From: Takakia lepidozioides
Lineage: Eukaryota; Plantae; Bryophyta
NCBI GenBank assembly: GCA_030704615.1
Contig: CM060732.1
Coordinates: 57,784,001 to 57,848,000 of the forward strand
Length of the DNA: 64,000 bases
Reading direction: 5' to 3'
A model generated the notes under the pieces. The model was not told where the DNA came from, searched no databases, and saw only the letters and a list, made by a program, of their open reading frames with translations. Made by a program: the position numbers and the translations under genes. Shown piece after piece: positions 1-64,000 of this stretch (its first letter is position 1; every line of letters begins with the position of its first letter).

Positions 1-188
1 AAAGCTGGGCACTAGACAAACAACCATTTCGCTCAACAACTATCTAGGTAGCTCGCAGATTGTAATCGAGAAGGAGACAACTTCTATGCAGCGCAAAGAC
101 AGAAAATGGACAGTTTTACGACATCCGGAAACATACTTATGTACTCACTTCACCACTAGTGAAGTGTGACATAACCACTGGATCTCTA

Positions 189-2257
189 CAGATGAAATCC
201 TATAAGACTTTGACCCTCCCAGCCAACAGCCTGGAGGAGATCAGGCAAGGAGATAGGCAAAGTGTCAAGCAGAGGCGGAAGACGGGATGACGCGAAGCTA
301 GCCACATCAGCCCGATGCAAAATAGAGATGACTTGTGCTCTCTGCAAAGCAACTGAAACATGTTGTCGATAGTAGGCGACAAGGACGGAGGCATGTGGGA
401 TGCCAGTGGACCCGCTCTTGGCTGCATGATGTGCACATGTCCGCAGGAAATCGTCGAAGTGCCGATGCAATGAGCCAAATATTTCGACCGCCAGTGGAAG
501 AAATGTGTCGGTGGGGTGACGATCGTTGTAGTCGCGCTCCTTGGCCTGGGCTGCTACAGTGGTTGCCGTGCCTGGTGTGGTAGCTGCACGAGATAGCAGA
601 TCCGCTCGAGTGAGGTTGGCGAGAACGACATCTGCTAAGATACGCAAACCATCTCTAGATAGGACGATGTCAATACGGCGGCGTGTAGAGTGGGACGTGA
701 GCGTGGGTCGTAGATGTGGTTGCTCACGCAGTACATGATACCCTGTCTCCCGAGCAATAGATGTCACCGCATCGCGAACCATATTATGAGACACAGTGCG
801 CTCACCACCACATGGACAGCGGAAGAGATGGATGACAAGGTCATCGATGGGCTGAAGACAGACGCAGCGCTGAAGGCCCAATGCCGAAAGATGAGGCAAA
901 CCGAGTCGAAGGCGGAGCGCAGTAGTGAAAATAGGGGATGAAAGGCGAAAATGTGCGATAATGGGTCGTGGTGTCAACCATGCCCCTGCTCTGGGTCCTG
1001 CGCATGATAAAAGTCGGGCTCGATGCAACTCAGAAGAAGCACTTGAGAGCATGCCGGAAAAAGAATGACGGTGCACGCGCTCGGAAATGGAAAGATGGTC
1101 GAGGCCTTGAGCAACCAACTGCTCAAATGGTGGTAAACATGCTCGCGCCGGTGCCGGAAGAAGATCTCGTGCAGAGCGGAGATGTTGCTGGAAGGGTAAA
1201 ATGTCACTGTCGACATGTGCAACGGCGTCCATAAGGATAAGACGATGGTCACAGAGAAATCGTGAAGCGAGGGCTGGCGCCACCAATGCCCAACTGCCGA
1301 GGAAAGCTAATGGGGCGGTAGTGACAGTGGACAAAAGACCCACACCACCGGAAGAGACGGGCAAGGTGGCTTGCTGTCGTGGCAAAAGTCCCTGAGCACC
1401 CTCCAGAGCTCCTGGTCCTAACAATCTCCCGAAGATAGTCATCATGGTAGTATCAAACCCAGATAAGAGATGTAGGAAATCTGGGCTGGGTGGAACAGTG
1501 CGCAAAAGATATGAGGGATGCTGAAGGAAACATTTGATCAAGATTCCATATGCTACCTGTACATCTCCGAGCCTAGGAAGGAGATCGGCGTGGGTGGCAT
1601 CCTGGTGGAGTGCATCTTCCAAGAAGGACGTTGTGAACTAGGTGGTGCCAAAAAGGACTCCCAGGATTCTGATGTCATTGGGCGGAGCAATGAAGTGAGC
1701 AGGGAGGACAAAATCTGCATGGAGACTGCACGGAGACCACACCGCACATTTGTGAGGTTGCACTGAAAGGCCCACGGCAGAAAGCTGGGTGATAAAATGA
1801 TAGTAAGCTGAAAGTACATGTGAGGCAGGGCCTACAATGTGCGTGTCGTCTACTACCGACGGAAAAAGACAAGATGAGTGAACTTGTGCAGAAGCCGTGA
1901 GGGCGCGGACATGAGCCATGGCAAACAAAGGTCCTCCTAAAGGGTCGCCTTGGCGGGTCCCAACCTCGGACTGAATGATGGAACACTCACCTAGGCAAGA
2001 ATGGCGACTGTAGTATAGGGGGGTGGTGGATGCATAGAACAAACGGAATGAGCTGGTGGAAATCTCCTCCGGCTGAACGGAGCTGCTGAAAGATAGCCGC
2101 TCGTGACACAGTGTTGAAAGCGTTGGTGACGTCGACCTGGAGAACCACCCAATCCGGATGAAGATCAAGAGCTGCACGAATCCCCTGAACCACCGCCTCG
2201 CAACCGCCTGGAGTGGCGACCCCGAACTGGTGCGGAAAGAGATGTCCGGAGGAGACT
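189..2257 (-). mobile_element. CRE-like non-LTR retrotransposon fragment (RT + CCHC + restriction-like endonuclease), 5' truncated and frameshifted
   Basis: RT motifs QFGVA..GGCE, QVDVTNAFN, GTRQGDPLGG and PSVVDDTH lie across ORFs 1987-2301 and 1638-2177. ORF 186-1622 has a CVC..H..C knuckle, RTVSHNMVRD, RRIDIV..LADV, AKERDY and FLPLAVEIFG. The empty site is visible in copy 2 (ggatctcta-ttggatatcc, ~21434-21452). Confidence 0.88.
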
Positions 2258-3489
2258 AGGATATCCGCTAAGCCAACATCTATAGAGAATTTGCAGCGCA
2301 TAAAAATGTGGTAGCTTCATTCACATAGACAAATTGGTGGACCTATCTCTTTATATCCATAGCAATGGCCACACACACTAACCCAACCATGCCCTCAGGA
2401 AAAAAATCACACAAAACTTGAGAAATGATGTGATGAAACCATGCACGGAGCTTTGTTTGCAAACTGACATGAAGCGACTGTACAAAGACTGAAAAGTTCC
2501 CACAACCACGGAAGATTTGTAAAACTAATCGCTCTTTCGCTTGTCCATGCCTCTTCTCCTTCGAGACAGAAGTGAACCTGTAGCTGCCAGAAGCCACGTA
2601 TGGGTATGGTATTAAGCCGCCTATGTAACTTGTTGACAGGACTAATTGTTGCACGATGTTGTGGTCAATTGCCTCAGCCTTTAGTACTCTTATTCTGATC
2701 ATATGATCAATGCAGTGAACATGATGTAATGTAACCCCGTTTAAGTCACCAATAGTTAATGTAGCGTTCAATGACTGTCAATCTTTCAGGGGAGCATTGC
2801 GCCAAATCGCACTGGTATGTGTAATTATGCAGCATAATAGTATGCATATTATAAACATTCGCACTGCAGAACAGCAAAGGTCCATGAATTTGTTCTCGTG
2901 CAGTGAATCCACTGCCATATTTGCAGTGGCCTTTGCTAATTTGGAAGCAACGGTCAACAGAAAGACAGAAGAGTTTTCAAAAGCAAAATTTATAGGTGTG
3001 ACTAAAAAACGGATCAGGGAGATGTACAGTTCAAATGGATCAAGTCATTTTTTTCTTGGTGATGAGACATGGGGGCTAAACAATCCGAATCAATGGAAAA
3101 TCCATAAAAATTTGAACTCTGAGACATAGCAAAACTATAGCTCTCTAAGGTTGCTCTTTTACACCAAGTAGAGACATGTTTGTTATTCAAATATTTTGAA
3201 AACAAAAAATGGACAGGATGTGTGAATCAGGTAGTTTCAGTGTTGCAACTGATTGATAACGTGATCCAGAAGAATTGTACATAGACAAATGAATGTCATA
3301 ATCTGACCAGTTAGCAACAATTGTGCACAGTGCACAGCATTACACTAGACAACCAGCTTCTACAAGTCTTTTGTTCAACAATGTTTTGCGCAAATGTTAC
3401 ATGTGCGCAAGGAGTAAATGCTAAATAGCTGCAGATCTTCTCTGCGGTCTGGAACGTGCACTGGCTCAATGCTGCAACTTCCCAACTGC

Positions 3490-4446
3490 TTAGGCGTTGT
3501 TGTCAGGGGTCAATGTCTTCTTCACGTTCTCGTAAGCATTGTTCAGTGCACCACCGACCTACAAGCACAGTTCAGAAACAGTTTTAACTCAGTGTCTAGT
3601 TGATAGCTACATCGACACCGGCCGCCTGCCATAATTCACAAACAGTTAGCTCCACACAGCTTAGTTGTTAGCTTCATCTTAATGCCTACCAAGACGTTGC
3701 AAAGAAATTCGGTCAACTCTGTTGCACATTTTCCACCACTCTGCAAATCTGTCCTTATTGCTATAACTTTATATAGTCCCAGTATGCAGAAAAAAGAAGA
3801 GTCAGGAGTGAGATGAAGGTATATGGTGCCAGCTGATCAACTTTGGAATCGTAGCAATCATGGGCATCATTGCACAGGCTGCACGAGGTAAGGACCAAAC
3901 TACCTGCTGCAAGGCGGAGCCAGTGGTATCCTTAGCTTGGTTCAGTTTGTCGCCAGTGGCATCCTTAGCTTGGGTGAGTTTGCCCTGGGAAGCCTTAGTC
4001 GCATCAGAAGCGCTTTGCTTGGTCTGGTCTACCTTTTCACCGGCAACATTTCCAGCCTCTTGAGCCTTGCTCTGGGTTGTTTCAGCTGTACTCTGCAGAC
4101 ACATACAAAACGCACCGCATAATGAAATGGGCTGTTACTTACATAGCAAGGCAGACCCGCCAAGTTCTGCCAGTCCTGGACGGATCAGCAGCAAGCTATC
4201 ATTTGCTTAAGACCATTGGCTGATCCTGTCTGCATCCTACTACGAGCCTGCAGAAACATATCCATCTCCTCTTCACTGTATGTTTGCACTGCATCAGAGA
4301 GATCGTTTCTAGCACGAGACAATGCATGAAGGTGAGATACGAACCTTGGCGGCATCCTGAGTCTGCGAGCCGGTCTCCTGTCCAAATTGTTTAGTCTCCT
4401 CGGCCTTCTGAGCGGCGGTATCCTTGGCGTTGTCGAAGGTCGACAT
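3490..4446 (-). CDS. Group 3 (LEA_4-like) late embryogenesis abundant protein, 119 aa, exons 4446-4345, 4092-3904, 3558-3490
   Basis: Splices at GT-AG sites in phase 0: MSTFDNAKDTAAQKAEETKQ...|STAETTQSKAQEAG...AKDATGDKLNQAKDTTGSALQQ|VGGALNNAYENVKKTLTPDNNA*. It is A/K/T/Q/D-rich with 11-mer repeats. Confidence 0.88.
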
Positions 4447-4449
4447 TTT

Positions 4450-4780
4450 CACGTGGAAAGAAGAGATTTGAAGAAGGAACAGAGTATGGAGATCGAAATG
4501 GGTGGATTGCTGCGAACAGTATTGCCGAAGCTTTAATGATGGGGCACAGCGATATGCAGCTTGGAAAGCGAGTGTGAAAGAAGGAACAGTGGAAAGCGAG
4601 TGCGAGGAGTGTAGCGAGGGCAGGGATATATACGCTTGTCAGCAGCCCAGCCTGGAGGGACACCTGTGGGGTCGGTGCCGGAATACGCAAGGTGTCACCC
4701 CCAAAGAGCTCCACTTGTCGATGTCCAGAACTTTCTGTACTCTATCCACTTCCTGCCACACGCACTACACCACGTGTCGC
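4450..4780 (-). promoter_or_regulatory. LEA promoter: TATA box with ABRE/G-box and DRE-like cores
   Basis: TATATA at ~4627-4632; CACGTG at 4450-4455; CACGTGTC at 4771-4778; GTCGGT (ACCGAC on the minus strand) at 4671-4676. These are typical of ABA/desiccation-induced LEA genes. Confidence 0.55.
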
Positions 4781-6765
4781 TTTCTTGTGCCGCTTACTTG
4801 TTTGTAGTAATATTCATTACCTGTGTGGCCTCCATGTAATGAGGCTGGTGGGGTGGGTGGTGGGGCCAAGCACCAAATTATCATAGGCATGAATTACTTC
4901 CCTGCAGGTATTTCAATGATCTCCGCTATGAAGGTGATTGCAAAAATAAGCTGAATTACCTCCAGAGGAGTAACCTCCACGGGGAGAAATTTTTAAATTT
5001 TATGTCAACCCTTTTATGATAGGTGTCACGACATGTTCACTGACAATTAGCTTCAGTGAAGAACATTGGAAGCCCTTTATGATAACAGATTTTAAGATGC
5101 AATTCATGCCTGAAGAAGCTGAAAGTTCTTTACCCGAGTGTGCAACCTTATTCCTCGTGTCCTCCCTAAATATAGCACGCAGGCCCACTGAAAAATAGAA
5201 ACACGAACAGGTACATATTATCAGTTATAAGTTATATATTCCATTTCTAATCACGCTTGGGTTGGCCATTGTGACTAACCCCCCTGTCTAATTGTCAGTG
5301 AACATGTATTTATAATAACAATTGTTTCGAAGACCAGTGTCGTATCTTCAAGCACAGTGGATGGAATAATGCTAGTTGTTGTCAAAGCCCACCAAGTAAA
5401 TTAAATGTAAGGACCCGGGATGACATCAATTGATAGATAGCCCAATGGTTAAAGGGCATAATATAACTCGTGGTTGTGAGTTCATACATGTGCTGGACGT
5501 CTGGATGTCATATAAAGGTCATAAGATTGAACGCCTCAATATGCAGATATGGTGCTAGCTAACTGCTGAAGAAATGAAATGAATTGGTACTTAATTTATA
5601 ACGTCCACGGAAAGCTCAAAGATAAAATGGAAAGTTTGAAGAAGAAAAGAAGGAAAAAGTTTGAAGATGAAGAAAATGAAGAACTTTAGAAGGTTCAAAG
5701 AGTTTGATTGTGTCCGCAAGAGGCCCAAGTGACATGCATGCATGAAACAGAAAGTAACCAAATCTAGACAGTCCATGGACAAAGTAGTCCTTCTATGTTG
5801 ATTGCTTACTTGCTAAGATATTCTTCTCTTTTGAATGCCGCACCAGAATAACGTTTTCACTTGTAATTCAGTGGCTGATAGATACTAGACAATTAAGTAG
5901 ATTTCGGTATGAGTTTGGAAATGACATCTTTCAATCCTAGTTCAGCTGTTTTGTGATCAGAACATCAAGTCAAACTAAGCATTTGAGCCGGAGTATTTCC
6001 CAATCCAACATCTGCAAGCCACTTAAGCTCTTATCCAGCCCCCTTATTCTGCAAGACTGGACTACATTTAACCTGCTTTGTTAATGAAAAAATACTACAA
6101 TGGTCCAGCACAGTGTACCTCATTGCAGCAAGAGAAGCCTTCCTCATATGACAACAGAACACACTAGCATTGTAGACCTCCATGCTCAATGTTGAACTTT
6201 GGCCTTGAAATTCTCGGGGATGTGATAGGTTTGAGAAAATCAGGGGGGATGTTGCATGTGGTCTGAAGTCAATATTGTACAAGCAGTATGTGGCTTTGTT
6301 GCGATGAAGGGGCCCTGTCCTCTCTGCACAAAGTTGAAGGCAGTCTGTGTACTAAATCCCTTCAACCATCTTGCACTTGTCAAGTAGCAGCTTATGCAGA
6401 CGAGGGAAGGGCTCGCTTTTCATGGAGTAAACACCCTCGTTTATAGAGTCATTCAATAGTCACTCGACTGTTTGATATAGGCCATGTCCATTGCAGGTCA
6501 TGACTACTGGGGAGGTTAAATTTGCATTGCAAGTGTTATACTAGAACAGCATGAACCTATTTTGGCCCTAAAGAGCAGTCTGTCTCTAGAGGGAAGAGCC
6601 AAGAGATAAGAGTCTTTCGAGATCAATGTAGCCAATGACTTCATTTTGCAATCCATGATGCAGAGAAGTCGGTAAGTTGCCGTTCTAACCATTCTTTGGC
6701 TTATATTGGTGGTTGAGAAGATAGATATATAATTGTTTGAAGTGACGTGACATGTGCAAGCTTAC

Positions 6766-6939
6766 CTGTGGGTCAATCATGAGAGGCCAGCGGGTGCTAC
6801 GAGTTACTAGAACCCCATTTTCTGTGCAAAATGCATCAGCAAGAAGGCCTTGCAGGTTCCATTCTCTCACATCCCCAGCATCGGATAAGAATGACACAAA
6901 TGTGAAATTTGCTGAAGATGCAATTTCTAGTTTTTGGGC
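6766..6939 (-). pseudogene. Isolated exon of an axonemal dynein heavy chain (stalk/AAA5 boundary)
   Basis: 174-bp exon bounded by AG and GT, encoding ...DVREWNLQGLLADAFCTENGVLVTRSTRWPLMIDPQ, a strong dynein HC signature. Adjacent exons were not found. Confidence 0.8.
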
Positions 6940-8499
6940 CTGCAACCCACGACATGCACAAAGGTAAGAAGGGTTAGGTCACACCAGATGTGAACCTGAC
7001 TTGTTCATGTGGACCTGAACCTGTTCAGATATGATCCAATGTGGGACTTAATGGTCTTCAACTCCTGTCGGATTGTCATATATGCATGTAGGTAGTGATT
7101 TAGTGAGAAAATGAGCTCGTGTGGAGCCCCAGGAATTGAGGGGCATTCACAGACAATCATACTAAATACTTCACAGTGTGCCCATGGAGAGGAATTAAAC
7201 CCCAACAGCTCCTGACAGGTAATGCTCACAGGATAATTGTCTTGTGCCAACATTGGATGCACAACCATAAAGGAGCAAGACCTCAGTATCCTCAAGGACA
7301 CCACTCTAATCTCTCTTCTCCCGCACAGTACCCCAAGTCATTCAGGTCGAAAATGTACAGGGTTTGCAAGGCCACATACGAGGTGTTTGAGGATTTTGCA
7401 AGTTTGGTGCTGAGGACAAAAGTTCCTGTCAAATGATTATTCGATAAGTTTATGCATGAAAATAAGAAACACATGTCAAGTTATTTTACCACTAGTGTGA
7501 AACTAGCTAGGAAATAACTAGCTTTTACATATTGACATTTGGGATTGGCCCAAGTGTCAATCCAGGGATCAAGGCAGATTTAGGCCCTGGAGTGGTTATT
7601 TTCACGACAAGCGCGGGAGGCTCATCTTTCTCGTGTTGAGCCTCACCGCGCCTAACTATGGCACCGTAGTGTGGATTCCCCATGGTGTGGGGTGCACTTG
7701 GCTTAACTTGTATTTGAGTGATGAGGTTATATATGCATGAGTTTATGCTTCAGCTTTATGAGCTCGCATGAGCTCGTGCTTGTATTCTTCATTTTTATCA
7801 CTCGAGAAAGATGAGCTCGTATCTGTGAGTGTCAGATACGAGTTAGTTGTAGCACTTGTGGTTTTGCTTGAGAATGAGAGAAACCGGGTTGTTATGCAAA
7901 GAGCACCGTGGAGCTCTTGATTGTTAGAAGTGGAGGCGATGTGGGTTACGAGGTGGTAGACCTTGGCATTCGATCTTCAGCTTCAGAGATGAAAGCACCA
8001 TGCTACAGGTAATTCCAGAGCACCTTGATGGTTTCAGATTGTGTACATGCATGAGCAAGCACGATTGGGAAGATGACCAGTCAAGAGCAGGTTAGAGTGG
8101 CTTGGTGGCAAAGCTAAGAATTGGACTTGGGAATGCGAGCTTTCATTGTGTGAAGGATTGCAAGACCAAGCGAAAGGGTTGATTTGGCTTTAGGCAAATC
8201 AGTGCACTTTGTGGAGTATGTTGAGATTGGGTTTCAATCTCGAGCTTCAACATTGAGAGGGCTCTTGTCATGGCAAGAGCAGGGCTGGAACAAGAGCTAA
8301 GAGGTGCGGCAAGGCCATGGAATGTGCACCTAGGGTTTCAGAGCTTGGAAGAAGAGCTCTTGCACCACAAGATGAGTGTCTTGTGGCTGGAATGTAAGCC
8401 TTAGGGTTTCAGGAGCTTGGCAAAGGCTGTGGAGTGATTAGTCTTGTCTTAGAGAGCATCAAGGAGCCAATGAGCCAAGATATGGGGCTGATACCTCTT

Positions 8500-8940
8500 G
8501 TGTGAAGGGGTTGCATGTGTGGAGCATGTATTCAGCTCATTGAAGCTTCCATCTTCAAGCTTGGAGGGCAAGCAAGGAAGAGGGAAGGGCTGACTTCCCT
8601 TATGTGAGGGCAATGCATGTGTGGAGCATGCTTTCAGCCTGTTGAAGGCTTGTACTTTCAGGTTTGGGAGTGCAAGAAAGGAATGAAGGGGCTGGTTTTC
8701 CTGTAGGGCATTTGTGGAACATGCTTTCAGCCCATTGAAGCTTGTATTTTCAGGTTTGTGGGTGCAAGAAATGAAGCAAATGAGCTAATTCTCTTATGGT
8801 GAGAGTGGGGCATATGTGGAGCATGCCTTCGGCCCATTGAGGATCTTGTTTTCAAGCTTTAGAGAGCTAGAACGGAAGGGCTAGGGCTGGTTTCCACTTG
8901 GGGTGAAATAAAAGCACTTGTAGGGCATATGTGAGTTGGG
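8500..8940 (+). repeat. Degenerate ~100-bp tandem repeat (~4.5 units) inside the putative LTR
   Basis: The motif gcat(g/t/a)tgtgga(g/a)catg..ttcagc.cattgaag recurs at ~8513, 8615, 8708 and 8810. Confidence 0.75.
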
Positions 8941-9339
8941 GTTTCAACTTCAAGCTTGAAGGGAGCACAACTCTTGAAGCAGCAGGTGCAGGGGCTGAAT
9001 TAGGTGTGAAAGGCATGCTATGGTCAAGAAAAGCACGTGAATGAGTGCCTACAAGGACTAGAAGTCAGCCATGTTTGGTTAGTCGCCATAGGGATCAATG
9101 GCGTTGTTTTGTGAGTTAAAAAGAAGCTTGTGCACTTAGTTTCGGTTGCAAACATCTTTCTTTGGAATTAGAGCTATTATTGGTGGTGTGTGGGGGCCAT
9201 AAAGAGCAAGAATACCTTGCTGATTTCCTCACAGCCGCCATAGCTCGGTGCAAAGAAGCCTAGAGTCCAAGAGACACAAACCCTAGCTTGGCGTGGCTAA
9301 ACCCCTTGGAGAAATGGCTAAACTGCCATGAGTGGCCAT

Positions 9340-9790
9340 GGATGGGGCTGTGACAGGCTGTGCCCTGTGGCCTGTGGGGCTGTGACAGGCTGTGATGGGC
9401 TGTGCCCTGTGGCTTGTGGGGCTGTGACGGGCTATGATAGGCTGTGGCCTTTGGGGCTGCGACCCATGTGACCTGTGTAGGGCTGTGACAGGCTGTGATC
9501 TGTGGCCTGTGGGGCTGTGACCGGCTGTGAGGGGCTGTGATAGGCTGTGACCTGTGGCCTGTGGGGCTGTGACGGACTGTGACAGGCTGTGACATGTGGC
9601 CTTTGGGGCTGTGAGGGGCTGTGACAGGCTGTGCCATGTGGCCTTTGGGGTTGTGATGGGCTGTGACAGGCTGTGGCCTGTGGGGCTGTGACCTTGTGAC
9701 CTGTGTAGGGCTGTGACGGCTGTGATCAGTGATCTGTGTGGGCCTGTGCTGGTCTGTGGTGGCCCGTGTTGACCTGTCGACGGCCTGTGC
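9340..9790 (+). repeat. Low-complexity minisatellite built from GGCTGTGA/CCTGTG units
   Basis: Dozens of ggctgtg(a/g) and cctgtgg units are directly visible. Confidence 0.92.
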
Positions 9791-10680
9791 TGATTCGTGG
9801 AGGCACTGGTGGACTGCCTAAGGACTGGCATATGGTCTTTAAGACCGAATTTTGAAGCTCGTGGAGGGCAGTTTGAGGAGTATCTTCATGATATTCCCAT
9901 GGTCATGCAAGTGAGGGAAGAGAGGAGAGGAAGAGTGTTGGGATGAGGGCATGTTGGGGTTAGGCATTGCTTTAGCTTCTCTTCCTCGTAGTTTTCCACC
10001 CTCTCATTAGGCCAAGACCTTTCCGTAGGTGAAGGCAAGAGTCAGTCCGGGTTTGGGTTGGGGTGTCCTTGCAGGAGCAACACCGTGGAGTTGTTTTTGG
10101 TGTGGGGAAGTTGTCGTTCTAATTTCTTGTGTTTGGATCCCCTCCATACTTGTATGCTTGACTGTGCACCATGTTAGTTTTGTGTGGGCGCTTGTTTTTA
10201 TAGGTGATTGGTCCGGATTTGATCATCGGCCAGTCCTAGAGCATGTTGTCGATGGTGAGGCTGGGGTGAGGACCAGTCAGACCATCATTGTTTCTCCTGT
10301 GGTGAGGTTGGAGGTGATGACCAGCCAACCGTAGGAGTGCTTACGGTGGATGCAGGTGCAAGGTGTAGGCTATGTTAGGAACCCAGTATTCCAAATCATA
10401 AGCCGCAACAGGTTCTCTACCCGGTTACCTTGTGGAGAGGGGGTTAGGGACATGTTCATGACCGGTTGAGTGACAGTTTGTCAACACGGAGGTGCCACTA
10501 GTTGCTGGGGAGAGTGCCAGTTCGAGCATTAGCGATACTAGTGGGTACACGAGACGAGGTGTGCGGTTTAGGCCACCTTCACCTCCTGTGTCTTCTACGG
10601 AAGGTTCTGATTCAGATTGTCAATCAGGAGGACTCACACTGGCGGTGCAAGTTGTTTCCTTGTCATTGTTGTGGGACACA

Positions 10681-11847
10681 ATGGAGGAGATGTATGGAGC
10701 TACCAAGGGGCCACGAAGGTACTCTGGGGCGGTGGGCACCATCGAGTTGGATGATTTTATCCAAGAGTTTGATAGTTGGTGTGATTTGCAGCAAATGCAC
10801 AATCCACAACTATTTATGTCTTTCATGGCATGGAAGGGGCTGTTTCAGCACCTTGAGGGGCCGCCTATGGATGATTACCATGAGTTCAGGTGGGGGCATG
10901 AGGTTGAGATCGAGGAATGGAGGATGTACTGGTCACCCGACTATGTTTCCATCACTAGGGGCACTAGAGCCACGAGGGCAGTGGCTACACCTGCCGCTGC
11001 ACCGACAGCTTCAGCAAGCAGCAGTGGGACTAGTGGGACTGGTGGTACCGTAGCTACGATGTCCACCCAAGCCACTACCGCACCAGCACCAGTACTCGTG
11101 CCTGCCTTCAACCCTGTTGTGGAGTTCTTCGAAGAGTTGAGAGGGAACTATCAAGGGGTGAGGACAGAGAAGTTGCGGAACTTGCAAGAGTTCCAACGGA
11201 AGCCTACTGAGAGCTTGAGGGAGGCTTTCACTCGCATGAGGCGCTTGATAAATGTAACCCAAGGGGTTACGGAAGCTCAGGCAGTCCAATTCTGGTATGG
11301 GATATTGGACAAGGAGCTGAGGAGAAGGGTGCGAGATGCAACTCTCCTACAAGCGGCCCAACCCACCTTAGCAAATGCGTTTTTGCTGGTAGAGCGGATA
11401 GAGCTCAACATGGTGGAGGAACGAGTGGTCATGGTGGGATTTGCTAAGGAGACACCACAGGGTAGTGGTGCTCCTAGCCAACCACTACCTCAACATGCTC
11501 AAAGCAATAAGGGGGCTCAGGTGAAGCTCAGGGAAGGACAGAGATGACCTCAGATGCAGAGGTCTCTCCCTTCATTTGGAGGCCAATGACGGGCGGAGGT
11601 GGTGTGTTGGACATGTGGAGGACCCCATGTCAAGAAGGATTGCCCAGAGGGAGGCAAAGGGCCGGCACATGCACAACCTGCACAGTTGCAGTGTGGGCAT
11701 TGTGGCAAGCACGGGCATGGAGAGGCCCAATATTATGGTTTGCATCCTGAGTTGCGCCCAGGCCAGTTCCAAGGGAACAATGGTGGACGGGGGCGAGGTG
11801 GAGCAGCCCAGAGAGGACGAGGTGGCCAGGCACGAGGTGCAGGCTAA
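10681..11847 (+). pseudogene. Retrotransposon Gag (capsid + two CCHC knuckles), frameshifted
   Basis: ATG at 10681; retrotransposon-gag-like helical region; knuckles and an RGG-rich tail in a shifted frame (ORF 11599-11847). Confidence 0.75.
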
Positions 11848-12453
11848 GGGCAAGCTCAACATGGCCAAGGATGCGGAGGTCAGGGTATTGACCAAGGCAT
11901 GGCTAGAGCAGAGGCTCACTGCCATGGCTACAGCTCAGGTGGTACTGGCTCCAAGGCCGGATGGTCCACCTCTTGCTCATGAGGGAGGAGATATGGGAGG
12001 CATGGGATTCATGTGCGGGGCAACACTACCACTAGTGCAAGTGGAGTCGGCGGCGGCAGTGACCCGAGGAGTAGCACGGGTTCCTGAGCCACGAGGTGCA
12101 GAGGTGGAGTTGGATCCACAACGTGGGGAGGCAAGCCGTCAGGCTAGGCTTCCTCAGTCATTCATATTGGCGGAGACAATGTCGACGCCATCCATGGCAC
12201 CTAGTTCGCGCCCGACTGTTATTGAGGCAGAGGTTATTATGCCATTGGGGAGAGCCACACGGGCAGCACCACTAACTAGTGTTGCCAAGGCTACAGCAGC
12301 TAGTGTGCTGCTGGGGGCGGCCACATCTGTGTGCCAGGCTCCATTGTTCTCAGCTACCATGATTGCGACGCCGGGGGTAAGACCAGCTGAGGTATTCAGG
12401 CTCGAGCTACACTCTATGAAAGTGGGGAGGTTACTTCATCTTCTGCGGAGATA

Positions 12454-13000
12454 GTGGGAGGTGTAGTGCCAGAGGGATCCTCGGATTTGAGGGTCAAGAC
12501 TGCCACGACGGCGCCATGGCAAGCTGCAGCTGCCAAGTTGATGGAACTGTCAGCTAGGCCAGCCATTGAGCGCACCATGGTGACACCTGGAGTTGTCATG
12601 TTAGACAACCAGGATGACATGTTCTGTTTGAGTGGACCGGTAGGCAAGAGGTACCGGCCACTGCGGGTCTTGTTGGATTTGGGGGCTCAACCATTGATGC
12701 TGGGCAGAGCTGCTATTGCAGACTTGGGCCTCACGGAGGCGGATATGGAGCCTTGTCCTTTCTAGATACAGACATCTCTGGGAAGATCAGAGCAAGCTCG
12801 GGGCATGACACGGCGTGAATTGGCTATCAGACTACGTCCGGATCACCCTACAGATGGCTCAGTGATGCGAGCCAAGGCCATTGTGACAGACGCGGTCTCG
12901 TACGATGTCCTAGTTGGTGGGGCAGTGTTGTACCCCATGGGCTTCACCCTAGATTTTTGGGAGGAGTCAGCTTCCTACAGGCCTGGATGGCAGTCAGGGG
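12454..13000 (+). pseudogene. Retroviral-type aspartic protease, degenerate
   Basis: RVLLD[L]GAQPLM (DSG to DLG, TCG>TTG) and the flap-following YDVLVGGAVL; in-frame TAG at 12763-12765. Confidence 0.75.
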
Positions 13001-13369
13001 AGGGCCGGCATGTGCAGCTCCCTATGACGTTCATAGGAGGAGTTGCGGTTGCCCAGCGGGGCAAGATGCCAACACTAGCAGCATTCACAGCTGCAGTGAC
13101 TTGGCCTGAAGAGTTGCTAGAGGGCAACACTCATTCAGAGGATGACACACCTCCAGGAGAGCAGGATGATATGTATGGTATGGTGGAGTTGCCTGCCATG
13201 GTTGCTTAGACTCCATTGTGGGGCACGAACAAAGATTTGCAGCGGGTGGCTGATCGACGACTGCAACAAGCCTGGGTAGAGGCTTTTGTACCATTAGGAG
13301 AGGAGGAGAGTGTGGGGATTGCACTAGGACCACCTCAGTTGTGTCCATTGGACACCACATCTATTGTGT

Positions 13370-14103
13370 GGCAGTATCCGGATGAAGGCATTTGCCTTCT
13401 GGACTTGTTTGGCGGGATCAACACCAGATTGGCTGCTGTGCTACAGGTAGGTGTAGGAGTTCGGCGTTACCCGTATGTGGAGAGGGATGAGACTGCACGA
13501 CGTGTTTCACTTCGCCATGTTGCTCAGTTGGTGCAGCAATACCCTGAGTTGTTGCCGGTGTCTGCAGTTCGTGGATATCAGCAGGCTTTGCCAGCAGACA
13601 TTTCGTTGCTGGGGGCGCAGGATTTGGAGCGGGTTGGCTCCATTGATCTGGTAGTGGCAGGTTGGTCCTGCCAAGGGCATTCATCAGCCAGACATGGCAA
13701 TGGATTGCGAGACTCAAGGTCGGGTCTGTTTTGGGAGATGGTGCGGGTTTTGAGCCACTTGCAGTTTCATCAAGCTGTATCTCCAGCATACATCTTGGAG
13801 AATGTGCCACTGATGGGCGATTCTCGGGCCAGGGTGATGGCCAGTGTGCATTAAGTCCGGTCGTGGCTTGGGTCAGCAGTGTTGCTAGATGTAGTTGCAG
13901 TGGGGTCACGGGCTCATCGTCCACGGCTATGGTGGACTAACTTGATGCCACCCGTGCTGCTCAAGAGTGCATTGAATGGGGTGCAGCGGCCAGCACACCT
14001 CACAGTGGATAGCATTTTGGACACAGGGAGGCAGTCTCAACGTGTGAGACACAATGACTGTTCGCCTTTGGCAGTGGTCAACAGGGTGGGTCAACCACGA
14101 GGG
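13370..14103 (+). pseudogene. DNA (cytosine-5)-methyltransferase domain within the retrotransposon pol, C-terminally truncated
   Basis: Motif I LLDLFGGI; motif II YVE; motif IV DLVVAGW[S]CQG; RSGLFWE; motif VI ILENV; motif VIII AHRPRLWWTN. One in-frame TAA at 13852-13854. Confidence 0.9.
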
Positions 14104-14500
14104 ATGCTAATCCGTGAGCGGCTCACGTGAGCGGAAAGATTCGTGAGCGAGAAGATGCTCATCCGTGAGCGGAAAGATGCTAATGGTTGAGGATGATTGT
14201 CACCGCGCGGGCCTATAACCGTGGATGAGAAAACCCCGGGAGACCTGTATCTCGAGGGAAAAGATGCATACAACCAGGTAGTAGTTTGCAACTTTGTAGA
14301 AGAGACATTGTGCGCATGTAGATGAATGTTGGATGAATATTTGATGCATTCTGGATGAACTCTGGATGAACGTAACATTGAATTTGGATGAACGTTGGTA
14401 CACCGATGGATGGATGAATGCATGAATGCATGGATGAATAATTGACAACAAGATGGATGTCGAGTGCCTATATTGTGGATGCCTCAAATATGGATGAATG
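14103..14500. repeat. Short-motif repeat cluster (CGTGAGCG x4; GGATGAA/GATGAA many) at the junction between the two elements
   Basis: cgtgagcg(g/a) occurs four times in 14113-14172, and ggatgaa recurs through 14320-14500. Confidence 0.7.
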
Positions 14501-14975
14501 GAGAAACAAGATGAAGGAAGTTATGAAGAGAAGAATAGGTCTAGAGGCACACACCGGATTCAAATCAAACAACTCGGTACTGGTTTATTGATAGATAGTT
14601 TGAAAAGAAATGGATCATTTCGAACAAGAAGATGCACTGCCAGAGGAGTTTGCATCCAAAACTGAAGCACAACTATCAATGAACACCCTAGCCCTGCTAT
14701 CCACATTTCCCCTCCGGTTGCAAAGCAGAGGAGGGGGAGATGTCTGGAGAGCAAATGCTTTGGCTGCAGCCTCCACATAACATGGCAATTCAAGAAGGGG
14801 GGGCAGACTAGGATAGAAATCCGGGTTCGAAAATAAAGGGAGGAACCTTGGCGATCTTAGGCTCCTGCAAAAACATCCCAAAGTTTCATGAGCATCCCCC
14901 ATTCTCACATGACAGTGGAGGCCCAACTAAAGAAGCAAAAGCTGACAAAGAAGAACGTAAAAAAATGGTGTAGAC

Positions 14976-17900
14976 TTACTCACAATCAAAATCGTCGTCA
15001 ATGTCGGCCATGTCTTTGTGTTCCACGGCCACTGTTGCAAGCGCCGCATCTGTTTGCGTGCCTGAACTCGAGCCCTCATGGAGAGGAGCTATCACCTCAT
15101 TGTAGAGGTTGGCATCGCCCTCAAAGGCGAACAGATGCCTTTCTGCTGCCTTGCAGGCACGAAATGAAGCCCCTACATGCAAAACCGATCAATGAGGAAA
15201 GAGGAAGGCGTGCCTGCAATCCAAAAAGAACAGCAAATGAAGGCAGAACATTGCGAGACTGTCAGTGCAAACCACAAACTTGTTCCAAGAGTGAGATCAA
15301 CAACCCGGGACCCTTGGACACTGCAGGACTCAATGACAGTCTGCATGAAGGCCGGATTCTTCTCCATGGCTCTCCGGACGCCCGCAACACTATAAGTGAT
15401 GCATCTACGTAGTTATAGATAAAATCATCATCCACCGGATCGCAAGAGGAGTCAACACGCGCCCCCCCCTTCAGGACTTCGAACTCCTTCACGGAAGATG
15501 GTGTGGATGGGTGGCATTCTCTTACAAGACAGTGTGCGTCGAAAGCGCACGAGTCTGCACGATTAAAACAGGGAAGACACTGGAGTGGGCACCGAAGCCA
15601 GGGCTGGGGAAAGACTAATGAAAACACTTGCACTATGCTTGCGTCAACGCAAAGATAGTAGGGGAGAAGGACAGGCAAAAATTGGAAACAGACGAGTCAA
15701 AACCGTAGTGACATTTCTGGAGGGTTGAAAGCAAACGATGAAATGAGAATCTACCTTCTGGCGTGGGAAGTCCCCCTTTTTGAGTGGCAAGCTGTTAACC
15801 CTATTCCAACTTTCAATCACCTTCATTCCACCTGACTTGAGGAAACTGACGAGCTGGCGCCGACACTTTGAATTGGCTGCTTGGAGGATGAGCAGACAAC
15901 CATTGTCAGCCAAGGAATGCCCACAGAATCTGAAGACCCAAGGCCAGTAGCGATCATCCCATGCATTCCAGGCGGGAGTCACACCCATCAAAGGAATGTC
16001 GGGGACTGGAAGCCCGTCAGGAATATCCACAACTACGAGCTCGCATGCAAAGGGTTTCTTCTCCCCGTTCACCTAGGATGGACCTTTGGCAGCCTTCACA
16101 TCCAACAAAGAAAGCATACCTACTTAGAAGACCTGCAAACAGTCTTCAAATCTACATACACATAAGCTGGAAGAGATAATGAATTTACCAGAGTGAAGAA
16201 TGACGATAGTGTCTCCCAAGTCGGAGACTTCTCCACGTCGGTGGCTCCTTTCCTCTGAGATGCCATCATGTCCAAGAAGCCTTCGTTCACTGTCTTGTGT
16301 TGGAATTGAGTAGCAACACCTCTCTGCCAGGGTTAGGAAGGGCCTCGTATGGCCGGTCACACTGAGCAGGCCCCTTTGACCCCCTTTGAGCCCTACCTTG
16401 TCCAGAAGCTGAAGTCTGAACGTGATTAGCCTCTTTTTCTTTTTTCCTTCTTCTGTCTTTTTTCTTCGGGCTCTGACTCACCACCGGTTCCTTTGCTTTC
16501 AAAACCCGGAGATCTCTCAACTGCAGCTGTCTATCCGTCAGAGGAGCAAGAGCCTCCGCATTGTCATTCAAGTTCCGAAGGATGTTCTCCGCCCATGGTG
16601 TGATTGATTGTTTGGGGCAATCCAGGTACAAGCCACAGTTTTTCAAATGAGATCTGCTCCAGTCCTCCAAAATACCGGCTGCGTACATAGTTGTGTCAGG
16701 ATTTGTCTTTGCCTAGCTATCGATGAAGAATGGGTAGGAGCTCATAAAACCGCCAGGCGAAAGCACTCCGTGGATATACCTGCGATGAAAGCAAACAAAA
16801 AATCACCAGAAGCCAATCACATATTGATATCAGAATAGCCAACATATCTATGCGTGTTGTGGAATAAACACATTGCAAACACAGGCTCGAATCATGTTTG
16901 CATCAACGCAAGCTTGATCCGAGGTCTGAGAGAAGTCCCCTCACCTGCACTATATGCCCTGAGAAGTCCCCTCATAGTGCCCAATGTCCGTATTCATGCT
17001 TTCGTCAACGCAAGCATGAATACGCATGCTGCATGAATACGCAAACATGAATACGTGGTGGAAATATTACATAAAATTCCACTCTTGGTCAGGCTTATGT
17101 TAATGCAAGCCTCAACCCTGGTCTGAAACCAGTCCCCTTTCCTACAACTCCAAGGACAGAAAGATTACATAAAATTAAACTCTTGGTAAAAAAAAAAAAC
17201 ACACTCTTGGTCAGGCTTGCGTTAACGCAAGCTTGAACCCTGGTTTGAAACCAGTCCCCTTTCGGAGGGGAAAAAAAAAAAAAAAAAAAAAAAAAAAAAC
17301 ATTCTTGGTCAGGCTTGCGTTAACACAAGCCTGAACCCTGGTTTGAAACCAGTTCCCTTTCCTTTTTTTTTAAAAAAAATTAGAAAAAATAAAATAAAAT
17401 AAAAAAACACATTCTTGGTCAGGCTTGTTGTGGTTTTCTTGGATTTGCACAAGTGCACAGAGTGTAGGAAGGGGACTACCACATCAAATACTGTAATCAG
17501 ACTTGCGTTAACGCAAGCCTGAACATAGAGTGCAATCGGGTCTAAAAGGAAGCAAATGCAAATGGGAATGCAGTTCCAATCTAACCTGTAATTGACTCGC
17601 TTCATTGCCTGCTCCCCATTGTACTGCGCATTGAACAGGTTAGAGCGCAGAATTCCCCCCTCTACTACGAATTCACGGAAGAAGGCATACTTCCAAACAA
17701 TCTCTTTCCACCTCCAAATGAATGTGCCAAAAGATTCATCGGGCTCAATTACCTCAATTTTGAAGTCATGAAGAGTTTGCTCCATAACTTCCAAACCCCT
17801 CTCCTCCAGCTGCCAAGACACAAGCTTGTGTTCCGATGCGTTTACAAACAATTGTAATTTCAATGCAAGTTATTGCGACGACAAAGGCAGGATGACTTCT

Positions 17901-18250
17901 GCACCTGGCACCAAAATGTCGCTTTATGGAGCCACTTGTCCCAGTCGACATCGCTGAAAGGCCCCACGAAATGAAAGTTGTTTGCCTGACAGAGGACAGG
18001 GTCGGAGTTCTAGATCTTAAGCGATCGCACCTTGTGCTTTGGTTCCACCATTGCCATTGCAAGCCTATGCCACTTCTCATGTCTCATTTCTGGCGTGCCA
18101 CTCTTGTTCCAATGGAGCCGCACCTGGTCCAGGAATCCTGCACCGAGACTAGGATCAGCTATACGAAGCTGTTTGGTGAACGTTGTGACAACGTTTTTGC
18201 GGCATAAGTCCGTTGCTTCGTTGATGGCCTGCTCAATTCCACGATAGGGA
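14976..18250 (-). pseudogene. Degenerate spliced gene ending in a beta-class N6-adenine/N4-cytosine methyltransferase-like domain; probably transposon cargo
   Basis: Exons ~18250-17905, 17809-17586, 16779-16189, 16132-15755, 15554-15280 and 15172-14976 have GT-AG borders. Motif IV-like ELVVVDIPDG precedes motif X EKNPAFMQTVIESCS, motif I VVDLTLGT(G/R)AS and RHLFAFEGD. Several stops and frameshifts. Confidence 0.72.
17081..17524. repeat. Intronic array of ~60-bp double-palindrome units separated by A-rich spacers
   Basis: Units at 17081, 17203 and 17301, with partial units at 17411 and 17497. Consensus TCAGGCTTGCGTTAACGCAAGCCTGA plus CTGGTTTGAAACCAG. Confidence 0.9.
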
Positions 18251-18261
18251 CAACTTCTCGG

Positions 18262-18871
18262 TACCTCGTGTGCATGTGCCCCCCCACTTTCGTAAGTGAA
18301 TCTTCTTCAACATCGTTCCCTCTCGAGTCTCCAACCACTACAGTCCGGGGAGAAGGGGAGAACATGTTGCCGGTAGTGGAGTCTGACTGTACAGAGGCAA
18401 TGTGGCATATAGAACGGACTCCCAAGCATCAAAAGTCAAGTGTGTCGCTATTAGGGCACCCTCGTTTCAGAAGTGCACCACCTAGATTTCGAAGGGGACA
18501 TGCAGAACTCCTGCCTCGACATTCACCAGCTTGTTCAAGCATTACATGTCGCGGGAGTCTAGGCCTCACAAGTTTTGGTTTTGCCCGGATGACATTGTGT
18601 GCTGTGTCATGGGGACTGTTCGGGATTCTGTGATAATGAAACCTCAAGTTCCAGCCGTGTGGCCAGTGAAGTTAGGACCACACTCTCCAAACTAAAAATT
18701 AACATGCTAGAGGAGGCCGAGTTTTGCCTTCTGAGAGGCCCAACTGTCGTAACGCCTGTTTCTCCAATGGCTTTCCCTTCCAACTTTCCTGCATGTCCTC
18801 AACAGGGCAAATACTATACGCATAAGGTATTGGGTAAGATCAGATCTATTGAAACTGCATGCTTGGTGTAG
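18262..18871 (+). pseudogene. Frameshifted Cys/His/Trp-rich ORF fragment, probably transposon-encoded, divergent from the MTase-like gene
   Basis: Joining frames gives VVESDCTEAMWHIERTPK...HKFWFCPDDIVCCVMG...PAVWPVK/.TTLSKLKINMLEEAEF, which looks protein-like. The family was not identified with certainty. Confidence 0.45.
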
Positions 18872-19474
18872 AGACCAGTTTAGCGGTTACTGTTAATGGA
18901 CTCTTCATCTCCCAAACCTTTGTTACAATGTTTCTCTCGTTTGTGTGCCCACTTTGACATAGGGCACCTATCAATAAATTCTTCTGGTCAGTGACCTTTT
19001 ATGATGTATCTGTCATTCACTTTTGATATGGCATGCCTTACTAGTTATTTTGAAGTAGACATCTATCCATGCTTTTCATTAAGTTCTTTTGGCGAGGACT
19101 GGGTTGCATATCGTTAAGCATTGTTTCTCTACGAACTAGTCTCTGGGAGGCTGTAGAACATTTATCCCTCATGTTTGCAAGCCTACGTAGTAAGCTTCGC
19201 ATGTCTTTCCAATAAAAGAAATTGGTTGGAGTGGGCGTGCTCATGTGATGCCGTCTCAATTCAAAAACATACAAATTATATGATGCGCTTTCCCCCACAC
19301 AGAAAGCCACTTAACGTGTGGATCAGTGGACTTGGCATGACTCAATGTCTTCCATCCATCAAAAGAGCTGGGCACTAAGACAAACAGCCATTCGCTCAAC
19401 AACTATCTAGGTAGCTCGCAGATTGTAATTGAGAAGTAGACAACTTCTATGTAGCGAAAAGACAGAAAATGGAC

Positions 19475-20035
19475 TATGACGGATTACGTTCGAAGGTTAG
19501 ACAACCAAGCTGCGTGTTGTTCCCTTCAAGGTGTTGATCTTAAGATCAACGTATGTGAAAATTTCGGAGGTAAAGCAGTACCACAGTTTGATCCCCGGTT
19601 TCCAAGTGAAAAAGGATATGTAGAGTGAAGGGGTGAAGATTAAGAGGAAAATTACACTATGCCGGAAGAAGAGTCAGATCGACAGACCGTTTGACATCAT
19701 TGAACCCACTCTACCCTGCAGTCTCTGTCTCTTGTCACATATTTCACATCCTCTTGTGTATAGTACCTTCGCCTTTACTCTCTTCCCCTCGATGGCCACC
19801 CTCCAAGATAGGAAAGGATTGAAGTGTACTGCAAGGTAACACTCCATTTTCTGGTCAACAGATGACACCGATGCTAAATTGACACCGAAGATTATAGAAA
19901 GAACTGGGAGTGTGCTATCCTCATAGTACCTCCTCTGAGACGTTTTGCAAGTAAGCCAGTAAAAAATATGGTCTTGCCAAAACAAACGTGTGACTTATGG
20001 TGTCACTCGCAGGCCCCAACCTTCCGACGAGAGGG
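19475..20035. mobile_element. 561-bp copy-2-specific segment flanked by a 5-bp direct repeat (solo-LTR-like insertion, or a microhomology deletion in copy 1)
   Basis: TGGAC at 19470-19474 and 20036-20040, versus a single TGGAC at 107-111 in copy 1. Termini are not canonical TG..CA. Confidence 0.5.
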
Positions 20036-20077
20036 TGGACATTTTTACGACATCCGGGAAGATACTTATGTACTCAC

Positions 20078-21405
20078 AACCACAAAACCCTGCATAGCTT
20101 TATAAAAAGATCCAAGTGGGGTGACTGTATAAATGGGTGTAATTGTCCCCGAGAGGAAACAACCAAAGCTCGTAGAGCTAGCTATATTAACACAAAGAAA
20201 GAAATCAAACTATTCTAATATCACCTACAGCCTGAAGAAGGTCATACAACACAACAGGAAAGATGGTGGATCAAAGAGTGCGGGGAGGCGAGATGAAGCC
20301 GCCCCAACAACCTCTGCCCCACATAAAATAGATTGAGCTTGAGTCTTTTGCAAAACAACATAAACTCGTTGTTTACAGAAAGCTAGAAGAACAAAGGCGT
20401 ATGGGCTTCCAAGGCTTTTGTTTTCTACTGCACGATGGGCACAGGTGTGAAGGAACTCGTTGAACTGATGATGCAAACAACCAAAGATCTCGACTGCCAA
20501 AGGAAGGAATGTGTCTGTGGAATGACGTGCCCGATAGTCATGCTCCTTTCCTTGCGCAACTACTGAAGCGACAACTCCTTGTGATGAGGCTGTGCAGGAG
20601 ATCCGACCTAGTAGGATCAGCGATGACAACGTCCGCCAATGTACGCAGTCCGTGAGAGAACAATGTCAACCTGTCATCGAGTGGAATGGTGATTGTGGGT
20701 CGATGGGAGTATGTGCACCTGCTCTCGAATGACATGTATCCCAACATCACGAGCAACCGCAGTTGCTGCATCTCGGATGACGTCATGGGTCACAGTGCGT
20801 TCTCCACCGCAGGGGCAACGAAGAAGATGTATGTCGAGTGAATTGAGAGGATGGCGACAAACACACTGTTGTAGTCCTTACACAGAGGGATGCGGAAGAC
20901 CTAGTCGAACTTCTAGGGAGGTGGTAAATACAGCATAAGACATACGGAAGGGTGCAATGGTTGGTCGTACCGTGAGCCACACGCCTGCTCCGGGCCATGC
21001 GCACGAGAGAAGTCTGGCCCGATGTGCATCTGAAGGAGCGTCAGAAAGCATGCTGGCAAATGAGTGTCGGTGCACGCGTTTAATGATGGTATCCTGTAAA
21101 TGCTCCAGACCTTGAGTGACCAACTGTTCAAAGGGTGGCATACAAGCCCATGCCGGTGTTGGAATGAGATCCCGCGCTAAACGAACAAAGAGCCATCGTT
21201 GATGTGGGCAACCACCTCCATGAGAAAAGGGCGTTGCTGACACAGAAACCGAGATGCCGAGGCTGGAGCGACTAAAGCCCAACTACCTAGGAAGGTAGCA
21301 GGGGCAGTGACGATTGTGGATAGTAAACCCACTCCTCCATAAGAGATCGGAAGGGTAGCGTGACGACATGCCAAGGGCCCTAGCTCACTATCAAATGCAC
21401 CTGGG
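20078..21405 (-). mobile_element. Second CRE-like RLE retrotransposon 3' fragment, degenerate
   Basis: GGVGLLST..APATFLGSWALVAP, HRARLLSCA, CPCGGERTVTHDVIRDA, LADVVIADPTR and FLPLAVEIFG are paralogous to element 189-2257. Absent from copy 1 at position 148/153. Confidence 0.87.
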
Positions 21406-22686
21406 CCACTAATGAAGTGTGACATAACCACTTGGATCTCTATTGGATATCCGCTAAGCCAATACAACTATAGAGAATTTGCAGTGCATTAATAAAAATG
21501 TCGTGGCTTCATTCACTTCTAGACAAACTGGTGGACCTGTGACCAGTCTCTTTATATCCATAGCAATGGCCACACACACTAATCCAACCATGCCCTCTGG
21601 AAACAAATCACACAAAACACGAGAAATGTGATGAAACCCTGCACGAAGCTTTGTTTGCAAACTGACAAGAGGCGACTGTACAAAGAATGAAAAGTTCCCA
21701 CAACCAGGGAAGATTTGGAAAAGTAATCGCTCTTTCACTTGTCCATGCCTCCCCTCTCTGATCAGAGACAGAAGTGAACCTGCAGCTGCCAGAAGCCACG
21801 TACGCGTATTAAGCCGCCTATGTAACTTGTTGACAGGACTAATTTGTTGCACGATGTTGTGGTCAATTGCCTCAGCCTTTAGTACTCTTATTCTGATCAT
21901 ATGATCAATGTAGTGAACATGATGTAATGCAACCCCGTTTAAGTCGCGTTTAATGATTGTCAAGCACTCAGTGGGACCGTACTGCGCCAAATCACACTTG
22001 TGTGTGTAATGCAGCATAATAGGATGCATATTATACACATTCGCACTGCATAACAGCAAAGCTGGTCCATGAATTTGGACGTGGCAGTGATACCACTGTC
22101 ATATTTGCACTGGCATTTGCTAATTTGAAGGCGACGGTCAACAGACAAAGACAGAGAAGATTTTTTAGTTGGAAGCAACATGTACAAGTGTGACTAAAAA
22201 AAGGATGAGTGTGAGGTTACAGTTTAAATGCATCAAGTCAATTTTTTCTTGGTGTTGAGAGACATGGGGGCTAAACAATCCAAATCAATGATGTGAAAAC
22301 CCATAAAAATTTGAGCTCACAAAAGTGTTCATCTGCACACAGCAAAACCATAGCTCTTTAAGGTTGCCTCTTTTACAGCAAGTAGAGACATGTAATATTT
22401 TAAAAATAAAAAATGGACAGGATGTGCGAACCAGGTAGTTTCAGTGTTGCAACTGATTGATTTAACGTGTTCCAAAAGAAATTTTGTACATAAACAAATG
22501 AATGTCATAATCTGACTAACATACTTGTGCACAGTGCACAGCATTACAGTAGACAGCGAGCTTCTACAAGTCTTTTGCTCAACATATTTTTGCGCAAATG
22601 TGCGCAAGGAGCAAATGCTAAGTAGCTGCACATCTTCTCCACGGCCTGGAACGCGCACTGGCTTGCAATGCTACAACTGCAACTGC

Positions 22687-23668
22687 TTAGGCGTTGTTGT
22701 TAGGGGTCAATGTCTTCTTCACGTTCTCGTAAGCATTGTTCAGTGCACCACCGGCCTACAAGCACAGTTCAGAAACAGTTTTTAGTAACTCAGTGTCTAG
22801 TTGATAGCTACATCGACACCGGCCGCCTGCCATAATTCACAAACACTCCACACAGCTTAGTTGTAAGCTTCATCTTAATGCCCACCAAGACGTTGCAAAG
22901 GAATTCGGTCAACTCCGTTACACATTTTCCACCACTCTGCATCTGTCCTTATTGCGATAACTTTATAGTCCCAGTATGCAGAAAAAAAAAGAAGAGTCAA
23001 GATTTATGCAGCTGATCAACTTTGGAACCGTAGCACTCATCGGCATCATCGCACAGGCTGAAGACCAAACTACCTGCTGCAAGGCGGAGCCAGTGGCATC
23101 CTTAGCTTGGGTGAGTTTGCCCTGGGAAGCCTTCGTCGCATCAGAAGCGCCTTGCTTGGTCTGGTCTAACTTTTCACCGGCAACATTTCCAGCCTCTTGA
23201 GCCTTGTTCTGGGTTGTTTCAGCTGTACTCTGCAGACACATACAAAGCGCACCGCATAAAGAAATGGGCTGTTACTTACACATCAAGGCAGACCCGCTAA
23301 GTTACTATATCTTCTGCCAATCCTGGACGGATCAGCAGCAAGCTATCATCAGCATTCCCATATTTGCTTAAGCGGCCATTGGCTGATCCTGTCTCCATCC
23401 TACTACGCGCCTGCAGTATCCATCTTCTCTTCACTATATGCAACTCTTTTCACCTAGTAAGCTAACTAGAGGCAGCGTCAGCAGAAGAATCTAAAGTTTG
23501 CACTGCATCAGAGAGATCGTTTCTAGCACGAGACAATGTATGAAGGTGGTGACTGGAGATACGAACCTTGGCGGCATCCTGAGTCTGCGAGCCGGTCTCC
23601 TGTCCAAATTGCTTAGTCTCCTCGGCCTTCTGAGCGGCGGTATCCTTGGCGTTGTCGAAGGTCGACAT
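22687..23668 (-). CDS. Group 3 LEA protein paralog, 108 aa, exons 23668-23567, 23229-23074, 22755-22687
   Basis: Same exon structure as 3490-4446; exon 2 is 33 bp shorter; last exon AGGALNNAYENVKKTLTPNNNA*. Confidence 0.88.
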
Positions 23669-24720
23669 TTTTCACGTGGAAGGAAGAGATCTGAAGAAGG
23701 AACAGAGTATGGAGAGGATCGAAATGGGTGGATTGCTGCGAACAGTATTGCCGAAGCTTGAATGATGGGGCACAGCGATATGCAGCGTGGAAAGCGAGTG
23801 TGAAAGAAGAGATGTGAAGAAGGAACAGTGGAAAGCGAGTGCGAAGAGTGTAGCGAGGGCAGGGATATATACGCTTGTCAGCAGCCCAGCCTGGAGGGAC
23901 ACCTGTGGGGTCGGTGCCGGAATACGCAAGGTGTCACCCCCAAAGAGCTCCACTTGTCGACTACAGAACGTCCACTGCTCTATCCGCTTCCTGCCACCCG
24001 CATGACACCATCTGTCGATACTATCTTTATTTGTTTGTATTAATATTCATTTTCTATGCACTTTCCTACCTGCCCCCTTGAAGCGAGTCACACTGAGCCC
24101 TTTCACACTGCACCTATATATGTATTTTGGTTCCTTCATCAATTTGGTTCCTGATGACATGGCCGAATTGATCCATGCGAGTTGGATGATTTCTGCCACG
24201 TGTACAATTCTCTAAAAAAGGAGACTGCCGTAGATTTGTGCCATTATTGGCAAATTTTGTGTATAGACCATGGCACTCTCCTAAAATTCAGTGTCAAGAC
24301 AGATCAGGAAGCTGACTGTCCAGAAGATGTACTTAGCTGCCAAGGATCAACCCTCCAAGCATGAGACAATGCTGAGGGAAAACAATTGCCACCATCAGAA
24401 GCCCAAAAAGACCAATTCAAATAAACCTTGGATACTGGATGCTACCCCATCACTGCAGTGACAACATTTCTGAGAATTCCTCTTCAACACTCTGGTAAGT
24501 CCCTTGTTCACATTTGTGGGGGACACAACTTACCATCCCAGTAGTTTGGGCAGTTCCAACAACTTACAGACTGCATCGGTGAACAGAGACTGTGATGCCC
24601 GATCACTCTCTTCATGGCTACTGTTCCCTGCCCCTCTCTTTATGTCCATCTCCATGAGGTTTTCTATGACTTCTGATGCCGTTCAGAAATCTTCGGCCAT
24701 CACCATAGGCACCTCATAGA

Positions 24721-26996
24721 TTGTACTCATAAGACGTTGTTTGCCGTAGCGTTGTGGCCATTGACCCCGCGCCCAGTTTGAGCGGGAACAAAAGGGACAG
24801 AACCTACCTCTGTCAGGGGCTGACGTTGGTAGTAAGACTTACCTCCATATAAAGAACTAATCCGGGTTTTCCAGATATCCCCTAGAAATCCCTTCACACA
24901 AGCATCAATCTGCTGTGTGTGATTTGCCCAAAAACTAGGCCTGGGCCTGGAGGGCCTGGGCTTTTGGCTCAGCCTCGAGACTGTCAAAGTTGGTAAACAG
25001 GGGTACAGGCACAATTCCCTTAATAGATTTGAAGAGAGCGTCTCTTTGGTGAGAGAACCCCGGACAGTGTATCAGAAAATGAATACTGTCTTCAGATTGC
25101 CCACACAACGGGCAATTGCACTCTCCCTTTCCTCTCTGCTTCTGTTTGCTGTTCAAAGGTAGGCTTCCTGCCCTGAGTTTAAATTTCAGTCTAGTGCCGA
25201 GAGTGGGTAGACCCTTGAGGTCATCCAAGATGTCCTCCCCCATGTCACAGACTGGAAACAAGTTCAGGGAAGTTTTCTGCCTAACTTCATTTTCATCAGA
25301 CAATCTCATGGCAACAGACATGGCTGAGGACACTACAGCCTCTAAGTCAGATTTATCCAGCAGGGTCAAGACTTGCGGATCCAGGTCCAGGTCCTTGAGG
25401 ATCTCTTCTACTCTCTTCCGCCAGGACTTAGCCTGTTTGACAGGGCGGTCCTGTTACCAAGATCTAGAGTCGATTAACTTGAGATATCTGGTGTTGGGCA
25501 TATGTTGCAGCTGACCCCACCATCTGACCTTGAATTCATCTCGTCGGGAGCTTAAGGACGGAATGCCAAACTCACCCCGAACAGCCACATTGGCTGTTTT
25601 GGAGCATGCTGACATACACTCCTTAAGCACCCCCACTTGAATGGATTCTAGAGACTTAGCCTGGTTGGAGTTATCAACCCATATAGCAGATCCGTACTCC
25701 AAGGCAGGTCTAATAACGCGACAAAGCATGGTTTTCTTAACCTCAGAGTTGACCCCTCTGCAGTGGAAAAATTTAGTGAGCCCCAGAGCTTTGCCCTTGC
25801 CAGTTTGAACAACTTTCCGGATATGTGCATCCCAATTACAATTGGAGGAGAACTCAACGCCCAGGTAAGTGTAGGAAGGGAGGACCGGGATCTCTTGGCT
25901 ACCCCACGGCCACTTAAGATCACTTCCTCCCTCTCCTCTGTCGTTGAATGCTACCACTGCACATTTGCCGACATTAGCCTCTAGCCCCCAAAGATCTAAG
26001 TATCTCTTCGCGCAATCAATCAACTCCTGGAGATTGGTTGGAGTCTCCCCTATGCCTGCGAAGTCATCCGCAAACATAAGGGCTGGTATGGTGGTATCAC
26101 CCGCCCTTAACCCAAATCCCTCACTTTCCACATCCTCGAGGAGTTGATTGATGAAAACATTGAAGAGCAGAGGGGAGAGAGTACATCCTTGAGCTACACC
26201 TTGGTCTATGTCAAAGAAGTTGGACTTCTGTCCGTTAACAGTGACACAGCTTTTGGTGTGAGCATACAAGTTGTGGACAACTCTCCACATCTTTCCCTTG
26301 ATCCCACAAGACCAGAGGCGGAACCATAGGCCATCTCTCCACACTGTGTCATAAGCCTTTTTGACATCCAGGAAAAAGACATAAGTGGGTTTCCCTTCTT
26401 TTTTCCTTCCCTGGATAATCTGGCTTAGAGTGAAGATATGATCCACACAGCCCCTGTTTTGCCGAAAGCCAGCTTGGCCTTCGTGGAAACAACCTCTAGA
26501 CTCCAGATCAACCTCGAGACGAGTACTTATAACTCTGCAGAATGTCTTGCCAACAGCATTGAGGAGTGAGATGCCACGGTAGTTCCCTGGTTCTTCTCTG
26601 TCACCCTTCTTGTATAGATTGACAATGACCCCCCCTCGCCAGCGAAAGGGGATCATTTCAGTCTTCCAGATAAGGTTAAAGAGGAGAACTAGGGCCTCTA
26701 TCATGGGATCGCCACCGTGCTTGATAAGCTCGTTGACAATACCATCAGGTCCACCAGCTTTATATCCATTTAAATGTTCAATTGCTTCCACAATCTCAGA
26801 AGAACTAATGGGAGCATTATAAGCCATTGAAATATACTCCAGTTCATCAGGGCTGTTTTGAATCATAGGAACAGTTTTTCCAACTGTGTCCCTCCATTCA
26901 GCAGAAGACCCCTCACTGTTAGACCTAGAAGTTCTGCCAAGGATACTGTAGTGAGTTTCAAAGGTTTTGACAATGTCAACCGATGAAGTCACCACT
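24721..26996 (-). mobile_element. 5'-truncated LINE (RTE/RTE-X-like RT with C-terminal CCHC) with 12-bp TSD
   Basis: RT motifs KAGGPDG, NYRGISLL, QAGFR, FLDVKKAYD, QGCTLSPLLF, LMFADD and YTYLGV; CPLC..EDSIHFLIHC. TSD GCACCTCATAGA at 24709-24720 and 26997-27008. One internal stop at 25454. Confidence 0.93.
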
Positions 26997-27148
26997 GCAC
27001 CTCATAGAGACTGTAAACTAGTCTGCCGCATTCGTATCCTACTTGTTTCTTCCAATTCTAACCCCACTCTTCGAAAATAATCACAAAATATGACTCTTTC
27101 TGCCCTCGTGTGTGAGCGGTGCATTGTCTTTCATGGATGTCGCTTGTG

Positions 27149-30100
27149 TCACCAGTACTTCCCACAAGAACAAACCCCATCTTGGAAGTGGTGAAGCCGC
27201 TGCCATCCCTTAAAACACATGTTCGCCCAAGAAGTTTCAAGATGGACTTCATGGCAGTGTGGGAAATCACCACACACCCCAAGGTTCTTCATGCCCCCGG
27301 GGGGCATGCTGATCAGCCCAAAAACAATGGCCAGCTTCTCGCTGTGGTGGCGAAGAGAATTCCACTTCCTCCTCCCGAGTCAAGCAATACACAGCATTTG
27401 TCAGGCATGAACCCGGCCTCCTAAATCTGCTGGGGGACAATCTATTCAGCTTAGCATGGATATCCTTCATTTGAGGATGCAATTTGTCATCTGAAAGGAA
27501 AGTATACACTTGGTTGTGCACCTCAATACAGCGATGCCCTGGTTCCTATGTAACACCTCTCTCCAACATCATTTTTCTAACCTTTACTCTGTCATCCCAC
27601 CTGCCAGCAGCATCATAGATATTTGATAGCAGTACATATGATGCACTGTCCTGTGGATCCAACTTGAGAAGGCATTTTGCCACTCGTTCTGCCACCTCCA
27701 CATTGCCATGAATTCTGCAGGCACCAAGCAAGGCCCTCCACACTGCAACACCTGGTTCAATTGGCATTTTGTTAATTAACTCCTCTGCCTCGTTCAATTG
27801 GCCTGCACGGCCAAGAAGGTCCACCATGCAGCCAAAATGCTCAACCGTTGGAGTGAGGCCATGATCTCGACTCATGGAATCAAAGTAGTGACGGCCTTCA
27901 TCCACTAGGCCGACATGGCTACATGCAGAGAGAACACATATAAAGGTGATGCCATTTGGCTTCAAATCTTCCTGTTGCATTTGTTCAAATAGTTTCAGGG
28001 CCTCTCTACCACCACCGTGCTGAGCATATCCAGCAATCATTGCGCTCCATGAGACCACATTTTTCCCAGTCATATTGTTGAACAAATGATGTGCATCCAC
28101 AATGCTCCCGCACTTGGCATACATGTAAACAAGGGCATTCTCCATAAGGATATCAGGTGCAATTCTTGCTTTGATGATATCAGCATGGATCTCTCTGCCT
28201 TTTTCCAGGCCTGCCAGGCTGGAGCACGCACTAAGAACACAAATGAATGTGACACTGTCTGGCATCACGCCTTCTCGAATCATTTGTTTATAAATCTCAA
28301 AAGCCTCTTTACCACACCCTTGCTGAGCATATCCAGCTATGATTGTATTCCATGAGATGACATCCCGTTGGCCCATACTGTCAAATACTTGGCGTGCCTC
28401 CCTCATGTTCCCGCATTTGGCATACATGCCAGCAAGGGCAGTCTCCAGAATGATATCTGGCCCAATCCTAGCTTTGATTATCTTGGCATGGACCTCTTTG
28501 CCCTTTTCAAGAGCTGCCAAGCTGGAACATGCATTGAGAACACAAACAAATGTGACCTTGTCAGGTGTCACCCCCTCTCGAATCATTTGCTCATACATAT
28601 CGAAAGCCTCCATACCGTACCCATGCTGAGCATATCCTGTGATCATTACACTCCATGAGACAACAGTTCGTTGAGCCATACTGTTGAACAATTGACGTGC
28701 CTCATTTACCTCCCCGCATTTGGCATACATATCGACAAGAGTATTCTGCAGGACGATATCTGGCACTAGTCCAGCTCTGATGATGTCAGCATGGACCTGT
28801 TTACCCTTTTCCAGGGCTGCCAGGCTTGCACATGCATTGAGAACGGAAATGAATGTGATATTGTTGGGCATCACCCCCTCTAGAACCATTTGCTCATACA
28901 TTTTCCAAGCCTCCATACCATACCCATGCTGAGCATATCCTGCAATCATTGAACTCCATGAGATCACATCTTTTTCAGCCATACTGCTGAACATTTGTCG
29001 TGCATCGTCTAAACTCCCACATTTAGCATACATATGAACAAGGGCATTCTGCATCATAATATCTCGAACAATTCCAGCTTTTATGATATCAGCATGAACC
29101 ACTTTGCCCTTTTCCAGGGCTGCCAGGCTGGCACATGCATTGAGAACACAAATGAATGTAACCTTGTCAGGCTTCAGCCCCTCTTGAATCATTTGCTCAT
29201 AAATCTCGAAAGCATTCGTACCACACCCCAGTTTAGCATATCCTCCTATCATCGCATTCCATGAGAATACATTTCGTTGAGCCATACTATCGAATACTTG
29301 TTGTGCATTCTTCATGTTCCCGCCCTTGGCATACATGTCAACAAGAGCAGTCTCCAAGATGACATCGGGTGTCAGTCCAGCTTTGATGAAGTCACCATGG
29401 AGCTCTGTGCCCCTTCCCAGGTCTCCCAGGCTGGCACACGCATTGATAGCAGAAACAAACGAGACCTTGTCAGGTATCAACCCCTCTCGGATCATTTCAT
29501 CATAAACCTCAAGAGCCTCCCTAGCACAACCATGCTGAGCATATCCTGCAATCATTGAATTCCATGAGACAACATCTCGGTGACCCATATTGTCAAACAC
29601 TTGTCGTGCATCCTTCATATTCCCACATTTAGCATACATGACAGCAAGGGCAGTCTCCAGGACGATATCTGGACCGATTCCAGTTTTGATTATTTGAGCA
29701 TGGACCTCTCTCCCCTTTTCCAGTGCTCCTAGGCTGGCACATGCCTTGAGAACGGATATGAACATGACCTTGTCAGGGGTTACCCTTTCCTGTATCATTT
29801 GCTGATAGATATTCAAAGCTTCCTTACCATAACCATGCTTAGCATATCCTGAGGTCATTATAGTCCAGGTAAACACATCTCGTTCGGGCATTTTATCAAA
29901 CACTTGGCGTGCATCAGCCATGCTCCTGCACTTGGCATACATATTGAGAAGCAAGTTGAGTAGAGAGATGTGGGGGTACAATCCACTTTGGATTATGTGG
30001 GCATGCACCCGCTTTCCCATTTTAAGGTCTCCAAATTTCAGGCACTCCCGCAAGATAGAGACATAAGTATTGGAGTCTGCAGAGATGTCTTGTTTGTTCA

Positions 30101-30750
30101 AAATGTGCGCGGCTGCTTTCAGCTGTCCTGTCTTAAATGGCGTCCTGACATCCCCACAACTGCCACCGGTGTTGTTCTTGACTCCATCACCTCGACCTCG
30201 TATCATGGCAGCTAGTGCCGCTTGCACCAAAGGAGGCCGTGAACAACCCTCAATCCAAAGGGCCTGATTGGTGCGTTTATGTCTGAAATGTGGTGATCCT
30301 GGACTTTTCTGTGAAAAAAAGAACTGCACAGCTAAGCAACTATAGCTTCAACCACTATAACCACCAGAGCTCCAAGAGTTCTTCAAATGATAGACAATAA
30401 GAATCACTTCTGCTTACTGATGCAGACCAAAATAATCATTAGTGTAAGGAACAAGGCAACAATACAGTCCAACTAACATGATTGCGCAGCTTCAAGCACA
30501 ATCCCTCCTCCAAAAGGTACGCTCACCTTATGACATTTGTTGTCCCACCACTGCGAAGGATCTGAGAAGACCTGCCAGAGTGCTTGACCTGTGTTAAAAA
30601 ACTACCAAGACCATGAGTGTGCTCAACAAAATTTCCAGCTCCAAGTTAACCTGGATATTATTAGGAGCCTTCAAAAAAATTCTCTCAAATTCTCCCTCCC
30701 TTCTCTTATTGTACCTAAATCTACAGAGAAAGGTCTGTATAGCTTTCCAT
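27149..30750 (-). pseudogene. PLS-class PPR gene 1: long intact PPR-E ORF (30308-27546), decayed DYW domain behind a premature stop, disrupted exon 1 with PDF motif
   Basis: 101-aa P-L-S triplets (MYAKCG..DA..VF..M..RDVISW..MIAGYAQHG). Stop at GVT*EPG, then frameshifted HHSEKLAIVFGLIS...HHFQDGVCSCGKYW*. Intron 30526-30309. Confidence 0.88.
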
Positions 30751-30839
30751 AAAATCACATCTTTCTTTGTCAGTGGGCTTCCTGTCCTTGCGATAAATTT
30801 CAATTTCTGCTTATTTGAAGAAGAAAAAGAAGACGGTTG

Positions 30840-31190
30840 AAATTGAGCTGGGACGGGCCAAGGAAAATATGGGGTCAGAATTGCTCGGCAGCAAAGAGTT
30901 AGAGACCCAGAAGGTGGTCAAAATTTCCAGGTCTATACCTGTCTCCATTGTCTCTGGAGTCAAAGCCCGCGCTTGCAAGGGTTTGGGGCCCGGCATTGCC
31001 AAGCTGGATATCCATTTCACCTCCACAACCTGGTGCCCTGCTACTCTGCAGTCGTACAGGCTTCCCACACGTTCACCCCAAAGAGAAGACGGTGACTGAC
31101 TTATGGCCTCCTCTCTCTGCCAGCTGAGGAGGCCGGTGGAGCGTGCTGCCATCGACGAGCCTTTGAGAGAAAGAAGCCACACTGGGAAGG
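30840..31190 (+). mobile_element. Decayed dispersed repeat (LINE-like), related to 32100-33500 and 37150-38540
   Basis: Shared translated motif (P/S)G(I/L)AKLD...LQ..RL and DNA ttgccaagct in all three. Confidence 0.45.
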
Positions 31191-31433
31191 TAATCAGAAC
31201 AGCAAAAAAAAAGCGAGAGCTCCTACAACTCCGATTGCAGTTGTAAGTATGGACTTCGTAGACAACCAGAGAAAAGTATTGGGCAATGATTGCCTGTGCA
31301 ACACCTCACATGAAGACTAAGAAACTAACAAAGAAACTGACCTTCCCTACACATAACTTTCAGTATCCGTGACTGAGCTTTTGAAGCGGAATTTTCTGAA
31401 TTGTGTTGTGAAATCAATGAAAACATCTGGCCC

Positions 31434-31859
31434 TCATTGTTTTGTGGGCAAAGAGCTCCTGAAAATCTCAACCCCCAAATAATCAACAACTCCTTCAACA
31501 GCTACATGCGGTTTGCCTATTTTGACACGAACGTCAGAGATCGCTGTATGCTTTCCTAGAATGTCGGAAGCAATCGAATTTGCCACAGACTCCAGCAACT
31601 GAAATGGAGGGCCTTCCACGATCCTTTTGACCTGCCTGTAGATCTCTCCATAGCTGACCGAGTCCTCAAGGCAATCAGTCTCCCCAGCTCTACGAAGGTC
31701 TAACCAGGCATCCACATCCACCACAAACTTCTGCCCTAATTTTCTTTCTTCTTCATAAACTCCGTGATATCCATGGAACTGCAACCCCCTCAAGACAAGC
31801 TTGTCTCTGTAGCTGGGTACCCTGCTTCCGCCAACTCCATCCTCAAAATGGCGAGACAT
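31434..31859 (-). CDS. FOLB: Dihydroneopterin aldolase (141 aa, single coding exon)
   Basis: DKLVLRGLQFHGYHGVYEEERKLGQKFVVD, SVSY, LLESVA and VKIGKPHVAVEGVVDYLGVEIFR match the plant FolB family. Confidence 0.95.
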   Translation of the reverse strand: MSRHFEDGVGGSRVPSYRDKLVLRGLQFHGYHGVYEEERKLGQKFVVDVDAWLDLRRAGETDCLEDSVSYGEIYRQVKRIVEGPPFQLLESVANSIASDILGKHTAISDVRVKIGKPHVAVEGVVDYLGVEIFRSSLPTKQ

Positions 31860-32099
31860 TTGAAATTCGAAACACCTTAAACCCACTTAAAACCCACTTT
31901 ATTCTTAGAATAGATCTGTCCTTTCACAAATAAATCGCCCTGATCCTTGGCTTTACAGACCCGAGCGAACGTCATACCTGTATGAAGGCAACTATCAGTG
32001 ACATCTCACAAATCGAGAAGAAAATGCAACCACTCACCTAGACTGTCAAGAGCTTAGACATACATACCACCACTGAAACACAAATTATCCGCAAAGCGC

Positions 32100-33500
32100 A
32101 TTGGCTGCTGAAACCATCTTCAAACTCCCAACATACCAAAGAGTACAGAGGAATCCCGGCTCGGCTCTGGAGACAAAACGATCAGGGAATACACTTCAAT
32201 ACAACAGGATAGGGCGGGTTTGGGAAGAGACCCGTTTGACCAGACGTTCTGGACGGGTTACGGGTCCACATGGAAAGAGGCCCTTTAATTGAATGCGCTG
32301 CCATTCTCCGACTCTTTAACCCCATCGTCTGATTACTTTCCAGAGAGAGTGACAACGAGAGAGAAATTCTTTGAATGGATTGAAGAACCAGCGAGGCCGG
32401 AATTCGGAGCGTGTGATACATTTACAGGTATCAAGTATCACCTGCCGAAGAATTTTGCCGTAGACAGGGCTGAGGCAAGAAGGCAGCAGAAGCATCAACC
32501 CGACACCACCATCGATGTAGGGAGACAGTGAAGTGCGCTGGCCCAAAGCGGCAATGCACCCTCAACAGCATAGTCTCTGACCAACACTCTTAGACCCCTG
32601 TTGTTCCTCTTTTCCTGCTGTCCGCTTCTCCTTGGCTCTGTCACTGGCGCGGGATGGCAGCACGCGCCGCCGCTCTCCTGAGTTCGCAGGGAGAGGCCAT
32701 ACCCCAAGCCCTGTCTTCTCCTGGCGATGTGCAGCCCGGAAGCCTCACGTCCTGCAGCAGATTAACGTGCGAGGCTGGGAAGCTCAAATGGATATCCAGC
32801 TTGGCAAGGCCGGACCCGAGATCCTCGCGGATGATGGCTATGACGCTTGCCCAGCCTCCATTGATATCCGAGAAAGGTATGAAATGGAAATCTTTGCTGA
32901 CTTTTCTGGGCTGTGGAAACTGCTCAATTGGTGCTCCATATTTTCCTTACCCATCCCAAGATAAACCCCTACCATGTTTGTCGAAAAAGTTCCCTCTCTG
33001 ATTGTACTCGGCACGCTAGAGCTCCTCCAGTATCTGCTGAAATATCTGAAAGTTTGTATTCTATCCATCATTGCATGTTTTTCCTGTGAAGCTCGATCCA
33101 TTTTATTACTGCCCAAAATTATTCGACAAGAGAGATTAGTCGCTATTTACATTGCTTGCTTGCGGATGCCAGTGTGGGGGAAATGTCAACAAGGTGAGAG
33201 AATGTTATGTTATTGCTACAGGTCCTCTGAAGCATTGCAAAGCGACAAGGCCAATTACGCTGAGAAGGAGGGGTAAGGGCAGAAAGAAGGGTTTACTCAT
33301 TGAACCCCTTGTTAACATTGGCCGTGACAGGCCCTTGCGATTAGAGGGAATAACAATCCTTCTGGAGCCTGTTGTGGGAGTCTATACCCTCCACTACTTA
33401 TAGAAACTCGGCAGATTAAAACATACTCCTGATTTCATCAAAGCTGCTCTGCCCCCAATCCGACTCGGATGTGACAAATGTTTCTTTGATGGCACTGGCT
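32100..33500 (-). mobile_element. Decayed LINE-like repeat, same family as 30840-31190
   Basis: Minus-strand GLAKLDIH...NLLQDVRL; boundaries approximate. Confidence 0.4.
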
Positions 33501-33602
33501 GTCATACCATTGCAGGGCGAGAGAGAGAAGAGGGGAAGGTGTGAATTTTATGGAAGGCCTCTGTAACAGACTTCCTTGGTCCATTAGAAGCTTCTAAGAT
33601 CC

Positions 33603-36600
33603 ATGTTGAAGTACCAGGGTTTCTGGATAGAGTCTGAGGAAATCCAAAGTTGGCAAAGTCCCCATGGTCTTGTAGTTCTTGCAAGCAGGTCAAGCAAAGA
33701 GCAACCAACAACTCTGGCAAGAGTTTTGTTCAGATCTTCACAGTGGTGGGACAGCAGGTTTGATAAGGTGACATCTTTTTTTCAACTGGATTGTATCTCC
33801 CATCCCTTAAAATTACTAGCAATTCTTCTCTAAAATTGGCAAAGTGGTCCTTACTCAAGCTATGAGTTGCTTGAAAACAGGGTGTTTAAGGTTGTTCCCT
33901 GCTGTGTTAGAGATGCTTGGAGATCTGGTGCGTGTAGCTATATGCCACTCTACTCAACTGCCTGCTGCTGGTTTTTGCAGAGAAGTACAAGATCACCAGA
34001 CTTCAGGCATATGCATACAAACGAGGCACTCCGGATTGAGGGTTGGTCGAACCCTCCTCGGATGAAAACAGTGCTAGCTGGCATGATAAGTCAAGCACAA
34101 TCTCGTGATGGAGTGGACAAGAACTCTTCTGGCACTTGCGGGGACTTCAGAACACTATGTAAGTCAGGACAAGTGAAGAAGGCACTGCACATTTTGACGA
34201 AACAGGGCATGTCCATAGACTACAATACTTATGTCTGTCTCTTGCGGGCGTGCATCGAAATTAAAGACCTTGAAGTGGGAAAGCAGGTGCACAAACACAT
34301 CATCCAAAGCAGATTGAATCCAAACAATTTTCTACTCAAAACCATCGTTAACATGTATACAAAATGTGGGAGAGTGCTGGATGCACGTCTAGTGTTTGAC
34401 AAAATGCCCGAACGAGATGTGTTCACGTGGACTACAATGATGGCAGGATATGCGAAGCATGGGAATGGTAGGGAGGCTTTGGAGATCTATCAGCAAATGA
34501 TACAGGAAGGGGTGACACCGGACAATGTCACACTCATCTGCATTCTCAAGGTTTGTGCCAGCCTAGGAGCCCTTGACAAGGGCAAAGAGATCCATGCTTA
34601 TATCAACAAATTTGGCATTGCACCAGATATCATACTGCAGACTGCTCTTGCTGCCATGTATTCAAAATGCGGGAGCATGAAGGATGCCCGTGAAGTCTTT
34701 AATAACATGGAACAACGAGATGTGGTTTCATGGAATGCAATGATTACAGGATATGCTCAGCATAGGTGTGGTAGGGAGGCTCTTGAGATATATGAGCAAA
34801 TGATTCAAGAAGGTGTGATGCCTGTCAAGGTCACATTCATTTGTGTTCTCAATGCTTGTGCCAGCCTAGGAAACCTGGCAAAGGGCAACAAGGTCCATGG
34901 TAACATCATTAAAGCTGGAATTGTGCCAGATATCATTTTGGAGACTGCTCTTGTTGACATGTATGCCAAGTGTGGGAGTGTATTGAAAGCACGGGAAATA
35001 TTTAACAACATGGCTGAGAAAGATGTTGTCTCATGGAGTGCGATGATCTCAGGATATGCCCAGCAAGGGTGTGGTAGGGAGGCCTTTGAGATTTATGAGC
35101 AAATGATGCAGCAAGGGGTGGCGCCTGACACAGTGACCTTCATTTGCCTTCTCAATGTGTGTGCCAGCATGGCAGATTTGGAAAAGGGAGAAAAGGTTCA
35201 TACTGGAATCATCAAAGCAGGAATTGGGCCGCATGTTGTCATGGAGAATTCTCTTCTCAACATGTATGCGAAATGTGGGAACATCATGGATGCACGTCAA
35301 TTGTTCAACAATATGGCTAAAAAGGATCTGTTCTCATGGTGCACGATGATTGCAGGATATGCTCAGCATGGATGTGGTAAGGAAGCTTTTGAGATTTATG
35401 AGCAAATGATTCGAGAGGGGGTGACACCCGACAGGGTCACATTTGTTTGCATTCTCAATGCCTGTGCCAGCTTGGCAATACTTGAAAAGGGCAAAGCGGC
35501 CCATGCTGATGTTGTCAAAGCCGGAATTGCACTGGATATCGTTATGGAGAACACCCTGGTCGACATGTATGCCAAATGTGGGAGCCTAAATGCTGCACGC
35601 CAAGTGTTTAACAATATGGCTGAAAGAGATGTGGTTTCATGGACCACGATGATTGCAGGATATGCTCATCATGGGTCTGGTATGGAGGTGTTTGAGATGT
35701 ATGAGCAAATGATACAGGAGGGGGTGATGCCTAACAAGGTCACATTCAGTTGTGTTCTCTATGCATGTGCAAGCCTGGCCGCGGTAGGAAAGGGGAAAGA
35801 GGTCCATGCTGAAATCATCAAAGCTGGAATCCCACTAGATAACATTCTGGAGACTGCCCTTGTTAACATGTATGCCAAATGTGGGAGTGTAATGGATGCA
35901 CGTCAACTCTTCAACGACATGACTGAGAAAGATGTGATTGCATGGACCACAATGATTGCAGGATATGCACAGCATGGGTGTGGCCGGGAGGCTCTGAAAT
36001 TGTTTGAACAAATGCAGCAGGAAGGCTTGAAGCCAAATGGTATCACTTTTGTTTGTGTTCTAGCTGCGTGTAGCCATGTGGGCCTAGTCAGTGAAGCCCT
36101 TCACTACTTTGATTCTATGAGTCGAGATCATGGCGTGACTCCTACAGTGGAGCATTATGGCTGCATGGTGGACCTCCTTGGCCGCGCAGGACGATTGTAT
36201 GAGGCAGAGGATTTAGTCAACAAAATGCCAATCAGACCAGGAGTTGCAGTGTGTAGGGCCTTGCTTGGTGCGTGCAGAGTTTATGCCAATGTGGATGTTG
36301 CAGAACGAGTAGGCAAACACCTTCTTAAGTGGCATCCGCAGGATGCAGCAACTTATGTGCTGCTATCAAACATCTATGCCGCTGCTGACAGGTGGAATGA
36401 CGCAGCAAAGGTTAGAAAAATGATGCAAGACACAGGCATCAGAAAGGAGCCAGGGTCTAGCTGTATTGAGGTGGATAACGTGGTGCATACATTTGTTGTA
36501 GGTGACAAACTGCACCCACAAACTGAGGAAATTCATGCTGAACTTCAGAGATTGTCTGGGCAAATGAAGGAGGTGGGATTCGTGCCTGACACTTTCAATG

Positions 36601-36857
36601 TGTCGCACCATCTGGAGGAGCAGCAAAAGGAAATTTCTCTTTGCCACCACAGTGAGAAGCTTGCAATTGCTTTTGGGCTGATCAGCACACCTCCTGGGTC
36701 GCCGATCCGTGTCATCAAGAACCTTCGTGTGTGTGATGACTGCCACACAGCCACCAAGTTTATCTCAAAGATTGTTGGACGAGCAGTTGTTGTACGGGAT
36801 GCCAACCGATTTCACCACTTTGAAGATGGTGCTTGTTCATGTGGGGATTACTGGTGA
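33603..36857 (+). CDS. PLS-class PPR-E-DYW RNA editing factor with N-terminal PDF-like motif; exons 33603-33767 and 33981-36857 (~1013 aa; start uncertain)
   Basis: Intact P-L-S array, E domain, PG box (KEPGSSCIEV), HSEKLA, KNLRVCDDCH and terminal CSCGDYW. A phase-0 GT-AG intron joins QWWDSRFDK to RSTRSPDFRH. Confidence 0.93.
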
Positions 36858-37149
36858 AACAAGCAACATGCAGGAAATAAAGCGCGGAGTTTGAAACTTT
36901 GGTAGAGAGGTGATAGTTGTGGTTATTTTTCAAGTAAAGGGTAAATGGAAAGAATCAATCTGTACAATTGAATGCAGGAGTCAGTATTGCACTTTCCATG
37001 ACCTGCCCACAGTAAATCGGAATACTGTCCTAGTGAAGTTCTGAACCAAGGCGATTCTGAGAGGATTTTTGTCTCTGCAGTCCAGAGTTTTGGGTCCCAC
37101 ATTACCAGTTTGGAACCCAGTTCCAACATTTCATGCAGTAACGCACTAT

Positions 37150-38540
37150 CCTTCACTGTTCCCTTGATGACAGTATAATCTTCTTGGATGGAGCATCCAG
37201 CAGATGGTAGCTGAGAGCGCCAGTGTAGGTAGGATCACTGGTGACTTCGATCAGAGTGTCAGTTTTTGCTGACTTGGCAATACAGTTAGGAAAGACGGCA
37301 TGCGCAGAGTGCACAGCCCAACACCACCTTGAAGCTCTCCAAGCAGCGTAGCCTCGGCGATCCTTTTTGAGCTCACTGTATGTGCTGCCACGGCTGCTCC
37401 ACTCTAACTCCTGAACCCAAATCTTTAGAGTTTTTCTCAGCAGGCATAAAGAAGTAAACTGAGGCACCAGGGGAAGAAGTTCGTGCATACTTGAGAACCA
37501 GAGAGCAGCAGCTGCAAGCAATTCTACCTATGAACCTCCTGCAGCATTCGACGAAAGGCCGCTGAGAGACAAACAGGAAATCAAAATGATGAACCCACCA
37601 CCATTGCGTCTTCGTCAAGTGCGCAGGCAGTTGTTCGCTCACACCAGCAGCACACAAACACTCCTTTTTAAAGCCCCTATAGTGAGCGATCGAGAACCTA
37701 AGGTATTCTACTCAATCGAGCGGTCGGGAAAAAGCTGTGGGTGACTAGCCGCTCTTCCAGTCCTGATGTTCATGTACTGTTAAGGTGCGCAGATGAGCAC
37801 TCTCGATCACTTCTCAATGAGGTCCTCACTTCCAACTGCACTCGGCTTGGTCCAAGCCAGCAGAAGGATTCTAGGTGGAACTCGGTATGCCTTGTTTTGT
37901 TGCTCTCTTCTTGCTTCCCGCTGCTTCTTTTGTGACAGACGCAGGGATTGCAGTGAACTCCCCCGGTCCAAAGACCATGTCTTCATCTTGCGGTAAACGT
38001 GCGAGAAGCCTCACATCTTGCAGCAGATTAATGGGTCAGGCTGTGGAGCCGAAATTATCGAGCTTGGCAAGCCCGGGTGTCAGACCAGCGCAAGGAATGG
38101 TTATGAATCCTGCCAAGCCTCCAGGGATAGCGGAAAAAGGTAACACACGTAAATCTCTTGCGCGCGGGGCTAGAGCCCTTTGGAAGGAATACACACCAAT
38201 TTTTCCTTGTGTTGAGAGCATGTCAAATAGGCTACAGAAATCCCAGGCAAGTTTCACGAGGTGTAAGCATGTAATACCTGGCAATTGCAGATGTACTCCT
38301 GACCCTTCCTGCGGAGATTTGCTGTGATGAATCCGTAATTCCCTTGGTATACCATTATGGAGTCAGTTGTGGGGTTTCTACTCACCTTGTATGAATTCAG
38401 CCCACAAGCACCAAGGTGCTTTTGCAAACCAGGAGACACAGGGAATTAAGTACTGATGTAATGGTTGGAATAGACATCATCGTAGAAAACGTTGCTGATT
38501 TCAGCTCTGCTGCTCTGGTCACGTGTGTGATTGCTCTGAC
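37150..38540 (-). mobile_element. Decayed LINE-like repeat, same family as 32100-33500
   Basis: Minus-strand PGLAKLDNF...INLLQDVRL; boundaries approximate. Confidence 0.4.
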
Positions 38541-38598
38541 AGTCAGCTCCTTCCTGAGAAAAGGCAGGGCCAAGTGAAATGGGAGAGAGGTGAAGCTT

Positions 38599-41500
38599 AT
38601 GGAGAGCCTATGTGAGACTTCCTTTATAAGACTTGGGTCAATTTGGAACTGCTAAAAGTTTCACGTTTCAGCAGTAAGACTCCTAGTAGAAACTGGTGGG
38701 ATTGGAAGCTTTCAAGTTCTCATGGTCTTGCAGTCACTACAGGTCAAGTAAAGACTAAAGAACAACTCTGGCAGCTTCGCAATTATGGGATAACTGGTTT
38801 GATAAGGTGAGGCTATCCTCGTTTAAGACATGAGGACGGGTTGTAAGTGAAACCGACATGATGGTGCTTTGTGGACTGGATTGCATCTTCAGTCATTGAG
38901 TCAATGAAAAGTTTTCTTTTCAAGGCAAAAGAGCAGCAAAAGTGGTCCTTACTGTCGGTTGTTCAAGGTTGTTCTCAGTGGAAGATGCTTGGAGTTCTGG
39001 TGGCTGTACCCTGGTCTATGCAAGACGGGTCTAAGCTATGGCTGCTCAGCTGCACACATGGGGTTTTCACAAAAAAGTCCAAGATCACCAGACTTCAGAC
39101 ACAAGCACGATCAAGGGTTGGTCAAACCCTCCCTGGGTGAAATCAGTCGTGATACATCGTCGAGCACGATCTGGTGATGGAGTCAACGAGAACTCTTCTT
39201 GCACTGCTGGGGATGTGAGGAGACTATGTAAGACAGGACAACTGAAAGGGGCACTCAATATTTTGAAGAGACAAAGCATTGTGGCAGACACAGATACTTA
39301 CGTCTGTCTCCTACAGGAGTGCACCAAAATTAAAAACCTTGAATTGGGTAAGCAGGTTCATGCCCACATCATCCAAAGTGGATTCAATCCAAACAACTTT
39401 GTACTCAACACCCTTGTCAATATGTATGCCAAGTGTGGGAGTGTGGTGGATGCCCGGCTAGTGTTTGACAACATGCCTGAACGAAATGTGTTTACGCGTA
39501 CTATTATGATGACGGGATATGTGAAGTATGGGTTTGGTAGAGAGGCCTTGGAGATCTATCAGCAAATGATACGGGAAGGGGTGATACCTAACAGCATCAC
39601 ATTCATATGCGTTCTCAAGGCATGTGCCAGCCTAGGAGCCCTGGAAATGGGTAAAGAGGTCCACGCTAACATCATCAAAGCTGGAATTGCACCAGATACC
39701 ATTTTGGAGACTGCCCTTGCTGCCATGTATACCAAGTGTGGGAACATGAATGATGCTCGACGAGTGTTTGACAATATGGGTCAACGAGATGTGGTCTCAT
39801 GGAACATGATGATTGCAGGATATGGTCAGCACGGGTGTGGTTGTGAGGCTCTCAATGTTTATGAGCAAATGATTCAACAAGGAGTGATGCCTGACAAGGT
39901 CACGTTCATTTCTGTTCTCAATGCATGTGCAAGCCTAGGGGGCCTAGAAAATGGAGCCCTGGAAGCAGGCAGAAAGGTCCACGCCAACACAATTGAAGCT
40001 AAGATTGCACCAGATATCATCTTGGAGACTGCCCTTGTTGACATGTATGCCAAATGTGGTAGCTTGAAGGATGCGCAGCAAGTGTTCCACAAAATGGCTC
40101 AACGAAATGTGGTCTCATGGAATGTGCTGATCACAGGTTTTGCTCTGCAGGGGTATGGTAGGGAGGCTTTCAAGGTTTATGAGCAAATGCTTCAAGATGG
40201 GGTGAAGCCTGACAAGGTCACATTCATTTGTGTTCTCAATGTGTGTGCCAGCCTGGCAGCCCTAGAAAAGGGTAAAGAGTTCCATGCTCGGATCATGGAC
40301 TCTGGAATCCTGCCAGATATTATTCTGGAGACTGTCCTTGTTAACATGTATGCCAAATGCGGGAGCATAAGGGATGCACGTCAGATCTTCAACAGTATGG
40401 TTGACAAAGATGTGGTCGCATGGAGTGCAATGATCGCAGGATATGCTCAGCATGGGTATAGTATGGACGCTTTGGAGATGTATGACGAAATGGTACAGGA
40501 GGGGTTAAAGCCCAACAAGGTCACGTTCATTTCTGTTCTCAATGCGTGTGCCAACATGGCAGCGCTGGAAAAGGGCAAAGAGTTTCATGCTACCATCATC
40601 AAAGCTGGATTTGCAGCAGATATCATTCTGCAGAATACCCTTATTAACATGTATGCCAAATGCGGGAGCATAAATGATGCACGTCATCTGTTCAATAACA
40701 TGGCTGAAAAAAATTTGGTGTCATGGGCAGCCATGATCGCAGGATATGCTCAGCATGGGTATGCTGGGAAGGCTTTTGAGATATATCAGCAAATGGTTCG
40801 AGAAGGGTTTATGCCTGACAAAGTCACATTCATTTCCGTTCTCAGTGCATGTGCTAGCCTAGCCCTGGAAAAGGGTCAAGAGGTCCATGCTCACATTGTT
40901 AACTCTGGAATTGTGTCAGATGTCAGTCTGGAGACAGCCCTTGTTAACATGTATGCCAAATGCGGGAGCATGAAGGATGCACTTGTAGTGTTCAACAACA
41001 TGGCTGAAAAAGATGTGGTCTCGTGGAGTGCAATGATTGCAGGATATGCTCAGCATGGGTGCGGTAAGGAGGCTTTTGAAATGTATGAGCAAATGATACA
41101 GGAAGGGGTGAAGCCCAACAAGGTCACATCCATTTCCGCGCTGAATGCCTGTGCCAGCCTGGCAGTCTTGGAAAAGGGCAAAGAGGTCCACAGTGACATC
41201 ATCAAAGCGGGGATTGCTCTAGATATCATTGTTCAGAATACCCTTGTTGACATGTATTCTAAATGCGGCAGCATAAATGATGCACAACAAATGTTTGCAG
41301 ATATGGCTAAAAGAGATGTTGTCTCATGGAATGCAGTGATCGCAGGATGTGCTCAGAATGGGGGTGGTAAGAAGGCCTTGAAATTATTTGAACAGATGCA
41401 ACAGGAAGGCTTGAAACCAAATGGTATTACCTTTATATGCCTTCTCTCTGCGTGTAGCAATGTGGGCCTAGTGGATGAAGGCTGTCACTACTTTGATTCC

Positions 41501-41870
41501 ATGAGTCGAGATCATGGCCTTACTCCTTCAGTGGAGCATTATGGCTGCATGGTGAACCTTCTTGGCCGTGCAGGTCAATTGAACGAGGCAGAGGAGTTGA
41601 TCAACAAAATGCCAATCCAACCAGGCGCTACCGTGTGGAGGGCCTTGCTTGGTGCATGCAGAACTCATGGCAATGTGGAGATTGGAGAACGTGCGGCAAA
41701 CCACCTTCTCTAGTGGGATCCACAGGACACAGCAACTGATCATGTATTGCTATCAAATTTCTGAGGTGAAAAAACTTGAAAATTCATGCTCTGCCAAACA
41801 GATTGTCTGGGCAGATGAACAAGGCTCATTCAAGACCGGGGTCTGTTGTGGGGATCATTACCGGAATTCT
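38599..41870 (+). pseudogene. PLS-class PPR gene 3: 891-codon ORF truncated in the E region, DYW deleted, exon 1/PDF motif disrupted
   Basis: PLS repeats 39038-41713. Stop at NHLL*WDPQD, where paralogs read LLKWHP/LLKLDP. Remnant aattcatgct..cagattgtctgggcagatga. Acceptor changed CAG>CAA at ~39070-39072. Confidence 0.88.
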
Positions 41871-44800
41871 TCCCCAAAAAAAAACAAAAAAAAAACAAAT
41901 CCTTCACGAGTTTTTGACCGATGGGTGTCACAACGTTAGCCAACCGGATGATGCCACGCACAAAGCGTAAATAATAACCCGCAGTAATGACACTGGGTCT
42001 GGGCCAATAGGAGTGCAGGAGAGTCGGCCACTTTATCACTTTTTGTCACTTTGTTGAGCACACTAGAGTCAGACCCTCGGACACTGTTATCTGCTCGCCT
42101 GGATAATGTGTCATTATCATGGATGAATGTCATCCGTCTGTCGTCCAGAACACTACACGTCTAAAACGTGGCTAAATTCTAGCTAACGGAAATAACAAAT
42201 AACGAAATGTTTTCTCCTGGGTCTCATATTGATGAGCAACACGGTGATGTCGGGTATATTCACAGAACATGAAAAAGTGGGGCCATTCTGAACGCTAGCA
42301 TTGGGCCACTCGGAATGGAACATGGAACCTCGCAGGTGGGGGTTGCGTTGCGATCCCACATTCTTATTCCCATCCTGCATGGGAAATATGCGCAAACGTT
42401 ATGGGATTTATGTCCCTGACTCGATTTGTGCGCACTGGACCCACACCTGCACCCCTATATTCTAATATTCCAACCGTCCAATGGGCGCAGGTCTTGGATC
42501 CCATTGGTTGCAAAGCTCCGTATATCCCAGTCGTAAGGGCCCCTTCCGTCGAGCCTGATTGGCACGGGATCCGACCACATTAATGTTGCACAAATTCATT
42601 ATTATTCCAACAAAGTAGCAGGAATTGAACCCAGAATCAGTCAGTGCTGAGCTACTCACTTTGCAGTACAAAATCTAGTAGGCAAGAGCTAGGCTTTAGC
42701 CTTTTCCATTAAAAAACTGAATCATTAATGGAAGACGGTACATATACCTATATATTTCTTATTTTATTTTATTTCAAAGGGGAGGGTACAGAAAAGGGAC
42801 CCTCCAACAAAATATCTGGGCTCCATTTGTCGCATACCGATTCGCCCGCATACGTTGGTTAGGGTCTGCACCGTAACGGGTGTCATATCCACATGGATGA
42901 AGTCCATGATGATGGATGAATGACGGTCCTGTTGGACCCTCAATAATTCGGCCCAAATTGGTACTGTAGTATGTACCATACTAACAATGATAGTAATAAT
43001 AATAATAATAATAATCTGAGTTGGCATGAAAGACCATTGTTGGTACACGTACTCCAATGATTAGTGGATGAATGTCAATGCCAGATTTGACCGGATTTTA
43101 TAGTAAGTTTGAGTATGACTATAAGTATGATGGGTTAGTAGGGTCCAATAGGGTGACAGGAAAATGAACAAGTGGAGCAGAGCGAGGTTTGAGCGGAATA
43201 TCCCGGCAGGGCACGGGGAAAGTTTTGAGCCGTGGCTTATGAGAGGACCGGGAGCTTTCCGGAGTCTGCCCAAGTTGGGGCCCAGGCGTTTGCTGAAATA
43301 TCAGCCATCAACCATCTTGGACGTGGCCACATGCAGATTTGACACGTGTCACACGGGATGTGAACTGAGGCTGCTTAAAATTTACCAGCCTGAAACGTAA
43401 AGTGGTGCATGTTAGAGGGAAAACTACAGTCGGCCCTCCATACCTGTTAATCTTTGGGAGTAAGAAAAACTGCAACACTTGAAGGATTGTAACTCACTTT
43501 AACAGATACAGATTTAGGATCAATAAAAAGTAACATTTATTGAGCCCTAAAAAATGTTCATGACTGAGAGAAGGGAAAAATCGGCATCACGGCGGCTGAT
43601 GATCTACAGGCTTGGAAGAAAGATTCTATACATGTCTGATGTGAATGTGACATTCTCATTATCTCTACACCCTTTGCAAATTTCTCTAACTTGTCTAACA
43701 AGGGCAGGACATCTGTTGACCTCAGCTGCAAGAAATTATGCAATGTTTTCAAGAGCAACCTGCGCATCTGCAAAACTAGACCAAGACTGCAACGAAGAGT
43801 ATTATAAAGTCTACAACTGCACTTCGGGTGTAAAACAAGTCTCAATCTACTGCAATCTATGCAAGTACAATTCTTGCAAACATGTGTATGAAACAAAGAG
43901 TCCCTCATAGCGTATTCTTCAGAGCAATTCATGTTGTCTTCTTGAAAGGAGAAAGACCTTGCCTTATGAAAACAGTGGAAGCCCAATTCACTCCCTACCA
44001 TTAAGCTCCTTCACTTAATGGTTGTCACTTGAGCTCCCTACTATTAAGCTGCTTCACTTAATAGTTTCCTCCTTTCACTTAATGTTTGTTCGCTAGGGTC
44101 TCTATTATTAAGCTCCTTTATATATGCCCACTTGAGTTGATTAGATACTTAACTTGAGTGAATGAAGAGCACTTTAACACATACACATGGTCATTATTCA
44201 AAGAGGGGAGTAACAAGTGTTTAACAATTAAACACATAATGCTTGCTTAGTTCACCAAAGTTGGGAGTATGATAATTATGCTAACACATATAGTTTTATC
44301 GCTTATGGAGGTAAGAGAGATGGTAGCCCTAGAAAGCTACTTGGTATGACTTAATTTCCTTGGGTTAAGTGGGCCTAATGTGGGTTGAATTGCATATGAG
44401 ATCTTACCAATTTTGTACTATGGAACAGTCCAGGCCTCGCCAAGATTTCAGGCCGGGCAGAGAGTGGGGCAGAATGGCCCACGCCCTGACCGTTCCCTCA
44501 CGTCATTCTAGTTTAGGGAAACTGCCCGAAAAGTGGAGCACTCGAGCATTCTACGACCCACTCGAGCGTTCTGCTGCCCGCTGGAACATTCTGCCAGCTA
44601 GGGCAGGCAAACATGGCAGAACAACCACCTCCTCAAGTAGGCAGGGCAGGAAAATTTGGAACGGGCTGTACAACAGGTTAAATTGGTACCCTTGGTCAGT
44701 CCTCAAATCCAGGAAAGTCCGCGGGTACGAATTCTACCTTTCACGTGATTGGCTCCTTATCGGATACGGATGGGGTAACTGAGTCACCCTTTATGCAACT

Positions 44801-45404
44801 TGTCGTCGTGATGAATGAAGCTTCCAATAATGGATGGGAATGTATGCAATGGACAGAGAAATGAGTTCTGTGACTCATACATGATAAATTTGGGGCCTTG
44901 TTTTTTTTTTTTTTTTTTTCCTATGTATCCTTTCCTGAAACAATAATTATAAGAAAATTCCCTGGTCTGTTAAAATTAAAAAACAAAAAATCCAGTCCAG
45001 GGTTCAAACTTCAGATCCCCTTAATGTGTCACTGATCTCAAGACTGTCAGGCGTAGTGAGGTTGGTAGGCTCTGCTAAAAGGGGAGAGAGGGTGGTGGCA
45101 GGGCAAACAGTCTGGGATAATATTTGCTTAACGCAAAAGTTTCTGCCAGCATACTAAAGGTCCACTCTTTTCTTTTCTTTTTTTTGTTTTTCCTTTTTTT
45201 AAAGGGAAAAACACCTGGGAGTAAGTCCACTCACATTCACTAGTAGTGGGCGGCCATAGGGATATGGAAATTTTCCCCAATAAATTAATAAATTTTAGGA
45301 TCAGGTATGGCTACACTTTGCCACCCTTTCGAAAAGGGACATGACAGGTGGCCTGGAAAAGGTCAAAAAGTCACTGTAGTTTGTCGCAGGCTAGGCAGGT
45401 CGTA

Positions 45405-45490
45405 ACCAGCGAGAGCCAATCACATCGAGGACAGACGGATGACGTGGCGATCGCTTTTTGGATAGTGATTCCCGCAGCTGCCAATCAGGG
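45405..45490 (+). promoter_or_regulatory. CCAAT boxes and a TGACGTGGC G/C-box upstream of the COL gene
   Basis: GCCAATCA at ~45415 and ~45480; TGACGTGGC at 45440-45448. Confidence 0.4.
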
Positions 45491-46667
45491 CCGCGCCCCG
45501 GATCGCCACATCCTGGATGTACGTATTCCACCAACCCGCCAGTTAGCTTCGGCTAATACATACTTCGTATACGATACAATGTAACTTAATGTAATAAAGT
45601 CAATAATAATTCCCGACTAATGGGAAGCGAGAACGAGGTGCTATCTCGCTGTGTCCCTTACATGTGTCAGAATTTCATTTGGTGAAATTAGGGGACGTGG
45701 ATCAGGATGTGGATCGGCGATGGGATTGGGGGCATGCAGTGGAGCCGGGAAGGGAGGGAGTTTGTGGGGTCCTCAGAGAGAGGGCCCAGAGCAGCAATGG
45801 CAGGAGAGAATGCCATGTCGCTGCCTCACGCTGTATGACCTTTGCAACTCTCTGCAGTGCGGTAAGTGTGAAGTTGAGGAAGCTGGGCTCCATAGCTGCG
45901 AAAATGCAGGGACTTGATAGCTTTGGCGGTGGGGTGTGGAGCTTTCCACTCACTCGCTCTTTGTTTCCGTTCTTCGCATTTCCCTATCTCTCTACTGAGT
46001 TTTCGGTTGCGGTCCAGTTGAATGGATGCCATAGCTTTGTTGGCTCCTGAAAGTAGATTCTTTGTGGTATTCTCGTGCTTCAGTTTTTAGCACGTGTTCA
46101 ACTCGTGCTGTCTTGTGTTCTGTTGGCACTCTTCCCTATGTCGTAGATGCCTTGTTTCTGTTGTGTTTGATGTTCTCCTCTCCTATGTTGGGAAGCTTGT
46201 CCAGTAGCTTACCAACAGATTCATGCCCAAGACAAGCCTTTTCAAAACTGTCTTTTTTTCATGCCTATTCTCGTCTCCTGGAGACCCAACATATTACACT
46301 ACTTCTCATACAAGGGACTTCACCTCACTACTCCATGTTACATTCTCGTTGTCGCGAATTTAATTTGCAGCAGAGAAAGATCTGACTTGCTGTTATGACT
46401 CAAATCTTCTCGACTTGAACTGCCTGAGAGTTCTGAAAAGTGTGCGTAGTGGGATGAGGAGAGCGTCGCAGCTACAGTCATGGCGATTGCAGGATGGGGT
46501 CATGTGTTCTGGTGTTGACAGGGACAAATGTTGTGGAGCTTGTTCTTCTCAATTCTGTGTGGGAGAGAGAATTGAACTGGAACTGTAACTGGAATTGTTG
46601 CAGCAGATGCGTTTAGGCCTCAAAACATAATTCAACGGGTTGTTGGGCTTTCTGAGATAAGAGAGAG

Positions 46668-49090
46668 ATGGCAGCCGCGAGGAGTGGGAACAGCAGCGTC
46701 GCCACAGCTATGGCGATTGCAGGAAGGGCAGCGAGCGCTTGTGATGTCTGTGGTCGTCAGAGAGCCCGCTGGTACTGCGCAGCTGATGAAGCCTATCTCT
46801 GTCAGAGATGTGATGGGAATGTCCACGGAGCTAACGCTCTCGCTCTCCGCCATGAACGAGTTCGATTAGGTCCTAATGGAGTTCCAATGAAGATGCCTAA
46901 TCGCTCGACCTCGGATCTCTCAAGTCATCTTTCAACACGAAGCATGAAAGGCGACAGAGTCCCAGACATCGGCGAAAATCCAAACCAAACACAGAGTCCA
47001 AACAACATTCTGCCCTCTAGAAAGCGGTCTCGAACTAGCCGACCTCATCCCCATTTAAGAGGGTCTAACTCACACTTGAGGTGTGCTGGCGGGGGCAGTC
47101 GTCCCCCTCACAAAATCCACAGAAGCAATGAGCTTCATGCGAAAGTAAAGGTTGAGCCGCAACAGAAAGAGGGAAAGAATGATGAGGGAGCCCATGAGGT
47201 GCCTGCATTCATCACGGTGAGTCAAGATTCCCAAGACCCCAATGTTTCTGCAGGTCACGGTGCAGGATTCTATGAAGAACACTCCACATCCGAGCACTCG
47301 TTCTCTGAGTACTTCAAAAGTAAGGCAGCAGCAGCCCCTGATGATATCAGCGATGACTCGGACCAGTTCCTTGTCCCTGATCATTACCTGGATTCTGGAG
47401 TGGATTTTTGTGGTGAGATCGAGGGAACCCTGGGTTCTCTGATGGGAGAGGCAGGGAATTTCACAGGTACAGAGATTCCAGGCGTAGATGGGTTTGGCGA
47501 GGTTGGTTATTGTGGGAGCAAAGATTTGACCGCCGAAGACTATGGACTGACTTTCTCAGACATGGTGGCTGAGAGGGGGGGGACTTCGGATGCATTCGAG
47601 GGAGATGGCTCCGAGGCAGGAGATAGGGGAAGGGTAGAGAGTGAGGGAACCTTTCCCAGATTCTTTCCAGGGAGGGTGAAAACCGAAACGTCATTGTGGT
47701 CTGCAGAGAAGATCAAGAAGGAGGCACAGGATATGTTACGGTGCTCTCTTAAAGGTCTCAGTCAGGAAGATCTAAGGCAAGTCCCATCTTTAAGACTGAA
47801 CTACGAGGATGTTTTAAGCGCCTGGTCAGATCGAAGCCTGTGGACAGATGGAAAGCGGCCCCAAACTGTCCCTGATGACTCCAATTCAGACACAGTGGTA
47901 AGTGAAAAGGTTTGTCAGTAGAGTTTGTGTTGAGATACATTGGTGTTTCTCTTAACAGCTTGAGAGAGACAGACAGGCCGACCTAGTAGCCAGTCCATCT
48001 TACAGCTCAGCTTAGACTTGAATGATGGAATCTACCGTAGTTGTGAGGGATGATTTCACTACCAAATAAACATAAGTGAGAATCTGCACACTTGCGCATG
48101 CAGGTTCTCTTTGGGTTAATGGAACTGGGGCTAAGTAATATTCTTGAACAGATAGCTGACCCATTACATAGCTGTAAAACTATGTCAAGATGTCAGCAGA
48201 GATGTGGAGCTGTTATTAGCAGTGAATGCATGTGAATACTCTGATGATTGACTTCCAGCAGACTATAAAGTGTTCACCATTACTAAACATAGGTAGAAAA
48301 TCTTGTCAAACTGTTTTGGGATGCTATGAGAAAAGTGCTGGTAGGTCGAGTGTGTCAGGATGAACTCTAAATTTGAGACTTCTTTTGTTCTGTGCAGGGA
48401 GGCTGCATGGATATAGGTCTGGTTCCAGACATATACAGTGGAAATCTAGGGTGTAATGAAGGAGGGCAACTGTCAGTCACTACCACAGGTGATGAAGGTT
48501 TCAATCCTGGAGGGGGAAGGGAGGCTCGCGTGTTGCGGTACAAGGAAAAGCGGCGCACACGCCTTTTCTCCAAGAAGATCCGGTATGAGGTGCGAAAGCT
48601 CAATGCAGAGCGGCGGCCACGCATGAAGGTCAGTTATCTAGTCCTTCCAGAAACAGAGAGAGCTGGGACCATGATTGTGCTGAAGTACCAGGTCCCTGAC
48701 CTTGTCTCAAACTAAGATGTATCTGTTCTACCTTACTCTCTGTGCTGTCTCTGTGCTGATCAATGCATTTCGTGCTTCCAAACTATGTCCTCGTCTGCTT
48801 TGTTTCTCATCTGTTTCTCAACAAGAAAAGAATTGAGTGTGTGATTTGGAACTTATGAAACTTAAACTAACTATCTACTTTAGCTCCTTGATACTTTAGA
48901 AGCAGCATGGTTTTTACCAGAGTCTTATGACTCACTAGACTCCACTAGACTCGGACTCCACTAGACTCATGACCTCCTCCCTCATGTCCTCTATTGTGTC
49001 CTCTCTGGCACAGAGTGTATGTTGCCTGAGAGTGCATATGATGTGTCTCTGCAGGGCCGATTTGTGAAGAGGACAGCTGCTGCCTCATGA
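46668..49090 (+). CDS. CONSTANS-like B-box/CCT protein (group III, single B-box; COL16/BBX15-like), 498 aa, exons 46668-47897, 48398-48628, 49055-49090
   Basis: B-box [40 protein letters not shown]; [13 protein letters not shown]; [40 protein letters not shown]|GRFVKR; phase-0 GT-AG introns. Confidence 0.95.
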
Positions 49091-50399
49091 CATTCGACTT
49101 GGTCCCGTTCCTTTTTATTAGTCCTTAATGTCATTCTTGTAGCTCTTGTTATCTCCAGGTGGAGGAAACAAATGGAGAAGTTTCTATTTGGTTGGGAGAA
49201 ACGTTGGATTTCGATTTGGATTGTAGTGATTTTGAAACCAGATGTGTGTATCTAGAATCTTGGAAGGGTAGTGGAAACAACCACAGGCTAAAAAATTGTT
49301 AGTCAGCTGGGTGAGTTTCTGTAACATTAAGGCAGGGTACGGGAGTGCTTCCGGCTGGGTCGCACTGATGAAAGCAGCTGAACTAAGCAGCTGTGTGAGT
49401 GCTCAGGAAAGCTGTGCACTATACAAAACGCTCTTGGGATCTCAAAGTCTTGGGGGGTCGTCAAAATTTTTCCCGCCAATACATGGTGGTTAAGCAAGCT
49501 TTGGCCTCGCTGTCAGCATGGTTTTTTGTCACGGAGTCTCGTGATTCACTTACCTTGGTCTCTCTCCTGTGAGACACAATAAATTTCGTCATCAATTTGA
49601 AAGTGAATTTCTTGCATAAGTAAATTTCTTGCTGTTGTGGGGAGGAGTGGATCTCAAATGGATATGGCTGTGCTCCCTTCCGACACATATATTGGTGAGG
49701 AGTTTTCCTCCAGTTGTAGCTGGGATGCGCAGACACAAAATGTGGCTCAAACAACAAAATTCAAAGCTTGGTGTCTCACTCAACTTTTTCACTGAAGAGA
49801 CCTGGATTATTACTGAAGTTAAAAGGACCATGCTTAGATTGGTCTGCTTATCAACAATTAATGACAGTGGCCTCTTTTTGAGGAAAACAGGATTTCCTCA
49901 TGATCTCCTTGTTGTAATGCCGCAATACTATGCTTGTCATCTAGACTTAAGGTCTAATCTCCTTTTTCTCTCACGGTGGACATGGATAACAACTAGGTGA
50001 GGCCATAAACCTAGGGTCCTAGAGGGATCACTAACATATTGGTTTGTTGGTTGGCTGTGCTGGATCAAGTCACGGAATCACCTTTGCCTCTGATCTCGTG
50101 TCAATCTTTCTTTCACACCCTTTGAATGAGGGTTGGCTTTTCAACATAAATGTTTGGAAAACTCTTCAAAACCTATCAGTGGGCTAATGGCTTGACATGC
50201 TTTCAGACATTGATTGAAATTGTAAGATATGAGCAGGCAGTACCTAAGTTGGCATTTGCTGGAATGTAATCTGATCTCCGGAATGTCAAGAACCTCGCTA
50301 TCGCTGATGGGGCCTTGTCTAGGCAGATGATGTCTTTTAAAAGTACATAAGTGATACTGGATAGATTAGTCAGATCCTGTCTTGACATAACAGCAATCA

Positions 50400-51130
50400 C
50401 CTCTCTCGCTCTGACCCCTGCCCTTCACGCTGGAAACTGGGTAGATAATAGATACCCTGTGACACCCATCCAACAGCGTGAACCGCAAGACAAGAAGGTC
50501 GCGGATCCTTCGCCATTGCAGTTCAAGAAGTAGAAAAATTCACAAATGCCCCCAGGACCACTCAGGTCCTCCTCCTAAAATCAAACAGAGTTCTGCGTTG
50601 TGTTGCAAGGAGAAGTGTATGGAGAAGAGGCGGAGTATGTGCGTGTGACCTTCGTAAGCCGCGGCGTGGTTGCAGGACTCAAGTGTATATAATAGCCCTT
50701 CATAAAAGCAAGTTCATGAAGAGTAGCCCCCTTTGGTCTATTTGAGTGGATTTGGTGAGAGAAGGTCCAAATTTTGGGTAAAATAATTCCAAGCTGCTCA
50801 AAATCCATTACAGCCTTTGTGCCAGAGCTTCCAGAGAAATCAAACCACTTCAATCCTGTCTATGCGAATGGTGAGGATCGAAGCAGAGCCCATTTGAGCA
50901 TACGTATAAGAAAACGGTGTCGATCATCTGCTGGTGTTAGTGTTACTGACCCCACCATCTGACTTTGAACATCATATTGAGAGCTCAAAGGGCGGTCCGC
51001 CAAACTCGCCCAGAACAGCCCACGTTAGCTGTCCTTAGAGCACCCTGACATGCGCACCAAATGCAGGCTGGAATCTACAGTTTTAGCATGATTGATCATT
51101 GGAGTTGCCACCCCAAGGTAGGCCTAATAT
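50400..51130 (-). mobile_element. Decayed LINE fragment related to 24721-26996
   Basis: 50946-51050 (ctgaccccaccatctgac..ccaaactc.cc..gaacagcc) matches 25511-25615; outer boundaries approximate. Confidence 0.65.
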
Positions 51131-52458
51131 CGTTTCTACACTCTGGGAGTGTGGAAGGTGCAGGGAAAGAGGCCATGCTCATTTAACGGCTACCACCCTA
51201 GTGCCTAACAAAACTAGATGGGAGGTTGGGGTAGAGAGCCCCGGGAGGACAAAAGATTTGTACATGTTATCCATTCATCCCATTAACGGGAAAAGTATGA
51301 GTTTGAGGTAGTGGACAAGTCTAACGTGTAAACCATACAGAGAAAAAACTGAGAGCCACTTCACCATTGGAGTGTGGAGTACCTCCCAGCAGAATTTTCA
51401 AGGGCCGGACAGGAACAAATCTACACGGTGGATGTGGTTTTTCCTGTCCAAGCCGTCCCCGTCAACAGACTCAGTCTGCTCTTCGAATGATGTCTGAGGA
51501 CTTCAGGTCCCGAGTCGCGAGCTCCAAGGCGCATGAGTCAGGTCACTGTCCTTGCCCTTGTCCTTGTCTTCGCTGTCTTCCAGGTTCGGCATATACTGTA
51601 TGATGTACCTTATAAAGAATACATATGTCCTAGGGTTGGACCCTAAGACAACAAGCACGTCAACCAGGGCCACACCTTGTCTTGTCTGAAGAAAACAATC
51701 TTCAGATTCTAAACCAGTCCACCTCGTTTGGTATTCCACAGTTGTGGAGCTACCCATGTTGGCCTGTGTACCAAGCTGGCTTGCCCGCAGGTGCGACCTT
51801 CACTTGAAGGCTCCAGAGCTCTTAGACGCCCTGCAGCCATTTCCCATAGGAGCTGTGACTCTGCACAGCAGCTCCCACCCCAAAGTGGACACTGCGATTT
51901 GGATTCTCATGTGCAGATCGGACGTTATAAAGTACCATTCCACTCCATTCTCTCTAAATTACCATTTCATTTCATTTCATTGCTCTCTCTCTTTCACAGA
52001 AATGGCCACAAGGCTACGGCAAACAATGTCTTATGAGTGCATTCTCTATTTCACAGAAGTATTGTTGCAATTTCAAGTTTTGCTGGAGGCATGCAGAAGT
52101 CAGCCTGATGCTTGTAACAGGAGCCTCCATTAGTGATACATACATAACTGGCATGCATGCGATCCAGAAAATGTGAGAGGAATCAACATGGTCAAGATAG
52201 GTGAGAGGGATGATCTCGCACACCACAAGAAGAATGAAAGCTGTGTGGCTGGTCAACTGTAGTTGATTCTGGTAACTAGCCAATGTTAGCAACAACTTCA
52301 TTACCAAGGGACACTCAGTAAGTGGCAACTTTCAGAACCCAGGAATTGTACACTCAAACGTTCTCCATGTGGAAGATTTATTATCATGACTTGAAAAAAA
52401 TAAACGTAATGTCGAGAATGGGCTTGCAGTACCAGAGAAGAGAGGTCGTTCATTGAAA

Positions 52459-55400
52459 CTATGACAGCACAGATCCACCTTGGGCTTCTTGTGAAACTTT
52501 GATGAAGACATCCTCAAGAGTGGTGTCGGCGATGCCCCATGCCTGGATACTGAGATAACCCTTGGCATTCTCCACAGCCAAGAAAACATCAGCGATGCGT
52601 ACTTCACTCTTCGGTAGCTCAAATTTCTGTGTTCCAGAAAGCCCATAAACTTTCTTGGCATTTGGAGAGAGCCCTTGGGCCAGTCTAATTACTTCAGGTT
52701 CCTGTTGCGGGGGTGTAGTAATTGTCAAGACATACAATCCCCCATATCTGGCCGTTAGCTGCACCATAACCAAGTAAAGTGGGTGAATATGCTGAAGTAC
52801 AGTTACAACAGAGGGGCCACAACAGAGGAGCCACATACTTGCTTAAGACACCAGATGCAGCAGGTTGCACGAAAATCCATTAGAAGACGATCTATCCCAT
52901 AAGGAATGAGAGACCAATGCAATGTTTATGAATAGAGAATTTCATGTCTTTCTCTGGGTGGGCATAATTACCTCCTTCGCATTTCCAATGCACTGCAATT
53001 GTCCGTTCACAAAAATGCCAAGCCGGTCGCACAAGGCTTCGGCCTCCTCCATCGAATGTGCTGGGATCATGTCACCAACCCATCAGCACATGTCATTACC
53101 TTCAGTTTCAGCCGTGCACCAGCCAGTGCAGTCAGTTGATGAACTTGTCAATCTGTGTCTACATTTCTAGTTTGAGGACAAAGCACAAATGTAGGTTTAG
53201 GGGGAGGGCATATGTACTGGTAAGAATGATGGCACAGCCTTGCTTGGACTGCTTTACTACATTCCACAGATTGCTTCGTGATGCTGGATCCAGCCCCGTG
53301 CTTGGTTCATCCATATACACCACCTGGTCCATTGGTGATTTCCATGCCAAAAATGAGGAAGGAACAAGGCAGATGAGGTACTCAATAGAACTTGCTTGCT
53401 ACCACATGTGACCATGGACCCGACACTTGGCTTGAAGGGAGCAGGAAAGGGGGGGAGCCAGGAAGGAGCATGAGAAAAAACAAGACTTGCATTATGCTCC
53501 ATGACAAAAATTTGACGCAGAGAGGGCAATACAGAGACCTACGAGCCCACCCTACGTCTTTTTGGAGCTTAGGAGAACCACTGCAAATCAAGAACTTATT
53601 TAAGCAGAGAAAGGAAATATGAACTGTCCGTTGTCCATACTTGAGGATTGCCAATGAGGGAGATTGCAACACTGAGGCGGCGCTTCATGCCTCCTGAGTA
53701 TTTTCCTGCTAATTTGTCACCAACACCTCCATCAAAAAGATTGACACTCCTTAGCGAAGTCTCAACTGCCTGTAATGAAATATGGTTGACTTGTGAGTAA
53801 AGGTCCAAATTGATCAGAACCTGACACCAGTGCACAACAAAGCAAGAAAATTGGGATGACCAAAGTGGTACTAACACTTTGAAGGGTGGAGCCTTGCAGG
53901 TCCTTGAGGCGTCCATAGAAGTAGAGGTGCTCCCTTGCCGTCAACTGTTCCCAGAGCAAGCTGCACACCACCGACCCCAGTCAGCTTCAACCTGTCTTAA
54001 GCAAGGGCTCTTACCTATTAGACTCATTCCTGAAGGAACCTTGGGGATCAAATATTGCATAGATATATATCCCTATGCCATATTACAGCAAGCGAGTCTC
54101 CAAAAAAAAGTGCTCTTATAAAGCTTTATAGAGAGAAAGAAGGGCAAGAAAGATACTCATGCTGTGGGCAAACACCCATGCACGCATAGATACGGTCCAT
54201 TTCAGTCTGGATATCCAGCCCCTGTATGTATGCTGTCCCCGATGTTGGCTTCAAAAACCCTATCATCTGCCATGTCCAGTCCAGTCAGAATACAACCGCC
54301 ATATTGCTCTTGATAAAAATCAAACAATATTGATTGGCTGTGACTTACAGCCTGTAACTGCAACTGTGGTATGTGTAACTAGTCTGCGGTTCCAGCTCTA
54401 GCTTGCATGACCAAATGGCTGCTATGAGACACAAAAGAACTACAAGAGCAAGACCGAAAAGTAAGAAGAAAATAAATAGGAGGCAAAGAGGGAGACCATG
54501 TTGATGCTGGATGTTTTGCCTGCCCCATTGGGTCCCAGGATCCCAAAACACTCGCCACGTGGCACTGCTAAAGAGAATCCATGCACTGCATATTTGGCTG
54601 GATTGCCGTCCCTAGACGGATAAACCTTCTTCAAATTGTCACAGATTATGGAATACGATCCATTCGGGGCATTCCGCAAGCCTTCTACCACTGCTCTCTG
54701 CAGAGGTTGGCATTTGCTTTAGTTTGCAACAGATGACTAACAAGATGCTTGTACCTCTCCACCTATTTCTTATGGTCTTAGCTATCCAGCTGTACTTGAC
54801 AAAGACAATCCTGGAACAAATGAAATGAAATGAAATGGTACTTTTATAACATCCGGAACAAAGAGAGAAAGAGAAAGACTGAGAAAGTTATCTGCACCTC
54901 TTGCGCAACGTCTGGTCTTTCCATTTCAACATTGGTTTCACCTTTTTCCTTCGAACTGAGGGAAGAGTTCCGGCCAAGCCCCGCGGCCTGCCGGGGCCCT
55001 CCTTTCAGGCCAGAAAAACACTTCAGCAAGAAAAGGGGATGTTTTTTCACACCACTACCCGATGAAACAACTTGGTCCAGATAGTATGCGAGAAGTAAGA
55101 AGAGAATCCATTCTACTGCCATGATGCCCAGGACTTGCTTTAGCCCATTAACATGGTCCTTGAGATTGGACCACTGCATGCCCTTGGTGCCCTGATAAAG
55201 ATAAAACATCAAGAGGGGATGGAGCTATGCATGTCAGGATGGACACATTTGTGAAAGCTTACTGAAAACAGCATAACGTAACTCTCCTGAATACCTTTAG
55301 ATGTCTTGAAGATTCACTCATCTAATGTGTGAGAAGTGAATATACAGCAAGAGTGGCTCACCTGACATCTTTTGGCAACCCACTAGTCAATCTTGAGGTT

Positions 55401-58400
55401 GAGAGGAATTGATCAATAAGCATTTAAGCCTTACTACTAGCAGAGCAAGCCTACAACTTAATGGAGCACTGGTGATGCAGAGCACTTAAAAACTTTGCAC
55501 ACAATGAAGAAGATATAACCTCATAGCCTGCAATGAAGGAATACTGTGAAAACTCATAGAGGCCTCGGAAGAGCGAGAAACCTGGAATCAGCTCCAATGC
55601 AAATACCAGATTTCCTGCATAACCCAATGACCAATTTTCCCGTAAACAATAATACTATCATTAGGGGCCTCAACAACAATCAATAAAATAGTCTCCACAG
55701 GTACAGACCGAAAGGAAAGAGGCTAGGCAGCTAGATTGTTTCTTTTGCAGTCACGAATAATCACAGGAGTTGTAACAACAGCCAACACGAAATGTATGAC
55801 ACTGACAAAGAATGTTTCAAGATATGGCATGTACGAGTAATGTAGTGCAAATGATTAATAGAGCCACTGATACGAAATGCTTCTATACCCATCCATGGAT
55901 ACTGATACATTGCAACTACCATTCTATTTGAGGTCATTTATGTTGGTGGTCCACCAATGAGGCTAATCACAAGCATATGTTCTCCACACATCAAGAGTAA
56001 GAAATATAGTCCCTCCTACTGCCATTCTTCAGTCACATGATGGAGTGGCAGATGCAGAATATATAAATTGGCCTCCCAATTGCCACTCAGAATTGATAAC
56101 AGAGAGTAGACTTACTGCTGGTGTGGGTGTCCTCCACAAAGCTTTGAAAGAAAAATCTTCCCATCAACCCGAATCCAAATACGTAAAGATAGCCACACAC
56201 TGCAGGCCACATGACCAAGCAATTAGTGCCCACTCTATTCACCACTTCCGGACAGCATAAATTAAGCTATTTGACCCTAGTACCAGCCAAGATAGCAAGG
56301 CTATATTTGCACATACGTTTATCACTCCTGCATGCCACATGTGTTGCCAGCCTCAATTCTGCCTGCAAACCCTTATAGGCCTTCATTCCATATAAGGAGG
56401 TGCTCTTACCTTAGTGCCTAGGATCTAAGAAAGAAACTTTAGAAAGTGGGAGAGAGATACCTGTGGCAGTCTTTACACTGGAAAATAAAGCCGCTGCAAG
56501 AAACGCTAGAGATATTTGCAGGTTGATGTAGATTAAATAGAAAACAATTTGCAAAGTGTAGGCATTCCGCCTGAAAAAATTCAACCCTGCAAATATACAA
56601 ATGAATTTCATGGTCATGTACTAGATCAAGCATCTGGGAGGCGTGTCACCCAATGGCCAAATGAGGGTGACTTGTCAAGAATGTTTCCCTGGACAATGAT
56701 GCCTTGCCAAAAACATGACTATACAAAGCTATGTGCTATACCTCGCACCAAAACACAATTCTACAAATGATAACAACAAAACACCACAGGGAAAGAAAAG
56801 GATCATGCTTACCAATGATTGAACCGAATAGGATGAAGCAAAACATGTAGAGAATGGAGGTCATTAGAAAATAGCCATAAGAGATGAACCAGTAGGGACC
56901 ATCACCCAGCCCATGCATTTTCATCATCATACGCAAATTACGCTGCTTCTCATACACCAATGCTGTCAACACCACCTACAGACATTCCCACAACCCTCCG
57001 TTTGCCTCATTAATACCAGGTGTCTTACCTATATATCTCCCTGCATGCTGTCTCGGTAGATAAGTATCTCTGAGTAGTTAAATCATATCCCATCTTTGAT
57101 CATTAATACCCGAGTCCATATGGACTGAGCATTCTTTTGATTTTCTTTTGATTTTCAGTAGACAACATTAAAAACCTTCTTCTATTCTACGTGACTGGTA
57201 CTGTAAAGCCTCTGCCTCCCAACACTATGTAGGCAATTTCAGAAATGAAGTCCTCATCCCTATATGGCAGATAGATTAACATACCACAGGACAATAGGAC
57301 TTTCCCAGCTTGCAACAAACTATAGACAATCCATTGCTTTTTGCCTGCCCTGTGTATAGTCAGAAAGAGAAAGATACCTGCTATAAATTCAGAGGCTGCT
57401 AATCTTCACAGAGGGTTTGTAGCTGAGTACTCCTTTACTCATAAGGGAACATAGCACATAACCACCTTCTCATTCTTTAGTGTGTGAGACGAAAAAGAAG
57501 GCCAATAAGTTGCTTACTGGAAAAAGGAGCTGCACAATCCACATATAGAAAAGGGGGCCCAGAAGAGATGCAAAGTCAAGGTTAAGCTTGCTCGATTGCT
57601 TGGGCATTTCCTTAACAAACCAGAGTGGCAGCTGCGCCTGAGATCCTGCCACCAGACGCACAAAGGCTTGGGCTGCCTGCCTCCCATGAATGAACACCCT
57701 CTAGACCAGTCAGATATGAGGAAGAGAAAGAAAAATACTTCCTCTGGACATATAAAGATTCATTTCTTTCTCTTGTCCCAGAAGCTCTTTGAACTTTCTG
57801 CTGAGGTCATAAAGTACCATTTCATGTCATACTTCCTCTCTCTTGGAAGCTCTCACAACAAAACTCCATTTCTATCGAGAGACATTCTTGGTTCTCCATG
57901 ATGTAGAATCTTGCGGCCCAGTTACCTTTCGGCGCCATTATCTCCTTCCCTCCTGAGGGCATTAGGGCAGTTCAGGGTGCGCTCCCACAATCTACGGATA
58001 GAGACTGGTAGATGGGAAAACCTGCAATGGGAGGACCGCCTATGCGCAGTGTGTACGGGCGCAACCAGGAATTTGAAACTGAAGAACACTTCTTCTTTCA
58101 TTGCCCTCTATATTATGAGATCTGTGGGAGATTCCACTGCCTATTCCGTGGAACTCAATCTCTCACTGAAGTCTTCCACTATGAGGATCAGAAAGGCTTG
58201 GCAGCTTACCTGCACAAGGCCTTGACCCTTAGACAATCCCTTGAGCAGTAGTTGCTTTTGGGCTGTTGTTTGGCTCAGGTTTGTTTCCTCTCTCTTCCCA
58301 TAAGCTGTATGAGCTTTCCGCGGACGTTATCAAGCACCATTTCATTTCATTTCTCTTGTTTTTTCCATTTTGTCCCATAAGCTCTTTGAGCTTTCCGCGG

Positions 58401-61400
58401 ATGTTGTACAGTACCATTTCATTTCATTTCTCCTCTCCTTTGGAATCTTTTGATGTTGTTTCTCGTTGTTCTACTTTGTCCCCTTGGCCTCTCAGGGGCC
58501 ATGGATGTTATGAAGTTTCTTTTCTTCTTCTTTCTCGTTATAAAGCACCATTTCATTTCATTTCTCTCTGTACCTTGGCCCTTTGGGCCTCCAAGGACCT
58601 AAAAAACAATTTCTATAGTTTAACACACGTATGTTGTAACTTCACCCACTAGGAAGCCCAACAATGCCACACAGCCCATCTGTGTGCACTGCTTACAAAT
58701 GCAGATAATGTCCCAGCACAAACCAGATTCATGGAACGGGAGACACGAATTAGTGTAGGTCCGTTCTGGGATGTCGTGTTGTCATACGTCGAATTATACC
58801 AGATCTTCACATCAAATTTGGATGGACTCGTGTCTCCAAAATCATAACCTGCCATTTACAATTCACACTCACAACATTCAAAATCCCATAACCTAACCTA
58901 TGTGGGAGCATCAGCAGGTTTGAAAAGTAAAGCAAGTTCTTTCTAGTCTAGACACCCATTGAGATTTGATAGAGCAAAGCGACACATAAACCCTTGAAAT
59001 ATGTAGAGGAAGACAAAGTTGAACTCAGAGCCTAAGTTCTCTGTAGATCATTATCAATGTGAGATCCTAGTAGAATCTGAACTCGGCAAGATAACCAAGA
59101 TTAAAAAATAGCCACATCCAAGGTAAAGAAGAGCATTTGGGATGAAAACAAAGCCACAGGACAAAACCTCAAGGAAACAGAAACAAAGAGGAAGGGAACC
59201 AGAAAGAACGTTGGCTCATCGCTTAGAGAGTCAACCCAAGAGAACCAAACAATCAACTACATCGCGGAAGTAACCTAACTGATAGAAGTGGGCTGAACAA
59301 AGCTCCCCACATAAGGCTTATGAAGTATGTTCAGGATCATTTTTTATAGACAAAAGGCTGAGACGTCAATCAAGTACTTAATGTTTTTAATTTATCCTAG
59401 CAGTGAAAATCAGCTTACCAGCTGAAATCTCATTCAACGAGTGATCAGGGTTTCCCTTGCGGTAGCCTTGAAATAGCTCTGAATTCACCACACTTGCATT
59501 GTCACGCCACAATAAGCGAGTCTCTAGACACTGGAGTGCTGCACAAGCCAGAGCCACCTGAAATTTAAGATTTCTTTATCATCTGCCATGTATGACTAGA
59601 TCTAAGTGGTGTATGTCTTGCTGAGTGTGTCCCCGAAGTTTAGATCTATATTAGAGTAAAGTGATCCTCTTACAAACAACCCCTTCAGGCCTGCAGTGTG
59701 GTCCCTTCATGCAAGAGACTCCCAGATCTTTGTCAAGGGATGCAGGGGCAGGTAGGAATCAGCCGTACTCTCACCTTCTCAGGCAGTAGGCTTACCAACA
59801 ACTAGCCTTGATTCACATGCTTTCTACAACAAGTCCCTTGATAGTAAACTTTTGCCACTTCTCTCAAATCAACATGATCCAGCTGATCAAGGTCCGACTC
59901 CATCCAGAACAACCTGATCTTTACCATCTAGCCCATCCAACACCAACATAGCCTTAAATCTGAAGTTTTCTTCAAGTGAACCTCGCAGGTGAGAGAAAGA
60001 CGTACATGTGTTTACGAGGCTTGTGTCAACCTTTATGGCAAGGTTGAAATTAGAATTGGTCCCACAACTAGGTTGAAGAACGTTAACTGGCTTGCCAGTA
60101 GTGAATGCAGCCTCCAGCAACTGTGTCCCTGAAGTGTATGTATCTGTACCCTGCAACATCTCACCCCACAAGTATAAGCACTACTGGATCTCTTTCCTCC
60201 TTTCATTACATACTTTCTTGTTTTTTTGCTTTCCTTTTGTCCCATAAGCTCTTTGAGCTTTCTGCGGACGTTATAAAGTTCCATTTCATTTCATTTCTCT
60301 CTCTACATTAAAACTTAATTCACTTCTCTCATCCCTCTCTCTCTCTCATTTGATCTTTGAGAGCTTATCAATCAACTGAATGCAATGTCTGTAGCTCTCC
60401 CTCATTCATAAGCAGTCTGCACTTATACTTCACAAAATATTTGAACCAGAGAATCCGATCAGAGTCCAAAGAGGATAATCAATAACTTTGTCAATACAAC
60501 TGATATACAAGCAAGGTCTTCGGCAGCTTACAGGGACCAAGCTAGAGAGCCTGATGAGAGAATCTGTCGAAGAGTTTTCTGGCGCACTCGAGCTCAGTAG
60601 ATAGGATGCCAGGACTGTTTCAGTGCATGCGTTGAAAGGAAGAACCACTCAGTGCACATAACTCATTGACTGGTTTAAATCTCCAGTTTAAAACCAGACA
60701 ATCAAAAGTTGTTGACTTTTGAATTTGAAATCATTATAAACACATCCTGTAAGCATAACCATAACAAATTCAAAGTGGGTTCCATAGGCCAGGAATTGCG
60801 GTAGAATCACATTGACTGGTTGCCATTGGTTCTATATCCTCGTACTTCCGGAAGAGCCTTTCATCTTGAGAGTCGATGAGTCAGTGTCTGGGTTCCTTGA
60901 TAAGAAGATCAAACAACAGACAAGATAACTAGGCAATCTAGAGACAAAAAAAACGTTATAACCTCCACAGGGCCCCAAGGACAAGTGGAGTGTGGCATCA
61001 AGCTGGTTATGAGCCCCACCTGTGCCTTGGTTACACTTGCTGTTTTGATACAAGCTGGCGCCTTAGTTGTTCTTGCCAAGCTTTAATGTCTTGTATTCTC
61101 ACTAGTGTGTGCCCGTATGGGCTTTGCCCAATTAGGTCCTGTTATTCTAGGGCACCGGTCACCTTTATTAGGAGTCCCTTGAATAGCTTATAGGAAAAAT
61201 ACTGAACAAACATGTAATGAGTACAACCAGGCCAAAACACTGCACTAACACTGTGCTGCACAAAGGCTTGAAGGACTCACCTTCAGCAGATGTTTGGTTG
61301 CGACCTGTGTAAAGGAATGTGGCTGCACATGATCCCGTTGCTCGGCAGGATGGGTTTGGCAAGTCTGAAAATTCATTTGTCTCCACAGCACGGTACTCCG

Positions 61401-62980
61401 GTCTAGGCAGTTGCATGAGAGCAGGCCACTCAGTTGGAGAGGCAACTCCACAGTAGCCCACTTGGTCCGAATCGGAATAGGCAATTCCACATACCTTCTC
61501 CCCTTGGGTTTCGATGCAACCACATTTATACTTGGAGCCAGAGAGCAGATTATTTATCACCACTTGAAAGATAAGAAGCAGAAGACACAGAAGAACAGGA
61601 AACATTATGAGACAACAGTTGGTTCTCCAGTTGCGTTTCTGCACATACCACACAATGAGAGTGCACATTAGTTGAGTTTATCCCCTGCACAGTCCCTTCT
61701 TCCCCTAACACCCCCCCCCCCCCCCCCCCCCCTGATTCTGTCCTCACACAGAAGACTTGAGCATCAATGTGGAGGCCCGAAAGCAGTATGTATGATTCTA
61801 CATGTTACTGAGGCCTCGTTTATGCAGGACATGTACTCTCAAAGGTACTAATCATCTGATGAATTTTCCAAGGATCAGGGTGGAGAGTGTCCGGCCCTTC
61901 CGCTTTCTACAGGAACTAGAATAAATAGTTCCATCCAAAAACAGCTTCAAAGCCAGCTGCATGCTCTCCATTTACTTCTCACCCCCTCTGTACTTAGTTA
62001 TCAATACATATACATAATTCCCACCTGACCATGTCCTATGTCATAGGCAATGTACACTATGACCTCTTCAATCATTAGGGGGAGGTAAAAGACGTGCTCA
62101 ATCAATACTCTGCATACTTCTCCATCATCAATGTAATTGACATAGAATAAGCGCAATTTTAGTGCTTTAAAAGCTATTCAGCTGGCAATTGTGTCTGAAA
62201 ATCTCAGCATTCCCTAGCAACCTAGTCAAATCTCTGTAAGAGAATGTATACAGTATCAACTCCACAATTTACAAGGGGGAGGTAACAGGTGTACTCAAGC
62301 AACACTCTGCTTCTCCACCGTCAATCCAGTGGACGTAAAATAGGTTCTTTAACTGCTAGTTGTGGCTCTGATCATCTCATCATTTCAATGCAATCCAGTC
62401 GAATCCATCCCCCATATACACAGCATGATTAGACTATATTGTAGTCGGCAGTTCGATGGTCAGAGGATTTCAACTAAAGTAAAGAAGACGGTCTGTCAAT
62501 TGTGCTGACGCAGAGCGTTTCAGCTGGTGCTCTAAATTATACAAGGGCGTAAGCCACATATTCGCACAAATCCACTTCAACGGCCAAGAAATCGAGTTTC
62601 CTTCGAAGGGATGCCACCAGGTGTTGGTCTCATACGATTCAGGAAGAGATTCCTGTGCAGAGTTGGAAGGTCAAGAACACCTTGATTCAAAATTTAGCTG
62701 ATCCATAGAGATACAGTCTACAATGCCAAACAAGCTCCACACACATACGCATGACTGACAATGAGCATGGCGTGACACAGGAAGAAACAGAAACACAGGT
62801 ACAAAAAAAGAAAATGATCCACTCCCGTCAAGCTCACAATTAACTTCCACCAACTCTACAACAGATCTTGCAAAATCTATATACCTGGAATGTCAAATTC
62901 TTCCGAAACAGCGCATTGGCCTGCGTACCATACCCCGTCCTTCTCTGCGGCTGGCCCTCCATCGCCTGCGACGTCTCCAT
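52459..62980 (-). CDS. ABCA: ABC transporter subfamily A (half-size, plant ATH/ABCA7-like), multi-exon
   Basis: First exon METSQAMEGQ...TQANALFRKNLTFQ (62980-62885). Also LVYEKQRNLRMMMKMHGL, Walker A GPNGAGKTS, CPQHD|LLWE, signature YSGGMKRRLSVA, Walker B VYMDEPSTGLDP and C-terminal TTLEDVFIKV. GT-AG introns throughout. Confidence 0.95.
57770..58570 (+). mobile_element. Stack of RTE-X-like LINE 3' ends with (CATTT)n tails in an ABCA intron
   Basis: LGQFRVRSHNLRIETGRW..RLCAVC..ETEEHFFFHCPLY at 57911-58250. The 3' motif gagctttc.gcggacgttat.aag.acc(atttc)n recurs at ~57790, 58310 and 58390, and partially at 58540. Confidence 0.8.
60238..60300 (+). mobile_element. RTE-X-like LINE 3' terminal fragment
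   Basis: cccataagctctttgagctttctgcggacgttataaagttccatttcatttcatttc. Further copies at ~5576-5622 (-), ~51918-51980 (+) and ~54820-54856 (-). Confidence 0.75.
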
Positions 62981-64000
62981 TGCAACGATAGTCCGCTGCC
63001 CTCCCCCTGCATTCCTTATTCCCAGAGTAGCAGCGAGGAAAGAGAGACGAAGACACAGGAAAGAGAGTCGACGACATACGCATCCTTATGACCCGGTCAC
63101 GGTTTCCGTTACTTGCGTCGCTAACCACGATCGGTTGCTTAGTTACTCGTGAGTCGTGACCCTCCAACTTAGAACAAGAATGCACGAATGCACAACATTT
63201 ATTAACGCTTTCTAAATTACAAATCTGTTTTTTACTTAAGAACATTACTCTCTTTCAATAAGATTCCAATAATTATAAATAAAGTTCGTGCAGGGCCTCA
63301 GTCCCCTTCCAAAAAACAAAAAAAAACAAAAAAAAACAATCCTGTTACCCAGTCGGGTGTGGTTTGATTTTCTCCCTTTCCCTTGGGCGGTGTCCCTGGA
63401 GCCTGCTCGGCGCCTCATGGCGAGGTTACTATGAAAGAGGTTATTTTCTACTCTCTTGTATATTTATTTATTTTAATGTATATGACTTCTACAAAAGCAA
63501 GCGTAAATTATGGTGTCTCTTGACCCCAAGGGCTACTGTTCCGGAGGGAAGGTGGGGGACACCTTTGTAGCTCCCTGGTATTTCCCTTTTTTTTTGTTTT
63601 CTCCACGAGGGGACAGTGGCCCTCAAAACTTTCATTTCCCTTTCATTTATTAAAAAACAAAATTAAATTTGAAAACAAAATTAAATCGATTGTTGTGTTT
63701 AAGAACAGCTTCGGTAATCATCTTTTTCTTTGAGTTTAGTATCTTCTTCTCCTGTTATTATACTAGTTGCTTTAGTCTCTCCTCTTCTCTCCTCCTCGAG
63801 CCACGCCACTCCTTCCTCTTTGGGCTCTTTATAGATCGCCCACCTGCTCGATAAGATAAAGGCTGCAGAGGCGATGCTCGAGTGCGTGAGGTCCCAAGAA
63901 GATAGGCCCGTGTACTTGCCAGTACATTCCAGTTCATACCCACCATGTTGGGACACCATGGCCGGAGGCTGCTTGTCGGTAGCAGCAAGAGGGCCACATT

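Follow-up and report, generated by a model that had tools for sequence, protein, structure and literature searches.

Three PPR paralogs of the PLS class in the nuclear DNA of the moss Takakia lepidozioides carry, ahead of their PPR arrays, a degenerate copy of the PDF motif of OSB proteins, and the fusion of this motif to PPR arrays is a real, old, and apparently undescribed domain combination. The three genes are shown to belong to an old family of seedless-plant organellar PLS-class PPR(-DYW) genes with an OSB-type PDF cassette as front end, in which a transit-peptide exon is followed by a phase-1 intron, the first half of the PDF motif, a phase-0 intron, and the second half of the motif. 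T. lepidozioides has ∼2,000 PPR genes (PMC13386178) and massive C-to-U editing (PMC10482289). An earlier, sequence-only reading had proposed the fusion and knew of no report of it, and the literature searched agrees: no paper on a fusion of PDF or OSB with PPR or DYW was found, with most subscription papers lying outside the coverage, and the main text of a 2026 kingdom-wide survey of editing-factor domain fusions (PMC13386178) includes neither OSB nor PDF. The fusion has been missed because no Pfam model matches the PDF motif and because an intron splits it.

The window, which is the whole 64-kb stretch of DNA analyzed, contains PPR1 on the reverse strand and PPR2 and PPR3 on the forward strand; a FolB gene separates PPR1 from PPR2 (Table 1). 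Each PPR gene has an upstream exon 1 that had been overlooked; it is open for 64 to 74 codons, is low in complexity and rich in Ser, Thr, Ala, and Leu, and ends with a phase-1 donor. Between PPR1 and PPR2 this exon has kept its frame with dN and dS both at 0.43, the pattern of a targeting peptide. Two acceptors are candidates for intron 1, of which the downstream one (CAG/GTCAAG) is common to all three genes and lies ∼20 to 24 nt after a branch-point-like CTCAT in PPR1 and PPR3. With this acceptor, PPR1 is continuous in frame from its ATG through the PDF motif and the array to E2 and a premature stop. In PPR2, it gives an exon start at 33689 and meets a 1-nt deletion at ∼33736 that shifts the frame; the upstream acceptor (exon start at 33676) leaves the frame open to the DYW stop and puts out-of-frame sequence in place of the first PDF helix. 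PPR3 is frameshifted with either acceptor. A start codon directly before exon 2 was considered and rejected, the ATG-like stretch lying within intron 1; this intron has stops, and contig coverage is absent except at its edges.

Table 1. Features of the three PPR genes (positions are those of the window)
Feature	Position	Strand	Description
PPR1 exon 1	30939-31152	-	ATG and 71-codon transit-peptide-like leader, phase-1 donor
PPR1 exon 2	30527-30588	-	First PDF half, in frame; profile-HMM match
PPR1 intron within PDF motif	30309-30526	-	218 nt, GT..AG, phase 0
PPR1 exon 3	27546-30308	-	Second PDF half, PLS array, E1/E2, premature stop; 920 open codons
PPR1 E+/DYW remnant	27149-27545	-	Decayed, frameshifted
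PPR2 exon 1	32654-32876	+	ATG and 74-codon transit-peptide-like leader, phase-1 donor; homologue of the first exons of PPR1 and PPR3
PPR2 exon 2	33689-33767	+	First PDF half, 1-nt deletion at ∼33736
PPR2 intron within PDF motif	33768-33980	+	213 nt, GT..AG, phase 0
PPR2 second PDF half	33981-34079	+	Degenerate: two conserved Trp to Arg, Lys to Met
PPR2 linker, PLS array, E1/E2, E+, DYW	34080-36857	+	Pfam matches; code pairs; matches to solved DYW structures
PPR3 exon 1 homologue	37947-38139	+	ATG to ATT, frame open, phase-1 donor
PPR3 exon 2	38743-38806	+	First PDF half, frameshifting deletion
PPR3 intron homologue	38807-39072	+	266 nt; acceptor AG to AA
PPR3 ORF	39038-41713	+	Frameshifted remnant of second PDF half, intact PLS array, stop in E1, no DYW

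The coordinates and translations first given for the spliced motif of PPR1 (30580-30527 joined to 30308-30210, a second half in which the residues PDF are changed to PHF) and for the PPR2 junction (33767/33981) are exact. The phase-0 intron said to split the motif in all three paralogs stands in PPR1 and PPR2, both with GT..AG ends, and falls in PPR3, where the homologous sequence ends in AA; the spliced PPR3 motif as it had been read crosses two frameshifts.

Profile and protein searches were run exon by exon, never on joined sequence, and all scores refer to half motifs. A first HMM, built from 96 PDF motifs of non-PPR proteins only, was run against the six-frame translation of the window (3,620 unjoined segments). 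Its top five matches are the five scorable exon halves (11 to 22.5 bits), which fill the complementary profile positions 4-25 and 24-55, and the maximum in the reversed window is 7.0 bits. Because this motif set had been found using the window sequence, the profile was rebuilt independently of it from 27 metagenome OSB and phage motifs; the second HMM scores four exon halves at 28.7, 20.3, 18.8, and 17.7 bits and the frameshifted first half of PPR2 at just 6.5 bits. The second half of PPR1 alone, searched against 1.84 billion proteins, has 30 matches, of which ∼25 are PDF-repeat proteins, and the annotated OSB3 of Chenopodium and of Amborella are among the 30. A PDF motif of ∼50 aa is present and degenerate in all three copies, and is best in PPR1. 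Its assignment to OSB proteins, made at first from the letters, is supported by these non-PPR profiles, by the shared intron, and by the predicted fold, and on the strength of the HMM controls and the shared intron we reject a Trp-rich sequence of chance or convergent origin. Searches of a word index with the half motif of PPR2 and with a Ceratodon PDF returned nothing new and are uninformative on the spread of the fusion.

The intron shows common descent. In a Kingdonia OSB-like gene and in a second angiosperm OSB gene, almost all PDF repeats have a phase-0 intron at the corresponding codon, after the WWDNRxxK element, and these genes usually have a phase-1 intron a few codons ahead of the first Trp. 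Ceratodon KC19_9G185500 and a second moss gene (on metagenome contig L024) have the phase-0 intron at the same codon, so that OSB and PDF-PPR genes share it; one Sinapis OSB has intronless PDFs, and the intron is common, not universal. Structure prediction, which had been proposed as a check, agrees: as modeled by AlphaFold (pLDDT 89), the motif matches an OSB cluster of the ESM Atlas with a TM score of 0.93 and three Atlas PPR clusters (127, 63, and 57 members) with TM scores of 0.90, 0.82, and 0.87. The nearest Atlas feature matches of PPR2 exon 3 are clusters with the size and length of the 63- and 57-member PPR clusters; the same search with the motif alone was blank, and the PDB has no sequence or structural match for the PDF fold (best Z score, 3.0).

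The window PPRs resemble OSB1-4 and pTAC9 in PDF sequence, in predicted fold, in having a phase-0 intron in the motif and a phase-1 intron just before it, and in their N-terminal targeting-like leader. However, OSB1-4 and pTAC9 combine an SSB-like OB fold with one to three PDF motifs, whereas the window PPRs have a single N-terminal PDF, which lacks invariant residues, followed by a PLS array and E/E+/DYW domains. No Pfam match to an SSB/OB-fold domain, which is seen in the OSB matches, occurs in the long ORFs of the window PPRs; they are therefore not OSB members and only share the PDF module. The fusion would have arisen when a PPR-DYW body without introns came to lie behind the 5′ exons of an OSB-like or PDF-only gene. 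Genes rich in PDF repeats are candidate donors of the cassette, and such proteins without PPR motifs include P0018 (Welwitschia), P0036 (Ceratopteris), P0029, P0019, P0011, P0015, P0022, and P0024. P0019 has no Pfam match, and some of the PDF-rich proteins resemble transcripts of non-plant eukaryotes.

Intact PDF-PLS-E-DYW fusions exist outside the window and are under purifying selection. Ceratodon purpureus KC19_9G185500/M758_9G182100 codes for an intact transit-PDF-PLS-E-DYW protein, although it is not annotated as such, and its PDF is predicted to fold apart from the PPR array, with ∼58 disordered residues between them. It shares its domain order and first two introns with the window copies, but it is fully intact and has an extra intron in the linker, whereas each window copy is broken in the PDF or the DYW. 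Between the Ceratodon and L024 genes, the PDF has a dN of 0.15 and a dS of 1.09 (dN/dS of ∼0.14, from one moss pair and 55 codons), and the PPR block of the same single pair has a dN of 0.26 and a dS of 0.77 (192 codons); in this one moss pair, the fused PDF is under purifying selection tighter than that on the PPR block. One transcript contig has three intact PDFs before a PLS array.

The arrays of all three window genes are regular P-L-S triplets with motifs of 35/35/31 residues, ending in P2-L2-S2. Canonical code residues occupy 13/14 of the P and S motifs in PPR1, 9/12 in PPR2, and 9/12 in PPR3, in the last of which two motifs are misregistered by indels. PPR2 has E1/E2 and E+ motifs and an intact DYW domain by Pfam, with HxE, CxxC, and a C-terminal DYW; the region matches solved DYW structures and is, by its sequence, a standard C-to-U-type catalytic domain. 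PPR1 has a stop after E2 and then a frameshifted DYW remnant with a stop, and PPR3 has a stop in E1 and no DYW. By sequence, PPR2 thus qualifies as a PPR-DYW editor if its frame is continuous, and PPR1 and PPR3 do not. To call all three PPR-DYW factors fused to a PDF overstated the locus, because an intact PDF and a DYW domain do not occur together in any of the three genes; only PPR2 has a DYW domain, and the window codes for no intact PDF-PLS-E-DYW protein. PPR2 shares PLS triplets, code residues, E1/E2, E+, and DYW with PLS-class PPR-DYW editors such as Physcomitrium PPR56, but the fusions differ from these editors by an extra folded N-terminal PDF on a disordered linker, coded in separate exons.

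Erosion in the window is concentrated in the PDF. The ∼171 PDF codons contain four lesions that break the frame or a splice site, against none in the ∼2,590 linker and array codons (P of ∼1.5e-5, or ∼2e-4 in a rough recount with two 3′ stops), and the arrays of the window copies have pN/pS values of 0.04 to 0.41 on each branch. The view that the motif is ancestral to the family and eroding in these copies is upheld, and the shedding of the module while the arrays were kept argues that it is accessory. The lesion pattern hints that PPR2 bypasses its lesion by using the upstream acceptor at 33676. PPR2 may be an editor with a crippled PDF made with that acceptor, a recent transcribed pseudogene, or the product of an assembly error at ∼33736. 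PPR1 is an expressed PDF-PLS-E gene that has the best PDF of the three and a dead DYW; it is transcribed and retains ∼1,010 open codons on which purifying selection acts, and with its E+/DYW dead it would need a deaminase in trans or have a non-editing role. PPR3 is a decaying copy whose acceptor, ATG, and DYW are gone. At this locus, module and deaminase have been lost independently.

This pattern bears on the earlier suggestion that the deaminase might be directed to ssDNA, which fits poorly with the ordinary code residues, the standard C-to-U type of the DYW, and the loss of the module from genes that kept their arrays. It is very improbable that the intact PDF-PPR-DYW members are ssDNA-anchored programmed deaminases at R-loops, able to deaminate the DNA strand itself and not just nascent RNA, and improbable in the extreme that the PDF and the PPR array together place the DYW domain on organellar ssDNA so that cytidines in DNA are deaminated. 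Some properties of the parts are compatible with the latter, since the PDF is the ssDNA-binding module of AtOSB1 and is sufficient for this binding (PMC6963530), and designer P-type PPRs bind ssDNA by the same code as RNA (PMC12733224). The array and the DYW domain are nevertheless of the ordinary C-to-U type, a heritable DNA edit would make the factor unnecessary, DYW activity on DNA was not found in the papers searched, and the independent loss of PDF and DYW at this locus also weighs against DNA deamination.

Transcription of the front end is supported by two contig sets, presumed to be RNA, that were aligned to the window at 80% likeness. Identical contigs cover PPR1 and PPR2 exons and have zero depth in the bins within intron 1, as expected for spliced RNA. 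A 100%-identical PPR1 contig departs from the genome exactly at 30308 and continues for 41 further letters; a 99%-identical PPR2 contig (32040-32874) departs at the exon-1 donor with 29 further letters; and a 100%-identical PPR2 contig starts at 33979 with a single unmatched base, as expected of the spliced form. We infer the joints of PPR1 and PPR2 themselves from these departure points, neither being among the 15 joints listed. The motif is covered by dozens of paralog contigs, and a joint 30538 -> 33979 (4 and 3 contigs) shows paralog contigs linking a first-half exon to a second-half exon. For the 33767/33981 junction, on which an RNA check had been proposed, these contigs show the joining of the two halves in paralogs, and for PPR2 itself the junction is probable from its contig ends. 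At the positions where PPR2 deviates, the majority letters of the paralogs give the consensus Lys and Trp (38 and 37 contigs), and at the PPR1 deviations they give the consensus Trp and Glu; the family as expressed is therefore intact, and the lesions are private to the window copies. A non-coding remnant was rejected for the family as a whole by the selection and by the consensus residues in expressed paralogs.

These paralogs also bear on whether the PDF is a mere passenger. In that case a retroposed PPR-DYW gene would have acquired promoter and transit-peptide exons from an OSB-like gene with the PDF in tow, and the PDF would persist solely because it belongs to the import leader or forms a stable folded cap, its spread being due to expansion of the subfamily. 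In favor of this, the PPR body has no introns while the OSB-like front end ahead of it does, the PPR expansion of early land plants is linked to retroposition (PMC13386178), each local copy has eroded the motif and kept the array, and several moss PPR-DYW homologues have no PDF. We nonetheless consider it distinctly unlikely, because in the moss pair purifying selection is stronger on the PDF than on the PPR repeats, whereas between PPR1 and PPR2 the transit exon evolves neutrally, because expressed paralogs retain the consensus residues, and because one transcript has its three PDFs intact ahead of the array.

The earlier idea of a tether to nucleoids or R-loops is plausible. With about an even chance, by analogy with OSB proteins, the PDF anchors the editor non-specifically to single strands and so raises its concentration at nucleoids and nascent transcripts. 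After import, the PDF would fold independently on its flexible linker and bind single-stranded nucleic acid of any sequence, with ssDNA preferred as in OSB, keeping the protein at nucleoids and transcription bubbles, while the PPR array would find its RNA target through the ordinary code and the DYW domain would convert C to U. The PDF would be an aid to efficiency and not needed for editing, so that many paralogs would retain such an accessory and others would lose it. Because OSB2 forms a tetramer and several PDF motifs are present in many OSBs, a single PDF may bind weakly, which speaks against an anchor. Also counting against it, the intron position is not universal and all local copies tolerate the loss of invariant residues. 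In line with a dispensable PDF, moss PPR56 edits in Escherichia coli with just 14 residues before its first repeat (PMC10482289).

The PDF could instead be a built-in RNA helper without any DNA role, binding and opening ssRNA beside the target or contacting other editing proteins, and thus doing in cis what MORF and ORRM proteins of seed plants do in trans. This is unlikely, but it has points in its favor: moss editing factors are hampered by RNA structure and profit from native upstream sequence (PMC10482289), RRM-PPR and MORF-PPR fusions exist (PMC13386178), and the linker would allow the PDF access to RNA upstream of the array. AtOSB1/2, however, prefer ssDNA over dsDNA or RNA (PMC4166229), the phage context of the PDF is DNA replication, and the fused motif retains the OSB consensus without divergence. 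The window genes are like the RRM-PPR and MORF-PPR fusions in joining an accessory domain to PPR motifs, but the PDF comes from DNA-maintenance machinery and not from known editing cofactors. If the PDF is an anchor, it would be a direct physical link between organellar genome maintenance, through OSB, and RNA editing; would offer a clean deletion test of the coupling of nucleoids to editing; might explain how seedless plants edit many sites with few trans-acting helpers; and would supply a small natural part with which synthetic PPR editors could be tuned. The value of this locus is mainly in showing that module and deaminase are lost independently, and intact relatives are better subjects for experiments.

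PDF motifs are also found at the C terminus of small phage-like proteins (L025:605-1150, L026:3644-4177, L036:277-834, L089:2311-3123, and two Atlas rows), which contradict the statement in a review (PMC4166229) that PDF motifs are confined to green plants. In L025, L026, and L089, the PDF gene lies between genes for a PD-(D/E)XK nuclease and a DnaB helicase, the latter followed by an AEP primase in L089. This position usually holds an SSB gene. The sequences suggest a possible phage SSB-like origin of the PDF motif, and by analogy the gene context would fit an old ssDNA-binding role.

Several other features of the window are of note, and none of its 64 kb has an Rfam match. An RVT_1 reverse-transcriptase ORF (25457-27001, reverse strand) lies directly downstream of the decayed DYW remnant of PPR1. 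A retrotransposon with a weak gag match is present at 10474-14103 (forward strand), within which an ORF at 11525-12451 has no Pfam match, and one short translated stretch occurs at both 4394-4741 and 23675-24046 (reverse strand), and is therefore a dispersed repeat or a local duplication. FolB, coding for a dihydroneopterin aldolase on the reverse strand, is head to head with PPR2 (31373-32874); because FolB contigs end at 31978 and PPR2 contigs begin at 32040, the two genes may share a bidirectional promoter, and PPR2 may have a 5′ leader of ∼600 nt. A B-box zinc-finger gene, CONSTANS-like by appearance, is located at 46656-47918 on the forward strand.
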